This document shows, piece after piece, positions 1 through 64,000 of a DNA stretch of 64,000 nt. The DNA is from Brevundimonas sp. (GTDB lineage Bacteria > Pseudomonadota > Alphaproteobacteria > Caulobacterales > Caulobacteraceae), in the NCBI RefSeq assembly GCF_019636155.1, contig NZ_JAHBYB010000004.1, positions 155,564 to 219,563 on the forward strand, written 5' to 3'. Both the position numbers and the translations under genes were made by a program. The notes beneath the pieces are model-generated. The model was not told where the DNA came from. It was given only the letters and a program-made list of their open reading frames with translations, and did not search any database. Numbering within the stretch: the stretch's first letter is position 1; the number at the start of each line of letters is the position of its first letter.

Positions 1-317
1 ATCCGGCTCTGATCCACTGCAAGTCGGGCGCGGACCGGGCCGGGCTGATGGCGGTTCTGTACCGGCATTTCCACCTGGGCGAGCCCGTGTCTCGGGCCAT
101 GGCCGAACTGGGCAAGCGCACCCTTCACCACCGCGAGGGCCTGACCGGGGTGCTGGACTATACGCTGGAACTCTATGTCGCCGAAGGCGAGCCCGCCGGC
201 CTGGATTTCCTGCAATGGGTCGAACGGCCGGCCTATGACCCCAAGGCCATCAAGGCGGCCTTCAAGGCCTCGTGGTGGGGAACCCTGCTGACCGAAAGCC
301 TCCTGCGGCGCGAATAG
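1..317 (+). CDS. Protein tyrosine/dual-specificity phosphatase family protein, C-terminal part (5' truncated by window)
   Basis: Frame from position 3 reads PALIHCKSGADRAGLMAVLY, containing the HCxxGxDR phosphatase signature. Confidence 0.8.
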   Translation, partial: PALIHCKSGADRAGLMAVLYRHFHLGEPVSRAMAELGKRTLHHREGLTGVLDYTLELYVAEGEPAGLDFLQWVERPAYDPKAIKAAFKASWWGTLLTESLLRRE

Positions 318-321
318 GGCC

Positions 322-540
322 TCAGCCCCAGGGGCCGCCGTGTTTCTCGGGGTCGGCCTCGCCCCGCTCGCGGGCCAGTTCGGCGTCGCGGCGGGCCTTG
401 CGCTCGGCCTCCCACTGCTTGAACCAGCGCGCATAGCCGCGCTCGCCCCGCAGCACGAACAGCCAGTAGGCCAGCAGGGCCAGCATGGCGACCAGGCTGG
501 CGATCTCCTGCGGCCCCAGTTCGCGTCCGAACAGGTTCAT
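322..540 (-). CDS. Small membrane hypothetical protein (72 aa)
   Basis: One hydrophobic helix, GC-typical codons, overlaps the stop of the upstream small ORF by 4 nt. Confidence 0.6.
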   Translation of the reverse strand: MNLFGRELGPQEIASLVAMLALLAYWLFVLRGERGYARWFKQWEAERKARRDAELARERGEADPEKHGGPWG

Positions 541-749
541 GGTTGCGGCTCCCGGCCGGGCGGCGCGGCGGCGAAGGGGTCGGCGGGCGCCGCATCCGGC
601 TTGGCGTCGGCCGGCGTCACCGGATCGTTCCAGGCCGTGTCCTGCTCCAGCCGCTGCTCATAGGGTCGCGCGGGCGTCCGGCGGACAGCCCACCAGACGA
701 TGCCGACGGCCAGGACCGCCAGGGCCAGAACGATCATCAGAGTGGTCAC
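537..749 (-). CDS. Small membrane-anchored hypothetical protein (70 aa)
   Basis: N-terminal TM segment, GGAGG RBS upstream, coupled to 322..540. Confidence 0.55.
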   Translation of the reverse strand: MTTLMIVLALAVLAVGIVWWAVRRTPARPYEQRLEQDTAWNDPVTPADAKPDAAPADPFAAAPPGREPQP

Positions 750-812
750 GGCTCGGACCTCCTTCGGCGAAGCTTGCCCCGGAAAAGCGCCCCAGGCGAG
801 GGGGCGGTTCCG

Positions 813-1055
813 TCAGGCCTCGATGCGCGGGTCGATCAGCTTGTGCGCGTGCAGGATGAAGAACCGCATATGGGCGTTGTCGACCGTCGCCTGGGCGCGG
901 GCCTTCCAGGCCTTCTTGGCCTCTTCATAGCTGCCGAAGGCGCCGACGAACTCGACCTTGGACAGGTCGCGGAACACCGGGGCGTCCAGGTGGCGCAGCT
1001 CTCCGCCGATGACGAGGTGCAGCAGTTGCGGGTTCTGGGTTTCGGTCGCGGCCAT
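813..1055 (-). CDS. DUF4170 family protein
   Basis: QLLHLVIGGEL...VGAFGSYEEAKKAWKARAQATVDNAHMRFFI pattern; start trimmed to ATG at 1055. Confidence 0.75.
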   Translation of the reverse strand: MAATETQNPQLLHLVIGGELRHLDAPVFRDLSKVEFVGAFGSYEEAKKAWKARAQATVDNAHMRFFILHAHKLIDPRIEA

Positions 1056-1087
1056 GGGGGCTCCGGCAAAGGCGGGGGGAGGAGGGA

Positions 1088-1894
1088 CTATGGGGCCAGC
1101 GGGATAGTCGCACAGCGCGCCACGATCAACGGGTGCAGCGCTGGCGCGGCGCAGACCAGGCTGGCCTGGCGCGGATCGGGCCGGTTGAATCGCCAGGGCT
1201 CGCCCCGGTGATCCGACACCTTCGCACCCGCTTCGGCGGCGATCAGGGCGCCGGCGGCCACGTCCCAGTCCCACTTCGGCGTCAGGGCCACCGCCGCGTC
1301 GAAGGCGCCGGCCGCCACCAGGGCCATGCGATAGGCGATGGCGTTGCGTTTCTCGAACCGCATCGGCGGCCAGGGCTCGGGCCACAGCGGCCCTTCCATC
1401 AGCCGCGCATCGGCCAGCATGGCCGCGTCGTCCAGCGCATCCGCATCCGAGGCTGTGATCGGCCGCCCGTTCAGCCGCGCGCCCTGTCCGGCCACCGCCT
1501 CATAGGTCTCGTCCAGGGCGGGGGCGTGGATGACGGCGGCCACGGGAACCCCGTCCTCGACCACGGCGATGGGCACGCACCACCAGGGCTTGCCCTTCAT
1601 ATAGGCCACGGTGCCGTCGATCGGATCGACCACGAAGATGCGCCGTCTCGACAGTCGCTCGGCCGAATCCGCCGTCTCTTCCGACAGCCAGCCATAGTCG
1701 GGCCGGGCGTTCAGCAGGGTCTCGCGCAAGACCCGGTCCACCGCCATGTCGGCGCTCGTGACCGGCGATCCGCCCGACTTGGACCAGATCTTCAGCCCGG
1801 CCTCGCGTTCGCTCAGGGCCAAGGCGCCCGCCGCGATCGCCGCCTGGCGGATCAGGGCCAGGTCCTCGGCCCGGTCGGTTGCGTCGGCGCTCAT
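1088..1894 (-). CDS. cysQ: 3'(2'),5'-bisphosphate nucleotidase / inositol monophosphatase family
   Basis: WLSEE, VVDPIDGT and WDVAAG motifs. Confidence 0.8.
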   Translation of the reverse strand: MSADATDRAEDLALIRQAAIAAGALALSEREAGLKIWSKSGGSPVTSADMAVDRVLRETLLNARPDYGWLSEETADSAERLSRRRIFVVDPIDGTVAYMKGKPWWCVPIAVVEDGVPVAAVIHAPALDETYEAVAGQGARLNGRPITASDADALDDAAMLADARLMEGPLWPEPWPPMRFEKRNAIAYRMALVAAGAFDAAVALTPKWDWDVAAGALIAAEAGAKVSDHRGEPWRFNRPDPRQASLVCAAPALHPLIVARCATIPLAP

Positions 1895-3240
1895 TTGCCC
1901 GCGATCGCCACCGCGTCGAACAGCAGCGACGGACTGTTGAACGCCCCGCGGAACTCCAGGTCCGATCCGCGCTCCAGCCGGGCGTAGAGGTCGATCAGCC
2001 GCCCCGCCACCGTGACCTCGCTGACCGGGTAGGCGATCTCTCCGTCCTCGAACCAGAACCCCGACACCCCCGCCGACCAGTCGCCGGTGTTGGGGTTCAG
2101 CGACGGCCCGAACATCGAGGCGACCACCAGGCCGCGCCCCGCCCGGGCCATCAGGCCGTTCAGGTCGGCGTCTCCGGGCGCCAGGTGCAGATTGTGTCCG
2201 GAAACCCCCGGCGGCCCCGCCAGCCCGCGTGAGGCGTGGCCGGTCGAGGCCATGCCCAGCTGGGCCGCCGCCGAACTGTTCAGCAGCCAGGTCGCCACGA
2301 CGCCGTCCTCGACGATGGCCCGGCGTTCGACCGCGACGCCCTCGTCATCGAAGGGGGTCGAGCCCAGGCCGCGCACCCGGAACGGGTCGTCGATCAGGTC
2401 CACGCCCTGCGGCAGCACCCTCTGGCCCAGCCGGTCCTTCAGGAAGGACACCCCCCGCGCCACCGCCGGCCCGGCCATGGCCGAGACCAGGGGCGACAGC
2501 ACCTGGGTGGCGACGCGGTTTTCGAAGATGACCGGCGCGGTGGTCGAGGCGATCTTCCGCGGGCCCAGGCGCGAGACGGCGCGCCGTCCGGCCTCGGCCC
2601 CGATGGCCGGGGCGTTCGGCAGATCGGCCAGGTGGCGGGTGGTGCGGCTTTCGCCCCCGCGCTCCATGGCCCCGTCCTTTTCGGCGATGACCCCGACGCC
2701 CAGGGAATAGCCGCTGCCGCGATAGGCGCCGTCGAATCCGTGAGAGGTGACCAGCCGCCATTCACTGTCGGACCAGCTGGCGTGCCCGCCCTCCGATCGG
2801 GCCACGCCGGCCACGGCCAGGGCCGCGCCCTCGGCCTCGGCGGCCGCCTGCTCCAGCTGCTGGGCGGTCCGGCCGGCCGGGTCGTGCAGGTCCAGGTCCG
2901 CGAACGGCCCGCGCGCCAGCCGGTCCTCGGGCGCCAGTCCGGCATAGGGATCCTCGGGCGCCAGCCGGGCCATGGCCACGGCCCGCTCGACCAGGCGCGC
3001 CCGCGTCTGGGGCGACAGGTCCGAGGCCGAGACGGTCGCCTGCCGCCGTCCGACGAAGACCCTCAGGCCCAGGTCTCGGCTCTCCTCGCGCTCGACATCC
3101 TCCAGGGCTCCGTTTCGGACCCCGACCGACAGGGCGGCGCGAAAGGCCGTCACCGCCTCGGCGGCGTCGGCGCCGGCCTTCAGGGCGTCGGCGACCAGGT
3201 CATGCAACAGTTCGGCGGGCGGTGTGGGGGAGGCGGCCAT
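1891..3240 (-). CDS. pmbA: TldD/PmbA family metalloprotease subunit
   Basis: DPYAGLA, FDDEG and C-terminal SPSLL motifs; 449 aa. Confidence 0.85.
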   Translation of the reverse strand: MAASPTPPAELLHDLVADALKAGADAAEAVTAFRAALSVGVRNGALEDVEREESRDLGLRVFVGRRQATVSASDLSPQTRARLVERAVAMARLAPEDPYAGLAPEDRLARGPFADLDLHDPAGRTAQQLEQAAAEAEGAALAVAGVARSEGGHASWSDSEWRLVTSHGFDGAYRGSGYSLGVGVIAEKDGAMERGGESRTTRHLADLPNAPAIGAEAGRRAVSRLGPRKIASTTAPVIFENRVATQVLSPLVSAMAGPAVARGVSFLKDRLGQRVLPQGVDLIDDPFRVRGLGSTPFDDEGVAVERRAIVEDGVVATWLLNSSAAAQLGMASTGHASRGLAGPPGVSGHNLHLAPGDADLNGLMARAGRGLVVASMFGPSLNPNTGDWSAGVSGFWFEDGEIAYPVSEVTVAGRLIDLYARLERGSDLEFRGAFNSPSLLFDAVAIAGK

Positions 3241-3291
3241 GCCCCGATATGGCGGACCGCCCGCCCCGCCGCAACGGCCCTGCGCCCGGCC

Positions 3292-3687
3292 TCAGCCCAC
3301 GGCCAGGGCGATCAGCCCCGCCGCCGCCGCGATCAGCGCCAGATAGGTCAGCACCATGCCCAGGATGCGGCCCAGCGACGGCCCCTTCTGGAACAGCAGG
3401 CCCAGGGCATGGACGATCCGCCCCAGGAACAGGGTCGCCCCCACCGCATGCACCGTCACCACCGGCGCCCCCAGCAGGGCCAGAAGGATCAGGCCCGCGA
3501 TGCCGACCGGCGCATATTCGCTGGCGTTGCCGAAGGCGCGGCTGGCGGCCGTCAGGTCCGCGTGGCCGCCGTCGCCGAAGGCGACCAGCCGCCGCCGCCG
3601 CCGCGTCACCACCAGGGCGGACAGCACCACCAGAAGAACAATCAACAGACCTGTCCACAGGCCTGCCGCATGAAGGGCTTGGGTCAT
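3292..3687 (-). CDS. MAPEG family protein
   Basis: RAFGNASEYAP and GRIVHALG motifs, three to four TM helices. Confidence 0.8.
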   Translation of the reverse strand: MTQALHAAGLWTGLLIVLLVVLSALVVTRRRRRLVAFGDGGHADLTAASRAFGNASEYAPVGIAGLILLALLGAPVVTVHAVGATLFLGRIVHALGLLFQKGPSLGRILGMVLTYLALIAAAAGLIALAVG

Positions 3688-5513
3688 CAGCGAACCTCCC
3701 TCGCCACCGGATAAAGCCTATAGCGGTCGTCGTGGAACGGCGTCCGTTCATAGAACCAGGCCAGGCGCGCGTCGCCGTTGGCGGCGAATTCGGCGTCGGC
3801 CGCCAGCTTCGCCTCGAACTCGGCCTTCAGCGCCGGATCGGCCGCCAGCATACGGTCGGCCATTGGCGCGATGGCGTAGGCCTCCATATACTCCACCCGG
3901 CTCAGAACCTCGGGGAACAGGCCCCAGGCGAACAGGCTCTCGACCGACTGGGGTTCCAGCATCAGGATCGCCACATCGCCCAGGGCCTGATCGGTCGGCA
4001 CGCGCACCGATCCGGGCGCGAAGGTCCAGTCGCGCCGCTCGGGCGTCACCTGGGTCACCCGAATGGGCACATGGCCCTCATTGGCCCGCGGCGACACCTG
4101 CGGATCGACCAGGCGCAGCATCTCGACCGACACGGTGCGCGGCTGGGTCAGGGTCTCCATCTGGACGCCGTGGGCGCGCAGACGCTCGATCACGTCCGCC
4201 CGATGCGCCGGCACCCAATAGGCCTCCGGCCGCGCCAGGGTCAGGGTCGGGCGCGAGCCGTAGAAGGGCAGGTTCCAGACCTCCGGATCGGCCTGGCCCA
4301 GCCAGCGGATTTCCTCCCGTCCCGAGGCCGGACTGACATAGGTCTCGTAGCGGATGCCCTTGAAGGCGCGGGTGTAGGCGGGGGTCGGGTCCGGCTCGAA
4401 ATTGGTCGGGATCTCGGCCGGGCGCAGGGCGGCGTCGGCCGTGGCGGCGGCGCGAAGATCCGCGCCCTGTTCGGCCAGCAGCCGCATCGCCGCCTCCAGG
4501 AAGACATAGGTGCCCAGCACCCGCTGCTCGTGCGGTTTCAGGCTGTGGTTCTCGATCAGTATGGTCGGCACATGGGCGGCCGAGCCCCAGCCGTTCGAGA
4601 ACCGCTCGCCCAGGCCGCCGTCCGACAGCCCCTTCTTCGGATCGTCGCCGTCCAGGCCGAACACCAGTTCGCCGGGGATGTGCCCTTGGGCCTCCAGGGC
4701 GCCATAGACTTCGGGCCGGAAGACGGCGTCCAGCCATTGGGCCGTCGCCGGGCTGCGGCTCCAGACCCCGTTCTCGCCATTGTAGCCGAAGGTGACGTCG
4801 TACTGATAATCCATGCCGTCGGTGACATGGATGTCGACATAGAGGTCGGGCCGGTATTTCAGGATCAGGCCGCGAACCGCGCGCATCTCGGCCTGGTCCA
4901 TCTTCAGATAGTCGCGGTTCAGGTTCTGGTTCGTCGCCGTGTTGCGCCAGCCCTGGATGCGCGGCCCGCGCTGGTTCGGCCGGGAATAGGGGCTGGACCG
5001 CTCGTGCCCGTCGACCGACAGGATGGGAACCAGGATCAGATTGACCCGGTCCAGCAGCTCGGACTTGCCATAGAAGGCGATGTCCCGCAGCAGCATCATC
5101 CCCGCGTCCTTGCCGTCGATCTCGCCCGGATGGATGCCGGCCTGGGCCAGCAGCACCGGCTTGGCCGGATCAAAGGCCGCGCCGTCCCTGGACGCGATCA
5201 CCGCATAGAGGGGCCGCCCCTCGGGCGAGACGCCGAACTGTTCGATGCGGATCAGGTCGCTGGCCTGGTCCAGCCGGTCGAACCAGGCGCGGGTGTCGGC
5301 ATAGTTCGGGCTGAAGTCGTGGGCCGGATCACGCTCGAAATCGGTGGCCCAGCGGTCGCCCCCATCCCGCAACAGGGCCCGGCTGGCCCCATTCCATTCC
5401 GGGGCGGGCGGCAGGAAGGCCTGATCCCACGGGGCGACGTTGGGCAGGGATTGCGACATGGCGGGGCTCGACAAGGACAGACACAGGGCGGCCAGGGCGG
5501 CGAGACGGATCAT
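3687..5513 (-). CDS. Secreted M14 family zinc metallopeptidase
   Basis: Signal peptide; GIHPGEIDG (HxxE), NLNRD and DIHVTDG motifs. Confidence 0.85.
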   Translation of the reverse strand: MIRLAALAALCLSLSSPAMSQSLPNVAPWDQAFLPPAPEWNGASRALLRDGGDRWATDFERDPAHDFSPNYADTRAWFDRLDQASDLIRIEQFGVSPEGRPLYAVIASRDGAAFDPAKPVLLAQAGIHPGEIDGKDAGMMLLRDIAFYGKSELLDRVNLILVPILSVDGHERSSPYSRPNQRGPRIQGWRNTATNQNLNRDYLKMDQAEMRAVRGLILKYRPDLYVDIHVTDGMDYQYDVTFGYNGENGVWSRSPATAQWLDAVFRPEVYGALEAQGHIPGELVFGLDGDDPKKGLSDGGLGERFSNGWGSAAHVPTILIENHSLKPHEQRVLGTYVFLEAAMRLLAEQGADLRAAATADAALRPAEIPTNFEPDPTPAYTRAFKGIRYETYVSPASGREEIRWLGQADPEVWNLPFYGSRPTLTLARPEAYWVPAHRADVIERLRAHGVQMETLTQPRTVSVEMLRLVDPQVSPRANEGHVPIRVTQVTPERRDWTFAPGSVRVPTDQALGDVAILMLEPQSVESLFAWGLFPEVLSRVEYMEAYAIAPMADRMLAADPALKAEFEAKLAADAEFAANGDARLAWFYERTPFHDDRYRLYPVAREVR

Positions 5514-5565
5514 GGCGTTCGGGTCCCAGCGGGCGAAGGAGCGGCGACCTTAGACCGCTTCGCCG

Positions 5566-7095
5566 TCATTTCCAGATGGGGGCGCCGTCACCGGGCAGGC
5601 CCAGGCTGTCCCACATCTCGCTGACCCGTTCGACCACCGCCTCGTCCATGCGGATTTCCTGGCCCCATTCACGCCTGGTCTCGGGCGGCCATTTGTCGGT
5701 GGCGTCCAGGCCGATCTTGGACCCCAGGCCGCTCTCGGGGCTGGCGAAGTCCAGATAGTCGATCGGGGTGTTCTCGATCACCGTGATGTCGCGGGCCGGG
5801 TCCATGCGGGTCGAGATGGCCCACATCACGTCCTTCCAGTCGCGGGCGTTCACCGTGTCGTCCACGACGATGACCCATTTGGTGTACATGAACTGGCGCA
5901 GATAGCTCCACACGCCCAGCATCACCCGCTTGGCGTGGCCCGGATAGGCCTTCTTCATCGACACCACGGCGATGCGATAGCTGCACCCCTCGGGCGGCAG
6001 CCAGAAGTCGACGATCTCCGGAAACTGGGCGCGCAGCAGGGGGATGAACACCTCATTCAGCGCCTCGCCCAGCACGCTGGGCTCGTCCGGCGGCCGGCCG
6101 GTGAAGGTGGTCAGATAGATCGGGTCGCGGCGCATGGTGATCGCCGTCACCTGAAACACCGGGAAGGTCTCGACCGAGTTGTAATAGCCGGTGTGGTCGC
6201 CATAGGGCCCCTCCGGTGCATGCTCGTCCAGCAGCACATGGCCCTCCAGCACGATCTCGGCCTGGGCCGGGACCATCAGGGGCACGGTCTTGCAGGGAAC
6301 CAGCTCGGCCTTGGCGCCGCGCAGCAGGCCGGCGAACTGGTATTCGCTCAGGGTGTCCGGCACCGGCGTCACCGCCGCCAGTATGGTCCCCGGATCGGCC
6401 CCCAGAACCACGGCGGCGGGCAGGGGCTCGCGCTTTCCGGCCTTCCTGTGCCGGGCGTAGTGCTGGGCCCCGCCGCGGTGGGCCAGCCAGCGCATGATGG
6501 CCCGGTCCCTGCCCAGCACCTGCATGCGATAGACACCCAGGTTGAAGTCGTCCTCCGCCGCGTCCGTAGGCCCCTGGGTGACCACCAGGCCCCAGGTGAT
6601 CAGGGGCGCCGGCTCGCCGGGCCAGCAGCCCTGGACGGGCAGGGCGGTCAGGTCGATCTGGTCGCCCTTCAGCACCACCTGCTGCACCGGCGCCGTCTTC
6701 ACCGTCCTGGGCCGCATCGACATCACGGTCTGGGCCAAGGGCAGCATCTCCATGGCGTCGCCCAGGCCGCGCGGCGGCGTCGGGTTGCGCAGGAAGGCCA
6801 GAAGCTCGCCCACCTCGCGCAGGTCGCCGGCCGTGGCGCGCGCCTTCTTGTCCAGGGTCACCCCCATGGCCACTCGCTTCACCGTGCCGAACAGATTGGC
6901 CAGGCAGGGGATGGGGCTGATCGACCCGTCGGGCATCACGGGCTTTTCGAACAGGACCGCCGGCCCGCCGTTGCGCAGCAGCCGGGTCTGGATCTCGGTC
7001 ATCTCCAGTTGGGTCGAGACCGGCTGGGCGACGCGCACCAGCTCGCCCTCGGCTTCCAGCATGTCGATGAAGTCGCGCAGGGACTTGTAGGCCAT
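5566..7095 (-). CDS. ubiD: UbiD family (prFMN-dependent) decarboxylase
   Basis: [21 protein letters not shown] and GSKIGLDAT motifs. Confidence 0.92.
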
Positions 7096-7156
7096 CCCGA
7101 TGGATTAGGCGGCGCGACGGCGGCTGTCACCTGTCCAGAGCGGTCCATGGTCCACG

Positions 7157-7186
7157 AAAAAGGCCGCGTCCATCGGGACGCGGCCT
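7157..7186 (-). terminator. Rho-independent terminator after exbD
   Basis: 11-bp stem AGGCCGCGTCC/GGACGCGGCCT, 4-nt loop, T-run on minus strand. Confidence 0.7.
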
Positions 7187-7211
7187 GATCCGTTTCGAAG
7201 CGGCGAGACGC

Positions 7212-7649
7212 CTATTCGATGTCTTCGTTCAGCAGGCCGACCTTGAAGAAGCCGTTCTCCTGCATGTCGTTCATGACTTCCATGAACTGGTTGTAGCGCA
7301 CTTCCGGCTGGGCGCGGACGAAGACGCGCTCGTCGCGGCAGTTGGGCGTGGGCTGCAGGGCGGCGCAGACGTCGGCGGCCAGGGTTTCGATGGTGGTCTG
7401 TTGTTCGGCGATGAACAGCGAGCCCGTCTCCTGGATGGTGATATACACCGGCTCCTTGGGGTTCGGGTCGTCGTTCGGCACGGCCGGCGGCAGGTCCAGG
7501 CGGATCGAGACGGTGGCCAGCGGGGCCGAGACCATGAAGATGATCAGCAGAACCAGCATCACGTCCACGAACGGGGTGACGTTGATCTCCGCGTTCTGGT
7601 CGATGGTCTTGCCGCCTTGGCCGCCCGGGCCGGAAAGTTTGGCGCCCAT
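7212..7649 (-). CDS. exbD: ExbD/TolR biopolymer transport protein
   Basis: EINVTPFVDVMLVLLIIFMV signature; start trimmed to MGAKL. Confidence 0.9.
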   Translation of the reverse strand: MGAKLSGPGGQGGKTIDQNAEINVTPFVDVMLVLLIIFMVSAPLATVSIRLDLPPAVPNDDPNPKEPVYITIQETGSLFIAEQQTTIETLAADVCAALQPTPNCRDERVFVRAQPEVRYNQFMEVMNDMQENGFFKVGLLNEDIE

Positions 7650-7799
7650 GCGCTGGTCTCCATCTTGGGCCGACGCGAGGCGCGCGGGCCGAACTTGCAC
7701 TTTCGAGTATGTCTCTTGGCGTCCCCGGCCGCGCTTGTAAAGCGGTCTCGGACGGCCGGAGGTTCCCGACGCAAAAATACCCGCGTCAGGCGAAACGCC

Positions 7800-8420
7800 T
7801 CAGCCGCGCCCCGCCAGCTTCAGAAACCGGTCCATCAGGGCCGGATCGGTCTTGAACACCCCCGTGAACCGCGTCGTCAGGGTCGAGACATGGCGGTGAT
7901 GCACGCCGCGGGTGGTCATGCACTGGTGCGCCGCGTCGATCAGGACGGCGACCCCGGCGGGCGCCAGATGCGATTCGAGGGCGGCGGCGACCTCCTGGGT
8001 CAGGGTCTCCTGGGTCTGCAGCCGGCGCGAGAAGATCTCGACCACCCGCGCGATCTTGGAGATGCCCACCACCTTGTCGGTCGGCACATAGGCGACATAG
8101 GCCTTGCCCAGGAAGGGGGCCATGTGGTGCTCGCAGTGGCTCTCGACCTCGATCTCGCGCAGCATGACCATGTCGTCATAGCCCTCGACCTCCTCGAAGG
8201 TGCGGCTCAGTTCCTTGGCGACGTCGGCGTCATAGCCCTGGAACCAGTCGCCATAGGCGTCGACCACCCGGCGTGGGGTGTCGATCAGGCCCTCGCGTTC
8301 AGGATCGTCGCCGGCCCAGGCGATCAGGGTGCGCACCGCCTCCATCGCCGCCTCGCGGCTGGGGCGGGGCTTGCGGTCGTTGTCGCCGACCAGGACCGGC
8401 TTGACGGGATTGACGCTCAT
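7800..8420 (-). CDS. folE: GTP cyclohydrolase I
   Basis: REGLIDTPRRV, SHCEHH, RRLQTQE and HQCMTTRG motifs. Confidence 0.95.
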   Translation of the reverse strand: MSVNPVKPVLVGDNDRKPRPSREAAMEAVRTLIAWAGDDPEREGLIDTPRRVVDAYGDWFQGYDADVAKELSRTFEEVEGYDDMVMLREIEVESHCEHHMAPFLGKAYVAYVPTDKVVGISKIARVVEIFSRRLQTQETLTQEVAAALESHLAPAGVAVLIDAAHQCMTTRGVHHRHVSTLTTRFTGVFKTDPALMDRFLKLAGRG

Positions 8421-8536
8421 TCTCGATCTCTCGCGGCGGCGCAATAAACAATCGGCCGTGACTGTTTCTCGCCTCTGGCCCGGCTATATGGACCTTCCCT
8501 AGCGTCCTGCAAGAAAACTTGGGCAAGCCTGCGACC

Positions 8537-9946
8537 ATGCCGCTGCACATCCACGACACCCTGCGCCGTGAAAAGCGCCTGTTCCAGCCGCGCGATCCGA
8601 ACCGGGTGACCCTCTATGTCTGCGGCCCGACGGTCTATGACTACGCCCACATCGGCAACGCCCGGCCGCCGGTGGTGTTCGACGTCCTGGCGCGGCTGTT
8701 GCGAAGGGAATACGGGGCGGACAAGGTCATCTACGCCCGCAACGTCACCGACGTGGACGACAAGATCAACGCCAAGGCGGCCAAGGAAGGCGTGCCCATC
8801 GGCGAGGTCACGGCCCGATACGAGGCCGCCTATCTGGACGACATGGCCCGGCTGAACGTCAGCCCGCCGGATATCGCCCCGCACGTCACCGACCATATGG
8901 ACGCCATCGTGGCCCAGATCGCGGCCCTCATCGACGCCGGCTGCGCCTATGCGGCGGAAGGCCATGTCCTGTTCGATGTCGCCGCCTATCCGGCCTACGG
9001 CGCCCTGTCGGGGCGGAACCTGGACGACATGATCGCCGGGGCGCGGGTCGAGGTCGCCCCCTACAAGAAGAATCCGCACGACTTCGTCCTGTGGAAGCCC
9101 TCGAAGGCCGGCGAACCGTCCTGGCCCTCGCCCTGGGGCGACGGGCGACCGGGCTGGCACATCGAATGCTCGGCCATGATCGAGCAGAACCTGGGCCTGC
9201 CCATCGACATCCACGGCGGCGGGATCGACCTGGTCTTCCCGCACCATGAGAACGAGATCGCGCAAGGCGTCTGCGCCCACGGCCATGCGCACGGTGACGC
9301 CTCACACGACGAATACGCCCGCTACTGGATGCACAACGGCTTCCTGACCGTGGACGCGGAAAAGATGTCCAAGTCGGTCGGCAACGTCCTTCTGCTGCAC
9401 GACCTGGTCCAGTCGATGCCGGGCGAGGTGGTGCGCTGGGCCCTGCTGAGCGCCCATTACCGCCAGCCGCTGGACTGGAACCAGAGCCTGCTGGACCAGT
9501 CGAAGAAGAATCTCGACCGGCTGTATGGCGCCCTGCACCGGGCGGCGGCGGTCCCGGCGGTCGAGGTCGAACCGCCGGCCGACTTCCTGAAATCCATCGA
9601 GGACGACCTGAACACCCCCGGCGCCATGGCCGTCCTGTTCGCCCTGTCCAGCGAGATCGAGCGCGGCATGACCGCCGGCGATACGGCCGGGGTCGCCGAG
9701 GCCAAGGGCCGGCTGATCGCCTGCGCCGACATCCTGGGCGTGCTCCAGTCCGACCCGGCCGCCTGGCTGGAGGGCGAGGTCTCGGACGACCTGCGCCTCG
9801 AGGTCGAAAGTCTGCTGGACCAGCGCGCGGCGGCCCGCGCGGCCAAGGACTGGCCCGCCGCCGACCGCATCCGCGACCGTCTGACCGAGCTGAACGTCGT
9901 CGTCATGGACGGCCCCCAGGGCGCGACCTGGCGGCTGAAAAGCTAG
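8537..9946 (+). CDS. cysS: Cysteinyl-tRNA synthetase
   Basis: CGPTVYDYAHIGNARP (HIGH), GRPGWHIECSAM and KMSKS motifs. Confidence 0.97.
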   Translation: MPLHIHDTLRREKRLFQPRDPNRVTLYVCGPTVYDYAHIGNARPPVVFDVLARLLRREYGADKVIYARNVTDVDDKINAKAAKEGVPIGEVTARYEAAYLDDMARLNVSPPDIAPHVTDHMDAIVAQIAALIDAGCAYAAEGHVLFDVAAYPAYGALSGRNLDDMIAGARVEVAPYKKNPHDFVLWKPSKAGEPSWPSPWGDGRPGWHIECSAMIEQNLGLPIDIHGGGIDLVFPHHENEIAQGVCAHGHAHGDASHDEYARYWMHNGFLTVDAEKMSKSVGNVLLLHDLVQSMPGEVVRWALLSAHYRQPLDWNQSLLDQSKKNLDRLYGALHRAAAVPAVEVEPPADFLKSIEDDLNTPGAMAVLFALSSEIERGMTAGDTAGVAEAKGRLIACADILGVLQSDPAAWLEGEVSDDLRLEVESLLDQRAAARAAKDWPAADRIRDRLTELNVVVMDGPQGATWRLKS

Positions 9947-9975
9947 GCGCAATCGACACGCGACGCCCGCACGCC

Positions 9976-9996
9976 CCCTCTCCCGATGGGAGAGGG
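9976..9996. repeat. Palindromic element CCCTCTCCC-GAT-GGGAGAGGG (REP-like or terminator)
   Basis: Perfect 9-3-9 inverted repeat downstream of cysS. Confidence 0.6.
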
Positions 9997-10069
9997 AAGC
10001 CCTCTAAAACCAGAGCAGACCCCAGCTGCCGACTATGGCGGGTTAGCAGAGGCGCCAGCCTTCGGCCGA

Positions 10070-10124
10070 TGGTGCGAGCGGCGGGGGTCGAACCCGCATG
10101 ACCGAGGTCGAGGGATTTTAAGTC
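10070..10124 (-). tRNA. 3' half of tRNA-Leu(TAA); att junction fragment rather than a functional tRNA
   Basis: Minus strand GACTTAAAATCCCTCGACCTCGGTCATGCGGGTTCGACCCCCGCCGCTCGCACCA has anticodon loop CTTAAAA, long variable arm, TTCGA loop and CCA; the 5' side of the anticodon stem does not pair fully. Confidence 0.85.
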
Positions 10125-10182
10125 ACACAGGCCAGTTCCAACCATCTGATACCGCTCGTCTTTCTATCACAGGTCGCCCCAC

Positions 10183-10202
10183 TGTGTAAGAGAGTGTGTA
10201 AG
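10183..10202 (+). repeat. Direct repeat TGTGTAAG x2 (candidate integrase arm sites)
   Basis: Copies at 10183-10190 and 10195-10202, about 60 bp inside the att fragment. Confidence 0.5.
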
Positions 10203-10408
10203 CGCTGAACAACGATCCGGGTCGCTTGCAACAAGGTCTGCCTTTTGCACCAGCCTGTTTGGACGGAGCCCTTAGCCTTCGCAGGCGGCCCGCCCCGGGG
10301 GTTGTTCAAACCCTTCGACGAGCTGGTTCAGCCAGTGATCCGGGCGGAAGTGGTCTAGTCAGCATCACCAACAAGCCGACGGCGGTGTCGGTCAGGAACA
10401 GGAATGGC

Positions 10409-11017
10409 TCACCCCGGGGGCGGCGAGTTGGCGTCCCGCTGCACCTCCCGCGCGTCGCCAAGAATGTCGAGGCCCCCCTTGGCGGCCAAGGCTGCGACTA
10501 GGACGCCGACCAGGAGATCGGGCCAAGACTGATCCAGCCACATGACCAGTCCTCCGGCGATCAGGATGCCCCCATTGGAGGCGAAGTCGTTGAGGCTGAA
10601 GGTCTCGGCCGCCTTCATGTTGACGTCGTTGCTCTGCTGCCGACGGATCAGGAGCAAGCACACCAAGTTGATAACTGCGGCCACGACCGCGAGGACCATC
10701 ATCGTGGGACCAACCGGCTCGGTTCCGGTGAGCGTCCGTCGCAGGGCGTCGAGCAGGACCAAAGCCGAGAAGATCAGCAGCATGACTCCGGAGACCTGGG
10801 CTGCGCGAGTCTTCCAGATCAGGGCTCGCCCGACGGCGATAAAACTGATCAGGTAAACGGCGGCGTCGGACCCGTTGTCGACCGCGTTAGCGAGCAAGGC
10901 GCTGGAGTCGGCGGCAAGGCCGCCGACTCCCAAGCTCACGAACAGCAGAGCGTTCAGGGCCAACACCACCAGAAGAGTGCGGCGCTGGAGCTGGTTCGTT
11001 TCGTGGGCTCCGCTCAT
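10409..11017 (-). CDS. Short cation diffusion facilitator (CDF) lacking C-terminal domain
   Basis: SSALLANAVD...D, SLND and WPDL motifs; ATG overlaps czcA stop. Confidence 0.8.
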   Translation of the reverse strand: MSGAHETNQLQRRTLLVVLALNALLFVSLGVGGLAADSSALLANAVDNGSDAAVYLISFIAVGRALIWKTRAAQVSGVMLLIFSALVLLDALRRTLTGTEPVGPTMMVLAVVAAVINLVCLLLIRRQQSNDVNMKAAETFSLNDFASNGGILIAGGLVMWLDQSWPDLLVGVLVAALAAKGGLDILGDAREVQRDANSPPPG

Positions 11018-14000
11018 TCTTCGATCCCTTCCGCTTTCCGGTGCTTCACGGCCTTGGCCGCGAAGGTGGGCAGGACCAGAAGGGTCAGGGCGGTCGCCGT
11101 CAGCAGGCCGCCGATGACGACGGTGGCCAGCGGCTTCTGCACCTCGGCTCCGGCGCCGTGAGCGATCGCCATCGGGATGAAGCCGACGATGGCGACCATG
11201 GCGGTCGTGAGCACGGCGCGAAGCCGGCTGAAGGCGCCCTCGATAGCAGCGAGGGTCGGGACTGCCCCCGCCGTCAGCCGCTCCCGAATGGCCTGCATCA
11301 GCACCAGACCGTTGAGTGTTGCAACCCCAGACACAGCGATGAAGCCGACAGCCGCTGACACCGAGAAGGGCATCCCTCTCAGCAGCAGCGCCAAGGCCCC
11401 GCCAACAAGAGCAAGCGGCACACATGCGAAGACCAGGCCGGCCTCCGCGAACGATCCCAGAGCCATGAACAGCAGAACGCCGATCAGGATGAAGACGATG
11501 GGAATGACCAGACCGAGCCTTTGCTCGGCGCGTTTCAGGTTTTCGAACTGGCCGCCCCAGTCGAGGCGCACCCCGGTCGGAAGCTGGACCTGATCGACCC
11601 GCTGCTGGGCGTCAGAAACGAAGCCGCCCAGATCGCGACCGCGCACATTGGCCTGAACGACCATACGACGGCTGCCGTCGTTGCGGCTGATCTGGTTTGG
11701 CCCCTCGGCGCTCTGGATGCGGGCGACCGAGGACAGGGGCACGGTCACCCCGGTCGAGGACACGATGGGCAGGGCTGCCAAGGCGGCCGGATCGTTGCGC
11801 GCCTCATCGGCAAGGCGGACCACCACATCGAAGCGGCGGTCGCCTTCGAAGATCCGGCCCGCTTCCGCGCCGCCGATGGCGGCCGAGACCGTCTCGGACA
11901 CGTCGGCGGCCGACAGGCCGTAGTTGGCCGCGGCGAACCGGTCGACGCTGACCGTCAGGGTCGGCAGGCCTGAGGCCTGTTCGACACGGACGTCGGCCGA
12001 ACCCGGGGTCTGGCGCAGGGCGTCCGCGACTTGGTCGGCGACCCGCTGCATCGTGGCGAAGTCGTCGCCGTAGACCATGACGGCCAGATCGGTCCTCACG
12101 CCAGAGATCAGCTCGTTGAAGCGAAGCTCAATTGGCTGGCTGAACTCGAAATTGTTGCCGATCTGCTGGGAGGCGACCTCCTCGATCCGGGCGATCAGCT
12201 GTTCCTTCTCGAGGTTTGGATCGGGCCAGTCACGCCGGTCCTTCAGAACGATGACGCTGTCGGAGATGTTCGGCGGCATCGGGTCGACAGCCGCCTCGGC
12301 TGTGCCAGTGCGTGAGAACATGGTCTCGACCTCGGGCTGGGCCGCGATGGCACGCTCCAGCGCCATCTGCATGGCGAGGGACTGCTCGAGGGAGGCCGAA
12401 GGGACCCGCAGCGCCTGCATGGCGATGTCGCCCTCGTCCAGGGTCGGGATGAACTCCCGCCCTAGGGAGGTGAAGGCGACGCCGCCGACGACGAGTGCGC
12501 CTAGAGCGGCGATCAGCACGATCTTCGGCCGATCGACCGCCGCGCGGATCGCGGGTTCGATCCAGCGCCGGGCCTTCCGTAGGATGAAGGTCTCGTGTTC
12601 GTGCGCGTGACCGTGTTCGTCGACCTCGACCTTATTGGGATCCCGCACCAGCAGCGCGGTCATGGCCGGCACGAAGGTGAAGGAGAAGATGAAGGCGCCG
12701 ACCAGGGCGAGCATCACCGTCGCCCCCATCGGGATGAAGGTCTTGCCCTCGACCCCTTCCAGCATCAGCAGGGGGGTGAAGACCAGCAGGATGATCAGCT
12801 GGCCGTAGGCGGCCGGCTTGACCATCTGCCGCGCGGCCGCGCCAGCGACCTCGAGCCTCTCGCGCCGTGTCAGCATCCGGCCGAGTTCGGCGCGGCGCTG
12901 GCTGAGCATAAGCAGGGTGTTTTCGACCACAACGACCGCGCCGTCGACCAGAAGGCCGAAGTCGAGCGCGCCGAGGCTCATCAGGTTGCCGCTGATCCCG
13001 AAGCGGTTCATGCCGATGACCGCGAACAGGAAGCTGATCGGGATCATCAGGGCCGTGATCGAGGCGGCGCGGATGTTGCCGAGCAGCAGGAACAGGACGA
13101 CGATGACCAGCAGGGCCCCTTCGGTCAGGTTGCGCGCCACCGTGGCGATGGTGGAGTTGACCAGCGCCGAGCGGTCCAGGACCGTCACCGCCTCGATGCT
13201 TGGCGGCAGGGTCTTCTGCACTTCCTCAAGTCGGTCGCCGGCCGCCTGGGCGACGGTGCGGCTGTTGCCGCCGGCGATCATCAGAGCGGTGCCGAGGACG
13301 GCCTCGTGGCCGTCACGGCTGGCGCCGCCGAGCCGCGGGGCCTGTCCGATCTCGACGGTGGCGACATCGGCGACCCGGACGACCAGGCCGCTGCGGTTCA
13401 CGACCGGCGCCTGCGCGAGGTCCTCGATCGTGAGAGCCAGGGCGTCGGTCCTGACGGTCAGGGCTTCGCCGGCCCGCTGGACGTAGCCGGCGCCGGCCTG
13501 GGTGTTGGCTCGATCGAGCGCCTGGATCAGGTCGCCCATGCCGAGGCCATAGGCCGACAGTCGGGCCGCGTCCGGACGGACGGCGTATTCCTTCACATAG
13601 CCGCCGACGGTGTCGACGCCGGCCAGGCCGGGTGCGGTCCGCATCTGCGGGGCGATGATCCAGTCCTGCACGGTCCGCAGATAGGTGGCGCGCGCCTGGG
13701 GCGTGGTGAGGAGTTCGCCTTCGGGCGTAAGGTAGTCCCCGCCCGCCTGCCAGCCCGGCTGGCCCGGACGTGCGAGGTTCTCGGAGTTGAACGGCCTATA
13801 ATCAACCGTCCACATCAGCACCTCGCCAAGACCCGTCGTGATCGGGGCCAGAGCCGGCTCGACCCCGTCGGGCATGGACTCGCGGGCCTGGGCCAACCGC
13901 TCGGCCACCTGCTGGCGGGCGAAATAGATGTCGGTCTGGTCGGTGAAGATGACCGTGACCTGACTGAAGCCGTTGCGGCTCAGGGAGCGGGTCGAGGTCA

Positions 14001-14235
14001 GGCCGGGAATCCCGGCCATCGCCGTCTCCAGCGGATAGGTGACCTGCCGCTCGATCTGCTCCGGCGCGAGCGCCGGGGCGACGGTGGTGATCTGAACCTG
14101 CCGGTTGGTGATGTCCGGGACGGCGTCAATCGGCAGTTTGGTGAGGTTGAACAGACCCACGGCCGCGACCAGGGCCGTGGCGAGAACCACGAACCAGCGG
14201 AAGCGGACGGAGGCCTCGATAATGGCTTTGAACAT
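11014..14235 (-). CDS. czcA: CusA/CzcA heavy-metal RND efflux transporter
   Basis: 1073 aa; LPIDAVPDIT, DFGLLVDGAVVVVEN and RAVLTTAMVA motifs. Confidence 0.93.
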   Translation of the reverse strand: MFKAIIEASVRFRWFVVLATALVAAVGLFNLTKLPIDAVPDITNRQVQITTVAPALAPEQIERQVTYPLETAMAGIPGLTSTRSLSRNGFSQVTVIFTDQTDIYFARQQVAERLAQARESMPDGVEPALAPITTGLGEVLMWTVDYRPFNSENLARPGQPGWQAGGDYLTPEGELLTTPQARATYLRTVQDWIIAPQMRTAPGLAGVDTVGGYVKEYAVRPDAARLSAYGLGMGDLIQALDRANTQAGAGYVQRAGEALTVRTDALALTIEDLAQAPVVNRSGLVVRVADVATVEIGQAPRLGGASRDGHEAVLGTALMIAGGNSRTVAQAAGDRLEEVQKTLPPSIEAVTVLDRSALVNSTIATVARNLTEGALLVIVVLFLLLGNIRAASITALMIPISFLFAVIGMNRFGISGNLMSLGALDFGLLVDGAVVVVENTLLMLSQRRAELGRMLTRRERLEVAGAAARQMVKPAAYGQLIILLVFTPLLMLEGVEGKTFIPMGATVMLALVGAFIFSFTFVPAMTALLVRDPNKVEVDEHGHAHEHETFILRKARRWIEPAIRAAVDRPKIVLIAALGALVVGGVAFTSLGREFIPTLDEGDIAMQALRVPSASLEQSLAMQMALERAIAAQPEVETMFSRTGTAEAAVDPMPPNISDSVIVLKDRRDWPDPNLEKEQLIARIEEVASQQIGNNFEFSQPIELRFNELISGVRTDLAVMVYGDDFATMQRVADQVADALRQTPGSADVRVEQASGLPTLTVSVDRFAAANYGLSAADVSETVSAAIGGAEAGRIFEGDRRFDVVVRLADEARNDPAALAALPIVSSTGVTVPLSSVARIQSAEGPNQISRNDGSRRMVVQANVRGRDLGGFVSDAQQRVDQVQLPTGVRLDWGGQFENLKRAEQRLGLVIPIVFILIGVLLFMALGSFAEAGLVFACVPLALVGGALALLLRGMPFSVSAAVGFIAVSGVATLNGLVLMQAIRERLTAGAVPTLAAIEGAFSRLRAVLTTAMVAIVGFIPMAIAHGAGAEVQKPLATVVIGGLLTATALTLLVLPTFAAKAVKHRKAEGIEE

Positions 14236-14246
14236 TCGATGCCTCC

Positions 14247-15431
14247 CTAGTGGCCGTGCTCGGCTTCGCCCTTGGCCACCTCAGCCTTGAGCAGGAAGGC
14301 GTTGGCGGCGGCGATGCGTTCGCTGCCGGTCAGGCCCCGCAGGATCTCCGTGCGGCCGGCCGCCTGGCGTCCCACCAGGACGGGGGTGGCCTGGAAGCCG
14401 CCCTCGACCTGGACGAACACGACGGTGTTCCCTTCGACGGTGTGGACCGCCTCGGTCGGGACGGTCAGACCGCCGGTGGCCTGACCGGTCACGACCGCGC
14501 CGGTTACGGCGGAGCCGGCCGGAGGGAGGCCGGCGCCAACCGGGCGGGCGCGAATGAGGGTCGCGCCGCTGTCGCCCGTACCGGCGTCGGCGGCGACCCC
14601 GGTGACGACCGCGTCGAACTCGCCGTTCGGTCCGGTGACCCGCATGGCGGACCCCGCCCGAACATTGGCGGCCAAGGCCGGCGGTGCGTTGAACACCATC
14701 TCGACGCGGGCAGGATTGCTGACCTCGGCGACCACGCCGCCTTGGGCGACGAAGCCGCCGGGTCCGACCTGCACGCTACTCACGACCCCCGAGATGGGAC
14801 TGGTTACGCTCAATCGTCCGGACGCGTTCGGCGAGCCGGCCGCGCTGGAACGTGCGCGGGCGGCGCGGGTCGCCGCTTCGGCGCTCAGCAGTTGGGCGCG
14901 GGAGGCCTCCACCTCCTGCCGGGCGACGATGCCTTGGTCGGCGAGGTTGCGATTGCGCTGATAGGCCTGTCGCGCCGCCTCGGCCTCGGCAGCCGCCGCA
15001 TCGGCTTCCGCCCGGAAGGTCGCCGCCTCGCCGCTCACGACGCTGACCAAGGGCTGGCCGACGCGAACAGACTGGCCGGGCGCGACCAGGACGCGTTCGA
15101 TCCGGCCGCCCACCGCCGCAGCGACCGCGGCCCGGGCATCGACCATGGGCTCGACCCGACCGGCGAGACGGGTCTCTCCACCGCCTCCCTGGCCGACACT
15201 TACCACCGTGATGCCGGCAGCCTGTATCTGCGCGGCCGAGAGTTCGATCCGTCCCTCGGGCGCCTCGCCTTCAGGACCGGGCTCGCTCTCGGCATGAGCG
15301 GCCTCGCCTTGCGATGCGGCGGGGGCCGGCTCCGACCGCTGGGCGGTGAGCCAGAGACCGCCGCCACCGAAAATCACCAGGGCGGCGACGCCGCCGATCA
15401 GCAGGGTCTTGTTGGACGTGATCTTTCGCAT
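14247..15431 (-). CDS. czcB: RND membrane fusion protein
   Basis: N-terminal anchor, lipoyl-like G.V..V.V..G halves, position between czcC and czcA. Confidence 0.85.
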   Translation of the reverse strand: MRKITSNKTLLIGGVAALVIFGGGGLWLTAQRSEPAPAASQGEAAHAESEPGPEGEAPEGRIELSAAQIQAAGITVVSVGQGGGGETRLAGRVEPMVDARAAVAAAVGGRIERVLVAPGQSVRVGQPLVSVVSGEAATFRAEADAAAAEAEAARQAYQRNRNLADQGIVARQEVEASRAQLLSAEAATRAARARSSAAGSPNASGRLSVTSPISGVVSSVQVGPGGFVAQGGVVAEVSNPARVEMVFNAPPALAANVRAGSAMRVTGPNGEFDAVVTGVAADAGTGDSGATLIRARPVGAGLPPAGSAVTGAVVTGQATGGLTVPTEAVHTVEGNTVVFVQVEGGFQATPVLVGRQAAGRTEILRGLTGSERIAAANAFLLKAEVAKGEAEHGH

Positions 15432-16684
15432 CACTGGGCTCCTTGGAACGGGGCGCGGCCATCCAGGCGCGCGAGATCGATCTCGGCGCGCACGCGCGCG
15501 AGACGGGCGTCGACCGCGGCGGACCGCGCGTTGATGAGGGCGGTACGGGTGACGCGCAGCTCGACCTGCGAGATGCGCCCGGCCTCGAAGCCGATCCGCG
15601 ACAGGCGATAGGCTTCCTCGGCCGCGGTGACGCCGCCGTCGGCGGCCCGCACGCGGCTGGCCGAAGCCGACAGGCGCGCCACGGCGGCGGCGCGGTCGGC
15701 CTGCGCCTCCTGCCGGGCCGACATCAGACGCGCGTCCGCTGCGCGAAACTCGGCCTGTGCCGCCTCGATGTTCCCCCGGTTCCGGTCGAACAGGGGCAGA
15801 GGCATGCTGATCCCGAAAGTCAGGGCCGTGGCGTCCTCCGCCTCGAAACGACGGATGCCCACGCTCGCATTTATGTCCGGCCGGACCTGGGTGCGCTGCA
15901 CGTCGATCCGGCGCTCGGCGGCCGAACGTTGCGCCTCGGCGACGCGCACCGTGGGAGCGTCGCCGATGACCGAGCGCCCGGTCATCGGCGCCTCGTCCAG
16001 CAGGCTCACGTCGATGCTCGTCACCGGCACAGGGATCATCGCCACGGCGGTGAGGCGGGCATAGGCCGCGTCGCGTTCCGCGACCGCCTCGTCGAAGGTC
16101 GCCCGAGCCGAGGCGGCTTCTGCCTCGCCCTGGATGCCGCGCAGCAGGGGTTCGCGTCCTTCCTCGACCAGGGCCAGGGCCGCGCGGGCGTCCGCCACGG
16201 TAAGATTGAGGGCCTCCTCCGCCAAGGTCGCCCGGCGCTGGGCGGCTTCGGCTTCGGCATAGACCAGGGCCAGACGGCCGGCCGCGTCGATCACCGCAAG
16301 ATCGCGCTCCACGCCGACAGCGCCGGCCTCGGCGCGGGCGGCGGCGATCCGCGCCGGCCTGCGTCCCCAGAGCTCGAGATCCTGGCTCAGCGCCAGGGTC
16401 GTGTCGGCGTTGTCCATTCCGGAGAAGGGACCCGAGCCGAACGCATTCTCGACATCGAGCCCCAGCACCGGATTGGGGCGCACGCCCGCCTGCCGGACGC
16501 GGGCTTCCGCGGCGTCGTAGTTGGCGCCGGCCTCGAGGGCGGCGGGGGTTTGGCCGAGCTGGGAGAGCAACTCGGCATAGGTCGGGGCGGGGTCAGCCCA
16601 AGCGGGACTGGCCAGGGTCGCCGTGAGGGCGACGAGCGCGCAGCCCACCGCGAGACGCGGTCGCCGGCGAAACGAGGGAGACAT
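15431..16684 (-). CDS. czcC: TolC-family outer membrane factor
   Basis: Signal peptide, PNPVL and PLPLFDRNRGNI motifs. Confidence 0.88.
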   Translation of the reverse strand: MSPSFRRRPRLAVGCALVALTATLASPAWADPAPTYAELLSQLGQTPAALEAGANYDAAEARVRQAGVRPNPVLGLDVENAFGSGPFSGMDNADTTLALSQDLELWGRRPARIAAARAEAGAVGVERDLAVIDAAGRLALVYAEAEAAQRRATLAEEALNLTVADARAALALVEEGREPLLRGIQGEAEAASARATFDEAVAERDAAYARLTAVAMIPVPVTSIDVSLLDEAPMTGRSVIGDAPTVRVAEAQRSAAERRIDVQRTQVRPDINASVGIRRFEAEDATALTFGISMPLPLFDRNRGNIEAAQAEFRAADARLMSARQEAQADRAAAVARLSASASRVRAADGGVTAAEEAYRLSRIGFEAGRISQVELRVTRTALINARSAAVDARLARVRAEIDLARLDGRAPFQGAQ

Positions 16685-16741
16685 GTTCCATTTCCAGATT
16701 TCTGATCACGAAGAGGCGCCCGCGCGGGCGCAGGTCTCCGG

Positions 16742-17086
16742 TCAGAGTCTGGGCGGTCGCTTCAAACCTTCGGGCGCGAACGAAGCCCGGAAATCGTCCT
16801 GTCGGCCGCCTCGCAGCGGCGCTTCGCCGAAGGCGGCCGCGATCGGTTCCGCCCCTTGGGCTCGAGCGGTGGCGGTATGGTGACAGTGGCCGTGGGCGCA
16901 GATGCCGTGACCGCCCATCTTGCTGCTGTGGTCTCCTTCGCCTGGATCGTGTTCGGCCACGGCATGGGCGGCCGGAGGCTCCGGGATGCACGTCGCGGCA
17001 TCAACGGCGGGCGCGAGGAAAAAGGCGGCGAAGCCAAGTGTCATCGCCACAATCAACTTCGCCCATGTCGTCGTCGACCAGGTCAT
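16742..17086 (-). CDS. CzcI-like His/Cys-rich leader protein
   Basis: TM/signal segment, CAHGHCHH, C-terminal EGLKRPPRL; GGAG RBS; directly upstream of czcC. Confidence 0.65.
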   Translation of the reverse strand: MTWSTTTWAKLIVAMTLGFAAFFLAPAVDAATCIPEPPAAHAVAEHDPGEGDHSSKMGGHGICAHGHCHHTATARAQGAEPIAAAFGEAPLRGGRQDDFRASFAPEGLKRPPRL

Positions 17087-17297
17087 CGCGCGCTCCATAC
17101 TATCGTTCGGGGCCCCAGCCAATGTGTTACACAGTACGTTACAGAGGCTGCTTGTCCCGCTAGGGCGGGAGACCGGCCGATGAATGCGCCTGTGCGACGC
17201 CACGTTGGAGGCGGCTCGCCTGAGCTTGACCGGGCCCGCGCGTTAACGTCGGCGCGATGAGCGCTTCCACAGAGGGCGGTGCTGTGTCGGGCGGCAA

Positions 17298-17969
17298 TCA
17301 TGCCGGCCTCCCGGCAGGCTCGCGCCTTCTGACGCCACGAGCTTCCTCAAGCGCCTGACGTGTGATCGACCAGGCGGAATGCAGGAAGATCCCCGCCAAC
17401 AGCGCGCCCGCAACCAGATCGGGCCAACGCGAGCCCGTCAGCCAGACCAACCCGCCTGCCGCAGCCACGCCAAGGCTGTGGATCAGATCGTTTCTTGTGC
17501 AGAGCCAAACGGATCGCACGTTGGCGTCGCCGTCCCGGAAGCGAATGAGCAAGGCCGCGGCCAGTAGATTGGCCGCGAATCCGAAAGCGCCAAGCCCGGT
17601 GATGACAACTCCCTCTGGCGCTGCGCCCGTCAGAGCCCGCCATGTCGCGAACGCGAGCACGCCGACACCAAGCGCTGCAAGGCTCGCGCTCTTCACGAGC
17701 GCCGCAGTCGCGCGGACCTGAACAGAACGCCCTATGACCCAGAGGCTCACGGTGTAGGTGACGCTGTCCGCGAGGAAGTCCAACGCATTCGCCGCGAGCG
17801 CGGCAGATCCCTGGGCGATGCTTCCGATCAGGACGGCGCCGAAGCCGACGAGGTTGATGGCTATCACGCTGACCAGCACGCGCCGGTAGGCAGGCGACGC
17901 ACCGTCAAACTTAACCGCAGACCCGCAACACCCTACGGCCGACCCGCATGAGGCTTCATTCTGTTCCAT
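17298..17969 (-). CDS. Second short CDF cation transporter
   Basis: ANALDFLAD, RSVWLCTRND and WPDL motifs; N-terminal CGSAVGCC. Confidence 0.82.
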   Translation of the reverse strand: MEQNEASCGSAVGCCGSAVKFDGASPAYRRVLVSVIAINLVGFGAVLIGSIAQGSAALAANALDFLADSVTYTVSLWVIGRSVQVRATAALVKSASLAALGVGVLAFATWRALTGAAPEGVVITGLGAFGFAANLLAAALLIRFRDGDANVRSVWLCTRNDLIHSLGVAAAGGLVWLTGSRWPDLVAGALLAGIFLHSAWSITRQALEEARGVRRREPAGRPA

Positions 17970-17975
17970 GAAACC

Positions 17976-18006
17976 TGCCTACATGCTCTAGTCACTAGAG
18001 GATCAA
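17976..18006 (-). promoter_or_regulatory. MerR-type promoter/operator for the CDF gene
   Basis: TTGATC-19 bp-TAGGCA enclosing the 7-1-7 palindrome CTCTAGT-N-ACTAGAG (17986-18000). Confidence 0.8.
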
Positions 18007-18023
18007 GCGCCTATTTTCCCCTC

Positions 18024-18446
18024 ATGGCCGCCACTGCTCTCCTCACCATCGGCAAGCTCTCCGCCGCGACGGGCGTGAAGATTCCTACGATCCGTTTCTA
18101 CGAACAGGCCGGTTTGTTGCCCGCGCCGCCACGGACCGCGAGCGATCGAAGACTGTACGATGACGCTGGCCTTCGCCGGCTCGCCTTCATTCGCCATGCA
18201 CGCCAACTGGGCTTCGATCTGGATGCGATCCGCTCTCTTCTCGATCTGGCGGACCAGCCGGACCGCACCTGCGCGGAAGCGAACCGGATTGCGGAGCAGC
18301 ACCTCAGGGCGGTTTCGGAAAAGATTCGACAGCTGAAGGCGCTTGAACGCGAACTGTCACGCATGACGGCGGACTGCGCCGGCGGGCAGGTGTCCGCCTG
18401 CAAGGTGATCGAGGTCCTGCAGGATGCGACTTGTCCGCACCACTGA
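18024..18446 (+). CDS. MerR family metal regulator (CadR/ZntR/PbrR-like)
   Basis: TIRFYEQAGLL HTH; Cys at RTC, DC, AC and C-terminal CPHH. Confidence 0.9.
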   Translation: MAATALLTIGKLSAATGVKIPTIRFYEQAGLLPAPPRTASDRRLYDDAGLRRLAFIRHARQLGFDLDAIRSLLDLADQPDRTCAEANRIAEQHLRAVSEKIRQLKALERELSRMTADCAGGQVSACKVIEVLQDATCPHH

Positions 18447-18625
18447 CGCGTCACGAGGGCTCGGTGAAAGGAGGCTGCCGGGGCGCCCTCCCCGCTGGAC
18501 CTTCCGCGAGGGGAAACCTGGAACTCCGCCTCGCGAGTTCAGGAACAGAAAGGGCGGCAGTCCTGAGCCGGCGGACGCACGGCGGCAGCGATCAGGACTA
18601 AAACGCCCGGCTTCCGGCCAGGACG

Positions 18626-18850
18626 TCAGCTATGAGGCACGGTTTCCGGCGCGGAGGTCGAAGCCGAACCGGTCGCCGGCTGCGACGGCGGCGCCGGTTC
18701 TTCCTGAGCTGAAGGGGTCTCGTCACAGCACTTCATCTCGGCGTCGGCCGCCATGTCCTTGCAGCATTCGCAGCCTTCGGCCGCGAGCGCCGCGCCAGCG
18801 CTCAGCACGAACGCCGCCCCGGCCGCCGCCAGCAGTTTGGAAACATTCAT
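18626..18850 (-). CDS. Small secreted Cys/Met-rich protein
   Basis: Signal peptide ending ALA, mature GCECCKDMAADAEMKCCD; GGAGG RBS; last gene of the copAB unit. Confidence 0.65.
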   Translation of the reverse strand: MNVSKLLAAAGAAFVLSAGAALAAEGCECCKDMAADAEMKCCDETPSAQEEPAPPSQPATGSASTSAPETVPHS

Positions 18851-18860
18851 CGTCGTCCTC

Positions 18861-19244
18861 CTAGTGAACCATGAAGCGAATTGAGCCGGACATCTCGTGG
18901 CCGTCCGCGCCTTCGGCGGTCCACGCCGCGGTATAGGTCCCCGGCGCGAGGCGCGGCAACGCAACCTCGACGGTCGATTCGGCCGCGGCCGCTGGGACAT
19001 CGACGACGATCGGTGCCTGACCCTGCGCAGTAAAAGTCACCGTCTTCAGGATCATCGGATGGGGAAAGGTCACGCTGAACCGCTCAGGCGAGCCATGGGT
19101 CATCGCGCCGTCAGCGGGGACCGTTGTGACGCCCGACTGGGGCGCTGCCGCCGGGGCCTGCATGGTGTGGCCCGCATGCGGATCCTGCGCGGCGGCGGCT
19201 CCGGCGAACGCGAGCGCGGCTGTGATGGCGAGAGTGCGGATCAT
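18861..19244 (-). CDS. CopC-like periplasmic copper-binding protein
   Basis: Signal peptide, QDPHAGH, LAPGTYTAAW...DGHEMSG. Confidence 0.75.
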   Translation of the reverse strand: MIRTLAITAALAFAGAAAAQDPHAGHTMQAPAAAPQSGVTTVPADGAMTHGSPERFSVTFPHPMILKTVTFTAQGQAPIVVDVPAAAAESTVEVALPRLAPGTYTAAWTAEGADGHEMSGSIRFMVH

Positions 19245-19262
19245 GGGAAGGTCTCCTTCAAT

Positions 19263-20453
19263 CTAGAACCAGGCCTTGAGACCGACGACGAAGCGGGTGT
19301 CGTCGGGCTCGCCGCCCCGGGCCTCAATGTAATCGGCGGTGTCTCCAAGCGCGCGGCTCCACTCGACGCCGACGTAGGGCGCGAACTCCTTGCGGAACTC
19401 GTAGCGCAGCCGCAGGCCTGCCTCGACCGAGGACAGGCCGGAGCCGATCTCCAGTTCTGGAATCTCGCTGGCGGAGACGTCGATTTCGAGGCGCGGCTGG
19501 AGGATCAGGCGCTGGGTTATGCGCTGGTCGTACTCGGCCTCGACGCGGGCGGTCAGGTCGCCCTCGGTCGACAGAAAGGCCGCAGCGTCGATCTCCCACC
19601 AGTAAGGGGCCAGTCCCTGAAGCCCGAGGACAAGATGGGTCGTGTCCTCGCCGTCGGGTCGGAAATCCTGGCGTACGCCCGCCTGAACGTCCCAGAACGG
19701 CGTGACCGCGCGGCTGTAGAGCGCCTGGAGTTCGGCTTCTTCGAGATCGCCCCCGAAGTCGCCCTCGCCTTCCGACTTCCACCAGAAGCGATTAATGTCT
19801 CCGCCGGTCCAGCCCTGGACGTCCCAGAGATAGGTCTCTTCGTCGTCGCCGAACCCAGCTTCGAGGCGGTCGATGATGACAGCCGTGGTGCGCACGTCGC
19901 CGTTCTCGCGCACCAGGATCTGACGGGCGGCTGCCATGGCCTCGGTTCCGAAGACCAGGTCAGCCGCGTGGGCCGGACCGGCGAGGGCCGCGACTGGAAG
20001 CGGGTCCTCTGGCGGCCTCCCAGGGTTGTCGGCGCTGGTCGGCACGTCCGGCGGCCCCATGCTCATCGCCGACATGTCGTGGCCGGCGTGAGGGTCGGCT
20101 TGGGCGGGGGTCATGGTCGACATGTCGTGGCCCGCGTGCGGATCAATCTGCTCGACAGGCGGCATTGTCGACATGTCGTGCCCCGCGTGCGGATCCAGCG
20201 TCGCGGGCTGAGCCGGCATCTGATGGCCGGCGTGAGGATCGCTCACCGGCGCGGTTTGGGCGGGGGCCATGACATGGCCCGCGTGCGGGTCCTGCGCCGT
20301 CGGCCGGGCCGGCGTTTGGGGGCGGGGGGCCGGTTCGGCCGCGGGCCGTGTTGGCGCCGGCATGGCATGGCCTGCATGAGGGTCCTGGGCCTGGGCGCTG
20401 AAAGGGCTGGCCGCGAGGATCAGCGGCGCGAGGGCGATGGCGACGCGGTTCAT
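19263..20453 (-). CDS. copB: Copper resistance outer membrane protein CopB
   Basis: DPHAGH repeats, GGDINRFWWKSEGE and RYEFRKEFAPYVGV motifs. Confidence 0.92.
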   Translation of the reverse strand: MNRVAIALAPLILAASPFSAQAQDPHAGHAMPAPTRPAAEPAPRPQTPARPTAQDPHAGHVMAPAQTAPVSDPHAGHQMPAQPATLDPHAGHDMSTMPPVEQIDPHAGHDMSTMTPAQADPHAGHDMSAMSMGPPDVPTSADNPGRPPEDPLPVAALAGPAHAADLVFGTEAMAAARQILVRENGDVRTTAVIIDRLEAGFGDDEETYLWDVQGWTGGDINRFWWKSEGEGDFGGDLEEAELQALYSRAVTPFWDVQAGVRQDFRPDGEDTTHLVLGLQGLAPYWWEIDAAAFLSTEGDLTARVEAEYDQRITQRLILQPRLEIDVSASEIPELEIGSGLSSVEAGLRLRYEFRKEFAPYVGVEWSRALGDTADYIEARGGEPDDTRFVVGLKAWF

Positions 20454-22261
20454 GACGCGGCTCCGTCCATGGGCCGCACAGTGACGACGTTGAACATCCC
20501 GGCGTGCATGTGCATCAGCATGTGGCAGTGGAAGGCCCAGTCGCCAGGCGCGTCGGCGGTCAGATCGAAGGTCACCTTGCCGCCGGGCGCGACGTTGACG
20601 GTGTGTTTGAGCGGCTGGTGCCCGGCCGGGCCGCCTGTGACCAGTTCAAAGAAGTGGCCGTGCAGGTGGATTGGGTGGGCCATCATGGTGTCGTTGACCA
20701 GGGTCACCCGCACTCGCTCGTTGCGCTCGAAGCGGATGGGCTCGACCAGCTCGCTGAACTTGCGGCCATCGAAGCCCCACATGAACCGCTCCATATTGCC
20801 CGTCAGATGGATTTCCATGGTACGAGACGGGGCCCGCTGGTCCTTGTTGGGGGCGAGGGACACCAGATCGGTGTAGACCAGCACCCGGTGCGGCACGTCC
20901 TCCAGCCCGATCGGCCGTTCACCCAGGCGATTGGCCGGGTCCATGGCGATGGCGTCTACGCCGACGCCGACCGCCATGTCCGGCGGAGCGTTCTCGGGGT
21001 CGCGCATGTTCATTCCGGCCATGGACATTCCGGCCATGTCTCCCGCCGGAGCCCCGCCTTGCGTCGAGGCTCCATGATGCATGCCGGTCATCGCGCCATG
21101 ATCCATCCCGGACATACCGTCCATCGAACCGTGGTCCATCCCGCCCATGCCCATGTCGCGCATCGTCAGGTTCGGGACTTCACGCAGTGGCGGGACCTCG
21201 GCGGTCATGCCCAGGCGCGGCGCCAGGGTCGCCCGGCCCATGCCGGAACGGTCGATGGCTTCCGAGACGATGGTGTAGGCGCGGTCCTCGGTCGGCCGAA
21301 CGATGACGTCGTAGGTCTCCGCCACCGAAATTTGGAACTCGTCGGTCTCGACCGGGCGCACATTCTCCCCGTCGGCCTGCACCACCGTCATCGGTAGCCC
21401 CGGAATACGCACGTTAAATATCGACATGGCCGAGGCGTTGATGACGCGCAGCCGGACCCGCTCGCCGGGCCGGAACAGCCCGGTCCAGTTCTCCTGCGGT
21501 CCGTGGCCGTTGATGAGGTAGGTGTAGGTCGATCCGTTGACGTCGAGGATGTCGCGCGGGTCCATCCGCATCTGGCCCCACATGCGGCGCTCCTCCAGGC
21601 TCATCCGGTCGCTGCCGTCGAGCAGGCCTGCGAGGGTCGTTCGCTGCTGGTTGAAATAGCCGGGACTCTTCTTCAGCTTGTCCAGGATTTCGTGCGGGTG
21701 CATGAAACTCCAGTCCGACAGCACCAGTACATGCTCTCGATCGTAGGCGACGGGATCGGCGCCCGCCGGATCGATGATGATCGGTCCATAGTGGCCCATC
21801 GCCTCCTGGAGATTGGAGTGGCTGTGGTACCAGAACGTCCCCGACTGCCGGATCGGGAACTCGTAGACGAAGGTCTCACGCGCCTTGATGCCAGGGAAGC
21901 TGATGCCGGGCACGCCGTCCATCTGGAACGGCACCAGCAAGCCGTGCCAGTGGATCGAAGTGTCCTCGTCCAGGGTGTTGGCCACCGACAGCCGGACGTT
22001 CTGGCCCTCCCGCAGGCGAAGCAGCGGCGCCGGCAGGACGCCGTTGATGGTAATCGCGTGCCCCGTCCGACCTCCGACGGTGAACGGCGAGTGGCCGACC
22101 GTCAGATCGACGTTCGGCCCGGTCAGCGTCGGCATGTCCGCCCGCAGGCCGGCCGAGCCGGTCTGCGCCCAGGCCGGCAGCAGGCCCTGCAGCCCCAGCA
22201 GCCCACCGCCGGCGGCGGCGCCACGGAGAAGCATTCGGCGATCGAGACTTGGGGTCGACAT
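20450..22261 (-). CDS. copA: Multicopper oxidase (CopA/PcoA), Tat-exported
   Basis: DRRMLL Tat motif; HWHG, WYHSH, HPIHLHGH and HCHMLMH copper ligands. Confidence 0.95.
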   Translation of the reverse strand: MSTPSLDRRMLLRGAAAGGGLLGLQGLLPAWAQTGSAGLRADMPTLTGPNVDLTVGHSPFTVGGRTGHAITINGVLPAPLLRLREGQNVRLSVANTLDEDTSIHWHGLLVPFQMDGVPGISFPGIKARETFVYEFPIRQSGTFWYHSHSNLQEAMGHYGPIIIDPAGADPVAYDREHVLVLSDWSFMHPHEILDKLKKSPGYFNQQRTTLAGLLDGSDRMSLEERRMWGQMRMDPRDILDVNGSTYTYLINGHGPQENWTGLFRPGERVRLRVINASAMSIFNVRIPGLPMTVVQADGENVRPVETDEFQISVAETYDVIVRPTEDRAYTIVSEAIDRSGMGRATLAPRLGMTAEVPPLREVPNLTMRDMGMGGMDHGSMDGMSGMDHGAMTGMHHGASTQGGAPAGDMAGMSMAGMNMRDPENAPPDMAVGVGVDAIAMDPANRLGERPIGLEDVPHRVLVYTDLVSLAPNKDQRAPSRTMEIHLTGNMERFMWGFDGRKFSELVEPIRFERNERVRVTLVNDTMMAHPIHLHGHFFELVTGGPAGHQPLKHTVNVAPGGKVTFDLTADAPGDWAFHCHMLMHMHAGMFNVVTVRPMDGAAS

Positions 22262-22303
22262 GGGCGATTGAATCCTTGGTCGGCTGTTCGGCCGTTCGTT
22301 TAG

Positions 22304-22330
22304 ATACGCATCCCGGCTACGCGCCCCTTG
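22304..22330 (-). promoter_or_regulatory. CnrH-like ECF promoter of the copAB operon
   Basis: CAAGGGGCGC-11 bp-GCGTAT; same architecture at four other sites. Confidence 0.7.
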
Positions 22331-22389
22331 CGTCAGGACGCCACAGCCAACGCGATCGTGGCCTTGTGCACCTTCCCATCATGGCAAGG

Positions 22390-22959
22390 TCAAGCGTCTG
22401 CGTTCGGCGACCAGGCCAGCGCCTCCGCCAGTTTCCTGCGAGCGCGAGCCACGCGAGTCTCCACGGCCTTGGGCGTAATGCGCAGGATAGAGGCGATCTC
22501 GGCATGAGACCGCCCTTCGAGCGTGGCGAGCAGGAGCGGCGCCTTGAGGGCGTCCGGCAGGTCGGACAGCGCCCGTTGCAGGGCCTCGGCCCTGCGCCGG
22601 TCGTCCAGACGGGTCTCCGGCAGGGGCGCCTCGTCGCCGACCGCGGTCGCCTCGGGCGCATCCAGTCCCATGACCCCTCGCACGACACGGCGCACCGCAC
22701 GCCGACGGCTCCAATCGCGGCATTTGTTCAGGGCGATGGAGCGGAGCCAGACGTCGAATGGCCGCGCCGGATCATACCGCCGCAAGGCCAGCCAGGCGGA
22801 GGCGTAGGCTTCCTGAAGCACGTCGTGAGCCTCGGCCTCGTCGCCGACATAGCGGCGAACGAACCTGTAGAGCTCGGCCTTCGACGCGGTCATCAGGGCG
22901 GTGAATGCGGCTGCATCGCCGCGCGCCGCACGGGCCTCTATGCTGTCTTCGGCCCCCAC
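22390..22959 (-). CDS. ECF sigma factor (CnrH-like)
   Basis: DVLQEAY, WLRSIALNKCRD and region 4 SHAEIASIL...AVETRVARAR. Confidence 0.9.
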   Translation of the reverse strand: MGAEDSIEARAARGDAAAFTALMTASKAELYRFVRRYVGDEAEAHDVLQEAYASAWLALRRYDPARPFDVWLRSIALNKCRDWSRRRAVRRVVRGVMGLDAPEATAVGDEAPLPETRLDDRRRAEALQRALSDLPDALKAPLLLATLEGRSHAEIASILRITPKAVETRVARARRKLAEALAWSPNADA

Positions 22960-22968
22960 GCGCCGCGC

Positions 22969-23409
22969 TTAGCCGGCGTCGTCGCGCAGGGCGTCGACCA
23001 CCGCGGCGTCGAACACCTCGGCCTGAGCCGGTGTCAACACCGATCGCATCTCGAAGACATGGGCGATGGTCGCCTTCTGCAGATCTCCCATGGCGGCGTG
23101 GAAATGATCGACTGCGGCCTGGACCTGGGGCGTATCGCCATCGCTGGCTGCGATCGCAGCCGACAGTTCGCGATTGGCGGCGCGGACTTCCGCCTCCAAC
23201 GCCGGTCGCCTCGCGGCGAAGCGGGCCTCGATGACGTCGAGCCGGCGATCCTGCTCGGCGCTCAGATCGAGCTTTTCATGAAGGACGCTGTGCAGACTCG
23301 GCGGTTGGCGCTCGCGCATGATCCAGGCCGCGCTTGCCCAGGTCGCCGCGCCGCTGGCCAGGGCCGCCAAAACCGCGGTCATGACGATGGCCTTCCACGT
23401 CGCCCTCAT
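22969..23409 (-). CDS. Periplasmic heavy-metal sensor (CnrX-like)
   Basis: TM anchor; LH...LDLSAEQ, VDHFHAAM, HVFEMRSVLTPAQ. Confidence 0.85.
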   Translation of the reverse strand: MRATWKAIVMTAVLAALASGAATWASAAWIMRERQPPSLHSVLHEKLDLSAEQDRRLDVIEARFAARRPALEAEVRAANRELSAAIAASDGDTPQVQAAVDHFHAAMGDLQKATIAHVFEMRSVLTPAQAEVFDAAVVDALRDDAG

Positions 23410-23684
23410 CCGCGAGCCTCCAAACCGGCGAAGGGTGAGAGCCCGGCCGACACGGTGAAAACCCGCAACTCGGACGGCCCCGGTCGGGGCGCCACGAGCA
23501 TCAAACCTCCGTTTGCGATGCCGATCACCAGGGCGAAGGCGATGGCGGCGAGCCGGACCTGCCCCATACGAGCCCGCGCTCCGCGTTCGCTGATCCGCGC
23601 CCAGACCTCTTCCTCCACGCCTGCGAGCCCGGCGATGTCGCCCGGCGCGACCTGGCCGATCAGTCTGTCTATGTCGTCAGTCAT
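23406..23684 (-). CDS. CnrY-like anti-sigma factor
   Basis: 92 aa, single TM, first gene of the Y-X-H ordered unit. Confidence 0.65.
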   Translation of the reverse strand: MTDDIDRLIGQVAPGDIAGLAGVEEEVWARISERGARARMGQVRLAAIAFALVIGIANGGLMLVAPRPGPSELRVFTVSAGLSPFAGLEARG

Positions 23685-23712
23685 TGCGCACCTGCGTCAC
23701 GCCCCCTCTCCC

Positions 23713-23766
23713 ATACGCGCCCGCTGAATCTTTCCCTCGCGAGGGGGCGAGCCGTCGCCCGCGTAG
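23713..23766. promoter_or_regulatory. Back-to-back CnrH-like ECF promoters
   Basis: Minus 23739-23713 CGAGGGAAAG-11-GCGTAT; plus 23740-23766 CGAGGGGGCG-11-GCGTAG. Confidence 0.7.
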
Positions 23767-23813
23767 ATATCAGAGAACGACCGGGAACGGCCCTGTCATC
23801 CGGGGGAAGCGAT

Positions 23814-24968
23814 GTGAGCGCCTGGTCAGGCCCCGCGAGGGCTCCGTTTCCCGATGTGCTCGATCCGCTCACCGGCGTCAGGTTCTTCCTCGCGCTCGGC
23901 GTCGTGCTGTTCCATTACCAACTCTACTGGACGCTGCCGCCGGAGAGCGCAGGCTTGTTGAACCGCGCGCGCTTGGGTGTGGACGTCTTTTTCATCCTGT
24001 CGGGCTTCATCCTGACGCACGTCTATCTGCAAGGGGACCGGCCGCTGGACTATCGGCGGTTCCTGGCGGCGCGGTTCGCGCGGATTTATCCGGCCCACCT
24101 GTTCATCCTGCTGGCCATGCTGGGGCTCGTGCTTGCGGCGCCCCTGTTCGGGGTCGGGCTGGAGCCAGGCCGGTTCAATCCCGCAGACTTCGTCGGCACC
24201 CTCCTGCTCGTCCAGGCCTGGTTTCCGCGTGAGACCCTGGTGCTCTGGAATGGACCGGCATGGTCACTGTCTGCGGAGTGGTTCGCCTATCTCGCGTTTC
24301 CCGCCTACGCCGCCTTGGCGTTACGACTGCGGGCCCGACCATGGGTGCTGATCGCGCTCGCCGCGATACTGTTCGTCGCGCTGGATGCGATCTATCGCGT
24401 GCAGTTCGGACGCGTGCTGCCTCGGGCCGAAGACAGCATGGGCATCCTGCGGATCATCCCTGAATTCCTCTACGGCATCGGTCTCTACTACCTCGGGCAG
24501 CGCTGGACGCCTTCAGCGCGCGTGTCGGTCATAGGTGCTCTCGCCGCCACGGTCGCGCTGCTCGCCTTGATGCAGATCGGGGCCGACGATCGCATCATCG
24601 TGGCGGCCGCTGGGCCCTTCATCCTGTCGCTCGCGTTGTTGGCCAAGGCGGACGTTCGGACCTTCCTTTCCCACCCCGTCGCCCTGTTCGCCGGCGAAGC
24701 CTCGTTCGCGCTCTACCTCGTCCACATCCCCATCCTGATGGTCTGGCGCAATGCGGCGCAGGCCGTCGCGGGTTGGCCCGGAGATTACCGGATGGGCGTA
24801 GTTGAACTCATCGCCATGCTGGTGTTGACGCTCGTCGTCGCCGCCGCCATCCATGTCCTCGTCGAGCAGCCCGGCCGCCGCTGGCTCCGGGGGCGGATGG
24901 CGCCGCAGCGCGCCGACCCCATCGAAGCCAAACGATCCGTTCACAGCGATCAGGGAGAACCCTTTTGA
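23814..24968 (+). CDS. Acyltransferase family 3 (OafA-like) membrane protein
   Basis: LTGVRF..A..V...H, VDVFFILSGF, RFARIYP and WSLSAEW motifs. Confidence 0.88.
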   Translation: MSAWSGPARAPFPDVLDPLTGVRFFLALGVVLFHYQLYWTLPPESAGLLNRARLGVDVFFILSGFILTHVYLQGDRPLDYRRFLAARFARIYPAHLFILLAMLGLVLAAPLFGVGLEPGRFNPADFVGTLLLVQAWFPRETLVLWNGPAWSLSAEWFAYLAFPAYAALALRLRARPWVLIALAAILFVALDAIYRVQFGRVLPRAEDSMGILRIIPEFLYGIGLYYLGQRWTPSARVSVIGALAATVALLALMQIGADDRIIVAAAGPFILSLALLAKADVRTFLSHPVALFAGEASFALYLVHIPILMVWRNAAQAVAGWPGDYRMGVVELIAMLVLTLVVAAAIHVLVEQPGRRWLRGRMAPQRADPIEAKRSVHSDQGEPF

Positions 24969-25441
24969 ACCCTGCGAACCTGAACCGTCGCCTGTTCCTG
25001 GGCGCGGGGGTCCTCATCGGCTTGAGCGGAACGGCCTGCGCCCAGACGCGCCCGTCGAGGAACCTGACGGTCTTCAAGACGCCGACCTGCGCTTGCTGCG
25101 ACGCCTGGATCGCGCACATGCGCGAGGCAGGCTTCAGCACCACCATCACGGTTCTTCCGAGCCTCCAGTCAGTCCGCAGCAGTCGAGGAATGCCGGACGC
25201 CCTGGCCTCCTGTCATACTGGGCTGATCGACGGCTATCTCGTCGAGGGTCATGTGCCGGCTGCTGACGTCGTCCGGCTGCTGGCCGAGCGACCGACGGCG
25301 GTAGGCATCGCCGTGCCGGCCATGCCGCTCGGTTCGCCCGGCATGGAGACGCCCCAGGGGCAAAAGGAACCTTACGACACTTTGCTGGTGCTCCGATCAG
25401 GAGCCACCCGCGTGTTCAATCGCCACAACCGACCGGTCTGA
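24965..25441 (+). CDS. DUF411 (CopG-like) metal-binding protein
   Basis: NRR Tat-like signal; CACC, SCHT and EGHVPA motifs. Confidence 0.85.
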   Translation: MNPANLNRRLFLGAGVLIGLSGTACAQTRPSRNLTVFKTPTCACCDAWIAHMREAGFSTTITVLPSLQSVRSSRGMPDALASCHTGLIDGYLVEGHVPAADVVRLLAERPTAVGIAVPAMPLGSPGMETPQGQKEPYDTLLVLRSGATRVFNRHNRPV

Positions 25442-25481
25442 TGCTCAGGCCATTCAGGTGATCCACAATCCGGAGCTTGCC

Positions 25482-25970
25482 ATGTCTCGCACACCCCTTG
25501 CCCTCGTCCTGTCGTTCGCTGTGCTCTCGGCGACACCCGCTTTCGCCCAGGACCACGCCCACGGCCACTCCGACCCAGGCGCGGTCGCTGCGGAAGCGGC
25601 GGACGCGGCCACCGCCGTCGATGCCTTCCACGCCGCACTCAAGGCCGGCGACACGGTCGGCGCGCTGACGCTTCTGGCGCCCGATGTGATGATCTTCGAA
25701 GAAGGCGGCGCGGAGCGGTCGCGCGACGAATATGCGTCCCATCACCTGGGAGCGGACGCCGCCTTCGCCGCCGCCTCGGAGGCGACGGTGGCGCGCAGAT
25801 CGGGCTGGGCCGACGGCGACATCGCGTGGATCACCAGCGAGGGCCGCACGACTGGCCAGTTCAACGGCCGCGCCGTGGATCGACTCACGACGGAGACGAT
25901 GGTCCTCAAGCGGCACGCCGACGGCTGGCGCATCCACCACATCCACTGGTCGTCACGCGCGCCTCGCTAG
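25482..25970 (+). CDS. Secreted NTF2-like (DUF4440/YybH) His-rich protein
   Basis: Signal peptide, DHAHGH, WRIHHIHWSSR C-terminus. Confidence 0.75.
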   Translation: MSRTPLALVLSFAVLSATPAFAQDHAHGHSDPGAVAAEAADAATAVDAFHAALKAGDTVGALTLLAPDVMIFEEGGAERSRDEYASHHLGADAAFAAASEATVARRSGWADGDIAWITSEGRTTGQFNGRAVDRLTTETMVLKRHADGWRIHHIHWSSRAPR

Positions 25971-26034
25971 ACGAGGATACGGCGATGCGTGAAGGCTCGT
26001 CACCGAAGGCCTGCCAGCCGCCGCCTGGCTCGCC

Positions 26035-26436
26035 CTACTGAACGCTCTGAAAAGCGGCGTTGCAGGCCTCTTCGCAGCGGCGGCAAGACTCGGCGCAGAT
26101 GCGGCAGTGTTCATGCATGTCCGCGTGGCGCTCACACTCCTCGGCGCACAGCCGGCAAGCTTCGGCGCACGCCTGCAAGGTCAGCCGAATGACTCCTTCG
26201 TTCGAGCCCGTCCGGCGAGAGGCGACGGCGCCAGCCGCAGTGCAGATGTCAGCACAGTCCTGGTTCAGTCGAATGCACTGGAGCAGGCTTTGCACCATCT
26301 CCTCGCCGAGACAGGCGTCAGCGCAGATCACGCAGGATTGGGCGCAGTCATAACATTCGTCGATGCACCGCGCGAGGGCGGTGTTGACCGAACCCCTGAC
26401 GTGCGGGTGGGTGCTTATCATCTCTTGGGCGTGCAT
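26035..26436 (-). CDS. Four-helix-bundle copper storage protein (Csp3/DUF326)
   Basis: Repeated CxxxC/CxxC pattern, no signal peptide. Confidence 0.88.
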   Translation of the reverse strand: MHAQEMISTHPHVRGSVNTALARCIDECYDCAQSCVICADACLGEEMVQSLLQCIRLNQDCADICTAAGAVASRRTGSNEGVIRLTLQACAEACRLCAEECERHADMHEHCRICAESCRRCEEACNAAFQSVQ

Positions 26437-26466
26437 GGCGCTCTCCTTGGCTGGGGATGCGAAGCC

Positions 26467-26491
26467 AACCCGCCTTCGTTCGGGCGGTTCC
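26467..26491 (-). promoter_or_regulatory. EcfG/sigmaT-type promoter of the Csp gene
   Basis: GGAAC-N16-GGTT. Confidence 0.6.
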
Positions 26492-26517
26492 AGAACATAA
26501 AGGTGAGGAGGGCGGCG

Positions 26518-26544
26518 CGAGGGGAGTCGGGCGCGCCTGCGTAG
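26518..26544 (+). promoter_or_regulatory. CnrH-like promoter pointing antisense into copD
   Basis: CGAGGGGAGT-11-GCGTAG, 6 bp before the copD stop codon. Confidence 0.5.
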
Positions 26545-26549
26545 AGGGG

Positions 26550-27464
26550 CTACAGCGCGGCTGGCGGCGGAAGCGTTCCCATGACGGCGACGAGTCCAAG
26601 GATGGCGGCGCCAAGCGCGGCCTCGACCGCGATGCTGCGTCGAAGCCGCTGGAGGGCCGCGACTGGATCTTCCGCGCCCTGCAGCTTCAGCCCGAGCGAG
26701 GGCGTGAGGCGGTAGCGATTGTCCGCCGCCAACGCCAGCATCAGGACGAACAGCACCAGCTTGGCGATCAGCAACTGCCCATAGAGGTTGGTTCCCAAGC
26801 CTTCGAGCCGCTCCGGGCCGACCAGGAACCAGCTGTTCGCCAAGCCCGTCACCACCAACAGAGCAACGGCGAGGGTCCCCAGCCCGGCGAACCCGTGCAG
26901 GGCTCTATGAATCGCGAGATCGTCCGGCGCGGTTCGGCGCAGCAGCAGGATCGTCAGGGCGGCCAAGGCTCCCAACCACAAGGCTGCTGCGACCGTGTGG
27001 ATGACGTCGGCGACGAGATGGATGACGCCGCCCGGTCCTTCGGTCGCCGCGCCGTGGCCGGTCCAGGCAAAGCTGGCGGCGACAAGGAGTCCAAGGGCCA
27101 CCATCAGCCACCAGATCGCCCTGCCAGGCGTCAAGGCGACAACCACGACAAGGCCAAGGAGGGCGATCGCGGCCCGCGCCACCATGGCCATGCCAAGTCC
27201 GGTCCCGGTGATCATGAAGGACAGGGACGCTGGCTTGACCGCTTCGCTCAGGGAACCCGCCATGACGGCGGTCTGGGCCACCAAGGCAGCAAGCGATCCA
27301 AGTCCGACCACGATCGCGGCGAAGGCCAGCGTCTGCCGCGCCCAGGTCAGGTTCGGACCGTCGTCCCGCCTGAAGCTGTAGAGCAGGAACAGCGGCGCGC
27401 CGAGCAAGACGACAGCGCCGCTGTATTGAAGCCAGCGGAGGGCGATGACCGCGACTTCGAGCAC
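26550..27464 (-). CDS. copD: Copper resistance inner membrane protein CopD
   Basis: AWTGHG, H..AAALWLGAL, YGQLLIAKL motifs. Confidence 0.9.
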   Translation of the reverse strand: MLEVAVIALRWLQYSGAVVLLGAPLFLLYSFRRDDGPNLTWARQTLAFAAIVVGLGSLAALVAQTAVMAGSLSEAVKPASLSFMITGTGLGMAMVARAAIALLGLVVVVALTPGRAIWWLMVALGLLVAASFAWTGHGAATEGPGGVIHLVADVIHTVAAALWLGALAALTILLLRRTAPDDLAIHRALHGFAGLGTLAVALLVVTGLANSWFLVGPERLEGLGTNLYGQLLIAKLVLFVLMLALAADNRYRLTPSLGLKLQGAEDPVAALQRLRRSIAVEAALGAAILGLVAVMGTLPPPAAL

Positions 27465-27468
27465 GGCG

Positions 27469-27831
27469 TCAACGCACCGAGAAGGTGTAGGAACCCGTCA
27501 TGCGGTGCCCGTCGCTCGATGCGATGCGCCAATCGACGCGATAGGCGCCGGCGGCCAGCGGACGGGCGAGAGTGCCGGTCAGTGTCTTGCCGTCCTCGCC
27601 GACCAAAGTGCGGATCGCGACCTTGTCCCCCGCCGCATTGACGACGTCGAAGCCGGAGAAGGCGGGAACCGTGCGCTCGCTAAAGGTCAGGGTGAGCGTT
27701 CGGGTCGACGCCACAGCCGAGTTGGGCGCGGGCGTCGCGCTGACGAGACGGGCGTGGGCCGCCGCCGGCCCAGCGATGAAGGCCGCGGCCGCCGCGACGG
27801 CGATGAAGGGCGCGGAATTGAAGTTACGCAT
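27469..27831 (-). CDS. copC: Periplasmic copper chaperone CopC
   Basis: Signal peptide ending AAA-H, then HARLVSATP...DGH. Confidence 0.9.
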   Translation of the reverse strand: MRNFNSAPFIAVAAAAAFIAGPAAAHARLVSATPAPNSAVASTRTLTLTFSERTVPAFSGFDVVNAAGDKVAIRTLVGEDGKTLTGTLARPLAAGAYRVDWRIASSDGHRMTGSYTFSVR

Positions 27832-27874
27832 ACTCAGTCTCCAGACATTCGGCCGCTTCCGGCCCTGTGCTTCA

Positions 27875-27901
27875 CTACGCGCGATACGGGCGCTTCCCTC
27901 G
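27875..27901 (-). promoter_or_regulatory. CnrH-like ECF promoter of copCD
   Basis: CGAGGGAAGC-11-GCGTAG. Confidence 0.7.
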
Positions 27902-27944
27902 TGAGGGAGGATCGCGGCCGATCCAAGGACCGGCCGCGACACCC

Positions 27945-28142
27945 TTATGCGACGCCGTAGCCGGCTCGCTCGATAGCGGCCCGGACGCGGGCTTCGTCGG
28001 CCTCGCCTTCCACCCGCAGCGTCCCGGTGGCGATCTCGATCTCCATCCGGGCTTTTGGCGCCACCTCGGCCACGGCGGCCCTCACCGTCGCGGCGCAGCC
28101 GCCGCATCTCATGCGTTCAACCTTTAGCTCGATCATCGTCAT
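27945..28142 (-). CDS. copZ: CopZ-like heavy-metal-associated chaperone
   Basis: MRCGGC HMA motif, 65 aa. Confidence 0.88.
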   Translation of the reverse strand: MTMIELKVERMRCGGCAATVRAAVAEVAPKARMEIEIATGTLRVEGEADEARVRAAIERAGYGVA

Positions 28143-28166
28143 CTCCTTTATTGATCGACGATGAGG

Positions 28167-28243
28167 CAGGTGGGGTTTCCCAGCGTGGGAGGGTCAAGGG
28201 GCAACTACGGACTTGACCTTGCCATGATGGGAAGGGGCAGCAG
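28167..28243. promoter_or_regulatory. Divergent CueR-type promoters (copZ and DUF4396 gene)
   Basis: Minus TTGACC-CTCCCACGCTGGGAAACCC (19 bp); plus TTGACC-TTGCCATGATGGGAAGGGG (19 bp). Confidence 0.75.
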
Positions 28244-28260
28244 AGGCGCGGAGGAGAACG

Positions 28261-28764
28261 ATGATGTATCATGAACACCACAGCCATTCGACGACGCCTG
28301 CCGGGCAGGTCCAAGCCCACGGCACCTCGCTGAACCGTCTCGCCTTTACCGCTACGCTGCACTGCCTTTCAGGCTGCGCCGTGGGAGAGGTGCTGGGGAT
28401 GGTTATTGGAACGGCGCTCGGATGGAGCGCCCTGTCGACCATCGGCCTGGCCGTGGGGCTCGCCTTCCTCTTCGGCTATGCCTTCACCATGATCCCGTTG
28501 CTGCGGGCCGGACTGGCGTTCGGGGCGGTTCTGAAGCTGGCTCTGGCGGCGGACACTGTCTCGATCGCCATCATGGAGATCGTCGACAACGCCATCATGC
28601 TGGTCATTCCCGGCGCGATGGACGCACATCTGGACTCGTTTCTGTTCTGGGGCAGCCTCGGAGCCGCGCTCGTGATTGCGGGCGCCGTCGCCTTCCCCGT
28701 CAATCGCTGGCTGATTTCGCGAGGCAAGGGGCACGCGGTGGTGCACAGGCGTCATGCGCATTGA
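28261..28764 (+). CDS. DUF4396 membrane protein
   Basis: TLHCLSGCAVGEV, DTVSIAIMEIVDN and PVNRWLI motifs. Confidence 0.85.
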   Translation: MMYHEHHSHSTTPAGQVQAHGTSLNRLAFTATLHCLSGCAVGEVLGMVIGTALGWSALSTIGLAVGLAFLFGYAFTMIPLLRAGLAFGAVLKLALAADTVSIAIMEIVDNAIMLVIPGAMDAHLDSFLFWGSLGAALVIAGAVAFPVNRWLISRGKGHAVVHRRHAH

Positions 28765-28821
28765 TCCGACCTGGGCCGGCGGGGGCGCCACCTACCCCGG
28801 CCCTGTCGGCTGGGGCTTTCT

Positions 28822-28846
28822 GGAACAGGCCACGTTTGTTCGCGTT
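28822..28846 (+). promoter_or_regulatory. EcfG/sigmaT-type promoter
   Basis: GGAAC-N16-CGTT, 36 bp upstream of the DUF305 ATG. Confidence 0.65.
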
Positions 28847-28881
28847 GGCCGGACGACAGCGATATTCCGGGAGCGTGGAAG

Positions 28882-29418
28882 ATGAAAATGAGCTGGGGCC
28901 GCTTGGCGGCGATGATCGCGACCTCGACGGTCGTGATGTTCTTCTTGATGTATCAGCTGGTCTACAGCCTCGACCATGCACTGTTCAGCCTCAACCGCCT
29001 GATGGCGTCGCTCATCATGGGCTGCGTCATGGCGATGATCATGCTGGGATTCATGTGGAGCATGTATGAGGGCAGACGCACGAAGGTGGCCATCGTCGTG
29101 GCGGCCGCAATTCTCGGCGCCCTGATGCTCTATATGAACCGTGCACAGACCCTGGTGGATGACACCACCTTCATGCGCGCCATGATCCCGCACCACTCCA
29201 TCGCCATCAACAACGCCAGCAACTCGCAGATCAGCGACCCCCGAGTCAGGGAACTGGCCGACGAAATCATCGCCAGCCAGGTCCGCGAGATCGAGGAAAT
29301 GAAGTTGCTCATCGCTGAGATTGAGCGTGATGGGAAGCGCGGCGAGCGCCCCCTTCCTCCGCGCCCGGCCGTTCTAACCCCGGAGATGCAGCCGAAGATT
29401 CGAGAAGCGGTTCGGTAA
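28882..29418 (+). CDS. DUF305 (CopM-like) membrane-anchored protein
   Basis: [13 protein letters not shown] and IIASQVREI motifs. Confidence 0.85.
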
Positions 29419-29520
29419 GAACGGCCCCTCCGAACTGTTGCGCTCTTCCGCCTAGCCACCAGCGAGACGAGTTCGCACGGGAGTTTCGACTCCCGTGCGA
29501 TTTCGCTGACGTGAGTTTGA

Positions 29521-29970
29521 TCAGCCAGTCGGCTGACCCGTTCCCGGCGCTTGAGCGGCCGCGCCCGAGCGGTGCTCGGCCACCCATTGCTCCAGTTCGG
29601 CGATCTCCTGCCGCTGCATGGTCATGGTCTTCTCCGCCATCTGGCGGAGCTCCGGGTCGGGGTTCTGCTGCATCAGCACCTCCGATATGGCCATGCCGCC
29701 ACGGTGGTGCTCGATCATCTTGAGGGCGAACGTTTCCGACGGGTCCGCGCCGTTCGCCCGGCTCATGGCGAGATGCATCTGCTGCTCAGCCGCAGAGTAA
29801 GGCGTATCAGGGCCGGCCGGCATACCGCTCGGGCCGGCGGCCATTGCGGGATCGGACGACGTAGCCGCCGTATCGCCATCGTTCGTCTCGGGGTCCTCAG
29901 CCGGAGTGCAGGCCATCAGCAGTGCGGCTAGGGCGACGCCGGCAAGGCCCGTCTTAAGTCTTATCGACAT
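29521..29970 (-). CDS. DUF305 (CopM-like) lipoprotein
   Basis: Lipobox LMAC, MIEHHRGG, Met-rich. Confidence 0.8.
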   Translation of the reverse strand: MSIRLKTGLAGVALAALLMACTPAEDPETNDGDTAATSSDPAMAAGPSGMPAGPDTPYSAAEQQMHLAMSRANGADPSETFALKMIEHHRGGMAISEVLMQQNPDPELRQMAEKTMTMQRQEIAELEQWVAEHRSGAAAQAPGTGQPTG

Positions 29971-29999
29971 GGGTGGTTCTCCAATGGTGAAGCCTAGCG

Positions 30000-30024
30000 A
30001 ACCGGCGGCGTGGCGCGAGGTTCC
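30000..30024 (-). promoter_or_regulatory. EcfG/sigmaT-type promoter
   Basis: GGAAC-N16-GGTT upstream of the DUF305 lipoprotein. Confidence 0.6.
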
Positions 30025-30034
30025 CAAAAGGGCC

Positions 30035-30065
30035 TTGACCTTCCCATGACTGGAACGTTCATCAG
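30035..30065 (+). promoter_or_regulatory. CueR-type promoter of the Cu-ATPase
   Basis: TTGACC-TTCCCATGACTGGAACGTT (19 bp)-CATCAG. Confidence 0.78.
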
Positions 30066-30095
30066 GAGAGGGACTTCCATCCTGGAGACATCCCG

Positions 30096-32579
30096 ATGAC
30101 CGCCACATCCCTGCGAACGCTCGATATACCCGTGCTCGGCATGACCTGCGCCAGTTGTGTGGGGCGGGTCGAGAAAGCTATCCGGGCAGCCCCCGGCGTC
30201 AGAAGCGCCACGGTGAACCTCGCCGCCGAACGTGCGCGGGTGGAACTGGATGACGTGGGGTCTGCGGCGGCCGTGACCCAGGCGATCCGCTCCGCCGGCT
30301 ACGAACCGATCGAACGCATTATCGAACTGAAGATCGGCGGCATGACGTGCGCGAGTTGCGTCGGCCGGGTCGAGCGCGCGCTGAAGGCCACGCCGGGCGT
30401 TCTGGACGCCAGCGTCAACCTGGCGACCGAGAGAGCCACGGTCCGGGTGCTGGAGGGCGCCGCTGATGCGCGCGCCTTGACGGATGCAGTGGCCAAGGCG
30501 GGCTACACCGCCGAGGCGGCGTCCGCGCCGGACACGACCAGCGAGGATCGGGAGCAGGCGTCGCGGGCGGCGGAAATCCTTAGTCTCGGTCGTGCCGTCG
30601 CCATCGCGGGCGCCGCGACCCTGCCGCTGTTCGTCATCGAGATGGCGCTGCACTTCGTTCCGGGCGCCCACGCCTGGCTTATGGACTCGATTGGCATGAC
30701 GCCCTGGCGGATCGTCAGCTTCCTGCTGGCGACCTTCGTGCTCTTCGTCCCGGGTCTGCGCTTCTATCGAAAGGGCGTGCCCAACCTGATCCGGCTGACG
30801 CCGGACATGAACTCGCTCGTCGTGCTGGGCGCCACCGCCGCCTGGGCCTTCTCGACGGTCGCCACCTTCGTCCCTCAGTGGCTGCCGGCCGGAACCGCCA
30901 ACGTCTATTTCGAAGCCGCCGCCGTGATCGTCACGCTGATCCTTGTCGGCCGCTGGTTCGAGGCCCGCGCCAAAGGGCAGACCAGCCAGGCCATTCGTCG
31001 CCTGATGACGCTCCAAGCCAAGACGGCGCGCGTGGAGCGGGACGGGTCTGAGATCGAGCTGCCGATCGATCAGGTCACGCCAGGCGACGTGATCGTGGTT
31101 CGGCCCGGTGAGCGCGTTCCGGTCGACGGCTCGGTGCTGTCCGGCGCCTCCTTCGTTGACGAGTCCATGCTCACCGGCGAGCCGATCCCGGTGGAGAAGG
31201 TCGAGGGCGCCAAGGTCGTCGGCGGCACGATCAATACGACGGGTGCCTTCCGTTTCCGGGCCGAGAAGGTGGGTTCCGAGACCGTGCTGGCGCAGATCGT
31301 GCGCATGGTCGAGGCGGCCCAGGGCGCCAAGCTGCCGATCCAGGCGCTGGTCGACAAGGTGACCGGCTGGTTCGTTCCCGCTGTCATCGCCATCGCTGTC
31401 GTGACCTTCGGCGTCTGGGTGGTGTTCGGACCGCAGCCGGCGCTGGGCTTCGCCCTGGTCAACGCCGTCGCCGTGCTCATCATCGCCTGCCCCTGCGCCA
31501 TGGGACTGGCCACCCCGACCTCGATCATGGTCGGGACCGGCCGCGCCGCCGAACTCGGCGTCCTGTTCCGCAAGGGCGAGGCGCTTCAGGCGCTTCAGGG
31601 CGTCGAGGTCGTCGCCTTCGACAAGACGGGCACCCTGACCGAGGGGCGGCCGGAACTAACCGACCTCACCGTGGCCGAGGGCTTCATCGAGGACGAGGTG
31701 CTGAGCCTGGTCGCCGGGCTGGAGACGCGCTCGGAGCACCCCATCGCCCGCGCCATCATTCAGGCCGCCGAGGCGCAAGGCCTTCCCGTTCCTGATCCGG
31801 ACACCTTCTCCTCGCGTCCCGGTTTCGGCGCCGAGGGTCGGGTCGGCGGCCGGTTTGTGCAAGTCGGCGCTGACCGCCTTATGCTCGGTCTCGGCCTCGA
31901 CCTGTCCGCCTTCGCCGATCAGGCGCAGTGGCTGGGTGAAGAAGGCAAGAGCCCCCTTTATGCCGCGATCGACGGCCGTCTCGCCGCCATCATCGCGGTC
32001 GCCGATCCGATCAAGGCCACCACCTCCGCCGCTATCGCCGCCCTTCACGCCCTCGGGTTAAAGGTGGCCATGGTCACCGGCGACAACCGCCGGACCGCGG
32101 AGGCCGTGGCTCGACGTTTGGGCATCGACGAGGTGCGCGCCGAAGTTCTGCCGGACGGCAAGGTGGAGGCCGTTCGCGCCCTTCAGACCGGCGGCCGGCG
32201 GGTCGCCTTCGTGGGGGATGGCGTCAATGACGCGCCGGCTCTGGCGGCGGCCGATGTCGGGCTCGCCGTCGGCGGCGGCACGGATGTCGCGATCGAGAGC
32301 GCCGATGTGGTCCTGACCGGTGGCGACCTGCGGGGCGCCGTGAACGCCGTCGCCCTCTCGCGGGCGACGATGCGCAACATCCGCCAGAACCTGGTCTGGG
32401 CGTTCGGCTACAACGTAGTGCTGATCCCGGTCGCCGCAGGACTGCTCTTCCCCGTGTTCGGCTGGTTGCTGTCGCCCATGCTGGCCGCCGGCGCCATGGC
32501 CCTGTCCAGCGTCAGCGTCCTCACCAACGCGCTGCGCCTCCGTGGCTTCAAGACCCGCTTCGAAGGAGTTGTCGCATGA
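30096..32579 (+). CDS. copA: Cu(I)-translocating P1B-type ATPase
   Basis: Two GMTCASC domains; CPC, DKTGTLT, SEHP, GDGVND and YN motifs. Confidence 0.95.
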
Positions 32580-33034
32580 ATATCGGCCAGGCCTCCAAGG
32601 CGACCGGCGTTTCGACCAAGATGATCCGCTACTACGAGTCTGTTGGCCTGATCCGGCCGGCGGACCGGACTGAGAGCAACTACCGGGACTTCTCGGACCG
32701 TGACGTGAACGAGTTGAGATTCATTCGCCGAGCCCGCAACCTTGGCTTCTCGGTCGAGGAGATCACCCATCTGCTCTCGCTCTGGCGGGACCGGGACCGA
32801 TCAAGCCGGGAGGTGAAGGCGATCGCCGACAAGCATGTCGCCGACCTCGACGCGCGGATCGCCGAGATGACCTCCATGGCCGACACCCTGCGCGACCTTG
32901 CGCGGTGCTGCGCAGGCGACGACCGGCCGGACTGCCCGATCCTCACCGACCTGTCCGCCTCGGGCGCCGCCCCTGCGAGCGCAACGGTGAAGACGTCCCG
33001 CCGCTCGCCGAAGCACGCCCTGGCAGCGTCCTGA
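32576..33034 (+). CDS. cueR: Cu(I)-responsive regulator CueR
   Basis: [11 protein letters not shown] and [11 protein letters not shown]. Confidence 0.93.
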
Positions 33035-33366
33035 CGCAGTCGAGATCGAGCCGGATGCACTGGGTCAGATCCTTGGTGCCGAACGTCAAGGTCCGACACC
33101 ATCGGGATGTAATCGGAAAATTCGGAGTCCTGGGAGGTATGCGACTGGCCGCTCTGCTCATGGCGGATCGCGCAGCGCGTCAGGCCGGAATGCTGGACTC
33201 CGTGAAGGGGGCCTCTACACTTCGCGTCGGCGGGTTCCGGAATGGATAGGCGCTGATCTTGAGCCGGGGGACGCTTTGCGTCGGCGGCGATCAGAACTGA
33301 AACTCCCGGCTTCCGTACAGAAGTTCCAGACCCGCCCCCTTCCCTCATCCGTCCGACGGCCGAACT

Positions 33367-33609
33367 TCAATCGACATCCGGGTCGATGATCCCGGCGCGC
33401 ACCGCCACCGCCACGGCCTCGATCCGGGTGCGCACCCTCAATTTGGCGCAGGCTTTCTCCAGATAGCTGTCGACCGTGCGGGGTGAAAGCCCGACAATTT
33501 GACCGATATCGACGGAGCTCTTCCCTCGACTGACCCAAAGCAGACATTCGGATTCGCGCGCGCTCAATGGGGTGGCTGGTCGAGGTTCCGACGGGGAATC
33601 GCAGTCCAT
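33367..33609 (-). CDS. Stand-alone LuxR-type HTH regulator
   Basis: LSARESECL..V..GKSS..IG..VGLSPRTVDSY; no autoinducer domain. Confidence 0.82.
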   Translation of the reverse strand: MDCDSPSEPRPATPLSARESECLLWVSRGKSSVDIGQIVGLSPRTVDSYLEKACAKLRVRTRIEAVAVAVRAGIIDPDVD

Positions 33610-33684
33610 GGCTGATCCTCACAGTTGTCCGTGCACGTTCGGCGGGAATCAGCGCACCCGGCAACGACAGAGAATTGCGGGCCG

Positions 33685-33702
33685 CCCGCAATAAACTTGC
33701 GC
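33685..33702. promoter_or_regulatory. Candidate operator CCCGCAA-N5-TTGCGC (copy 1)
   Basis: All 13 arm bases identical to 44342-44359; adjacent 8-3-8 palindrome at 33674-33692. Confidence 0.5.
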
Positions 33703-33953
33703 AGATCGCGCGTCCGCCCTCCGCCGACACCGCCTGACTTGCGCCCAGGTCGCCTTTGATTCATGGTTCGCCCGCCGGCGCTCGCGCCGGTGGGGCCTGG
33801 AATCCCCTGTGCGACATCTGATCATCGACGGCCCCGCGCGCGACGCGGATGTCGGTTGCCGACGGCTTCGGACCCGTGCGTTCTTGCGCGTGCGCCCGGC
33901 GGCGCGGCTGCGTCGGGATTCCGGACCTCTCGCGGAGAGGCCGGAGAGGTGTG

Positions 33954-34442
33954 GTGACAGAGGCGAAGCAGCTTGGCGCGGACGGACGGGACGGTTTGAA
34001 CCGCCTGTACCGTCAATACGCCCCCTGGCTGGGTCGCCGCCTTCGCGCGCGCGTGGGCCCAGACGCCGCCGCCGACGTCGTACAGGAGACCTATATACGC
34101 GCGGCGCCCTACGCCCTTGCGGACATCCGCCATCCCAAGGCCTTCCTTCTGCGGATCGCCATGAATCTCCTGCGCGACGAGAGCCGCCGCGAGGCCCGCA
34201 AGAACCGGGAGACCGAGGGGGCCCCGTCTCCGGAAGTGGAGGCCGCCCACCAGTTCGATCATGTCCTGCTGTCTCAGGTCATCCGCTCGATGCCGCCGCT
34301 CTACCGCAACGTCTTCGTTCTGAACCGCTTTGGCGGTATGACTTATCCTGAAATCGCCCTGACGCTCGAGATAAGCGTGAAGACGGTGGAATGGCGAATG
34401 GCCAGGGCGATCGAGTACTGCGCGTCTCGGCTGGATCTGTAG
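33954..34442 (+). CDS. fecI: FecI-like ECF sigma factor
   Basis: DVVQETY, AFLLRIAMNLLRD and TYPEIA...SVKTVEWRM; GTG start after GGAGAGG. Confidence 0.85.
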   Translation: MTEAKQLGADGRDGLNRLYRQYAPWLGRRLRARVGPDAAADVVQETYIRAAPYALADIRHPKAFLLRIAMNLLRDESRREARKNRETEGAPSPEVEAAHQFDHVLLSQVIRSMPPLYRNVFVLNRFGGMTYPEIALTLEISVKTVEWRMARAIEYCASRLDL

Positions 34443-34451
34443 GCAAGACGG

Positions 34452-35426
34452 ATGACCATCGAGGGTGACGTCGACATCAGGCGGAGGGAAGCGGCTGAGT
34501 GGTTTGCTCGGCTCAACCAGCGCACGGTCACGACCGCGGACGTGAAGGGGTTCAGCGAGTGGCGCCGCGACCCCGAGAATGCGCGGGCCTTCAGTCGTGT
34601 CGAGGCCATGTGGGACGCGGCCGGCGCCCTGGCCAAAAGCCCGGAGATGTCGGCGCTCGCGCGAGAGGCGGCAGGTCTGCGCCCCCCCCCCAAACGGCGT
34701 TCGACGACCGGCCGCCTCCTACCGATCGGCGCCGCCGGCGCCTTGGCGCTGGCCTTCGGCGCGACTGCTTTCGTCTGGCTGTCCCAGCAGCCGACGCGCT
34801 ACGCCACGGCGGTAGGGGAACAACGCACCTTTCAACTTGAGGACGGCTCGCGCATCACGCTGGACACGGCGTCGGAGGTCGCCGTGCGCTTCAACGATTC
34901 CCGCCGTTCGGTCACTCTCGCAACCGGCCAGGCCATGTTCGATGTCGAAGGCGATCCGGGACGGCCCTTTGTTGTCGCGGCCGGCAACACCCGGGTGACG
35001 GCGGTCGGCACCCGCTTCGATGTCCGACGATCGGGCGCAGGCGCTCGGGTTGTTCTCGTCGAAGGGCGGGTCGATGTCCGGCGGGAGGCCGCGTCTGACG
35101 GTCAGTGGACCCTGGCGCCCGGTCAGCAGGTCACGACCTCGACGGATCGTCCGACGGTCGCGGCCGCGAACCTGCCGGCCGCCACCAGCTGGACCACGGG
35201 GCGGCTGACGTTCGAGAGCACGCCGATCGGCGAGGCCGTGGCGGAGATGAACCGCTACAGCCGCGTGTCGATCGAGCTGCGGGACGAACGAATCTCATCG
35301 ATCCAGATCAGCGGCGTGTTCAACACCGGCGACGTCGACGGCTTCGTCGCCGCGCTGAGCGACCTCTACGCCCTTCGGCCGACGGAGACCGACGATGGCC
35401 GAATCATTCTCACCGGTCCGGCCTGA
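34452..35426 (+). CDS. fecR: FecR-like anti-sigma/signal transducer
   Basis: EAAEWFARL, YATAVGEQR..LEDGS, AVGTRFDV and W..GRL motifs. Confidence 0.9.
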   Translation: MTIEGDVDIRRREAAEWFARLNQRTVTTADVKGFSEWRRDPENARAFSRVEAMWDAAGALAKSPEMSALAREAAGLRPPPKRRSTTGRLLPIGAAGALALAFGATAFVWLSQQPTRYATAVGEQRTFQLEDGSRITLDTASEVAVRFNDSRRSVTLATGQAMFDVEGDPGRPFVVAAGNTRVTAVGTRFDVRRSGAGARVVLVEGRVDVRREAASDGQWTLAPGQQVTTSTDRPTVAAANLPAATSWTTGRLTFESTPIGEAVAEMNRYSRVSIELRDERISSIQISGVFNTGDVDGFVAALSDLYALRPTETDDGRIILTGPA

Positions 35427-35445
35427 AATTAATCCGCCCTCGACT

Positions 35446-35472
35446 TAGGGGAACCTCCGCGACCCAACGTCT
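35446..35472 (+). promoter_or_regulatory. Candidate FecI-type ECF promoter of the TonB receptor
   Basis: TTAGGGGAACC-N12-CGTC upstream of the receptor gene. Confidence 0.4.
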
Positions 35473-35510
35473 CCTCCCCAGCCCGCACATCCGCGGGTAG
35501 AAAATGGGGG

Positions 35511-38471
35511 ATGGTCATGGGCCAGGGTTTCACTTCGACGGCGGTTGCCGCATTGATGCTGGGCGTCGCGACGCCGGTCATCGCGCAATCGAGCGATGTC
35601 GCGCGCCGCTTCGATATCGCGGCGGGACCGCTCGACCGCACCCTGCCCGCCTTCGCCCGCCAGAGCGGCCTTCAGATCCTCTATCCGAGCGCCCTCGTGG
35701 CGGGTCGCCGGTCGCCGGCCGTCAGCGGCGACCTGACGCCCGAGGCCGCGCTGACGCTGCTGCTGCGCGATTCCGGGCTGACCTATCGCCAGAGCCGCCC
35801 CACGGTCTTCGTTCTCGTCGATCCGACGGCCCGGGCGGATGCAGGCGAGACAGACGCGACCCAGCTCGAAGAGATCGTCGTGACCGGCACCTATCTGCGC
35901 GGCGCCGACAGCCCCTCGCCGGTGACGGTCGTCACCCAGGCGGACGTCGAACGGCAGGGCCGAGCGACCGTCGCGGAGACCCTCGCGGCCATGCCGCAGA
36001 ACTTCACCGGTTCCGCCTACGAAGGCTCGACGAATAGCGGGGCCGACCGTTCCGGGCGCAATGTCGGATCCGCGACTGGCGTCAACCTCCGCGGCCTCGG
36101 CGCCGACGCGACCCTCGTGCTGGTCAACGGGCGGCGGGTCGCCGGAACCGGCAATGCAGGGGATTTCGCGGACATTTCGAACATCCCGTCCAGCGCCATC
36201 TCTCGGGCGGACGTCCTTCTTGATGGCGCATCGGCTCTCTATGGCGCTGACGCCGTCGGCGGCGTCGTCAACATCATCCTGAAGTCCCGCTTTGAAGGCG
36301 CCGAGACCCGGGTCCGCGTCGGCGGTACGAGCGACGGCGGGGCCGAGGAGTTCCTCTTCTCCCACGCCGGAGGTCTGAGCTGGGAAAGCGGCAGCGTCGT
36401 CGCCGCCTACGAGTATCACAATCGCAGCGAGCTCCAGGGCGCGGAGCGCGACGCCACAGCGGACGCCGACCTCCGACGCTTCGGAGGCACCGACCGCCGC
36501 CTCCTCACAGCTTCACCCGGAAACATCGTCCGCCTCGACGCAGCCACCGCGACCTATATTCCGCTGTTCGCGATCCCCTCCGGGCAGAATGGCGTCGGCC
36601 TCGCGCCCGGCGACTTCATCGCCGGGCAGATCAACCGCACCAATCAACTAGAAGGCCAGTGGTTTCTGCCTCATCAAGAACGTCAGAGCCTTTTTCTAGC
36701 GGCAAGACAGAACCTGCCGGCCGGATTCAGTTTGGACGGCGATATCCGATACACCGAGCGCGACTTCTTCCTGAAGACCAGCGCGGACGCGGGGACCTTC
36801 ACCGTCACCGCCGCCAATCCTTACTTCGTCTCGCCGACCGGCTCGACGTCACATGACATCGCCTACTCGTGGGTGAACGATCTCGGACCGGGCCTGTCGG
36901 AAGGACGAACCGAAAGCCTCGGTGGTGCGCTCGGCGTCTCGGGCGAACTGCTCGGCTGGAGCGTCTCGGCCTATGCCAGCGGCGCACAGGAGACCACCGG
37001 CCGCCGGCTATCCAATCGTGTGCAGACAACCTTCCTGCAGGAGGCTCTGGGCGCACGAGCGGACATACCGACCACGACCTTCAGGACCGCGACGGACGGC
37101 TTCTTCAACCCGTTCGGCGGCCCGGCCGCGAACTCGGCGACTATCCTGGCGCACATTGGCTCGGGCTACACCGACGCCGATTACGTAAGCACCGTGTCTT
37201 CGTTCAACCTCAAGACCGATGGGACGGTCCTCGAGTTGCCCGGTGGTCCGTTGCAGGCTGCGTTCGGTCTCGACTTCCGCGCCGAGCAGTTTGAGTCGGG
37301 TGGGGAGAGCTTCCTGTCCGGGACCGCTCCGCGCGTGACCGCGCCGGTCTCGTTCGAACGGGACGTCTCCTCGGCGTTCGCCGAAGTCCGCGTACCCATA
37401 TTCGGCCCGTCCAATGCTCGCCCCGGCCTCGAGCGTCTGGAACTGTCGCTGGCCGGGCGAGTCGAAGACCACGAGGGCGTGGGGAGGACGAGCAACCCCA
37501 AGGTCGGCCTGCTCTACGGACCAACGACCGATCTGGTGTTGCGTGCCTCCTGGGGGACGTCCTTTCGCGCGCCATCTCTGAGGGAGCTGCAGAGCGCCTA
37601 TCAGATCGGCCCGTCGTTCCTGAACCGCGGCGGCGGCAACGTCCTGACCCTTATTCAGTACGGAGGAAACCCCGACCTCAGACCGGAGACAGCGGATTCC
37701 CTTACAGCAGGCTTCGTCTGGACGCCGGCGGCCTACGACGGTCTGCGCCTCGAGGGGAACTGGTTCCGCACGCGATTTAACGACCGCATCGGCAATCCGG
37801 TCATCCAGAACCTCGTCAACGCGCTGAACGACCCGGCGCTGGCGCCCTTTGTTCGCTATGTCTCTCCCACGACGTCTGCGGAAGACCGGGCTCTCGTCCA
37901 GTCGCTGCTCGACCATCCGGGCAACTTCAACCCGACGGTCTTCCCGGCGACGTCCTACGGCGTCATCGTCGACAACCGCTTCGTTAATGCGGCGAGCGTC
38001 GAGGTCGAAGGTCTGGACCTGTCCGCACGGTATCGGTTCGACTTCGCCGCCGGCCAGGCAATGGTCGACACGACCATCACCCATCTGCTGACCAACAATC
38101 GCCAGATCACGGCTACCTCCCCCACGGAGCATCTTCTCGGGGATCCGAACTTCCCGGCCCGATGGCGGGGTCGCGCCGGCAGTCAGTGGGTCCGCGGCCC
38201 GATCACCCTGGGCCTGATCGCCAACTATGTCAGCGGGGGGCGCGATCCGCTGACCAATCGCGAGATCGACGACTGGACCACCTTCGACGGTCAGGTGCGC
38301 TACGATTTCGCGGCGGGTTGGGGGGAAGGTCTCTCACTCAGCCTCAATGTGCTGAACCTCTCCAATGCGGCGCCGCCATTCTACGACTCCCCAAACGGGG
38401 TCGGCTTCGACGGCGCCAATACGAACGCGCTCGGGCGGCAGGTGTCGCTCCAACTCGTCAAGCGCTGGTGA
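35511..38471 (+). CDS. TonB-dependent transducer (receptor with N-terminal signalling domain)
   Basis: Signal peptide, STN domain, EEIVVTG TonB box, LYGADAVGGVVNII plug, C-terminal W. Confidence 0.93.
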   Translation: MVMGQGFTSTAVAALMLGVATPVIAQSSDVARRFDIAAGPLDRTLPAFARQSGLQILYPSALVAGRRSPAVSGDLTPEAALTLLLRDSGLTYRQSRPTVFVLVDPTARADAGETDATQLEEIVVTGTYLRGADSPSPVTVVTQADVERQGRATVAETLAAMPQNFTGSAYEGSTNSGADRSGRNVGSATGVNLRGLGADATLVLVNGRRVAGTGNAGDFADISNIPSSAISRADVLLDGASALYGADAVGGVVNIILKSRFEGAETRVRVGGTSDGGAEEFLFSHAGGLSWESGSVVAAYEYHNRSELQGAERDATADADLRRFGGTDRRLLTASPGNIVRLDAATATYIPLFAIPSGQNGVGLAPGDFIAGQINRTNQLEGQWFLPHQERQSLFLAARQNLPAGFSLDGDIRYTERDFFLKTSADAGTFTVTAANPYFVSPTGSTSHDIAYSWVNDLGPGLSEGRTESLGGALGVSGELLGWSVSAYASGAQETTGRRLSNRVQTTFLQEALGARADIPTTTFRTATDGFFNPFGGPAANSATILAHIGSGYTDADYVSTVSSFNLKTDGTVLELPGGPLQAAFGLDFRAEQFESGGESFLSGTAPRVTAPVSFERDVSSAFAEVRVPIFGPSNARPGLERLELSLAGRVEDHEGVGRTSNPKVGLLYGPTTDLVLRASWGTSFRAPSLRELQSAYQIGPSFLNRGGGNVLTLIQYGGNPDLRPETADSLTAGFVWTPAAYDGLRLEGNWFRTRFNDRIGNPVIQNLVNALNDPALAPFVRYVSPTTSAEDRALVQSLLDHPGNFNPTVFPATSYGVIVDNRFVNAASVEVEGLDLSARYRFDFAAGQAMVDTTITHLLTNNRQITATSPTEHLLGDPNFPARWRGRAGSQWVRGPITLGLIANYVSGGRDPLTNREIDDWTTFDGQVRYDFAAGWGEGLSLSLNVLNLSNAAPPFYDSPNGVGFDGANTNALGRQVSLQLVKRW

Positions 38472-38477
38472 TCCGCC

Positions 38478-40868
38478 ATGCGCAACACATTGATCACTGC
38501 GCTCGGCGCACTCGCGCTCACATGCCCGTCGTCCGCCCAGTCGGAGCCGCTCACCCTCGAAACCCTGCTCGGCCTGGAGGCCTTCGGCCGGATCGAGATC
38601 GATCCTTCCGGTGCCGTCGCCGTTTTCGAGGAGCGCCGCGCGCGTGGCGATCTTCCGCGCTATGACCTGCAGCCCGAGGGCGCTCTCAGGTACGCCAGTC
38701 TGTACCGTTTCGACGTCGAGACCCCGGCCAATGTCCGCCCCCTTCTGCCGATGGACGATGACGCCGGCTACACCATGGGTCCGTTCTCACCCGACGGCTC
38801 GCGGCTGATCGTCTTTCGTCTTCAGGACCTGACGTTTCGGCTGGGTATCGTTGACCTGCGGACCGGGGCTGTCGCCTGGACCGATCTTTCACCGGAGAGC
38901 GGCGCCTGGGGGCGGTCGGTCCAATGGATCTCGGACGTCGAGGTCCTCGTGCTCGGCATGCCGGGCGGGGCCCTGCCGCCGCGTCTCGCCATGCAGAACG
39001 TGACCCAGACCCACCTCCCCGATCTCTGGGCGCAGGCCGCCCGGGGGGAGCCGTCCTTTGTGTCGGTCGGACTGGGTGCTCCGGAGGAGGTCCGCGAAAC
39101 CCGCGCGCTATGGCGGGTGAACGCCGACACGGGCACGGCCACCGTCGTCACAGAGGGCGACTTCCTGGATTTCGAGGCGTCCCCCGACGGCAAGCACATC
39201 GCAGTGCTCAAGGACGGCCCTCTTGCCCCGCCCCCCGGCCTCGAAGCGTCGACCGAGTTTCGCAGGGCGCGTTCGTTACGCCTCGTCGAGACGCAGACGG
39301 GCTTGTCGGTGGACCCGCCCGAGGCCGTCGATATCTCGACCAGCCTCCTCGGCTGGGCTCCGGACTCCTCTGCGGTGCTGGTGACCGTTGTCGGCGCCGA
39401 ACCCGCCCGGCTACTCTCCATTACGCCCCACGGGCAGGTTCAAGAGCGGACGCCGGCCGGCGTGTCGCTTGACACGACGGCCGACGTGTTCGGGAGCCCA
39501 ACGACGCACGCAGCCTGGCTTGGCGCCGATGTGGTCGTTCGAGGAACACGCGACGGCGAAACGGGCTGGTGGTCTGAGCGAGCGTCGGAGGTCATCGCTG
39601 TGAACACTTTGAGCGACAGCGCGCGCGTGGTCGCCCAGGGACGACAGGCGGCTCTGTTCGAGGATCGGGGTCGCATCCTTCGCCTTGGCTCCGATCTGTC
39701 GCCGGAGGATCTCGGCCCGACAGGCACGCGTTCGCGCGCCCTCGGCATCTTCGGACATCGGCGCCAGACCGATCCGATGGGCGCAAGCGAGGCGGAGGTC
39801 ATCGGAGACAGCGGTCAGTTGTGTCGCGTCTCCGCAGATGCCGAGCCCGCACCGCCACCGTGCGTCGCCGCGATGCCCGGAGCCAGCGTCAGTTGGAGTC
39901 AGAGGATCAGTGTCGGCATCGGAACCGAGGGCCGCGCGCCGAACCGCCTTGAGGTCCGTAGCGAGACGGGCTCGGTGATCATCAGACGTCTCAACCCGGA
40001 GCTGGACGCCGTCTGGGTGCCCGAGCCTCGCCTGATCAATGGCCCGAACGGTGCGCGAGGCTGGCTCTATCTGCCCGAGACGGCGGAGAACCAGCCCCCG
40101 CCGGTCATCGTCATTCCCTACCCAGGGAAGGCCTATCCCACAGCGCCATCGGCCATGCGCCCGGAGGCGGTGCAGATGACGCTGAACGGGGGACTGCTGG
40201 TCGCGGCGGGCTATGCCGTGATCTATCCGGACTTGCCGACGAACGCCGAACCGTCCGCCGGCCTCGCGGACAGGATCCTCGCCGTCGTCGACGCCGCAGG
40301 CGACGATGGCTCCATCGATACTGATCGGATCGGCCTCTGGGGTCACAGTTTCGGAGGCTGGTCGGTCGTCATGAGCGCCACCCAGTCGCCACGCTTCAAG
40401 GCGGTCGTCGCCCTCAATGGCCCTTACAACCTGCAACTCGCGCTCTCCGATATGTCGCCGAACCAGCGCATTCTAGGTGGAAACACCACCGACGCCGTGA
40501 GCGGTGCACGATGGCTCGAAACCGGGCAGGCGGGCATGGTCCAGTCCTACTGGACCGACCCGGAGCGCTACAGACGAGGGAGTCCTTTCGAGAATGCCGA
40601 TCGAATTGCAGCGCCGGTCCTTCTGATCCACGGCGAGTTGGACTTCCTAGGGGCACACGCCGAGCAGATGTACGCCGCACTTGTGAGACTTCGACGGCCG
40701 GCAGCACTCACCTATCTGTTCGGCGAGGATCACAGTATCCACAATCCCGGCAACGCTAGGATCTACTACGATCAACTGACGGCTTGGTTCGACCGATACC
40801 TCAGACCCGAGGTGCCGCGATCCGGGCCTGCCATCGCCGTAGCCAGGCCTCCGTCAACGCCAGGGTGA
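38478..40868 (+). CDS. Lasso peptide isopeptidase (AtxE2-like, S9 family)
   Basis: Signal peptide; GHSFG nucleophile elbow, HGELD, EDHSI; context next to lasso B/C genes. Confidence 0.85.
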   Translation: MRNTLITALGALALTCPSSAQSEPLTLETLLGLEAFGRIEIDPSGAVAVFEERRARGDLPRYDLQPEGALRYASLYRFDVETPANVRPLLPMDDDAGYTMGPFSPDGSRLIVFRLQDLTFRLGIVDLRTGAVAWTDLSPESGAWGRSVQWISDVEVLVLGMPGGALPPRLAMQNVTQTHLPDLWAQAARGEPSFVSVGLGAPEEVRETRALWRVNADTGTATVVTEGDFLDFEASPDGKHIAVLKDGPLAPPPGLEASTEFRRARSLRLVETQTGLSVDPPEAVDISTSLLGWAPDSSAVLVTVVGAEPARLLSITPHGQVQERTPAGVSLDTTADVFGSPTTHAAWLGADVVVRGTRDGETGWWSERASEVIAVNTLSDSARVVAQGRQAALFEDRGRILRLGSDLSPEDLGPTGTRSRALGIFGHRRQTDPMGASEAEVIGDSGQLCRVSADAEPAPPPCVAAMPGASVSWSQRISVGIGTEGRAPNRLEVRSETGSVIIRRLNPELDAVWVPEPRLINGPNGARGWLYLPETAENQPPPVIVIPYPGKAYPTAPSAMRPEAVQMTLNGGLLVAAGYAVIYPDLPTNAEPSAGLADRILAVVDAAGDDGSIDTDRIGLWGHSFGGWSVVMSATQSPRFKAVVALNGPYNLQLALSDMSPNQRILGGNTTDAVSGARWLETGQAGMVQSYWTDPERYRRGSPFENADRIAAPVLLIHGELDFLGAHAEQMYAALVRLRRPAALTYLFGEDHSIHNPGNARIYYDQLTAWFDRYLRPEVPRSGPAIAVARPPSTPG

Positions 40869-42516
40869 CGAGCCTGGCGAACCCTCCCTGCCAGACCAGG
40901 GCTTCGCGTGTCGTCTCGTCCGCGAGGCCCTGCGGCAGGAGCCCAGCTGCGGCCAGTTCGCCTTCGAGCAGATAGCTGCGAAGAAAGTCCAGATTCCTGG
41001 CCACGGCTTCGCCGTAGAAGGCCCCCAATTCCCCCTTGGAACGGCGATTGAATATGGAAGCAGGGATCGCGTCGGCATAGGCGGCACGTGCCGCGAAACG
41101 GTCACGGCCGCCCCACGTCAAGTCGACAGAGGACCAGGCCAGACCGGCCTCCATGACGGGCTGGCTCAGGAGCGGATTGACGCACGGGCCATATCGCCCC
41201 CTCACGGCGTGTCCCTGAAAAGCCTGAGAATTGACCAGCCCGAGGATTTGGGTGGCCTTTGCGGGCGGCACCCCCTGAAGATCGTCGAGCCAAGGGTGTC
41301 TCCGGTCGCGCAATGCGCGCGTGTGGGCCCGTCGCGCCTTCAGCCAAGCGTTCGGCCAGAGCGACTGGCCGGTCCAGCGCGCGGCGCTGTGAAGCACCTC
41401 GGGCCGCGTGCGCAGCTGTCTTTCATGGACCTCATCGAATGCAATCAGATAACTCGGCATCTGGAAAAACACGACGTCGCCACCCTGCCCCGTCAGCGAG
41501 CCCCAGGCGCCCGAGCTCTCGACCCTCGCCGCGATGTCGTCGTTGTAGTCCGTGTCGAGGTCGTTAACCGGGGGCCTGAAGGCATCGGCCGAGAGCGCGA
41601 GCCGCGCCGCCGACAAATTTAGTCCGTTGCGTTTCACTTCAGTCAGGCGGTAGCCATGTCGCTCGACCACCGGACGCGCGAAGGCGCGCTCGTCCCCCTC
41701 CGGATCGTCTACGAAGTGGTTGACCCACTGCGTGATACGGGCGCGCTGATGATCGCTGAGCGCGCCCGCTATAATCGCCGAATCCAGCCCTCCGCTAACT
41801 TCCACGACCCAAGCTCGCTCGCCCGCCAGCGCTCGCACACTTCGATCGACTACCTCACGAAGATCCGGCCGAACCTGCTCCCGCGCCCTCCGGTAGACCT
41901 CCGACGGTCGCCAGATCTGCCGCGACCGAACCCCCGCCGGACCGATGTGGAGGAGCGCGCCGGACGCAACCGGAGTGAGAGCCGACAGGGCCAGTTCGTG
42001 GCGATAGCCGCCGCCCCGCGTGAGAAGCCCCCTCATCGATTCCCAGTCGATTGTGAGATTATCGGGCAGCAGGCAGTCTAGGGCGGGCGGGGCTGTCGGG
42101 GCGATAACCGTCACACCGTCCTTACGCCAGGCGACCGCCTCGACGGCCCCGGACGGGTCACGGAGGATCGCAGCGTCGCCTGATGTCCGCCGAACCACGA
42201 CGTATCGCCCCCAGAAGGTCGACACGATATCGCTCGCGCGGTTCGCGTCGAGAGCGCGACAGGCAACGACGCCCCGTTCCTCCGGCGATAGCGATCGCCC
42301 GACATGGTCGAATATCTCTCCGACCATAACCCCGTGACCGTCGAGAGCCGCCACGATCTCGAGCCGGGACGTCGCGGGCGCGTAGACGGCTATGAAAGGG
42401 TGTGAGACGCGGCGGCTCCATCCCGCCCCAGCCAAGCGTCGGGCGATCTTCCGCGACAGCGTCTCCAGGGCCCCCGCGTCATCGGCCGCGAGCACGACAT
42501 AGGCATCAGCGCTCAT
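40801..42516 (-). CDS. Lasso cyclase (asparagine synthetase-like C protein)
   Basis: SGGLDS and LTGQGGD motifs, VNPLLSQP; start trimmed to MSADAY. Confidence 0.88.
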   Translation of the reverse strand: MSADAYVVLAADDAGALETLSRKIARRLAGAGWSRRVSHPFIAVYAPATSRLEIVAALDGHGVMVGEIFDHVGRSLSPEERGVVACRALDANRASDIVSTFWGRYVVVRRTSGDAAILRDPSGAVEAVAWRKDGVTVIAPTAPPALDCLLPDNLTIDWESMRGLLTRGGGYRHELALSALTPVASGALLHIGPAGVRSRQIWRPSEVYRRAREQVRPDLREVVDRSVRALAGERAWVVEVSGGLDSAIIAGALSDHQRARITQWVNHFVDDPEGDERAFARPVVERHGYRLTEVKRNGLNLSAARLALSADAFRPPVNDLDTDYNDDIAARVESSGAWGSLTGQGGDVVFFQMPSYLIAFDEVHERQLRTRPEVLHSAARWTGQSLWPNAWLKARRAHTRALRDRRHPWLDDLQGVPPAKATQILGLVNSQAFQGHAVRGRYGPCVNPLLSQPVMEAGLAWSSVDLTWGGRDRFAARAAYADAIPASIFNRRSKGELGAFYGEAVARNLDFLRSYLLEGELAAAGLLPQGLADETTREALVWQGGFARLVTLALTEAWLRRWQARIAAPRV

Positions 42517-42518
42517 GG

Positions 42519-43184
42519 TCAGATCGCCATGATGGGACGGTAAATCGTCAGGGTGTCGGGCGACTGGCTGACGCAATGCTCGTCCACCTGCAGCCAGCAG
42601 TGCGCGAGGAAGGGCCACACGCGGACACCGAAGACCCAGTCCGCATCGAGGTCGGCCGCGTTCAGAAACCGGAGCAGCAGCTCGGCCTGAAACAGGCAGG
42701 CGCCGACGGCCGGGGCGTAGGGGAGCAGTTGGCGAAAGAGACGGACCCGCGCCGCGATGGCGTCGAGATCGTCTCGGCGGCCGCGCCGCCCGGATACTTG
42801 GCGCGCCAGCGACTGAAGCGTCGGCTTGCGTCGCGCTGTATCGGCCCAGAGCATCGCGAAAGTTGCTATATCCACGGCGGACGGCCGCCCGGCCTCAACG
42901 TCCGGAAGCCGGCGAAGCGGAATCGGCGGCGGTGGCGACCGCCGAACCGACGGCGCACCCGATTGCAGAAGTTCGTTCGCGGCCAGATCGAGCATCAGAT
43001 CCATCGGCGCCCGCAATGACCCGCCGTCGACCCGAACCTGGGCGCAGTCTGGGACAAGAAAATAGCCGTCCGTCGAAAGGTCCAGGAGGACGAGATCGGA
43101 GCCCAACTTTACAGCATGCACTGTCTCGGCGAGTTCGCCGCTCTCGTGGCGTTCTCCGAACGAAGGCGAGACGACGGTCTGCAT
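42519..43184 (-). CDS. Lasso B protein (fused RRE plus transglutaminase-like leader peptidase)
   Basis: DLVLLDL..DGYF RRE; ACLFQA, FGVRVWPFLAHCWLQ catalytic C/H. Confidence 0.9.
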   Translation of the reverse strand: MQTVVSPSFGERHESGELAETVHAVKLGSDLVLLDLSTDGYFLVPDCAQVRVDGGSLRAPMDLMLDLAANELLQSGAPSVRRSPPPPIPLRRLPDVEAGRPSAVDIATFAMLWADTARRKPTLQSLARQVSGRRGRRDDLDAIAARVRLFRQLLPYAPAVGACLFQAELLLRFLNAADLDADWVFGVRVWPFLAHCWLQVDEHCVSQSPDTLTIYRPIMAI

Positions 43185-43236
43185 AAGGCGTTTCCGGTCA
43201 GGAAATGACTGTTGCTGTACGGTGCGGGGCGGCAGA

Positions 43237-43262
43237 TCGGGCCGTCAGCGAGGACGGCCCGA
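43237..43262 (-). terminator. Stem-loop between precursor A1 and B gene
   Basis: 10-bp stem TCGGGCCGTC/GACGGCCCGA, 6-nt loop. Confidence 0.65.
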
Positions 43263-43268
43263 CCGTCA

Positions 43269-43388
43269 TCAGCCGACCGGCATGTCCCACTTGAGGTGGG
43301 AGTTGAGCTCGACGAGCTCGCCGTCCACCGCGGCGCGGGTCAGGCGCCGCGCCTGGCCCAGCCGCAGTACTCGAATGGTGGCTTTCAT
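43269..43388 (-). CDS. Lasso precursor A1: leader MKATIRVLRLGQARRLTR, core AAVDGELVELNSHLKWDMPVG
   Basis: GGAG RBS 7 nt upstream, LRLG.AR.LT leader with Thr at -2, Glu9 acceptor. Confidence 0.9.
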   Translation of the reverse strand: MKATIRVLRLGQARRLTRAAVDGELVELNSHLKWDMPVG

Positions 43389-43483
43389 CGCCATTCTCCA
43401 TGTTGTCGTGATACCCCTTGAGATCATCGCAACGGTCGGGGCGTGCCGCGCGTCGGGGCGACCCGGTCGGGCAGCCCCTTCGG

Positions 43484-43612
43484 TCAGGCGCCCGGAGTGA
43501 CGTCGTAGCGCTCGAGCGGGTTCAGCTCGATGAACGTGCCCTCGACGCCAGCACGAGTGAGCTTGCGAGCGGCGCCTAGGCGAACGAGGCGCGAGATGCT
43601 CTTGGTGGTCAT
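43484..43612 (-). CDS. Lasso precursor A2: leader MTTKSISRLVRLGAARKLTR, core AGVEGTFIELNPLERYDVTPGA
   Basis: AGAGGAG RBS, same leader motif, Thr at -2, Glu9 acceptor; translated by hand, absent from the ORF track. Confidence 0.9.
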   Translation of the reverse strand: MTTKSISRLVRLGAARKLTRAGVEGTFIELNPLERYDVTPGA

Positions 43613-43682
43613 GGTCGTCTCCTCTTTCTGAAGGTCGACAGAAGGTCGACGACGAACCATCAGCGCCCATCCACAAATCGAT

Positions 43683-44249
43683 TCAAACGATATTGCGGAT
43701 GTATTCGGAGCCGTCGGCGTTCAACCGCCTGACCCGCGCGGCTAGGCCGCCGGCTGCGGTCCGCCACCGCGCGTAGTAGGCATCGAGGTAGTCCAGCTCC
43801 GGCCCCCCCGATGGGGATATCGGCCCGTTGAGCCGGCGCAAGGGAGCGAGCCGCCGCCGGACCCGCATGAGACTTTCGACCAGCGGCTGGCTCTCGCAAT
43901 GATCCAGCAATGCGACGATCCAGGTCTCAACGGCTGCGTCCGAGCCGTCGCTTAAAGGAGGCGCAGCGGCCGAGCAGGTCGCTGCGAGCCGGACGTGCGC
44001 GGCCTCGAGATCGAGCAAGCCGATGATGTCTTCCACCGGCGCGGGGCGGGTGAAGTATCCGAGGCCTCGTCGATCCTCGACGAGGCCTTCCCCGCAGAGC
44101 CGGGACAGAGCCTCCCGAACGGGGCTGGTGCTGAGTTTCAGCGATGCGGCGATATCGGCCACCGGTAGATGTTGTCCGGGCGCGAGCCCTTGCTCGAGAG
44201 CCTCGCGCAGGCTGGTCACCGCGGAGCCGAAAGGATCGCGCTGTCTCAC
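43683..44249 (-). CDS. GntR family transcriptional regulator
   Basis: LAPGQHL....IAASLKLSTSPVREALSRL..EGLV wHTH; GntR is typical of isopeptidase-type lasso clusters. Confidence 0.85.
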   Translation of the reverse strand: MRQRDPFGSAVTSLREALEQGLAPGQHLPVADIAASLKLSTSPVREALSRLCGEGLVEDRRGLGYFTRPAPVEDIIGLLDLEAAHVRLAATCSAAAPPLSDGSDAAVETWIVALLDHCESQPLVESLMRVRRRLAPLRRLNGPISPSGGPELDYLDAYYARWRTAAGGLAARVRRLNADGSEYIRNIV

Positions 44250-44341
44250 GGGCCATCCCCGCAAGAAATGCGCCCCGCCCGTAGGTCAACGACCCTCCGG
44301 TTTCGGGGCGCGCACGCGGCGAGATAGCGCCTATACTCAAA

Positions 44342-44359
44342 CCCGCAAGAACATTGCGC
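44342..44359. promoter_or_regulatory. Candidate operator CCCGCAA-N5-TTGCGC (copy 2)
   Basis: Overlaps a plausible -35 (TTGCGG) of the gntR-lasso promoter in an AT-rich divergent region. Confidence 0.5.
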
Positions 44360-44486
44360 CATGACCGCAGCTTTTATGCTATTGATCCTATTAGGCTTTC
44401 ATTTGATGCGAGGCTGAGGCATTTTTCAACCTGCAGGGGTGAAGGGAGCCCTTCCTAAAGCCAAAGACGGGGTGGTGGACCGAAGC

Positions 44487-44978
44487 ATGGACAGTCGGCA
44501 AACCCCGTCACCCAACGCGGTGCTCTCCGCCAGCCTTCGTCTCATCCGGTCTCACAGGCGAATGCGGACCATCGATGTGGCCGCCGGGATGAACATGGCC
44601 CTGAGGTCCTACGAGCACTTCGAGTCCGGCGCCGGCCGCATCAACCTGGAGCGGATCCACCGCTTCGCCGAGGTCACCAACAGCGACGCGCACGCCATCC
44701 TCGCCGCGCTGGCGATCGGCTCTCCGGCCTTCGCCTTGCGGTGCGCGGACAACAAGCTGGCGACCATCATCGCGGTCGTCCTTCAGGAGTTCGACGAGGA
44801 GGCGGGAGACGCGATCGCCGACCTCGACGCCCGGACGATCATCAACGCCTTCACCAAGACGCTGAAGGATCTGGCCGACCAGTCCGTCCGCAAGGACGCT
44901 GAAGCCGAAGCCTGGCTCGCGGAGCGGAAAGGGCGACTGATGACGCCCGCGCGGGACGACGGCTCCGGCGACGCCTGA
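44487..44978 (+). CDS. XRE-family HTH regulator
   Basis: LRLIR....MRTIDVAAGMNMALRSYEHFESG helix-turn-helix. Confidence 0.8.
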   Translation: MDSRQTPSPNAVLSASLRLIRSHRRMRTIDVAAGMNMALRSYEHFESGAGRINLERIHRFAEVTNSDAHAILAALAIGSPAFALRCADNKLATIIAVVLQEFDEEAGDAIADLDARTIINAFTKTLKDLADQSVRKDAEAEAWLAERKGRLMTPARDDGSGDA

Positions 44979-45026
44979 CCGACCGCGAATTCCCGTCCGC
45001 AACCTTCCCGGATCGACGCGGCGGCC

Positions 45027-45305
45027 TTGTCGGCGGCCAATGGCGAGGTGCGCCTTGATCCCTCCCCAACCTCATCAAACGCCGCCCTGGGCGACCTGAC
45101 TCCGCGCCAGCAGGCGTGTCTCGAACTCGCCGCCGAAGGCCTGACCTCGGCGGCGATCGCCGAACGCCTCGGAGTCTCACCCCGAACAGTTGACGAGCAT
45201 CTGACCTCGGCGTGCGAGGCGCTGGGTGTTCGGACTCGCATTCAGGCGGTTGCGCGGCTGGCGCAGGGCGAGCGCCGCGGTGAGGCCCGCAGTTTCCGTC
45301 CGTAG
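45027..45305 (+). CDS. Second stand-alone LuxR-type HTH regulator
   Basis: LTPRQQACL.L...GLTSAAIAERLGVSPRTVDEH; start uncertain. Confidence 0.8.
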   Translation: MSAANGEVRLDPSPTSSNAALGDLTPRQQACLELAAEGLTSAAIAERLGVSPRTVDEHLTSACEALGVRTRIQAVARLAQGERRGEARSFRP

Positions 45306-45382
45306 ATTTTCGGCGGGAAGGTCGCGGGTCGTTCGCGGGCGACGGATCGGATGAGGTGACGGCCTTCAGCCAGGAGCCCTGC

Positions 45383-46000
45383 ATGCTCGATCTCGTCGCG
45401 GTTCTCGCCCTGTCCCAGGTCTGTGCGCCCTCCGTCGCTCCCGAGACGTTGGCGGCCATCTCCCATGTCGAGAGTCGCTTCGATCCGCTGGCGATCGGCG
45501 TCAACCGCGGCGGACGTCGTCCGCCCCGCGCTCGCAACGCCGCCGAGGCGGCGCGATCGGCGAGGGGGCTACTGGCCGACGGGGCAAACATCGACCTCGG
45601 TCTGGCGCAGATCAACAGCAGCAACCTGCACTGGCTTGGCCTGACGGTGGAAGATGCGTTCGACCCCTGTCGCAACCTCGCGGCGGCCGCGACCGTCCTG
45701 CGCGCGGGATATCGGGCTACCAGCAGCGCCGCTTCGGACCAGCAAGCCGCCCTGCGCATCGCGCTCTCCCGGTACAATACCGGCGATGCGGAACGAGGCT
45801 TCCGAAACGGATACGTCGGTCGAGTCGAGGATGCCGCGATAGCGCTCAGGCTGGCCCGTCCAGCGGCCGCAGCCGCCGCCACGGACACGCGCGCGCCGCC
45901 GATTTCGCCTTCGCTTGAAGCCGCGCCGCTGCCCCCCTGGGACATCTTCGGCCGCGCCCGGGCCGACCTGTTCGTCATCTCAAACCCAGCCGCACGGTGA
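45383..46000 (+). CDS. virB1: Lytic transglycosylase
   Basis: HVESRFDPLAIGVN, DLGLAQINS, ALSRYNTG; AGGAG RBS. Confidence 0.9.
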   Translation: MLDLVAVLALSQVCAPSVAPETLAAISHVESRFDPLAIGVNRGGRRPPRARNAAEAARSARGLLADGANIDLGLAQINSSNLHWLGLTVEDAFDPCRNLAAAATVLRAGYRATSSAASDQQAALRIALSRYNTGDAERGFRNGYVGRVEDAAIALRLARPAAAAAATDTRAPPISPSLEAAPLPPWDIFGRARADLFVISNPAAR

Positions 46001-46005
46001 TCCCG

Positions 46006-46317
46006 ATGACTTCAGCTGCGCACCTTCGTCGCCCCGCCCGTCATCTGGGCGCGCTCCTGTGCATCGCCCTGGCCGCGACCGCGCTGACCGCCCAGCCCGC
46101 CCTGGCGTCCGCCAACGTCGAAGGGCTGCTGCAGAACGTGGTCGACATGCTCACGGGCAACACCGCCCGGCTCCTTGCGGTGCTCGCGGTGGTGGTGGTC
46201 GGCATTCTGTGGATGTTCGGTCTGTTCGACCTTCGCCGGGCGGCCATCGTCGTGCTCGGGATCGTGGTGGTCTTCGGTGCGGCCGAGATCGTCAACCTGA
46301 TCACCGGGGGCTCGTGA
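46006..46317 (+). CDS. virB2: Pilin
   Basis: Signal plus two hydrophobic helices, FGAAEIV. Confidence 0.88.
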   Translation: MTSAAHLRRPARHLGALLCIALAATALTAQPALASANVEGLLQNVVDMLTGNTARLLAVLAVVVVGILWMFGLFDLRRAAIVVLGIVVVFGAAEIVNLITGGS

Positions 46318-46499
46318 TGCCCTCCCCGGCGGCGACCCTCCTGATCGGCGCGATCGCCGCCTTGCTGGCGCTGTGTCTCGCCCAGGGCCTGGGCCTGATT
46401 TCGCCGAAGCGGTTCGCCCAGCTCGTGGGCGGCGCAGCCGGCGGGGTCGCTCTAATCTGCGCCGGCGTCTGGCTCGCGGAGGGAGGCGCCCATGGCTGA
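46317..46499 (+). CDS. Small hydrophobic protein (60 aa) between virB2 and virB3
   Basis: TGATG overlap with virB2 stop, overlap with virB3 start, two TM-like segments. Confidence 0.6.
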   Translation: MPSPAATLLIGAIAALLALCLAQGLGLISPKRFAQLVGGAAGGVALICAGVWLAEGGAHG

Positions 46500-46827
46500 G
46501 GAACGCCTAACGGAGGATCCCCTCTTCCTCGCCTGCACCCGCCCCGCCATGGTCATGGGGGTGCCGATGGAGGCCATGGGGGTCAACGTCATCCTCTCCG
46601 GCGTGGTGTTCCTCATCGGCGGGAGCCTGCTTTACCTGCTCGTCGCACCGGCCCTTCACCTGGTGTTCCGCGCAATCTGCCGCGCCGATCACAACGCCTT
46701 CCGCCTCCTCTTCGTCTACGTCGACACCAAGGGCCGCTGCCGCAACGGCGCGCTGTGGGGCGGCAGCTCCGTGTCGCCTCTGCCCGTCGTGCGCCGTTAC
46801 GTCGTCGCGGAGCTGCGCCGTGGCTGA
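46492..46827 (+). CDS. virB3: T4SS inner membrane protein
   Basis: DPLFLACTRPAMVMGVP signature. Confidence 0.9.
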   Translation: MAEERLTEDPLFLACTRPAMVMGVPMEAMGVNVILSGVVFLIGGSLLYLLVAPALHLVFRAICRADHNAFRLLFVYVDTKGRCRNGALWGGSSVSPLPVVRRYVVAELRRG

Positions 46828-49195
46828 CGGCGTCGCCTCCCGGTCGCGTCTGCGCCGCGAGACCGAAGTCCGGTCCCACCTCCCCTATGCGCGCCATGTG
46901 AACGACCACGTCGTCGCCCTCGACAGCGGCGCGCTCATGATGGTCTTCCAGGTCGCGGGCGCGAGTTTCGAGACGGCCGACGCGCGCGACCTCAACGACT
47001 GGCACCTCAAGCTGAACCAGGCGTGGCGAAACCTCGCCGACGAGAGGCTGGCGGTCTGGCATCATATCGTCCGACGGGAGGTTCACCCGGAGCCTTCCCG
47101 AGGCCATCGGTCGGCGTTCGCGGCCAGCCTGGCCGCCGACTACGACGCCCAGATGTCGAGCCGGCGGCTCTGGATCAACGAGCTGTTCGTCACCCTCGTG
47201 CTGCAGCCCGGCCGCGACCGCACCGACCGCGCCGCCGCCATGATGCGACGCCTGCGGCAGGCGCGCCGTGACGACGGCGAGGCGATGGTCGCGCAGGTCC
47301 GCCGGCTCGAGGAGGCCGGTCGTGATCTGGCCCAGTATCTGGATCGCTACGCCCCGCGCCGCCTGGGGCTGCACGAGCGGGGCGGTCTCTGGTTCTCGGA
47401 GCCCCTGGAGGTCGTGGGCCTGATCCTGACGGGACGACGTTCGCCCGCGCCGCTCGTCTACGGCCACCTCGGCGCGGCCGCCTATACGATCAGGGCGATC
47501 TTCGGCCGCGAAACCGTGGAGCTGCGGGGCGCGGCCGGCGAGCGTTTCGGCGGAATTCTCGCCATCAAGGAGTACCCGGCGACGACACGCCCAGGCCTTT
47601 GGGATGCGCTGCTCAACGCCCGCTTCGGCTTCGTCATGTCGCAGTCGTTCGCCTTCCTGTCGAAGGCGGCGGCGCGCGCGGTGATGGAGCGCAAGCAGAA
47701 CCAGATGGTGTCGGCCCGCGACAAGGCCGGCTCCCAGATCGCCGGCCTGTCTGACGCCCTGGATGATCTGGTCAGCAACCGGTTCGTGATGGGCGAACAT
47801 CAGGCGTCCGTCCTGGTCCATGGCGACACCCCCGTCGCCCTGGCGGACCATCTGTCGAAGGCGCGCGCCATCCTCGCCGACTCCGGCCTGGTGGTGGCAC
47901 GCGAAGATCTGGGGCTGGAGGCGGCGTTCTGGTCGCAGTTTCCGGGGGTCTTCTCCCGCCGCACCCGACCGGCGGCGATCACCTCGCGCAACTTCGCGGC
48001 GCTGGCCCCCCTGCACGCCCACCCGGTCGGCAAGGCGGACGGCAATCACTGGGGTCCGGCGGTCGCCGTTTTGCGTACGACGGCCGGGTCACCCTTCCAC
48101 TTCAACTTCCACGTCGGCGACGTGGGCCACACCTTCATCTGCGGCCCGTCGGGGTCCGGCAAGACGGTCGTCCAGAACTTCATGCTGGCGCAGCTGGAGC
48201 GGTTCGGCGCCCAGCAGATCTTCATCGACAAGGATCGCGGCGCCGAAATCTTCGTGCGGGCCAGCGGCGGGACCTATCTTGCGCTTCGCAACGGCGAGCC
48301 GACGGGCTTCGCCCCCTTCAAGGCGCTCCCGCCGTCTCCGTCCAACCGGGCCTTCCTCGTCCGGTTGATCCGCACGCTGGTCGCCCGGCCCGACGAGACC
48401 CTGTCCGTCGCCCAGGCCCGGTCGATCGACGAAGGCGTGTCGGCGCTCGAGGCGCTGCCGCGCGAACGCCGCTCCATCGCCGCCATGCGCAGTCTACTTG
48501 GCCAGGCGGACGCTGGCGGCATCGGCGCCCGTCTGGAACGCTGGCAGAAGGGCGGCCCGCTCGGCTGGGTGCTCGACAACGACGAGGACGCGCTCAGCCT
48601 CGAGGCCCGGTTCGCTGGCTTCGACATGACCCACGTCCTGGACCACGACGAGGTCCGGACCCCGGCCATGCTCTACCTGTTCCACCGCATCACGGAGCGG
48701 GTCGATGGTCGGCGGCTGGTCCTGGACATCGACGAGTTCTGGAAGGTGCTGGGCGACGCCGCCTTCACCGATCTGGCCCAGGACGGGCTGAAGACCTGGC
48801 GCAAGCAGAACGCCTTCATGGTGTTCGGCACCCAGTCGCCGGCGGACGTCCTGCGCTCGCCGATCGCCCACGCCATCCTGGAACAGTGCGCGACCCAGAT
48901 CTTCCTGCCGAACGCTCACGGCCAGGCGCGCGACTATGTCGACGGCTTCGGGCTGACGCAGGAGGAATTCCGGCTCGTGCGCGAGGAGCTGACGCCGGAG
49001 TCCCACCGCTTCCTCGTCAAGCAGGGCCACGACAGCGTCGTCGTCGAACTGAACCTCGACGGCATGGACGACGCCTTGGCGATCCTGTCCGGTCGCGCCG
49101 GGACCGTCGGCTTGCTGGACCGCATCCGCGCCGAGGTCGGCGACGATTACGCGCTCTGGCGCGCCCCCTTTCACGCCCAAAGGAGAATGTCATGA
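46820..49195 (+). CDS. virB4: T4SS ATPase
   Basis: GPSGSGKT Walker A, IDEFW, RKQN, TQSP. Confidence 0.95.
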   Translation: MADGVASRSRLRRETEVRSHLPYARHVNDHVVALDSGALMMVFQVAGASFETADARDLNDWHLKLNQAWRNLADERLAVWHHIVRREVHPEPSRGHRSAFAASLAADYDAQMSSRRLWINELFVTLVLQPGRDRTDRAAAMMRRLRQARRDDGEAMVAQVRRLEEAGRDLAQYLDRYAPRRLGLHERGGLWFSEPLEVVGLILTGRRSPAPLVYGHLGAAAYTIRAIFGRETVELRGAAGERFGGILAIKEYPATTRPGLWDALLNARFGFVMSQSFAFLSKAAARAVMERKQNQMVSARDKAGSQIAGLSDALDDLVSNRFVMGEHQASVLVHGDTPVALADHLSKARAILADSGLVVAREDLGLEAAFWSQFPGVFSRRTRPAAITSRNFAALAPLHAHPVGKADGNHWGPAVAVLRTTAGSPFHFNFHVGDVGHTFICGPSGSGKTVVQNFMLAQLERFGAQQIFIDKDRGAEIFVRASGGTYLALRNGEPTGFAPFKALPPSPSNRAFLVRLIRTLVARPDETLSVAQARSIDEGVSALEALPRERRSIAAMRSLLGQADAGGIGARLERWQKGGPLGWVLDNDEDALSLEARFAGFDMTHVLDHDEVRTPAMLYLFHRITERVDGRRLVLDIDEFWKVLGDAAFTDLAQDGLKTWRKQNAFMVFGTQSPADVLRSPIAHAILEQCATQIFLPNAHGQARDYVDGFGLTQEEFRLVREELTPESHRFLVKQGHDSVVVELNLDGMDDALAILSGRAGTVGLLDRIRAEVGDDYALWRAPFHAQRRMS

Positions 49196-49920
49196 CCCTT
49201 CGCCATCTGGCGTCGGCCGCCCTGGCCGGCGCCCTGCTGCTCGCCGGCCCCGCCGCCCAGGCCCAGCAGCTCGTCCACGATCCGCGAGCTCTCGGGCAGA
49301 TGATCGAGGACGCCCGCACCAGCCTGCAGCAGCTTCAGGCCCTGCAGGCGCAGATCGAGGAGCAGCGGGCGCTCTTCGAGAGCCTCAACGACATCTCGGA
49401 CGTCAATGGACTGGCTCAGGCGCTCGGCCTGCCCGAGGTTCGCAATCCCCTGCCCGACAGCCGGTCCCTGCGCGCCGCCGCCGAAGGCGATCTGTCGGCC
49501 CTGGGCGCCCTTGCCGAGCGGGCCGGCGCGATCCGGCGCGAGACGCGCCTCTTCACCCCGCCCGCGGGCGACCTGTCCGAGGCTGACGCCTACTACCGCG
49601 ACAGCCTGGAGCGCGCCGGAGCCCGCACGGCCCGGGATCTGGCGATCGGCGAAGCCGTGGGCGAAGCGTCCGACCGTCGACTCGAGGGTCTGGAGACGCT
49701 GCGCCGCGCCCTGGACACCGCGCCGAGCGCGCGCGCCGTGATGGATCTTGAGGCCCGCCTGGCGGCCGAACAGGCTCTCATCCAGAACGAGCAACTGCGT
49801 CTTCAGGGACTCGCCGTCACCCAGGCGGCCGAGGCGCGGCTGGAGGAGCAGAGAAGCCGCGAGCGCGCCGAGGCGGCCCGGGCAGCCCGCCAGGCGACCT
49901 ACGAGCGCGTGTTCCAGTGA
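49192..49920 (+). CDS. virB5: Minor pilin
   Basis: Signal peptide, VHDP, coiled coil, DLEARLAAEQ. Confidence 0.85.
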   Translation: MTLRHLASAALAGALLLAGPAAQAQQLVHDPRALGQMIEDARTSLQQLQALQAQIEEQRALFESLNDISDVNGLAQALGLPEVRNPLPDSRSLRAAAEGDLSALGALAERAGAIRRETRLFTPPAGDLSEADAYYRDSLERAGARTARDLAIGEAVGEASDRRLEGLETLRRALDTAPSARAVMDLEARLAAEQALIQNEQLRLQGLAVTQAAEARLEEQRSRERAEAARAARQATYERVFQ

Positions 49921-50141
49921 GGCGCGGGCTTCTCTTGGGCATTGTCGCCCTCGCGGCCTGCTCCCCGCCGCCCCGCGACGCCAAGGCCTTCGCCGACGAC
50001 CCGGACGCGGCTGCCCGCGTCGTCGCCGATTGCGACGCCGGAACCCGCCGCCCCGACTGCGCAGCCGCGCGGGAGGGCCTGACGGAAGCCCGCCGGCGCG
50101 AGCGAATGGACGCCTATGCCCGGACGTTCGGCGAGCCCTGA
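49917..50141 (+). CDS. Entry-exclusion lipoprotein (EexN-like)
   Basis: Lipobox LAAC, C-x8-C, position between virB5 and virB6. Confidence 0.75.
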   Translation: MRRGLLLGIVALAACSPPPRDAKAFADDPDAAARVVADCDAGTRRPDCAAAREGLTEARRRERMDAYARTFGEP

Positions 50142-50143
50142 CT

Positions 50144-51064
50144 ATGTCGTTCCGCGTCTTTGAGCCGAGCTACGACTTCATCGACGAGAGCCTCAGTGTG
50201 TTCCTCGGCGACCGGCTGTCATCGGTGATCGCCCAGGTGGACGGGCCGTTGCGGGTCGCCCTGCTCCTCTATGTGGTCCTGTACGGCTTCGCCATCCTGC
50301 GCGGCGCCATCACCGAGCCGGTGAGGGATTTCGCCGTCCGCTCCATCAAGCTCGCCCTGCTCTATGCGTTGGCGACGACCACCGCCTACTCCACCTTCGT
50401 CACCGAGCCTCTGTTCACCGACCTGCCGAACGCCCTGACGCGGGCCGTCAGCGGTTCGGAGACGCCCAGCGTGGGCGCCGCCTTCGACCAGTTCTTCGCC
50501 TACGCCGCCTGGCTGGGCGAGGACATTTCCCGGGACGCCTCGGCCTTCAACCCGGCCCCCTACATCGTCGCTGCCGGTGTTTTCATCATCGGAGCCCTGG
50601 CCGCCGCCCTCGGCTTCGGGGTCGTGCTGGTCGCCAAGCTGGCGCTGGCGCTTCTCGTCACCCTTGGGCCGATCTTCATCGCCTGCGCCCTGTTTGACGC
50701 AACGCGACGCTATTTCTTCGGCTGGCTGAGCCAGGCGGTGAACTACCTCGTCCTGTTCGCTCTGATCATCGTCATCTTCCAGCTGGTCCTGTCGTTGGTG
50801 CGAGACCAGTGGGGCTCGATCCAGGGCGCCGACCCCATGATCGGCGGCCTGATCTTCATCGCCCTGTGCCTGCTGGGCGCGATCTTCTTCCTGCAGACGC
50901 CGGCGATCGCGGCGGGCATCGCCGGCGGCGCAAGCGCGGGCCTCGCCGACTTCGCCAACGCCGCCGCGCTCGGCTCGAGTTCGTCCGGACGCGCCCGGGG
51001 TCCGCAGGAGGCCAGCCGTCAGCCGCCCCGGGGCGGCGGAACCATCCGACCGAACGGAGCCTGA
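50144..51064 (+). CDS. virB6: T4SS polytopic membrane protein
   Basis: LGPIFIACALF..TRRYFFGW motif. Confidence 0.9.
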   Translation: MSFRVFEPSYDFIDESLSVFLGDRLSSVIAQVDGPLRVALLLYVVLYGFAILRGAITEPVRDFAVRSIKLALLYALATTTAYSTFVTEPLFTDLPNALTRAVSGSETPSVGAAFDQFFAYAAWLGEDISRDASAFNPAPYIVAAGVFIIGALAAALGFGVVLVAKLALALLVTLGPIFIACALFDATRRYFFGWLSQAVNYLVLFALIIVIFQLVLSLVRDQWGSIQGADPMIGGLIFIALCLLGAIFFLQTPAIAAGIAGGASAGLADFANAAALGSSSSGRARGPQEASRQPPRGGGTIRPNGA

Positions 51065-51065
51065 C

Positions 51066-51272
51066 ATGAGCCTTCGCCTGCTGCTGATCCTGAGCGCCCT
51101 GCTGGGCGGATGCGCCACCGGCCGCACGGATGCGCCGGCGACGTGCGACGGGCGCGATCGCCGTCCCGCCAACCCTCACGGCTCGATCCTCGTCGCCTCA
51201 ACGCCGGCGGCCCCGCCTGCGCCCGCGGCTCAGCCGAACCCGTCTGAACCCTCCGCCGGGGGCTGCGCATGA
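51066..51272 (+). CDS. virB7: T4SS lipoprotein
   Basis: Lipobox LGGC, C.G..RRPAN motif, position. Confidence 0.7.
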   Translation: MSLRLLLILSALLGGCATGRTDAPATCDGRDRRPANPHGSILVASTPAAPPAPAAQPNPSEPSAGGCA

Positions 51273-51952
51273 CCGGCGTCCCGTCCGACGAACTGAAGCG
51301 CTATTTCAGAGAGGCGCGGCGGTGGGACCAGGATCGTCTGGCCGGCGCCCTGCGGTCGCGCGGTCTGGCCTGGACGGTGGCCGGCGTGGCGGCGGCCCTG
51401 GCGATCGCGGCGACGACAGCCGTGACCGTCCTGACCCCGCTGAAGACCAGCGAACCGTTCGTCATTCGCGTCGATCGAACGACCGGATCGGTTGACGTCG
51501 TGCGCGGCCTCTCCGGCGAGGACGGACCGGCCCGCTACGACGAGGCGGTCAGCAAATACTTCCTGGGCCAGTACGTTCGGGCTCGCGAAGGTTACCTCGA
51601 TCCGGCCGCCGAGGACGCCTTCCGTCAGGTCTCGATCCTGTCCGCCCCGGCGGAACAGCGTCGCTGGGCCGAACTCTACCGCGGCTCCAATCCCGACAGC
51701 CCGCAGAACCTCTATGGGCAGGACGGCGAGGCCGTGGTGTCGATCCGCGCGATCGGCTTCATCAACGACAGCGTCGCCAACGTCCGGTTCCGCCGGACCG
51801 TTCGCCAGGCCCAACAGGTCGCCGAGAGCGACTGGATCGCCACGATCGCCTTCGCCTACACCCGCGCCCCGATGTCGGAGGCGGATCGGCTCCGCAACCC
51901 GCTCGGCTTCCAGGTGACGTCCTATCGCGCCGACCCGGAGGTCATCCGATGA
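51269..51952 (+). CDS. virB8: T4SS protein
   Basis: PLKT.EPFVIRVD..TG, YVRAREGY, NPLGFQV..Y. Confidence 0.93.
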   Translation: MTGVPSDELKRYFREARRWDQDRLAGALRSRGLAWTVAGVAAALAIAATTAVTVLTPLKTSEPFVIRVDRTTGSVDVVRGLSGEDGPARYDEAVSKYFLGQYVRAREGYLDPAAEDAFRQVSILSAPAEQRRWAELYRGSNPDSPQNLYGQDGEAVVSIRAIGFINDSVANVRFRRTVRQAQQVAESDWIATIAFAYTRAPMSEADRLRNPLGFQVTSYRADPEVIR

Positions 51953-52770
51953 GAACCCCGACACTCCTTTTGGCCGCCGCTGTCATGGCGACAGCGGGCC
52001 CGGCTCTGGCCCAATCGGACGGGAGCGACCGCATCCAGGAGCTCACCTACGCCCCGCATGGCGTCTATCAGGTCTCCGGCGCCTTTCGCACGGCGACCCA
52101 GATCATCTTCTCGCCCGAGGAGACGATCCGGCACGCCGCCATCGGCGATAGCGTGGCCTGGGAGGTCGCGGCGGAGGGGTCCGTCCTCTTCCTGAAGCCG
52201 CGCGAGCGACACCAGTCCACCAATCTATTGGTCGTGACGGAGAGGGGCGGCGTCGCCCGCCACTACGTCTTCGAACTGCGGGCTCACGACCGGTCCGCCA
52301 GGGAGGCCGCCTACCAGATCCGGTTCCGGTATCCTGACGACGAACGGGCCCGGGCGGCCGCCGCCCTCGCGGCGTCGGCCGAGGCGGCGGAGGAACGCCT
52401 CCTCGGTCTTGAGCTTCAGGCCGGCGCCATCGAGGGACGGCGCAACCTCGCCTATTCCGTCCAGGGGGATGCGGCGCTCCAGCCCAGCGAGGTCACCGAT
52501 AACGGCCGGTTCACCGTGCTGCGCTTCCCGGGCGCCCAGCCGGTCCCCGCCATCTTCGAAGTCGCTCACGACGGATCCGAGCGGCTCGTGCCCTATGACG
52601 TCCGCGGCGAATTCGTGGTGATCCACGGCGTGGTCGCCGGCCTGCGCCTGCGCCATGGCGGGTCGGTCCTCTGCATCTTCAACGACGCCTTCGATCCACG
52701 CGGGCGCGCCACCGGCACCGGAACGGCGTCCCCGGCCGTCGATCGGACCGTGACGGGAGACCGGCCATGA
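51949..52770 (+). CDS. virB9: T4SS core complex protein
   Basis: IGDSVAW, LFLKP, TNLLVVT, DNGRFT motifs. Confidence 0.92.
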   Translation: MRTPTLLLAAAVMATAGPALAQSDGSDRIQELTYAPHGVYQVSGAFRTATQIIFSPEETIRHAAIGDSVAWEVAAEGSVLFLKPRERHQSTNLLVVTERGGVARHYVFELRAHDRSAREAAYQIRFRYPDDERARAAAALAASAEAAEERLLGLELQAGAIEGRRNLAYSVQGDAALQPSEVTDNGRFTVLRFPGAQPVPAIFEVAHDGSERLVPYDVRGEFVVIHGVVAGLRLRHGGSVLCIFNDAFDPRGRATGTGTASPAVDRTVTGDRP

Positions 52771-53900
52771 CCGACGACACCCCGCCCCCGCCCGCAGAGA
52801 CCCCGGAAACGCCCACTGCCGTGCGGGATCGGGGTGTCTCCCCTGTCGCGGGCCGGTTCGGCGGCCGGCAAGGGCGGATGATCACGCTTGCCGCCCTCGC
52901 GGCGGGTTGCGGCGTCTTCCTGTTCGCCACCTGGGATCGCGGCGACGCGCGGGACCGCGACCGGGAGGCGGACGACACGCCGCCGCGCCAGCTGGCGCCG
53001 TTCGAGCCGGCGCGTCGACCCGAGCCGCCCCTGCTCGAGACAGCCAACACGGACCCTTTCGCACCGACGCTCGTGGACGAGGGCGAGCCGGCGCCCGCGA
53101 TCGAACCAGGCCCACGGGGCGGTTCGTCGTCCGGACCGACGCCGGCGGAGCAGCGGCGCGCTCTCGCCGAAAGCGCCCAGCGCGCGCCCGTGCTCGCCTA
53201 CAGCCGCCCCGGCCGCCCCGCGGATCGGGCCGCCGCCGTTGCTGAGCCCCTGCTCGCCTCGGATCGATCGGGCGACCCCGGCCATGAGCTCGACGCGCTG
53301 CGCCGGGTGAGCCCGATCGGCTCCGCGCGGGCGGGCCGCCTGCCGGACCGCAACCTCCTGATCACGGCCGGCTCGAGCGTGCCCTGCGTCCTGCAGACGG
53401 CGATGGACAGCTCCACCCCAGGCTATGTCAGCTGCCTGATTTCGCGGGATGTCTATTCCGAGAACGGCGCGGTCGTCCTGCTGGAACGGGGAACGCGGGT
53501 GCTGGGCGAGTACCGCGGGGCCGTGGAGCCGGGCCGGGGCCGGCTGTTCGTGCTGTGGACCCGCGCGGTCACGCCCGCGGGCGTCGCGGTCGCTCTGGCC
53601 TCGCCCGCGGCGGACGCGCTCGGCCGCGCCGGCTTCGACGGCGCGGTGGACGCCCGGTTCTGGGACCGGTTCGGCGCGGCCCTGCTGCTGTCGGTCGTGG
53701 ACGACGCCGCCTACGCCGCGGCCGGCGGCGGCCAGTCCCTGCAGTCCACGGGCCGCGTCCCGTCAGACGCCGCATCCGTCGCCCTCCAGGGCTCGATCGG
53801 CATCCGCCCCACCTTGCGCAAGGCCCAGGGGTCCGAGGTGTCGATCTTCGTGGCGCAGGACCTCGACTTCGCGGACGTCTATCGCCTGCGGCCGAGGTGA
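52767..53900 (+). CDS. virB10: T4SS core complex protein
   Basis: PCVLQTA, DALGRAG, RFWDRFGAALLLS, FVAQDLDF. Confidence 0.92.
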   Translation: MTDDTPPPPAETPETPTAVRDRGVSPVAGRFGGRQGRMITLAALAAGCGVFLFATWDRGDARDRDREADDTPPRQLAPFEPARRPEPPLLETANTDPFAPTLVDEGEPAPAIEPGPRGGSSSGPTPAEQRRALAESAQRAPVLAYSRPGRPADRAAAVAEPLLASDRSGDPGHELDALRRVSPIGSARAGRLPDRNLLITAGSSVPCVLQTAMDSSTPGYVSCLISRDVYSENGAVVLLERGTRVLGEYRGAVEPGRGRLFVLWTRAVTPAGVAVALASPAADALGRAGFDGAVDARFWDRFGAALLLSVVDDAAYAAAGGGQSLQSTGRVPSDAASVALQGSIGIRPTLRKAQGSEVSIFVAQDLDFADVYRLRPR

Positions 53901-54907
53901 TGCGCGACACCTCCGTCATCGACCATTACCTCGCCCCGCTCCGGCCCTTCCTGGCGCCGGCGCCGGTCACCGAGGTCGTGGTCAACCGGCCCCAAGAGGT
54001 CGGGGTAGAGCATCCGGACGGCTGGCGCTGGCATGAGGTGCCCGAGTTGACGGAAAGCTGGCTGCGCACCCTGGCGGTGGCGGCCGCCGCCTGCACGGGA
54101 CAGGATGTCGACGCCGAGCGGCCCATCTGTTCGACCGTTCTCCCCGGCGACGCGCGCTGCCAGATCGTGCTGCCGCCGGTCGTCCCCGCCGGCGCCGTCT
54201 CCCTGACGATCCGGAAGCCGTCCGCGACGCGCATGAGTCTCGAGGACTTCCGCGTCGCCGGTCTGTTCAACGCGGCCGAGACCGTGCGCGGCGGGGCGAT
54301 CGACGAGACCGACGCCGCGCTGATCCAGTTGCGGGAAGCGGGAGATTGGGTCGGCTTCTTCCGGCTGGCGGTCGAAAGCCGTCGCAACATCCTGATCTCG
54401 GGCGCGACCGGGTCCGGCAAGACGACCTTCGCCAAAGGGTTGGTCGAGCTCATCCCCGATCACGAGCGGCTGCTGACCATCGAGGACACGCGCGAACTGA
54501 TCCTGCCCCAGCGCAACGTCGTCCACCTGCTCTACTCCAAGGACGGCCAGGGTCTGGCCAGGGTCGGCCCCAAGGCGCTGCTGGAAAGCGCGCTCCGTAT
54601 GCGGCCGGATCGGATCCTGCTGCAGGAGCTGCGCGACGGAACGGCCTTCTTCTTCCTGCGCACCGTCAACTCCGGCCATCCCGGATCGATCACCACCGTC
54701 CACGCCGATTCCGCCACTTTGGCCTTCGAGCAGCTGACCCTGCTGGTCCGCGAGTCCGAGGGCGGTCGCGATCTGCCGCGCGACGACATCCGCACCCTGC
54801 TGCACCTGATGGTCGATGTGGTGGTGCAGATGAAGAAGACGGACGGCCGGTTCCTCATGACGGAGGTCTGGCATGACCCGCTTCGCAAGCGCCGCGCCGG
54901 CGACTAG
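53900..54907 (+). CDS. virB11: T4SS ATPase
   Basis: GATGSGKTT, LRMRPDRI, NSGHPGSITTVHA. Confidence 0.95.
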   Translation: MRDTSVIDHYLAPLRPFLAPAPVTEVVVNRPQEVGVEHPDGWRWHEVPELTESWLRTLAVAAAACTGQDVDAERPICSTVLPGDARCQIVLPPVVPAGAVSLTIRKPSATRMSLEDFRVAGLFNAAETVRGGAIDETDAALIQLREAGDWVGFFRLAVESRRNILISGATGSGKTTFAKGLVELIPDHERLLTIEDTRELILPQRNVVHLLYSKDGQGLARVGPKALLESALRMRPDRILLQELRDGTAFFFLRTVNSGHPGSITTVHADSATLAFEQLTLLVRESEGGRDLPRDDIRTLLHLMVDVVVQMKKTDGRFLMTEVWHDPLRKRRAGD

Positions 54908-56732
54908 GGCCGGTCTGGCCGCGGTCGCCGTCCTCGCCGCCTCCGCCCTGTTCGCGGTCGGAGCCCTGACCATCGCCCTGATCGGCCTTGGGCGCTTCTC
55001 CGCAGACATCGAGCCCGCCCGCGTGCCGGGCTGGTTCCTCTACTACCGTCATGATCCCGACGTCCGGCGCTGGCTGGCGATCGGCGCCGGCATGACGGGC
55101 CTCATACTGTTGATCCTTGCGACGGCCGCGGCCCTGGGCGTGCGCCGCCCGCTGCACGGCGCGGCCCGTTGGTCGACGGCGGGCGAACAGCGCAGGCACG
55201 GCCTGCGGGCGAAGAGCGGGCTGCTGCTGGGCGAGGCGGCGGGCGAACTCCTGATCAGCGACGGACCGGAGCATGTGATGCTCTACGCCCCGACCCGGAC
55301 CGGCAAGGGCGTCGGGGTGGTGATTCCCAATCTGCTGGCCTGGCCGGACTCGGTCGTGGTTTTGGACATCAAGCGGGAGAACTTCATGGCCACCGCCGGC
55401 TTCCGCGCCGAGGCCGGCCAGACCGTCCATCTGTTCGACCCGCTTGCGACCGACGGGCGCACGGCGCGCTTCAATCCGCTCGACCACATCGACCGGTCAT
55501 CCCCGGTCGCAGTGCTGGACGAGCTGCAGCGCATCGCGGGCATGCTGTTCCCCGCCCATAGCCATGCGGACCCGTTCTGGTCGGAGGCGGCCCGCACCGG
55601 CTTCATCGGCGTCGGCGCCTACGTCGCCGCCACGCCGGAGGCGCCGTTCACCCTGGGCGAGATCTACCGCCAGCTGACCGAGGGCGATCCGCGGGACCGT
55701 TTTCCCAAGCTGCTCGAGCAGCGCCGCAAGAACGGCGATCCCCTGCCCAGGGGGGTGGAGACGGCGCTGACCGACTTCTGCAGTTCCGGCGAGAACACCT
55801 TCGCCTCGATCCGTCAGTCGATCACCACCCGGATGGGTTTGTGGCTCAACCCCCTTGTGGACGCCGCCACCAGCGGCAGCGACTTCGACCTGCGAACGAT
55901 CCGGAACGGTCGTTTGTCGCTGTACCTGGCCGCCTCGCCCGAGAACATGGATCGGGTCGCCCCGCTTTATGCCTTGCTCTTCCAGCAGCTGGTGGACCTG
56001 AACAGCCGCGCCCTGCCCGCCCCGGGCGGTCGTCCGACCCTCGTGCTGCTGGACGAGTTCGCCCGGCTCGGCCGGGCCCCGGTGCTGGCGCACGCCTTCG
56101 CCTGGGTGGCCGGTTACGGCCTGCGGCTGCTGCCCGTGATTCAGAGCCCCTCCCAGCTGCGCGCCCTGTATGGCCCGGACCTGACCGAAGACATTCTCAC
56201 CAACTGCGGCCTGGAGATCGTCTTCGCCCCCAAGGAGCTGAAGGTGGCCCAGGAGCTCAGCGAGCGGCTCGGCTACTACACCTATCGGGCGCGCAGCCGC
56301 AGCCGCCCGACCGGCCTCGGCCAGGGCCGGCGCAGCCTGACCGACTCCGACCAGAAGCGCGCCCTGATGCTTCCCCAGGAGCTGATGCAGCTCTCGGCCA
56401 AGGCGCTGATCGTCCTCAAGGCCGGATTGTCGCCCACCCGGGGACGCAAGCTCGTCTACTACCGGGACAAGCGCTTCACTGGCAGGCTCCGTCCGCCGCC
56501 GGAAACCGCCCGCCTCCCGACGGCGATCCAGCCGTCATTCGCCGCGCCGCCTACCCGGTCCCCGTCGATCGATGACACCGACATGAACTTCGACAGCATC
56601 GTGCGCCGCTTCGCCGCCGAGGGTCTCAGGCCGCCGCCGCCCGGCGCCGGTGAAGCCGAGGTGCAGGCCTGGCTCGACCGGGTCGTCGCCGCGCCAGCCG
56701 CGACGCCGCCAACTCTTGAGCGTCAACCATGA
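54873..56732 (+). CDS. virD4: Type IV coupling protein
   Basis: LHGAARW, APTRTGKG, LLDEF, VIQS..QL...YG. Confidence 0.93.
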   Translation: MTRFASAAPATRAGLAAVAVLAASALFAVGALTIALIGLGRFSADIEPARVPGWFLYYRHDPDVRRWLAIGAGMTGLILLILATAAALGVRRPLHGAARWSTAGEQRRHGLRAKSGLLLGEAAGELLISDGPEHVMLYAPTRTGKGVGVVIPNLLAWPDSVVVLDIKRENFMATAGFRAEAGQTVHLFDPLATDGRTARFNPLDHIDRSSPVAVLDELQRIAGMLFPAHSHADPFWSEAARTGFIGVGAYVAATPEAPFTLGEIYRQLTEGDPRDRFPKLLEQRRKNGDPLPRGVETALTDFCSSGENTFASIRQSITTRMGLWLNPLVDAATSGSDFDLRTIRNGRLSLYLAASPENMDRVAPLYALLFQQLVDLNSRALPAPGGRPTLVLLDEFARLGRAPVLAHAFAWVAGYGLRLLPVIQSPSQLRALYGPDLTEDILTNCGLEIVFAPKELKVAQELSERLGYYTYRARSRSRPTGLGQGRRSLTDSDQKRALMLPQELMQLSAKALIVLKAGLSPTRGRKLVYYRDKRFTGRLRPPPETARLPTAIQPSFAAPPTRSPSIDDTDMNFDSIVRRFAAEGLRPPPPGAGEAEVQAWLDRVVAAPAATPPTLERQP

Positions 56733-57370
56733 CCCGCCCGCCTTCCGGAACAGCCCCGGTCAACCGGCTGGCGCCGCAGCCCGGCGCCTCTGCGGAGCGG
56801 CGTTCGCTCGACAAGGGCGACGTGCCCACCCAGCTGCTGGACCGCTATCTGATCGAGCGCGACCGGCAGGGTCGCCCCGAGCGCTACTATCGCGACCACA
56901 AGACCGCAGATCCCGCGTTCCGGGACCATGGGCGCGCCCTCTCGTCGCTCCACGCCTATCCGGACACGGTCGCTTCCATGCTTCGGGTCGCGCAGCACCG
57001 GAACTGGTCGCAGATCAAGGTGTCGGGGGACGAGGCCTTCCGCCGCGAGGTCTGGGTCCAGGGCCGGAGCCTCGGTCTGGAGGTCGCCGGCTACAAGCCC
57101 AGCGAACGGGACCGTCAGGCGGCGAACGAGGGCCCCGCTCGCGCCGCCGGCCGGCGCACCGCGACAGAGCCCGGGAAGGAGCCCTCCGACGAAGCCGTCA
57201 AGCGCCGCCTCGAAATGGCAGCCGTGGTGGTCCGCACCCTCATCGCCGACCCGGCCGCCCAAGCACGCCTGATGGAACGGGCCTGGGCTCGGGTACGGCC
57301 GGAGAGGGAGAAGCCTCGCGCCCCCGACGCCGATGCAAACCGGCGAGCAGAGCGGCGTCGGGAGCGTTAG
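56729..57370 (+). CDS. Stand-alone LPD7-domain protein
   Basis: AFRDHG...M..VA..RNWSQIKVSG...FRREVW..G..LGLEV.GY.P..RD pattern. Confidence 0.7.
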   Translation: MTRPPSGTAPVNRLAPQPGASAERRSLDKGDVPTQLLDRYLIERDRQGRPERYYRDHKTADPAFRDHGRALSSLHAYPDTVASMLRVAQHRNWSQIKVSGDEAFRREVWVQGRSLGLEVAGYKPSERDRQAANEGPARAAGRRTATEPGKEPSDEAVKRRLEMAAVVVRTLIADPAAQARLMERAWARVRPEREKPRAPDADANRRAERRRER

Positions 57371-57429
57371 GACAGGTCATTTCACTTCAGGCGCTGCCGG
57401 CAAAGGTTTCGGATCAGACCGGGGGCGCC

Positions 57430-58239
57430 TCAAAGGTCTGCCGCCGGACGCGGAGCGGTCGGTGCTGGCGTCCCTCCCTCGACTAGGGGCCTCCCGCCAA
57501 GGCGAAGGGCGATGCTGGAGAGATCGGTGTCGGGATCGACGGTCACGCCCGCGGTCTTACGTTCGGAGTAGCGGTCCACCAGAGCGGCGGCGTGCGGACG
57601 CGTCAGGATGGTGAACCGAACCAGCTCCTCCATCACGTCCACGATCCGGTCGTAATAGCTGGACGGCTTCATCCGACCCGCCTCGTCGAACTCCTGGAAG
57701 GCCTTGGCGACACTGGACTGGTTGGGGATGGTGATCATCCGCATCCAGCGACCCAGCAGGCGTAGAGTGTTCACCGCGTTGAAGCTCTGCGAGCCGCCCG
57801 ACACCTGCATCACCGCCAGAGTGCGGCCTTGGGTCGGGCGAACGCCACCGACGCTCAGCGGCAGGTGGTCGATCTGCAGTTTCATTAAGCCCGATACCTG
57901 CCCGTGGCGTTCGGGGCTGCACCACACCATCCCTTCGGACCAGAAGGCGTGCTGACGCAGCTCCTTGACCGCCGGGTGATCATCGTCCCCCGGTGAACCC
58001 GGTAGCGGCAGGTCGGAGGGGTCGAAGATGCGGGTCTCGCAGCCCATGAAGCGCAGCAACCGCGCCGCCTCCTCCACGCAGTGTCGGGAGTAGGACCGCT
58101 GACGCAGGGAACCGTAGAGCAGCAGGATGCGGGGCGGCTGGTCGTTCGGACCCAGCCCTCGCGCCGGACTGGACGACAGGTATGCGCGATCCAGCGCCGG
58201 CAGGTGGTCGGCATCCGGCAGTTCGCGAAGGCGCGTCAT
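57430..58239 (-). CDS. arsH: Arsenical resistance NADPH-dependent oxidoreductase
   Basis: [38 protein letters not shown]. Confidence 0.92.
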
Positions 58240-59327
58240 CAGCAGGCGTCCTTCTTCGGCGCTGTGGCCGAAAACCAGCGCCGCCCCATCCACAGCGCGA
58301 CCGACACCAGCAGGATCAGCACCGGCACCTCGACCAGCGGGCCGATCACCGCCGCGAAGGCGACCGGAGAGGCGAGGCCGAAGGCTGCGATGGCCACGGC
58401 GATCGCCAGTTCAAAGTTGTTGGAAGCGGCGGTGAAGGCTAGCGCCGTGGTTCGCGGATAGTCGGCTTCGATGAGCCTGCCCATGACGAAGCTGACCACG
58501 AACATCACGAGGAAGTAGATCGTCAGCGGAACAGCGATGCGGAGGGCATCAAACGGCAGGGCGATGACATCCCCGCCTTTCAGGCTGAACATGGCGACGA
58601 TGGTGAACAGCAGGGCGATCAGGGTGATCGGCCCCACGCGGGGTAGGAAGCGGCGTTCATACCAGTCCGCGCCCTTGCGGGCGATCAGCGTCCGGCGGGT
58701 CAGAAAGCCGCCGACAAACGGCAGGCCGAGGTAGATCAGGACGGCGCCGGCGATGGTCCAGAAGCTGACATCGACGACGCTGCCCTCCAATCCCAGCAGC
58801 GGCGGCAGGAACGACAGGAAGAACCACGCATAGGCGCTGAAGAAGACGATCTGGAAGACCGAGTTGAAGGCCACGAGCCCGGCGACATACTGGCTGTCGC
58901 CGCGCGCCAGCTGGTTCCAGACCAGCACCATGGCGATACAGCGCGCCAGGCCGATCAGGATCACCCCGGTCATGTATTCCGGCTGATCGCGTAGGAAGAT
59001 CACCGCCAGGGCGAACATCAGCACCGGCCCCAGAACCCAGTTCTGGAACAGCGACAAAGCCAGCACCTGTTTGTCGGCGAAGACCCGAGGCAATTCTTCG
59101 TACTTCACCTTCGCCAGCGGCGGATACATCATCAGGACCAACCCGATGGCGATAGGGATGTTGGTCGTCCCCATCGACAGACTGTCGAGCCAAGCCGGCA
59201 AGCCCGGAACGACCGTGGCCATCAAAACGCCCAGCGCCATCGCCGCGAAAATCCACAGCGTCAGCCACCGGTCCAGGAATGACAACCGGCGGGGCGCGGC
59301 GTCGTAGCGGACGGGCGTATCGACCAT
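58239..59327 (-). CDS. acr3: Acr3 arsenite efflux transporter
   Basis: [45 protein letters not shown]. Confidence 0.95.
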
Positions 59328-59749
59328 CAGCGGACCCTCCGCCCGGCCTCATCAATGACGACCTCGCCGTCCTCCTTGACGAAGGGCTTCAGACCTTCGT
59401 CCGGCAGCAGGTCCAGCACCGCCTCCGACGGACGGCACAGCCGAACCCCGCGCGGCGACACCACGAGGGGCCGGTTCAACAGGATCGGATGCGCCTCGAC
59501 GGCGTCCAGAAGCTGGTCATCAGTCAGGTCGGGGTGGTCCAGGCCGAGTTCAGCGTAGGGCGTCCCCTTCTCCCGCAACAAGGCCCGCAACGGTTGGCCG
59601 GTGCGCGCCGCCAGCCCGGCCACCATGGCCCGCGACGGCGGCGTCTTCAGATACTCGATGACGTGCGGCTCGACGCCGACGTGACGGATCAGCGCGAGCG
59701 TGTTGCGCGAGGTCCCGCAAGCGGGGTTGTGATAGATGACGACGTCCAT
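59327..59749 (-). CDS. arsC: Glutaredoxin-dependent arsenate reductase
   Basis: [20 protein letters not shown]. Confidence 0.95.
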
Positions 59750-59757
59750 GGCGAGCT

Positions 59758-60093
59758 TCAGGGGCAACAGGGAAGGAGTTCGGCCAGGAGCGGCTCGCAC
59801 TGTTCGGCCTGGCCGCCGCAGCAGTCGGCGACAAGATAGAGGACAAGCCCCCGCAAGCGCTCGATGTTGGGTGCGAAGTAGATTTCGCGACCCTTGCGTT
59901 CGGACGAGACAAGGCCCGCGTCCGTCAGAATTCTGAGGTGAGACGACATGGTGCTGGGGGGTTGTCCGAACTCCAGCGAGATGTCTCCCGCCTTCAGCCC
60001 CTCCGGGGCGTGCCTGATCAGCAGCCGGAGAACCTCGAGGCGGCGCGGATGGCCGAGCGCGGAGAAGCAATCGGTGGCGAGCTTTGCATCCAT
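59758..60093 (-). CDS. arsR: ArsR family regulator
   Basis: ALGHP.RL, STMSSHL..L..AGLV, ADCC and C-terminal CC. Confidence 0.92.
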   Translation of the reverse strand: MDAKLATDCFSALGHPRRLEVLRLLIRHAPEGLKAGDISLEFGQPPSTMSSHLRILTDAGLVSSERKGREIYFAPNIERLRGLVLYLVADCCGGQAEQCEPLLAELLPCCP

Positions 60094-60095
60094 AT

Positions 60096-60119
60096 TTCGA
60101 TAATACGCGTTTTATCGAA
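60096..60119. promoter_or_regulatory. ArsR operator
   Basis: TTCGATAA-N8-TTATCGAA perfect inverted repeat 2 bp from the arsR ATG. Confidence 0.75.
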
Positions 60120-60200
60120 CTTTAAAAGGGCGCGGAGGCCTGTCGGACGCTGACGTCAGTCCCCGCTTCGGCGAAGCGCAGGCGAAGGACCGATTCACAG

Positions 60201-61211
60201 CTAGCGCTCGCGTATTTGGTCGCGGCGACGGTCTGCTCCCCCCCGGACCCCCGCTAGCGCCCGGGCGAGGATCTCGCGTTGCGTCAGGATGGGCGGCAGG
60301 GTGCGGATGAACCGCTCCAGATCCTGCCCAAGCCGACGGTCGCCATCCGCCTTCGACGCCTGAAGCCGCAAAGCCTCGACCACCAGCCTGCGCCGTATGG
60401 CCGACTGCCGTTGACGCAGGCGCGCCTCCCAGACCGGTTCGGAGGACGGTGGCCGGGCCGCCGACTCCAGCGCCCCAGCCAATGTCTTCGGCAGTGGGCC
60501 GTCACCGCGTTCGAACCGTTCGCGCAGCTTGCGCACCGGCGTGCGTTCGGCCTTGCGCACCACGCCCCGCGCACGACGCGGCGTCGCCTCGGCCTCGACG
60601 CCGCGATCCCGAAGGGCGGCGGCGAAGGTCTCCCGCCAGAGCTGCAGGTCGGCCTTGCGGGGATTGAGCCGCTCGCCGTCTCGCCCGAGGGCGCGAACGG
60701 TGAGGTGAACATGCGGGTGCCGGTCATCGGTATGCAGGGCGAACACATAGGGGTGCCGGTCTGCGAACAAATTGGCGGCGAAGGCGCGAGCCGCATCATG
60801 GACCCGTCCTTCATCAGTGCCCGCCGGCATGCTCAGAACGATCGACAGGGACACTGGCGCGTCCCGTCGCTGCGGCGCCACCAAGAGCTCGTCACGCCAG
60901 TCTTCGGCCAACGTCCGGACCTCCGCGCGACCGCTCAGACTCTCGCCGTCGGGCCCCTCAAGGAACAGTTTCCCGTTGCGCGTGATGTAGTCCAGATGGC
61001 GCTGCAGGTGGCCTCCGTCCCGGGTCCTGCCGGTGATCTTGACCATCACCTCGGGCGCTCGCCGCACCATACGCTGGAGCCGGGCTCTGGCCGCGCGGGC
61101 CTCTCCGGCCGCGCCGGCGCCAAGAACCGCCTGGGTGAGCCGCGCCCGTCTCGTGCGGACGGGCGGACGCAGGGCCTCCTCGAAACCGGATGGGATGCGG
61201 AAGTCGTTCAC
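60201..61211 (-). CDS. MOB_P (VirD2-like) relaxase
   Basis: EVMVKITG, DYITR, SIVLSMP, HTDDRHPHVHL; GTG start overlaps mobC stop. Confidence 0.88.
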   Translation of the reverse strand: MNDFRIPSGFEEALRPPVRTRRARLTQAVLGAGAAGEARAARARLQRMVRRAPEVMVKITGRTRDGGHLQRHLDYITRNGKLFLEGPDGESLSGRAEVRTLAEDWRDELLVAPQRRDAPVSLSIVLSMPAGTDEGRVHDAARAFAANLFADRHPYVFALHTDDRHPHVHLTVRALGRDGERLNPRKADLQLWRETFAAALRDRGVEAEATPRRARGVVRKAERTPVRKLRERFERGDGPLPKTLAGALESAARPPSSEPVWEARLRQRQSAIRRRLVVEALRLQASKADGDRRLGQDLERFIRTLPPILTQREILARALAGVRGGADRRRDQIRER

Positions 61212-61729
61212 GCGTCGACCGACCAATAGGCGAGATTGCCCTGGAAGGCGTCGCGCACCCCGACCAGATGCGCGCGGATCTCCTCGGAAAAGGCGGCCAG
61301 CTGGGCCACCTCCAGGTCCAGCACCGCGCCCTCCATCACCGCCGTGTTCAGGGCTCGGGCGATCTGGTTGACGTTGACCCCGATACGCCGGAGCTCGCGC
61401 TGCACCTCGATCAGCGCCACGGCGTCACGACGGCTCAGCTGCGGCCGATGATGCAGCCGCGCCCGGATCAGGGCGACCGTCCACTGGGTCCGCGTCATGC
61501 CCGCGCGCGCCGCCTCCGCCTCCAGGACAGTCAGGTCGGCGGGCGTCAGGCGAAGTCCGAGCTTGCCGCTCAGCCGCGCCGACGATGTCTCCACGGCCTC
61601 GGGCAAGGCCGCCTGTGCGGCCTCCTCCATCAGACGTCGCAGCAGCCGCGACCGCCCGCCCCGAGACGCCGCGGCGGCGTCGAACCGGCGGATGAGATGG
61701 GACGGGACGCGAAGGGTAAGGCGGTCCAT
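61208..61729 (-). CDS. mobC: Relaxosome accessory protein
   Basis: RHH-like N-terminus; ELRRIGVNVNQIARALN MobC signature. Confidence 0.88.
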   Translation of the reverse strand: MDRLTLRVPSHLIRRFDAAAASRGGRSRLLRRLMEEAAQAALPEAVETSSARLSGKLGLRLTPADLTVLEAEAARAGMTRTQWTVALIRARLHHRPQLSRRDAVALIEVQRELRRIGVNVNQIARALNTAVMEGAVLDLEVAQLAAFSEEIRAHLVGVRDAFQGNLAYWSVDA

Positions 61730-61737
61730 GGGGTGTC

Positions 61738-61780
61738 GGTCTGTCAGACATTGCCGGCGCAAAGCCTATCCTGCCCTAGA
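61738..61780 (+). other. oriT with RP4-type nic site (CCTATCCTG^CCC, nick predicted between 61773 and 61774)
   Basis: Matches IncP nic core; short inverted repeats GTCTG-T-CAGAC and TTGC-CGGC-GCAA on its 5' side; adjacent to mobC. Confidence 0.75.
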
Positions 61781-61985
61781 CCGTCACCCCCTTCGCCCCG
61801 TAGGCCTACGGGTCTGCCCGCCCTCCCCTCGGCGGCCGGTTCCGGCCGCTCGCCCGCCGCCCTGAGGGCGCCCCATCCAGGGCGGGGCTCGGGAATCCTC
61901 GCCCAAACTTCCGCAGAGGTACGCCATGCGGACGACCCACCGGTGTGGCGCGTTCCCGCCCCACCTCGGGCGCCAGACTGCCGCT

Positions 61986-62011
61986 GAATCAGCGCAACGG
62001 GAATCAGCGCA
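61986..62011 (+). repeat. Tandem GAATCAGCGCA x2 (iteron-like)
   Basis: Copies at 61986-61996 and 62001-62011, upstream of the wHTH gene. Confidence 0.5.
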
Positions 62012-62133
62012 TCACGGGAACGAGCGTAATCAGGTCTAGTCGGGTAGGTCCTGAAGAGACCATACCCTGCCGCAGCGGGATCCTTGTTCGGGGACGGCGA
62101 GACCCATAGGTTCGCTGCGAAGGAGTTCACGCA

Positions 62134-62622
62134 ATGACCGCACCTACCTCATCCACGGTGCTCGCCTTTCCGCCCAAGGCCGGCACGAAAACCGCCTCGT
62201 CCCAGGAGAAAATCTGGGGCAAGGCGGTGGTCGCCAACGGCTACGCCGGCATTCCGTCGATCCTGATCCAAGCCCAGTCCCGGCTGGGGCTGACCGCCAT
62301 GCAGTTCAACATCCTCGTTCAGCTGCTCGACTACTACCGCGACCCCCATCGCGCGCCCTTCCCGTCCCGCGCGGAGCTCGGCCGTCGGATCGGCGTGAAG
62401 CCCAAGACGATCCAGACCAACATGCGCCAGCTCGAACAGGCCGGTCTGGTGCGCCGGGAAATGCGCAAGACCGCGGCGGGGGATTGGGCGTCCAACATCT
62501 ATCACCTCGACGGCCTGGTCGAACGGGTGAAGAAACTCGAGCCGGAGTTCACCGAAGCGCGCAAGGAACGGGAGGCCGCGCGTGCGCGCGTGTCCACCCC
62601 GGTGGGTCGCCGACGGTCGTAA
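62134..62622 (+). CDS. Winged-HTH protein (HTH_36-like; possible replication or regulatory protein)
   Basis: FPSRAELGRRIG....TIQ..MRQLEQAGLV and SNIYHL. Confidence 0.7.
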   Translation: MTAPTSSTVLAFPPKAGTKTASSQEKIWGKAVVANGYAGIPSILIQAQSRLGLTAMQFNILVQLLDYYRDPHRAPFPSRAELGRRIGVKPKTIQTNMRQLEQAGLVRREMRKTAAGDWASNIYHLDGLVERVKKLEPEFTEARKEREAARARVSTPVGRRRS

Positions 62623-62644
62623 TCGCTGGGGCTAAAATTGATTT

Positions 62645-62684
62645 ACCCCGGGGGCATGCTTTGCAGCAGAGGCGATCCCGGGGT
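62645..62684 (+). ncRNA. Structured leader / candidate abiF-like RNA antitoxin
   Basis: ACCCCGGG/CCCGGGGT stem with inner TGCT/AGCA hairpin, downstream of GCTAAAAT and upstream of the Abi-like gene. Confidence 0.4.
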
Positions 62685-62705
62685 GTACGCTGGTAGAGAT
62701 AATCC

Positions 62706-63389
62706 ATGACCCACCCTGATGCAAGGGCGGTCGCCGACGCCGACGGGGTGGAGGCGGCGCTCTCCCTCGAACGGTTCGCGCGCTATGTGGCCTGGGCCGG
62801 GGGCGATCGCCACCGCGCCGTCGAACTCTATACGCTAAACACCCGGGTGTCCGAGGCCCTCTATGTGCCGCTCCAGGCTCTGGAGGTGGCGCTGAGAAAC
62901 CGCATTCACGCGGTGATGACCGAAGCCTCCGGCCCGGGCTGGTTCCAGCCCGAGGCCGGTCACGTCACCGACCGTCAAGCTGAACAGGTGCGTGCGGCGA
63001 TCGCCGAACTGACGGAAGCGGGCAAGCCGATCGAGGATGGCCGCGTCGTCGCCGCCCTGACCTTCAGCTTCTGGACCTCGATGTTCGGGCGCGAGCAGGA
63101 CGATCTGTGGAAGCGCACCCTGCACCGGATCGCGACCCGCGATGGCAAATTCCTGTCGCGCAAGGCGTTCGCCACCCCGTTGACCCAGGTGCGTCTCCTG
63201 CGGAACCGCATCGCCCACCACGAGCCCATTCTCTACTGGGATCTTCCCAAGCATCATCGGGCGATCGCGGACATGACGCGTTGGCTGTCCCCGGCGATGG
63301 ATGACTGGCGCGCGACGCTCGACCGGTTCGATCAGGTTCATCCGCCGGAGCGAATGCGCCTGGCGCGCCTCCGGGACGACGAGGCCTGA
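62706..63389 (+). CDS. Abi-like (Abi_2/AbiF-related) HEPN protein
   Basis: LS.ER..RY, EVALRN, ALTFSFW and RNRIAHHEP (RxxxxH). Confidence 0.8.
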   Translation: MTHPDARAVADADGVEAALSLERFARYVAWAGGDRHRAVELYTLNTRVSEALYVPLQALEVALRNRIHAVMTEASGPGWFQPEAGHVTDRQAEQVRAAIAELTEAGKPIEDGRVVAALTFSFWTSMFGREQDDLWKRTLHRIATRDGKFLSRKAFATPLTQVRLLRNRIAHHEPILYWDLPKHHRAIADMTRWLSPAMDDWRATLDRFDQVHPPERMRLARLRDDEA

Positions 63390-63444
63390 GCGGACCGCTC
63401 TTCGCCATCCCCGGGCCGGCGTCGCCGCCGGCCCGAGGCTCGCT

Positions 63445-64000
63445 TCACTGCAAGGACCGCAGATAGTCGACGGCCTTCTGCGCGTGCGCGGCCGCCGAGA
63501 CGATGAAGCGGGTGTCGTTCTTCAGCACCTGCAGCCAGCTGGCGATATAGGCCGCGTGGTCCTCGCGGGGTTCGAGCGCCAGACCAAGATCCGCACAGAG
63601 GAAGGCGGCGCCGATCTCGGCGACCAGCTCTTCGCGGGCATAGCCGGGATCGCCGAAGCGCTGGCGACCGAAGTCCCGGTCGAGGCGGGTGGGATGGCGC
63701 GTCCAGTGCGTCATCTCGTGGCCGAGGGTGCTGTAATAGGCGTCGGCGTTCTCGAAGCATTCGAACGGCGGCATCTGCACATGGTCCGGCCCCGGCGCGT
63801 AATAGGCGCAGCCGCCGCCGTGGCGGATCTCCGCCCCGCAGTTGCTGAAGAAGGCGTCGATGCGGGCGATCCGCTCGTCCGGATTGATCTCGATCGTCTC
63901 CGGCTCGCCGTAGCGTTCGGGCAGGCCATCGATCTGGTCGACGTTGAAGACGGTGTAGGCCTTCAGGAACGGGATGCGCTGCTCCACGCTCGCCCCCGTG
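63445..64000 (-). CDS. ardC: Antirestriction protein ArdC, C-terminal part (start outside window)
   Basis: IPFLKAYTVFN, GHEMTHWT (HExxH), YAREELVAEIGAAFLC, HAAYIASWL. Confidence 0.9.
   Translation of the reverse strand, partial: TGASVEQRIPFLKAYTVFNVDQIDGLPERYGEPETIEINPDERIARIDAFFSNCGAEIRHGGGCAYYAPGPDHVQMPPFECFENADAYYSTLGHEMTHWTRHPTRLDRDFGRQRFGDPGYAREELVAEIGAAFLCADLGLALEPREDHAAYIASWLQVLKNDTRFIVSAAAHAQKAVDYLRSLQ

Follow-up and report, generated by a model that had tools for sequence, protein, structure and literature searches.

Isopeptidase-type lasso peptide clusters of Alphaproteobacteria have been described for the astexins of Asticcacaulis, the caulonodins and caulosegnins of Caulobacter, and the benenodins (Maksimov & Link 2013 and Zimmermann et al. 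2014, as cited in PMC7549694 and PMC11006600). The locus analysed in the present study, located within a 64,000-nucleotide stretch of Brevundimonas sp. DNA (the window), shares with these clusters (i) GntR, B, C and several precursors encoded on the same strand, (ii) genes, convergent with these, for FecI, FecR, a TonB-dependent receptor and a serine peptidase, (iii) the absence of an ABC exporter, and (iv) a leader Thr at position -2 and Ala as the first core residue. The latter is a feature of the caulonodins. A title cited in PMC7549694 mentions only 'unprecedented N-terminal residues'. The locus differs from the known clusters in its peptidase (an S9 enzyme of ~800 aa, far below the cut-off of the AtxE2 family), in an XRE regulator as a constant extra member, and in its position between two LuxR genes at the virB head, which is retained across the ICE clade.

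Like this element, pCF10 (cCF10/iCF10-PrgX) and ICEBs1 (RapI-PhrI) themselves encode small secreted peptides, a route dedicated to their import or sensing, and a transcription regulator next to the transfer genes. Polymorphic, exchangeable cassette types would resemble the pherotypes of Gram-positive peptide-controlled elements. Unlike those of pCF10 and ICEBs1, however, the peptides are lasso RiPPs and not linear oligopeptides, sensing would use a TonB-dependent transducer (TBDT) with FecR-FecI in place of Opp and a cytoplasmic RRNPP receptor, and an RRNPP/TPR protein is absent. The STN-bearing transducer, FecR-type regulator and ECF sigma factor encoded in one operon, with a conserved candidate promoter 5' of the transducer gene, recall FecA-FecR-FecI, whereas a self-made peptide, not an iron chelate, is the presumed ligand, a peptidase gene is part of the operon, and a cassette palindrome lies upstream of the sigma gene. 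MPF-T elements of a sister clade (Phenylobacterium, Caulobacter, and B. staleyi pFWC43) carry the same T4SS family (VirB4 66-71% identical), and in them, too, virB1 is immediately preceded by small HTH-only LuxR genes. In the sister clade these genes are neighbours; in the Brevundimonas clade they flank the cassette, with luxR1 inverted.

Gene content of the cassette and the transfer region

Pfam, NCBIfam and direct reading of the sequence revealed a leftward luxR1, a rightward fecI-fecR-TBDT(STN)-S9 peptidase operon, a leftward C-B-A1-A2-gntR group and a rightward xre-luxR2-virB1-11-virD4 series (Table 1), which is the order given in the first-pass annotation. The paralogous small LuxR HTH genes that it placed on either side of the cluster were recovered as well (LuxR1 and LuxR2 are 49% identical over 53 aa). 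It had also stated that the block lacks an ABC exporter and that nothing separates the lasso operon from xre; judged by gene content no such exporter is present in the block, and the gntR-xre interval contains no credible gene. No route of peptide export is evident; no exporter gene was found within the cassette with Pfam. The T4SS was recognized by the Pfam domains SLT, TrbC/VirB2, VirB3, CagE_TrbE_VirB, T4SS (VirB5), TrbL, VirB8, CagX, TrbI, T2SSE and T4SS-DNA_transf. The left arm of the element otherwise consists of metal-resistance cargo.

Table 1. Features of the lasso cassette and the adjoining transfer region (positions in the window)
Feature	Position	Strand	Description
luxR1	33367-33609	-	80-aa HTH-only LuxR/GerE; Pfam GerE (E=5.6e-14) as sole domain
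Operator-like site	33675-33702	.	TTGCGG-N5-CCGCAA-N5-TTGCGC; luxR1-fecI spacer; kept in type I and type II relatives
GGGGCCTGGAATCCCCTGTGCGA element	33792-33814	+	just 5' of fecI; near-invariant in 17 related loci; present in type II
fecI	33849-34442	+	ECF sigma factor; Pfam Sigma70_r2, r4_2, ECF; true start may lie further downstream
fecR	34452-35426	+	transmembrane anti-sigma/sigma regulator; Pfam DUF4880, FecR, FecR_C
Candidate FecI-dependent promoter	35442-35473	+	GACTTAGGG...ACGTCTC; kept in 16 related loci
TonB-dependent transducer	35511-38471	+	N-terminal STN signalling domain; Pfam STN, Plug, barrel
S9 serine peptidase	38478-40868	+	796 aa, signal peptide; Pfam Peptidase_S9
Lasso cyclase C	40801-42618	-	Pfam Asn_synthase; NCBIfam macrolactam cyclase subfamily; true start probably near 42530
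Lasso leader peptidase B	42519-43184	-	Pfam Transglut_core3; NCBIfam lasso B2, above cut-off
Precursor A1	43269-43388	-	MKATIRVLRLGQARRLTR followed by core AAVDGELVELNSHLKWDMPVG; read from sequence
Precursor A2	43484-43612	-	MTTKSISRLVRLGAARKLTR followed by core AGVEGTFIELNPLERYDVTPGA; read from sequence
gntR	43683-44264	-	GntR-family regulator; Pfam GntR; heads gntR-A2-A1-B-C operon
Operator-like site	44342-44370	.	CCCGCAA-N5-TTGCGC-N6-CCGCAG; gntR-xre spacer
xre promoter or leader	44396-44432	+	CTTTCATTTGA...GCATTTTTCAACC; kept in type I and type II despite diverged neighbour genes
xre	44439-44978	+	XRE-family HTH regulator; homologues with PF13560/PF01381
luxR2	45027-45305	+	92-aa HTH-only LuxR/GerE, immediately 5' of virB1; Pfam GerE
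virB1-virB6, virB8-virB11, virD4	45356-56732	+	complete MPF-T type IV secretion system and coupling protein
Relaxase of the element	60201-61226	-	MobA/VirD2-type; Pfam Relaxase (E=6.7e-14)

Both precursors have Thr at -2 and the pattern Ala1...Glu9, and A1 homologues in related loci are 84-92% identical. The transducer is 52% identical to its type II counterpart. The peptidase had been termed an isopeptidase: an S9 peptidase domain is present, but the protein scores 52.7 bits against the AtxE2 model (cut-off 400) and its profile match to AtxE2 chain 5txc (E=2e-16) covers the catalytic domain only, so that the name rests on context and the 796-aa enzyme is a presumed lasso isopeptidase. The parts of the module are the lasso operon (gntR, two Ala1-Glu9 precursors, B and C), the cell-surface signalling and uptake operon with its periplasmic S9 peptidase, and xre. 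Together these genes cover the production, sensing and import of two lasso peptides completely, and probably their cleavage as well.

Conservation and exchange of the cassette

Linkage to virB was surveyed, as a refutation test set beforehand, in 56 relatives chosen by VirB4 alone (at least 72% identity), blind to the lasso genes. It proved to be conserved: lasso B/C and xre were detected directly upstream of luxR2-virB1 in 55 of these mutually related loci, whose counts are not independent, and the sole exception carries a ~44-kb insertion on the same contig. None of the 56 elements had an empty or otherwise filled cassette site. Of the 20 loci with the closest S9 peptidases, 17 have the same order, and a type II element displays the full architecture, luxR1 included. 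LuxR1 is 65-91% identical in 17 related loci and 81% identical to LuxR1 of the type II element, while among 20 loci the adjoining 1.5 kb on the left sorts into 13 classes unrelated to one another, which places the cassette inside a conserved backbone. LuxR1 marks the conserved left border of the block, and the luxR1-luxR2 block is best described as a fixed, exchangeable module in the regulatory head of this Brevundimonas ICE family, not as loose cargo. Retention within one clade could be explained by a single old insertion and a benefit to the host.

The cassettes fall into two types (~35% identical) that are intermingled on the VirB4 tree, and the AU test rejected a single clade of type-I-bearing VirB4 proteins (delta lnL 527.6, p=4.7e-5). 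One change of cassette type is needed on the trees of the peptidase, C, B, gntR and xre, compared with 4 for luxR2, 5 for virB1, 7 for virB3 and 8 for virB4. In some pairs VirB4 is 97-98% identical, as against 38-43% for C, 65-72% for Xre and 67-78% for LuxR2. As judged from these comparisons, the cassette, along with xre and usually luxR2, has several times given way to a ~35%-identical version; in recent exchanges luxR2 moves with the cassette. Linkage to virB persists despite these repeated swaps. Genomes holding two elements carry different cassette variants.

The Xre HTH is nearly invariant across cassette types; the C-terminal part is helical and gave no confident structural match (Foldseek with an AlphaFold model matched the HTH only). 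Databases start the protein at M17 (44487). The gene had been counted among the conjugation regulators, but its tree splits cleanly by cassette type and it is also present in cassettes without an adjacent T4SS, which groups it with the lasso cassette. It is a cassette gene, inherited with the cassette and not belonging to the conjugation backbone. It is oriented into luxR2-virB1-11-virD4, and no terminator-like site was found between xre, luxR2 and virB1.

The same cassette family, xre included, was also identified without an adjacent T4SS, as a second lasso cluster in the same genome and at 11 metagenome loci, in which the C and peptidase genes have been swapped too. Polymorphobacter plasmids have a comparable xre-containing cassette, separated by a single gene from the head of an F-type transfer operon. 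The AtxE2-type cluster of the conjugative plasmid p1 of Caulobacter sp. FWC26 does not adjoin the T4SS and lacks xre. Lasso genes are absent from 12 of 13 sister-clade loci; in one sister element a lasso-less FecI-FecR-TBDT(STN) module abuts luxR-virB1.

Candidate regulatory sites

The palindrome reported at both flanks of the cluster, CCCGCAA-N5-TTGCGC, was confirmed at 33685 and 44342, with no other exact copy in the 2.79-Mb genome searched (~0.2 expected, an estimate from base composition). The shorter CGCAA-N5-TTGCG by itself shows no enrichment in the window (2 copies against 1.03 expected). Among related loci, the motif is present in the gntR-xre spacer of 43 out of 55 and almost nowhere else in these 22-kb regions; 14 type II loci also have it in the xre-luxR2 spacer, where the full palindrome is absent in type I elements, including the window. 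Lasso-less sister elements do not carry the palindrome, except for one with an xre homologue, and a related copy lies upstream of gntR in the second lasso cluster of the genome, on another contig. Both divergent promoter regions of the cassette thus bear an operator-like palindrome, which ties them together.

The candidate FecI-dependent promoter, directly followed by a conserved hairpin (35474-35510), occurs once in the genome, 5' of the TBDT gene; in a genome scan, neither xre nor luxR2 nor virB1 was preceded by another copy. The GGGGCCTGGAATCCCCTGTGCGA element may be a promoter or leader, and its other genomic copies are all within coding DNA.

Possible role in transfer

In the arrangement that we propose, element-bearing cells would make lasso peptides, to be detected and imported only by cells having the matching transducer. 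FecR-FecI would boost expression of the transducer and of the peptidase, which would open the imported peptide. The HTH regulators of the cassette would act at the shared palindromes, with Xre as the better candidate, because of its nearly invariant HTH, and GntR as the alternative. Via these sites the state of the circuit would be coupled to xre-luxR2-virB transcription, and the element would thereby tune its transfer to the presence of cells already carrying the same cassette type. Taken as a whole, a module coupled to transfer and tuning it is the best explanation, which we put forward tentatively as a possibility short of probable. Control of transfer by the peptides is plausible but unproven, and rather doubtful: the conserved virB linkage and the shared palindromes speak for the original proposal, whereas its relay from TBDT-FecR-FecI to virB found no support, since the candidate sigma promoter precedes the TBDT gene only, xre is a cassette gene, and cassettes persist without an adjacent T4SS. 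Because the cassette is retained, with swapping, in nearly all related Brevundimonas elements, its possible involvement in the control or support of transfer can be tested.

The cassette might instead be autonomous cargo, a 'private good', whose peptide, perhaps loaded with a metal or nutrient, is re-imported via its own transducer and opened by the S9 peptidase, benefiting the host with no effect on transfer; one old insertion, kept by host-level selection and linkage, would account for its position at the T4SS head, and cheater avoidance, which diversifies pyoverdine and receptor loci, for the diversity of types. We consider this a serious, if somewhat doubtful, possibility. The conservation of same-family cassettes with xre away from an adjacent T4SS (C and peptidase swapped there too), AtxE2-type clusters that are not T4SS-linked, the self-contained logic of a sigma promoter restricted to the TBDT-peptidase operon, and the metal-resistance cargo of the left arm are consistent with it, as is the siderophore-like cargo release proposed for isopeptidase-type clusters (PMC11006600, citing Chekan 2016). 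However, the cassette lies between luxR1 and luxR2 in the backbone, outside which true cargo turns over, and its site is never empty or otherwise filled. The xre gene points towards luxR2-virB without an intervening terminator-like site, 14 loci have the operator motif again in front of luxR2, luxR2 accompanies the cassette in recent exchanges, and Polymorphobacter provides a second, independent adjacency to the head of a transfer operon, all of which speaks against autonomous cargo.

It is unlikely that the cassette serves competition or addiction, with peptides harming element-free or other-type cells, the peptidase and regulated uptake conferring immunity (cf. plasmid-borne microcins), and the element being stabilized or its carriers favoured. 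Antimicrobial activity, with entry through TonB-dependent receptors, is common among lasso peptides (PMC13352647, PMC7549694), and cassette polymorphism, with different variants in two-element genomes, would fit immunity groups. However, the sole dedicated receptor is the product of a cassette gene, leaving element-free cells without an obvious entry route. Moreover, we know of no report of antimicrobial activity of astexin- or caulonodin-type peptides. An exporter or immunity ABC pump is also absent; potentially antibacterial clusters are recognizable by a D gene, and an isopeptidase is present in most proteobacterial clusters without an ABC transporter (PMC7549694). That the T4SS is the missing peptide exporter would account for both the absent pump and the direct adjacency of the exporter-less cassette to virB, but is very improbable, given that same-family cassettes occur without an adjacent T4SS, that E. 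coli has served as heterologous host for related peptides, some of which were recovered from the medium, according to a production table (PMC7549694), and that the coupling protein and relaxase are present, as DNA transfer predicts. Least credible is a chance neighbourhood, i.e. a one-off insertion beside the T4SS with a fortuitous palindrome match: the unenriched shorter motif would allow it, but it is contradicted by the linkage in 55 of 56 related loci, by a 13-base motif confined to the two flanks in 2.79 Mb, and by the conserved position of this motif across 43 loci.

Gene content of the lasso block

Pfam and NCBIfam searches of the window, which belongs to a genome of 2.79 Mb with ~68% GC, bore out the gene map of the first-pass annotation (see the table below). 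The cell-surface signalling set of the cassette is complete according to Pfam, with an STN domain on the receptor, a FecR-type regulator and an ECF sigma factor. The solo LuxR proteins that bracket the block had been described as paralogous, and they share 49% identity over the HTH. The T4SS is a conjugation machine of the MPF-T type, with a VirB1–B11 set, a VirD4 coupling protein and a relaxase. Megablast of the block against plasmids gave no match.

Features of the lasso block and the adjoining T4SS (positions in the window)
Feature	Position	Strand	Assignment and remarks
luxR1	33367-33609	-	GerE HTH alone
fecI	33849-34442	+	PF04542 and PF08281; ECF sigma factor
fecR	34452-35426	+	PF16220, PF04773 and PF16344
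TonB-dependent transducer (TBDT)	35511-38471	+	STN (PF07660), plug, barrel
S9 peptidase, 796 aa	38478-40868	+	Pfam
Cyclase C	40801-42618	-	PF00733, Asn-synthase-like; converges on the transducer and peptidase genes
Leader peptidase B	42519-43184	-	PF13471; NF033537, 54.4 bits (cut-off 33); transglutaminase-like
gntR	43683-44264	-	Converging arm with C, B and the two precursors
xre	44439-44978	+	Homologues annotated as XRE-family, PF13560/PF01381
luxR2	45027-45305	+	Followed by virB1, virB2, virB3 and virB4
VirB5, B6, B8-B11, VirD4			Complete the T4SS of virB1-virB4
MobA/VirD2-type relaxase	60201-61226	-	Belongs with the T4SS

Two minor features of the T4SS region may be mentioned. A gene for an LPD7-domain protein lies directly 3' of virD4, followed on the opposite strand by genes for an ArsH-like FMN reductase and an ACR3/SBF transporter (56729-59327); similar ars genes are found on the other side of the element, left of luxR1, in type II elements (the two cassette types, distinguished by their cyclases, are described below). 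ARAGORN reported a 92-nt 'tRNA-Cys' within virB8 (51817-51908, minus strand), which is probably a false positive, and called no tRNA at 10070-10202.

The lasso precursors A1 and A2 were missing from the longest-ORF list and were read directly from the sequence. The leader and core are MKATIRVLRLGQARRLTR and AAVDGELVELNSHLKWDMPVG for A1, and MTTKSISRLVRLGAARKLTR and AGVEGTFIELNPLERYDVTPGA for A2. Each is preceded by a ribosome-binding site and has Thr at position -2 and the pattern LTR/A......E9 (the slash marking the leader–core junction), i.e. Ala1...Glu9, which is kept in related loci; the ring is predicted from the sequence. By this precursor pattern and the presence of B and C, the predicted product is that of a class II lasso cluster. 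In three type II loci (L105:14751-14984, minus strand, also L104 and L106), a single 77-aa ORF contains two leader–core units in tandem (MLKNLTRLISLGSAAHHTR/AEVGVEKPELNPIQYYDEAGSG-LLRLGSAADQTR/ADSPDGEFELIPVQRWTMTGVRFH) and may encode a fused double lasso precursor. Apparent stop codons within cyclase HSPs arise from an over-long N-terminal ORF call and do not mark pseudogenes; only in L070 may C be damaged.

The S9 peptidase had been called an isopeptidase. Its gene occupies the expected position, and this position and its orientation agree with known isopeptidase-type clusters, but the enzyme scored far below the cut-off of the AtxE2-family model NF033523 (52.7 against 400 bits, C-terminal domain only). 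A phmmer search from the S9 peptidase did not find AtxE2, while a profile built from 13 of its homologues matched AtxE2 (5txc, E=2e-16) in no part but the catalytic domain, with other S9 enzymes scoring better. We therefore refer to it, by gene position, as a presumed lasso isopeptidase.

Linkage to virB and exchange of cassettes

The linkage of lasso genes to virB, for which the first-pass annotation had proposed a survey, was found to be kept among relatives. Homologues of the S9 peptidase are present in 85 of the 399 genomes of the family, and 20 kb was fetched around the 20 best of these places, which rank ahead of ~98 others. The gene order of the window, from luxR1 through fecI, fecR, TBDT and S9, the converging C, B, A, A and gntR, to xre, luxR2 and virB1-B4, was observed in 17 of these 20 best places, and it extends to another genus, where identity falls to 36% for the peptidase and 65% for VirB4. 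The three exceptions are L007 (a remnant with C and the peptidase), L021 (a truncated cluster) and L023, which belongs to another genus and has xre but lacks virB over the 6 kb covered. A second search, blind to the lasso genes, used VirB4 and one genome per species (80 loci with 10-kb flanks). Lasso B/C and xre were located directly upstream of luxR2-virB1 in 55 of the 56 loci that reached 72% VirB4 identity and extended 6.5 kb or more upstream, counts over related loci being dependent observations because of common ancestry. The sole exception, L051, lies on the contig of L009 and has ~44 kb inserted between luxR2 and virB2. Insertions that break the adjacency were also seen elsewhere, namely ~5 kb between luxR2 and virB1 (L075:3628-8579) and 1.27 kb between xre and luxR2 (L010). 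In the sister clade (VirB4 66-71%; Phenylobacterium, Caulobacter and the B. staleyi plasmid pFWC43), lasso genes occur in one of 13 loci, and the other 12 have luxR-luxR-virB1.

The cyclases split on their tree into two deeply separated clades, type I (with the window) and type II, whose C proteins are only ~35% identical. A type II element covered in full (L104-L106) has the same architecture, luxR1 included. Between the types, LuxR1 is 81% identical, in contrast to C (~35%), GntR (~33%), the transducer (52%) and Xre (~61%). Comparison of the 1.5 kb left of luxR1 divided 20 loci into 13 unrelated classes (merR/copA in the window, ars genes in L104-L106). Taken together with the conservation of LuxR1, this indicates that cargo turns over immediately outside luxR1 and that the cassette inside the bracket is always present. 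Within the regulatory head of a Brevundimonas ICE family, the cassette is thus a module both fixed in place and exchangeable.

Its exchange is evident from the phylogenies. The type label requires a single change on each of the peptidase, C, B, GntR and Xre trees, and 4, 5, 7 and 8 changes on those of LuxR2, VirB1, VirB3 and VirB4, respectively. The AU test rejected a VirB4 tree that groups the type-I-bearing elements (delta lnL 527.6, p=4.7e-5); L075 and L079 were left out of the change counts, this test and the pairwise comparison shown below.

Protein identity between elements with near-identical VirB4
Pair	VirB4	VirB1	VirB3	C	Xre	LuxR2
L072/L077	97%	99%	99%	39%	72%	73%
L052/L080	97%	98%	96%	38%	72%	78%
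L033/L044	98%	67%	99%	43%	70%	67%
L033/L034	98%	66%	98%	39%	65%	69%

The identity breaks at luxR2–virB1 in the first two pairs and between virB1 and virB3 in the other two, which indicates that the exchanged unit is the cassette with xre, usually together with luxR2. Such pairs provide a natural allelic series of near-identical T4SS machines with different cassettes.

Regulatory sites and the Xre protein

The same palindrome had been reported at both flanks of the cassette, and this proved correct: CCCGCAA-N5-TTGCGC is located at 33685 and 44342 and nowhere else in the genome, for which about 0.2 copies are expected from base composition. A related site, ACCCGCAA-N5-TTGCGG, was detected ~130 bp upstream of gntR in the second lasso cluster of this genome (contig C36). 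Within the window, the shorter form, CGCAA-N5-TTGCG, shows no enrichment of its own, so it is the longer match, with its placement and conservation, that makes the case for the palindrome. The luxR1–fecI spacer contains TTGCGG-N5-CCGCAA-N5-TTGCG in both types. Type I elements show strong conservation of the gntR–xre spacer (CTATACT...CCGCAAGAAACTTGCG...CTTTCATTTGA...GCATTTTTCAACC), the right half of which is conserved in type II too. Among 55 non-identical loci, the motif was found between gntR and xre in 43 and between xre and luxR2 in 14, every one of type II, and it is almost absent from the remainder of each ~22-kb locus. Lasso-less sister elements lack it except for L086, where an xre homologue is present and the motif lies both between xre and luxR and between luxR and virB1; this exception indicates that the motif tracks xre/gntR and not luxR. 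The exact palindrome is absent from the more distant cassettes L022, L102 and L107 and is therefore specific to the Brevundimonas lineage. From these comparisons, the palindrome emerges as an operator-like site common to both divergent cassette promoter regions and, in many elements, also placed before luxR2.

A different conserved element, GACTTAGGG...ACGTCTC, precedes a hairpin in the fecR–TBDT spacer; it is present in a single copy in the genome and is plausibly a candidate FecI-dependent promoter. No second copy (ACTTAG...CGTCT) was found genome-wide, whether before xre, luxR2 or virB1, a weak negative for a promoter that is itself putative. A direct FecI relay to virB, within the TBDT-FecR-FecI path put forward in the first-pass annotation, thus has no sequence support, the candidate promoter being unique and situated before the TBDT gene. 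The word TGGAATCCCC was rejected as a shared regulatory site, its seven other genomic copies being in coding DNA, and no sigma-70 consensus promoter was detected in 33200-46600, as expected in a GC-rich organism.

Two further non-coding features were noted. The conserved hairpin that follows the candidate promoter and precedes the start codon of the TBDT gene (35474-35510; CCCC..CCCGCA-N5-GCGGG..GGGG) may be an attenuator or leader structure. In the luxR1–fecI spacer of 16 loci of both types (L012:2116-2300 and 15 others), a conserved non-coding insert of ~180 nt is present in one copy per locus; it is absent from the window, where it would be expected near 33703, and from the rest of the source genome. 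This insert could be a leader or small RNA; an Rfam search of the whole block and of the insert returned sub-threshold miRNA noise only.

The xre gene had been counted among the conjugation regulators, an assignment that we abandon: xre is a member of the cassette and also occurs in cassettes without an adjacent T4SS. In the ICE context it is oriented into luxR2-virB1; the intervening gaps measure 49 and 50 bp in the window, and a search for terminator-like sites between xre, luxR2 and virB1 found none. Its homologues begin at M17. Pfam gave no match for the window's own xre ORF, and NCBIfam only a faint one to RstR. In the AlphaFold model the HTH is the only confident part, and Foldseek returned HTH matches only, none at E<=0.001. 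Matches to 'Pizza' PDB sequences were spurious, involving the low-complexity N-terminus, and weak matches to PrgX and Stl were set aside. The HTH of Xre is nearly invariant across types and GntR is ~33% identical, which makes Xre the better candidate binder of the palindrome.

Possible roles of the cassette and its occurrence elsewhere

On the natural function of lasso clusters with an isopeptidase and no exporter, a question that dates from 2013, a siderophore-like role is the sole proposal in current texts (PMC11006600, PMC7549694). The likeliest reading, still short of even odds, is that the cassette contains a peptide circuit coupled to xre-luxR2-virB transcription. Carriers of the element would make lasso peptides, which only cells with the matching transducer would recognise and import; FecR-FecI signalling would raise the transducer and the peptidase, the latter opening the peptide, and Xre and/or GntR would couple this circuit to xre-luxR2-virB transcription. 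The block differs from RRNPP-type peptide-pheromone control of conjugation, which has a cytoplasmic receptor, whereas Pfam found no RRNPP/TPR domain here and Xre consists of an XRE HTH and an unmatched helical tail. Only slightly less likely is that the cassette is instead an autonomous private uptake system kept for host benefit, and several cassettes bear on this question. The second cassette of the same genome (L003, G000:C36:70400-82700; fecI fecR TBDT S9 / C B A A xre and two GntR genes), in which xre heads the operon xre-A-A-B-C, lies ~14 kb from a Trb-type T4SS and not at its head, which counts against a general transfer-head rule. Its 11 metagenome relatives have no virB within 10 kb; in these, C and the peptidase have been swapped (38-39% identity) and xre and gntR are 92-97% identical. 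An AtxE2-type benenodin cluster on p1, a conjugative plasmid found in Caulobacter sp. FWC26, differs in lacking xre and in not adjoining the T4SS, and likewise counts against a general rule. On the other side stand the retention of the cassette between luxR1 and virB while the cargo beside it turns over, and a cassette of the same kind, xre included, on plasmids p29334-1 and p29334-2 of Polymorphobacter (L107, L108), from a different order of Alphaproteobacteria, which is one HEPN gene away from traL-traE-traK at the head of an F-type transfer operon.

A broader reading, on the unlikely side, is that isopeptidase-type lasso peptides would be private, protease-proof signals by which an element senses carriers of the same element through the transducer and Xre/GntR, gating luxR2-virB, the divergent recombining cassette types being ICE signalling dialects (pherotypes). 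Genomes with two elements have a different cassette variant in each; a competition or addiction module, to which this observation is relevant, is improbable. Pfam detected no ABC exporter in the lasso block and adjoining T4SS genes, in agreement with the first-pass annotation. That the T4SS exports the lasso peptides instead is very improbable; a layout without an ABC exporter, with GntR and FecI/FecR/TonB-dependent receptor genes, is that of known isopeptidase-type clusters (PMC7549694, PMC11006600). Chance neighbourhood, set against a linkage kept in both samples of related loci, is scarcely credible.

In either case, one large lineage of isopeptidase-type clusters belongs constantly, yet exchangeably, to the regulatory head of a conjugative element family, and its linkage to virB offers concrete phenotypes (virB expression, excision and mating frequency). 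A functional link would represent a new use of TonB-dependent cell-surface signalling and extend peptide control of HGT to Gram-negatives; if the gating and dialect reading were true, Gram-negative bacteria would have their first case of peptide-controlled conjugation, and isopeptidase-type lasso peptides their first physiological role. If the link is not functional, the cassette exemplifies a biosynthetic cluster fixed inside a mobile-element backbone. A full-text literature search, with most subscription journals outside its scope and novelty thus not guaranteed, returned no paper linking lasso clusters to a T4SS or ICE.

Finally, a lasso-less sister element in a Caulobacter MAG (L097:2167-8288) carries FecI-FecR-TBDT(STN)-metallophosphoesterase genes divergently adjoining luxR-virB1, so that this T4SS head has a further cell-surface signalling module beside it.

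Follow-up and report, generated by a model that had tools for sequence, protein, structure and literature searches.

The window analysed here, a stretch of 64,000 nucleotides from a Brevundimonas sp. contig, contains a group of genes in the order GntR-A-A-B-C, which converges with a second group, FecI-FecR-TBDT-S9 (Table 1). The two small precursor genes, A2 and A1, are co-directional and lie directly upstream of the lasso B and C genes on the same strand, and the cluster has no ABC exporter. The same architecture is almost constant among lasso clusters that contain an isopeptidase (PMC9266682), and the arrangement in the window is that of the canonical isopeptidase clade (astexin/caulonodin type).

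Table 1. Features of the lasso peptide locus, with positions counted from the first nucleotide of the window
Feature	Position	Strand	Remarks
FecI-type ECF sigma factor	33849..34442	+	
FecR-type anti-sigma factor	34452..35426	+	
TonB-dependent receptor (TBDT)	35511..38471	+	N-terminal STN signalling domain
S9 serine peptidase	38478..40868	+	signal peptide, beta-propeller and alpha/beta-hydrolase; putative isopeptidase by position
C, Asn-synthetase-like lasso cyclase	40801..42516	-	571 aa, ATG 42516
B, leader peptidase	42519..43184	-	221 aa; C-terminal transglutaminase-like Cys protease, N-terminal beta-rich domain
12-bp GC-rich hairpin directly 3' of A1	43235..43264	-	without T-run; z -2.15
Precursor A1	43269..43388	-	39 aa, Trp16 type; 18-aa leader ending LTR, 21-aa core
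GC-rich hairpin just 3' of the A2 stop	43455..43478	-	weak: whole spacer z -0.21, no better than shuffles
Precursor A2	43484..43612	-	42 aa, Tyr16 type; 20-aa leader ending LTR, 22-aa core
GntR-family regulator, directly upstream of A2	43683..44264	-	188 aa in public calls

Two tandem precursor genes

Translation of A2 gives the leader MTTKSISRLVRLGAARKLTR and the core AGVEGTFIELNPLERYDVTPGA, with Ala1, Glu9 and Arg15-Tyr16, and translation of A1 gives the leader MKATIRVLRLGQARRLTR and the core AAVDGELVELNSHLKWDMPVG, with Ala1, Glu9 and Lys15-Trp16. Both translations exactly reproduce those of an earlier reading made from the sequence only. This sequence-only reading had also placed an RBS before each gene, and we find the RBS-like (Shine-Dalgarno-like) GAGGAG 6 nt before the ATG of A2 and the Shine-Dalgarno-like GGAG 7 nt before that of A1. 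Its core consensus, A-x-V-[ED]-G-x3-E-L-N-x3-[RK]-[YW]-D-x3-G, fits both peptides. Its leader motif, LxRLGxARxLTR, is exact in A2 (LVRLGAARKLTR) but A1 reads VLRLGQARRLTR, and the motif common to both leaders is better written [LV][VL]RLGxARxLTR. Finally, the remark that neither gene was called holds for the ORF list of that reading, where the two frames appear only as longer ORFs with alternative starts (43484..43660 and 43269..43676), but public gene callers call both, as genes of 42 and 39 codons' worth of peptide (42 and 39 aa). The longer A2 start, ATG 43660 (58 aa), was rejected: that stretch contains the RBS, it is missing from more distant homologues, and the public callers take the 42-aa start.

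To examine the two ORFs independently of their own sequences, a hidden Markov model (HMM) was trained on 30 homologous precursors, all from other genomes and with the window's own rows left out, and compared with all 1173 six-frame segments of the window. The A2 and A1 ORFs scored 72.1 and 71.6 bits (E about 1e-21), and the next-best segment scored 7.8 bits (E 0.14). Since this independent model matches exactly A2 and A1, a chance origin of the two ORFs is excluded. The exact sequences of both are present in NCBI/ENA/Logan assemblies, that of A2 in at least 40 blocks of the public assembly collection. An NCBIfam search with both peptides matched no family, and a scan of 42900-44500 for consensus promoters and terminators gave nothing useful.

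Compared with close relatives, the A2 leader has a pN of 0-0.02 and a pS of about 0.2, which indicates purifying selection on it as a peptide. In the A2 core, pN and pS are about the same; the core of A1, with a pN of 0.02-0.08, is conserved and thus better kept than that of A2. RiPP precursors usually show this combination of a leader that is kept and a core that varies.

Predicted ring, cleavage site and plug

In an alignment of 32 precursors from 20 loci, only Met1, Gly-8, Ala-6, Leu-3, Thr-2 and core Glu9 were invariant. Thr-2 was found in all 32 homologous precursors and Glu9 is the sole invariant residue of the core, while the acidic core positions 4, 6, 14 and 17 vary. Because Glu9 and Thr-2 are fixed and the other acidic positions are not, the alignment points to Glu9 as the ring acceptor and to a cut after LTR. 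Lasso precursors with an Ala1-Glu9 ring are the best-supported reading of A2 and A1; it had been proposed from the sequence only, and the B and C genes that follow on the same strand support it too. Both cores have the features of class II precursors, namely a small residue at position 1 (Ala1) and an Asp or Glu at positions 7-9 (Glu9). Recomputed after water loss, the masses of the cyclised peptides are 2329.159 (A2) and 2261.115 Da (A1), as had been worked out by hand.

All 30 ELN-type family members carry a bulky tail residue, Tyr16 or Trp16. The earlier guess that these residues act as plugs agrees with LassoPred, which places the upper plug of caulonodin VI at residue 15; by homology, the ring would be flanked by Arg15 and Tyr16 in A2, and by Lys15 and Trp16 in A1.

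Two further observations concern the precursors of relatives. A third precursor with the core GKGGEFVELQVTHRYDLPLE occurs in some of them (L011, L013, L015 and L016, at about 2876-2998). This paralogue (G-KGGEFVELQ...) is one residue shorter, through a deletion after position 1, and has kept Thr-2 and the Glu, which predicts a Gly1-Glu8 ring of 8 residues, made by the same B/C pair that would act on the Ala1-Glu9 substrates; the retention of Thr-2 and Glu again supports the Ala1-Glu9 register. Separately, the Trp-type precursor has Cys for Arg at -1 (LTC/A..., where the slash marks the cleavage site) in L006 (2800-2919) and L012 (2678-2803), the result of a CGC to TGC change.

Biosynthetic enzymes and hairpins

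B scored 58 bits with PF13471 and 54.4 bits with NF033537, the NCBIfam model of the lasso B2 domain (cut-off 33), and its Cys163 and His195 are invariant. The AF2 model of B is confident (pLDDT 87.4) and has a beta-rich N-domain. Foldseek returned weak matches only, with leader-bound TbiB1 at rank 3 (E 0.1, probability 0.92), and the N-terminus of B had no Pfam PqqD match at E 0.1. From the model, an RRE-like N-domain that recognises the leader is plausible.

The C frame also contains a longer ORF that starts at GTG 42618 and overlaps B; the start in Table 1, which public callers likewise use, is very probably the real one. C matched PF00733 (Asn_synthase) with 57.5 bits against a cut-off of 21, and fell below the cut-offs of the narrower NCBIfam lasso-cyclase models (64 vs 300 and 19 vs 525). 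Sequence searches of the PDB with B and C gave no matches.

A hairpin occurs at the position of the post-A1 hairpin, after the last precursor gene, in 9/9 relatives compared, and three of the pairs are kept through changes on both sides, i.e. some of the changes are compensatory. It is likely to set the ratio of precursor to enzymes by stabilising the RNA or by attenuation, in keeping with an established way of increasing lasso yields, in which the A-B spacer is exchanged.

The S9 peptidase

The Ser624/Asp722/His752 triad of the S9 peptidase is invariant, and the confident model (pLDDT 87.6) consists of a propeller and a hydrolase domain. With NF033523, the AtxE2 equivalog model, the protein scored 52.7 bits against a cut-off of 400, over the catalytic domain only. 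In the fold comparison, SpI-IsoP (E 3e-26) was no better a match than generic S9 carboxypeptidases (E 9e-32), and a sequence search of the PDB returned generic S9 and cutinase matches only, with AtxE2 and SpI-IsoP absent. Since the AtxE2 score is below its cut-off, the fold match is not specific to SpI-IsoP and neither isopeptidase appeared in the PDB search, we assign a putative lasso isopeptidase role from the conserved position of the gene only. AtxE2 and SpI-IsoP are both shorter, by about 100 residues, than the S9 peptidase, which has diverged too far for the NCBIfam AtxE2 model to name it; public records describe its homologues as generic prolyl oligopeptidases and nothing more specific.

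Relatives in the Caulobacteraceae and the age of the duplication

All homologues of B that were found belong to Brevundimonas or other Caulobacteraceae. Matches at E <=1e-3 occurred in 58/399 sampled Caulobacteraceae species genomes (28/60 in the window's genus) and near-full-length matches (E <1e-17) in about 15 of the 399; the window's own genome (2.79 Mb, 40 contigs) has one such precursor pair only. In loci L001-L018, two or three precursors built in the same way lie in tandem upstream of B. The precursor family divides into two types, one encoded by the first gene (Tyr16, tail YD[IV][TP]PGA/E) and one by the second (Trp16, tail WDMPxx), and these form separate orthogroups through the whole Brevundimonas family. 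The sequence-only reading had explained the likeness of the two cores by duplication and divergence. The Tyr16/Trp16 split indicates that the duplication is older than the diversification of the family and not a recent local event.

Linkage to a conjugation operon

The whole lasso module (FecI-FecR-TBDT-S9 facing C-B-A-A-GntR) adjoins an xre-virB1-virB3-virB4 operon (window 33849-49195). Among the related species genomes with strong matches, 14/15 have the lasso cluster abutting the same type IV secretion system (T4SS) operon, as compared at the junctions of L060-L065, L067 and L078-L084. Identity to the window at these T4SS-linked loci was 75-93% for VirB4, 49-80% for B and 41-78% for the S9 peptidase; in the related genomes compared, conservation is higher in the T4SS genes than in the lasso genes. 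L064 (G240, genus g27) and L065 (G247, genus g7) are assigned to different genera, and share 93.8% DNA identity over 19.2 kb that include lasso and T4SS genes, as well as identical precursor cores. This identity suggests a recent transfer of the lasso/T4SS element between genera. No VirB or other T4SS genes were found within 6 kb of the Caulobacter caulonodin VI cluster. Just to the left of the lasso sensing genes, the window has a heavy-metal P-type ATPase with two HMA domains (30096-32579), which places the lasso cluster between metal-resistance cargo and conjugation genes.

It is conceivable, although we consider it unlikely, that the A2 and A1 peptides are diffusible signals of a conjugative element and not antibiotics or scavengers. 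If so, the lasso-receptor-FecR/FecI-isopeptidase module would be a fixed neighbour of xre-virB in this family of integrative and conjugative elements (ICEs), the element would detect whether other cells have the same peptide variant or another one and adjust its transfer or exclusion to this, and the fast-evolving A2 core and the S9 peptidase would be a specificity pair.

Proposed biosynthesis and alternative readings

From the comparisons above, we hold it to be highly probable that A2 and A1 both function as precursor genes, and that their cluster is a class II lasso cluster belonging to the isopeptidase clade. By analogy with the family, the N-terminal domain of B would bind the conserved leader through [LV][VL]RLGxARxLTR, and its Cys protease domain would cleave after Arg-1, directed by Thr-2, to free Ala1. 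C would then adenylate the side chain of Glu9 and link it to the amine of Ala1, closing the ring around a tail that is already folded. The result would be a 9-residue macrolactam with a threaded tail held by Arg15/Tyr16 (A2) or Lys15/Trp16 (A1), and the expected products are acidic peptides of 22 and 21 residues, with masses of 2329.16 and 2261.12 Da. The peptide may leave the cell and be taken up again by the TBDT, its uptake may be signalled through FecR/FecI, and the exported S9 peptidase may linearise it in the periplasm.

The presence of two precursors raises the question of whether both are used. Only one might be a productive substrate, the other being an unmatured duplicate, either in decay or with a regulatory role; this would fit the wide differences in yield from multi-precursor clusters (0.7 mg/L for caulonodin VII, 10 mg/L for VI) and the Cys at -1 of the Trp-type gene in L006 and L012. 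However, both types keep their frame, RBS, Thr-2 and Glu9 across loci in which B is only 49-80% identical, the Trp-type A1 has the better conserved core among close relatives, and caulonodins VI and VII have both been isolated. We regard a single productive substrate as distinctly improbable.

The peptides could also be processed in another register, with a cut after the Ala (giving Gly1-Glu8 in A2) or a ring on Glu4/Asp4, Glu6, Glu14 or Asp17. Among lasso peptides, the layout seen most often is Gly1 with a ring of 8 residues, and A2 can be read as LTRA/GVEGTFIE. Such a shifted cut, however, would put Thr at -3 and leave Ala1 or Val1 in homologues, and caulonodin VI, which has the same LTR/AG junction, has Ala1. 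The variation at positions 4, 6, 14 and 17 beside an invariant Glu9 also argues against the other acceptors, and rings of 4, 6, 14 or 17 residues fall outside the known range of 7-9; on these grounds we give different processing very little weight. Less weight still is due to the view that A2 and A1 are chance ORFs in GC-rich intergenic DNA from which no peptide is made. ORFs are abundant here, 149 of at least 30 aa overlapping the surrounding 14 kb, but the match to the independent profile, the conservation of position and frame with synonymous-biased change in the leader, and the spread of the exact sequence through public assemblies reduce its probability almost to nil. Two functional precursors with Ala1-Glu9 rings are the reading that we carry into the comparisons below.

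Significance

If so, two uncharacterised and unusually acidic Ala1-Glu9 cores are added to the small set of lasso peptides that do not begin with Gly1. The Tyr/Trp pair known from caulonodins VI and VII represents a widespread, old Caulobacteraceae family and not the curiosity of a single strain. About 30 natural core variants on one conserved leader could serve as a substrate-tolerance set for B and C and for studies of isopeptidase specificity. The peptides themselves are fairly ordinary and of the caulonodin VI/VII type, since related pairs occur in about 15/399 sampled genomes and the architecture is that of the textbook; the ICE linkage is the more unusual aspect. The biological role of lasso peptides of the isopeptidase clade is still unknown (PMC9266682), and the linkage to a conjugation operon, a separate finding, offers a concrete handle on it.

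Comparison with known lasso peptides

The A2 and A1 cores and four homologous tails were absent from the searchable literature, outside which most subscription journals lie, and within it we found no characterised peptide with an identical core, the finding that the sequence-only reading had named as counting against it. Literature on Brevundimonas and lasso peptides consisted of brevunsin and unrelated mentions only. Brevunsin (Brevundimonas diminuta; GDMGEEVIEGLVRDSLYPPAG), the only lasso peptide known so far from Brevundimonas, is of class II and from the same genus as the window, but its core is unrelated to A2 and A1, B of a B. diminuta-type locus is only about 33% identical, and no precursor of the window type was found upstream of B. 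diminuta-type B genes. The isopeptidase clusters of astexin and sphingopyxin (AtxE2, SpI-IsoP) resemble the window in having GntR, S9, TBDT and sigma/anti-sigma genes and no ABC exporter. AtxE2 and SpI-IsoP share the propeller and hydrolase fold of the window's S9 peptidase, although SpI-IsoP is only 14-15% identical to it in the fold alignment. Caulosegnin III (C. segnis; GALVGLLLEDITVARYDPM) has a Glu9 ring, an ARYDP tail and a multi-precursor cluster of the isopeptidase type in common with the window, but it begins with Gly1 and is without the Leu10-Asn11 motif.

The closest likeness is to the caulonodins. Caulonodin VI comes from Caulobacter sp. K31 and was reportedly described by Zimmermann et al. 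in 2014 (Chem Sci 5:4032). The sequence-only reading had likened the RYD tail to that of this peptide; Ala1, Glu9 and an RYD tail are correct for the core AGTGVLLPETNQIKRYDPA (PMC12427821). A degenerate DNA pattern for this core matched two genomes in a neighbouring genus (g27). The exact core occurs in the Caulobacter locus L070, where the precursors are MTKTKTRLIRFGSAKRLTR/AGTGVLLPETNQIKRYDPA and then MASPNYRLIRLGSAKHLTR/SGIGVLFPEPNMVRRWD, with leaders that end in RLIRFGSAKRLTR/AG... and RLIRLGSAKHLTR/SG.... L070 has the gene order of the window, GntR-A-A-B-C facing S9-TBDT-FecR-FecI, with the Tyr type first and the Trp type second. Identity to the window is 38% for B, 33% for C, 32% for S9 (full length) and 43% for the TBDT, and FecR and FecI are also present. 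Given the same gene order, the Tyr-first/Trp-second pair and the homologous B, C, S9 and TBDT, the pair in the window is the counterpart, in Brevundimonas, of the two caulonodins: A2 corresponds to the Tyr-type caulonodin VI and A1 to the Trp-type caulonodin VII.

Caulonodin VI and A2 are each the first of two tandem precursors and share Ala1, Glu9 (a 9-residue ring), Asn11, Arg15-Tyr16-Asp17 and a leader ending in RLTR. About 8/19 core positions are in common, and the precursors are identical in 21/43 alignment columns; the A2 core is 3 residues longer, with the tail VTPGA vs PA, and has a net charge of about -3 vs 0. Caulonodin VII (core SGIGDVFPEPNMVRRWD), like A1, is encoded by the second gene and has a Glu9 ring, Asn11 and, after a basic residue, Trp16-Asp17, but it begins with Ser1 and not Ala1 and ends at Asp17, where A1 continues with MPVG; the precursors of A1 and the VII-like peptide are identical in 13/40 alignment columns only. 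With 21/38 between caulonodin VI and the VII-like precursor, these identities are ambiguous as to whether the duplication preceded the split of the Caulobacter and Brevundimonas clusters; an earlier duplication has only the common gene order and the Tyr/Trp pattern in its favour. The A2 and A1 cores are undescribed, close cousins of caulonodins VI and VII, and, judged by their predicted cores, homologues of these peptides and not the same compounds.
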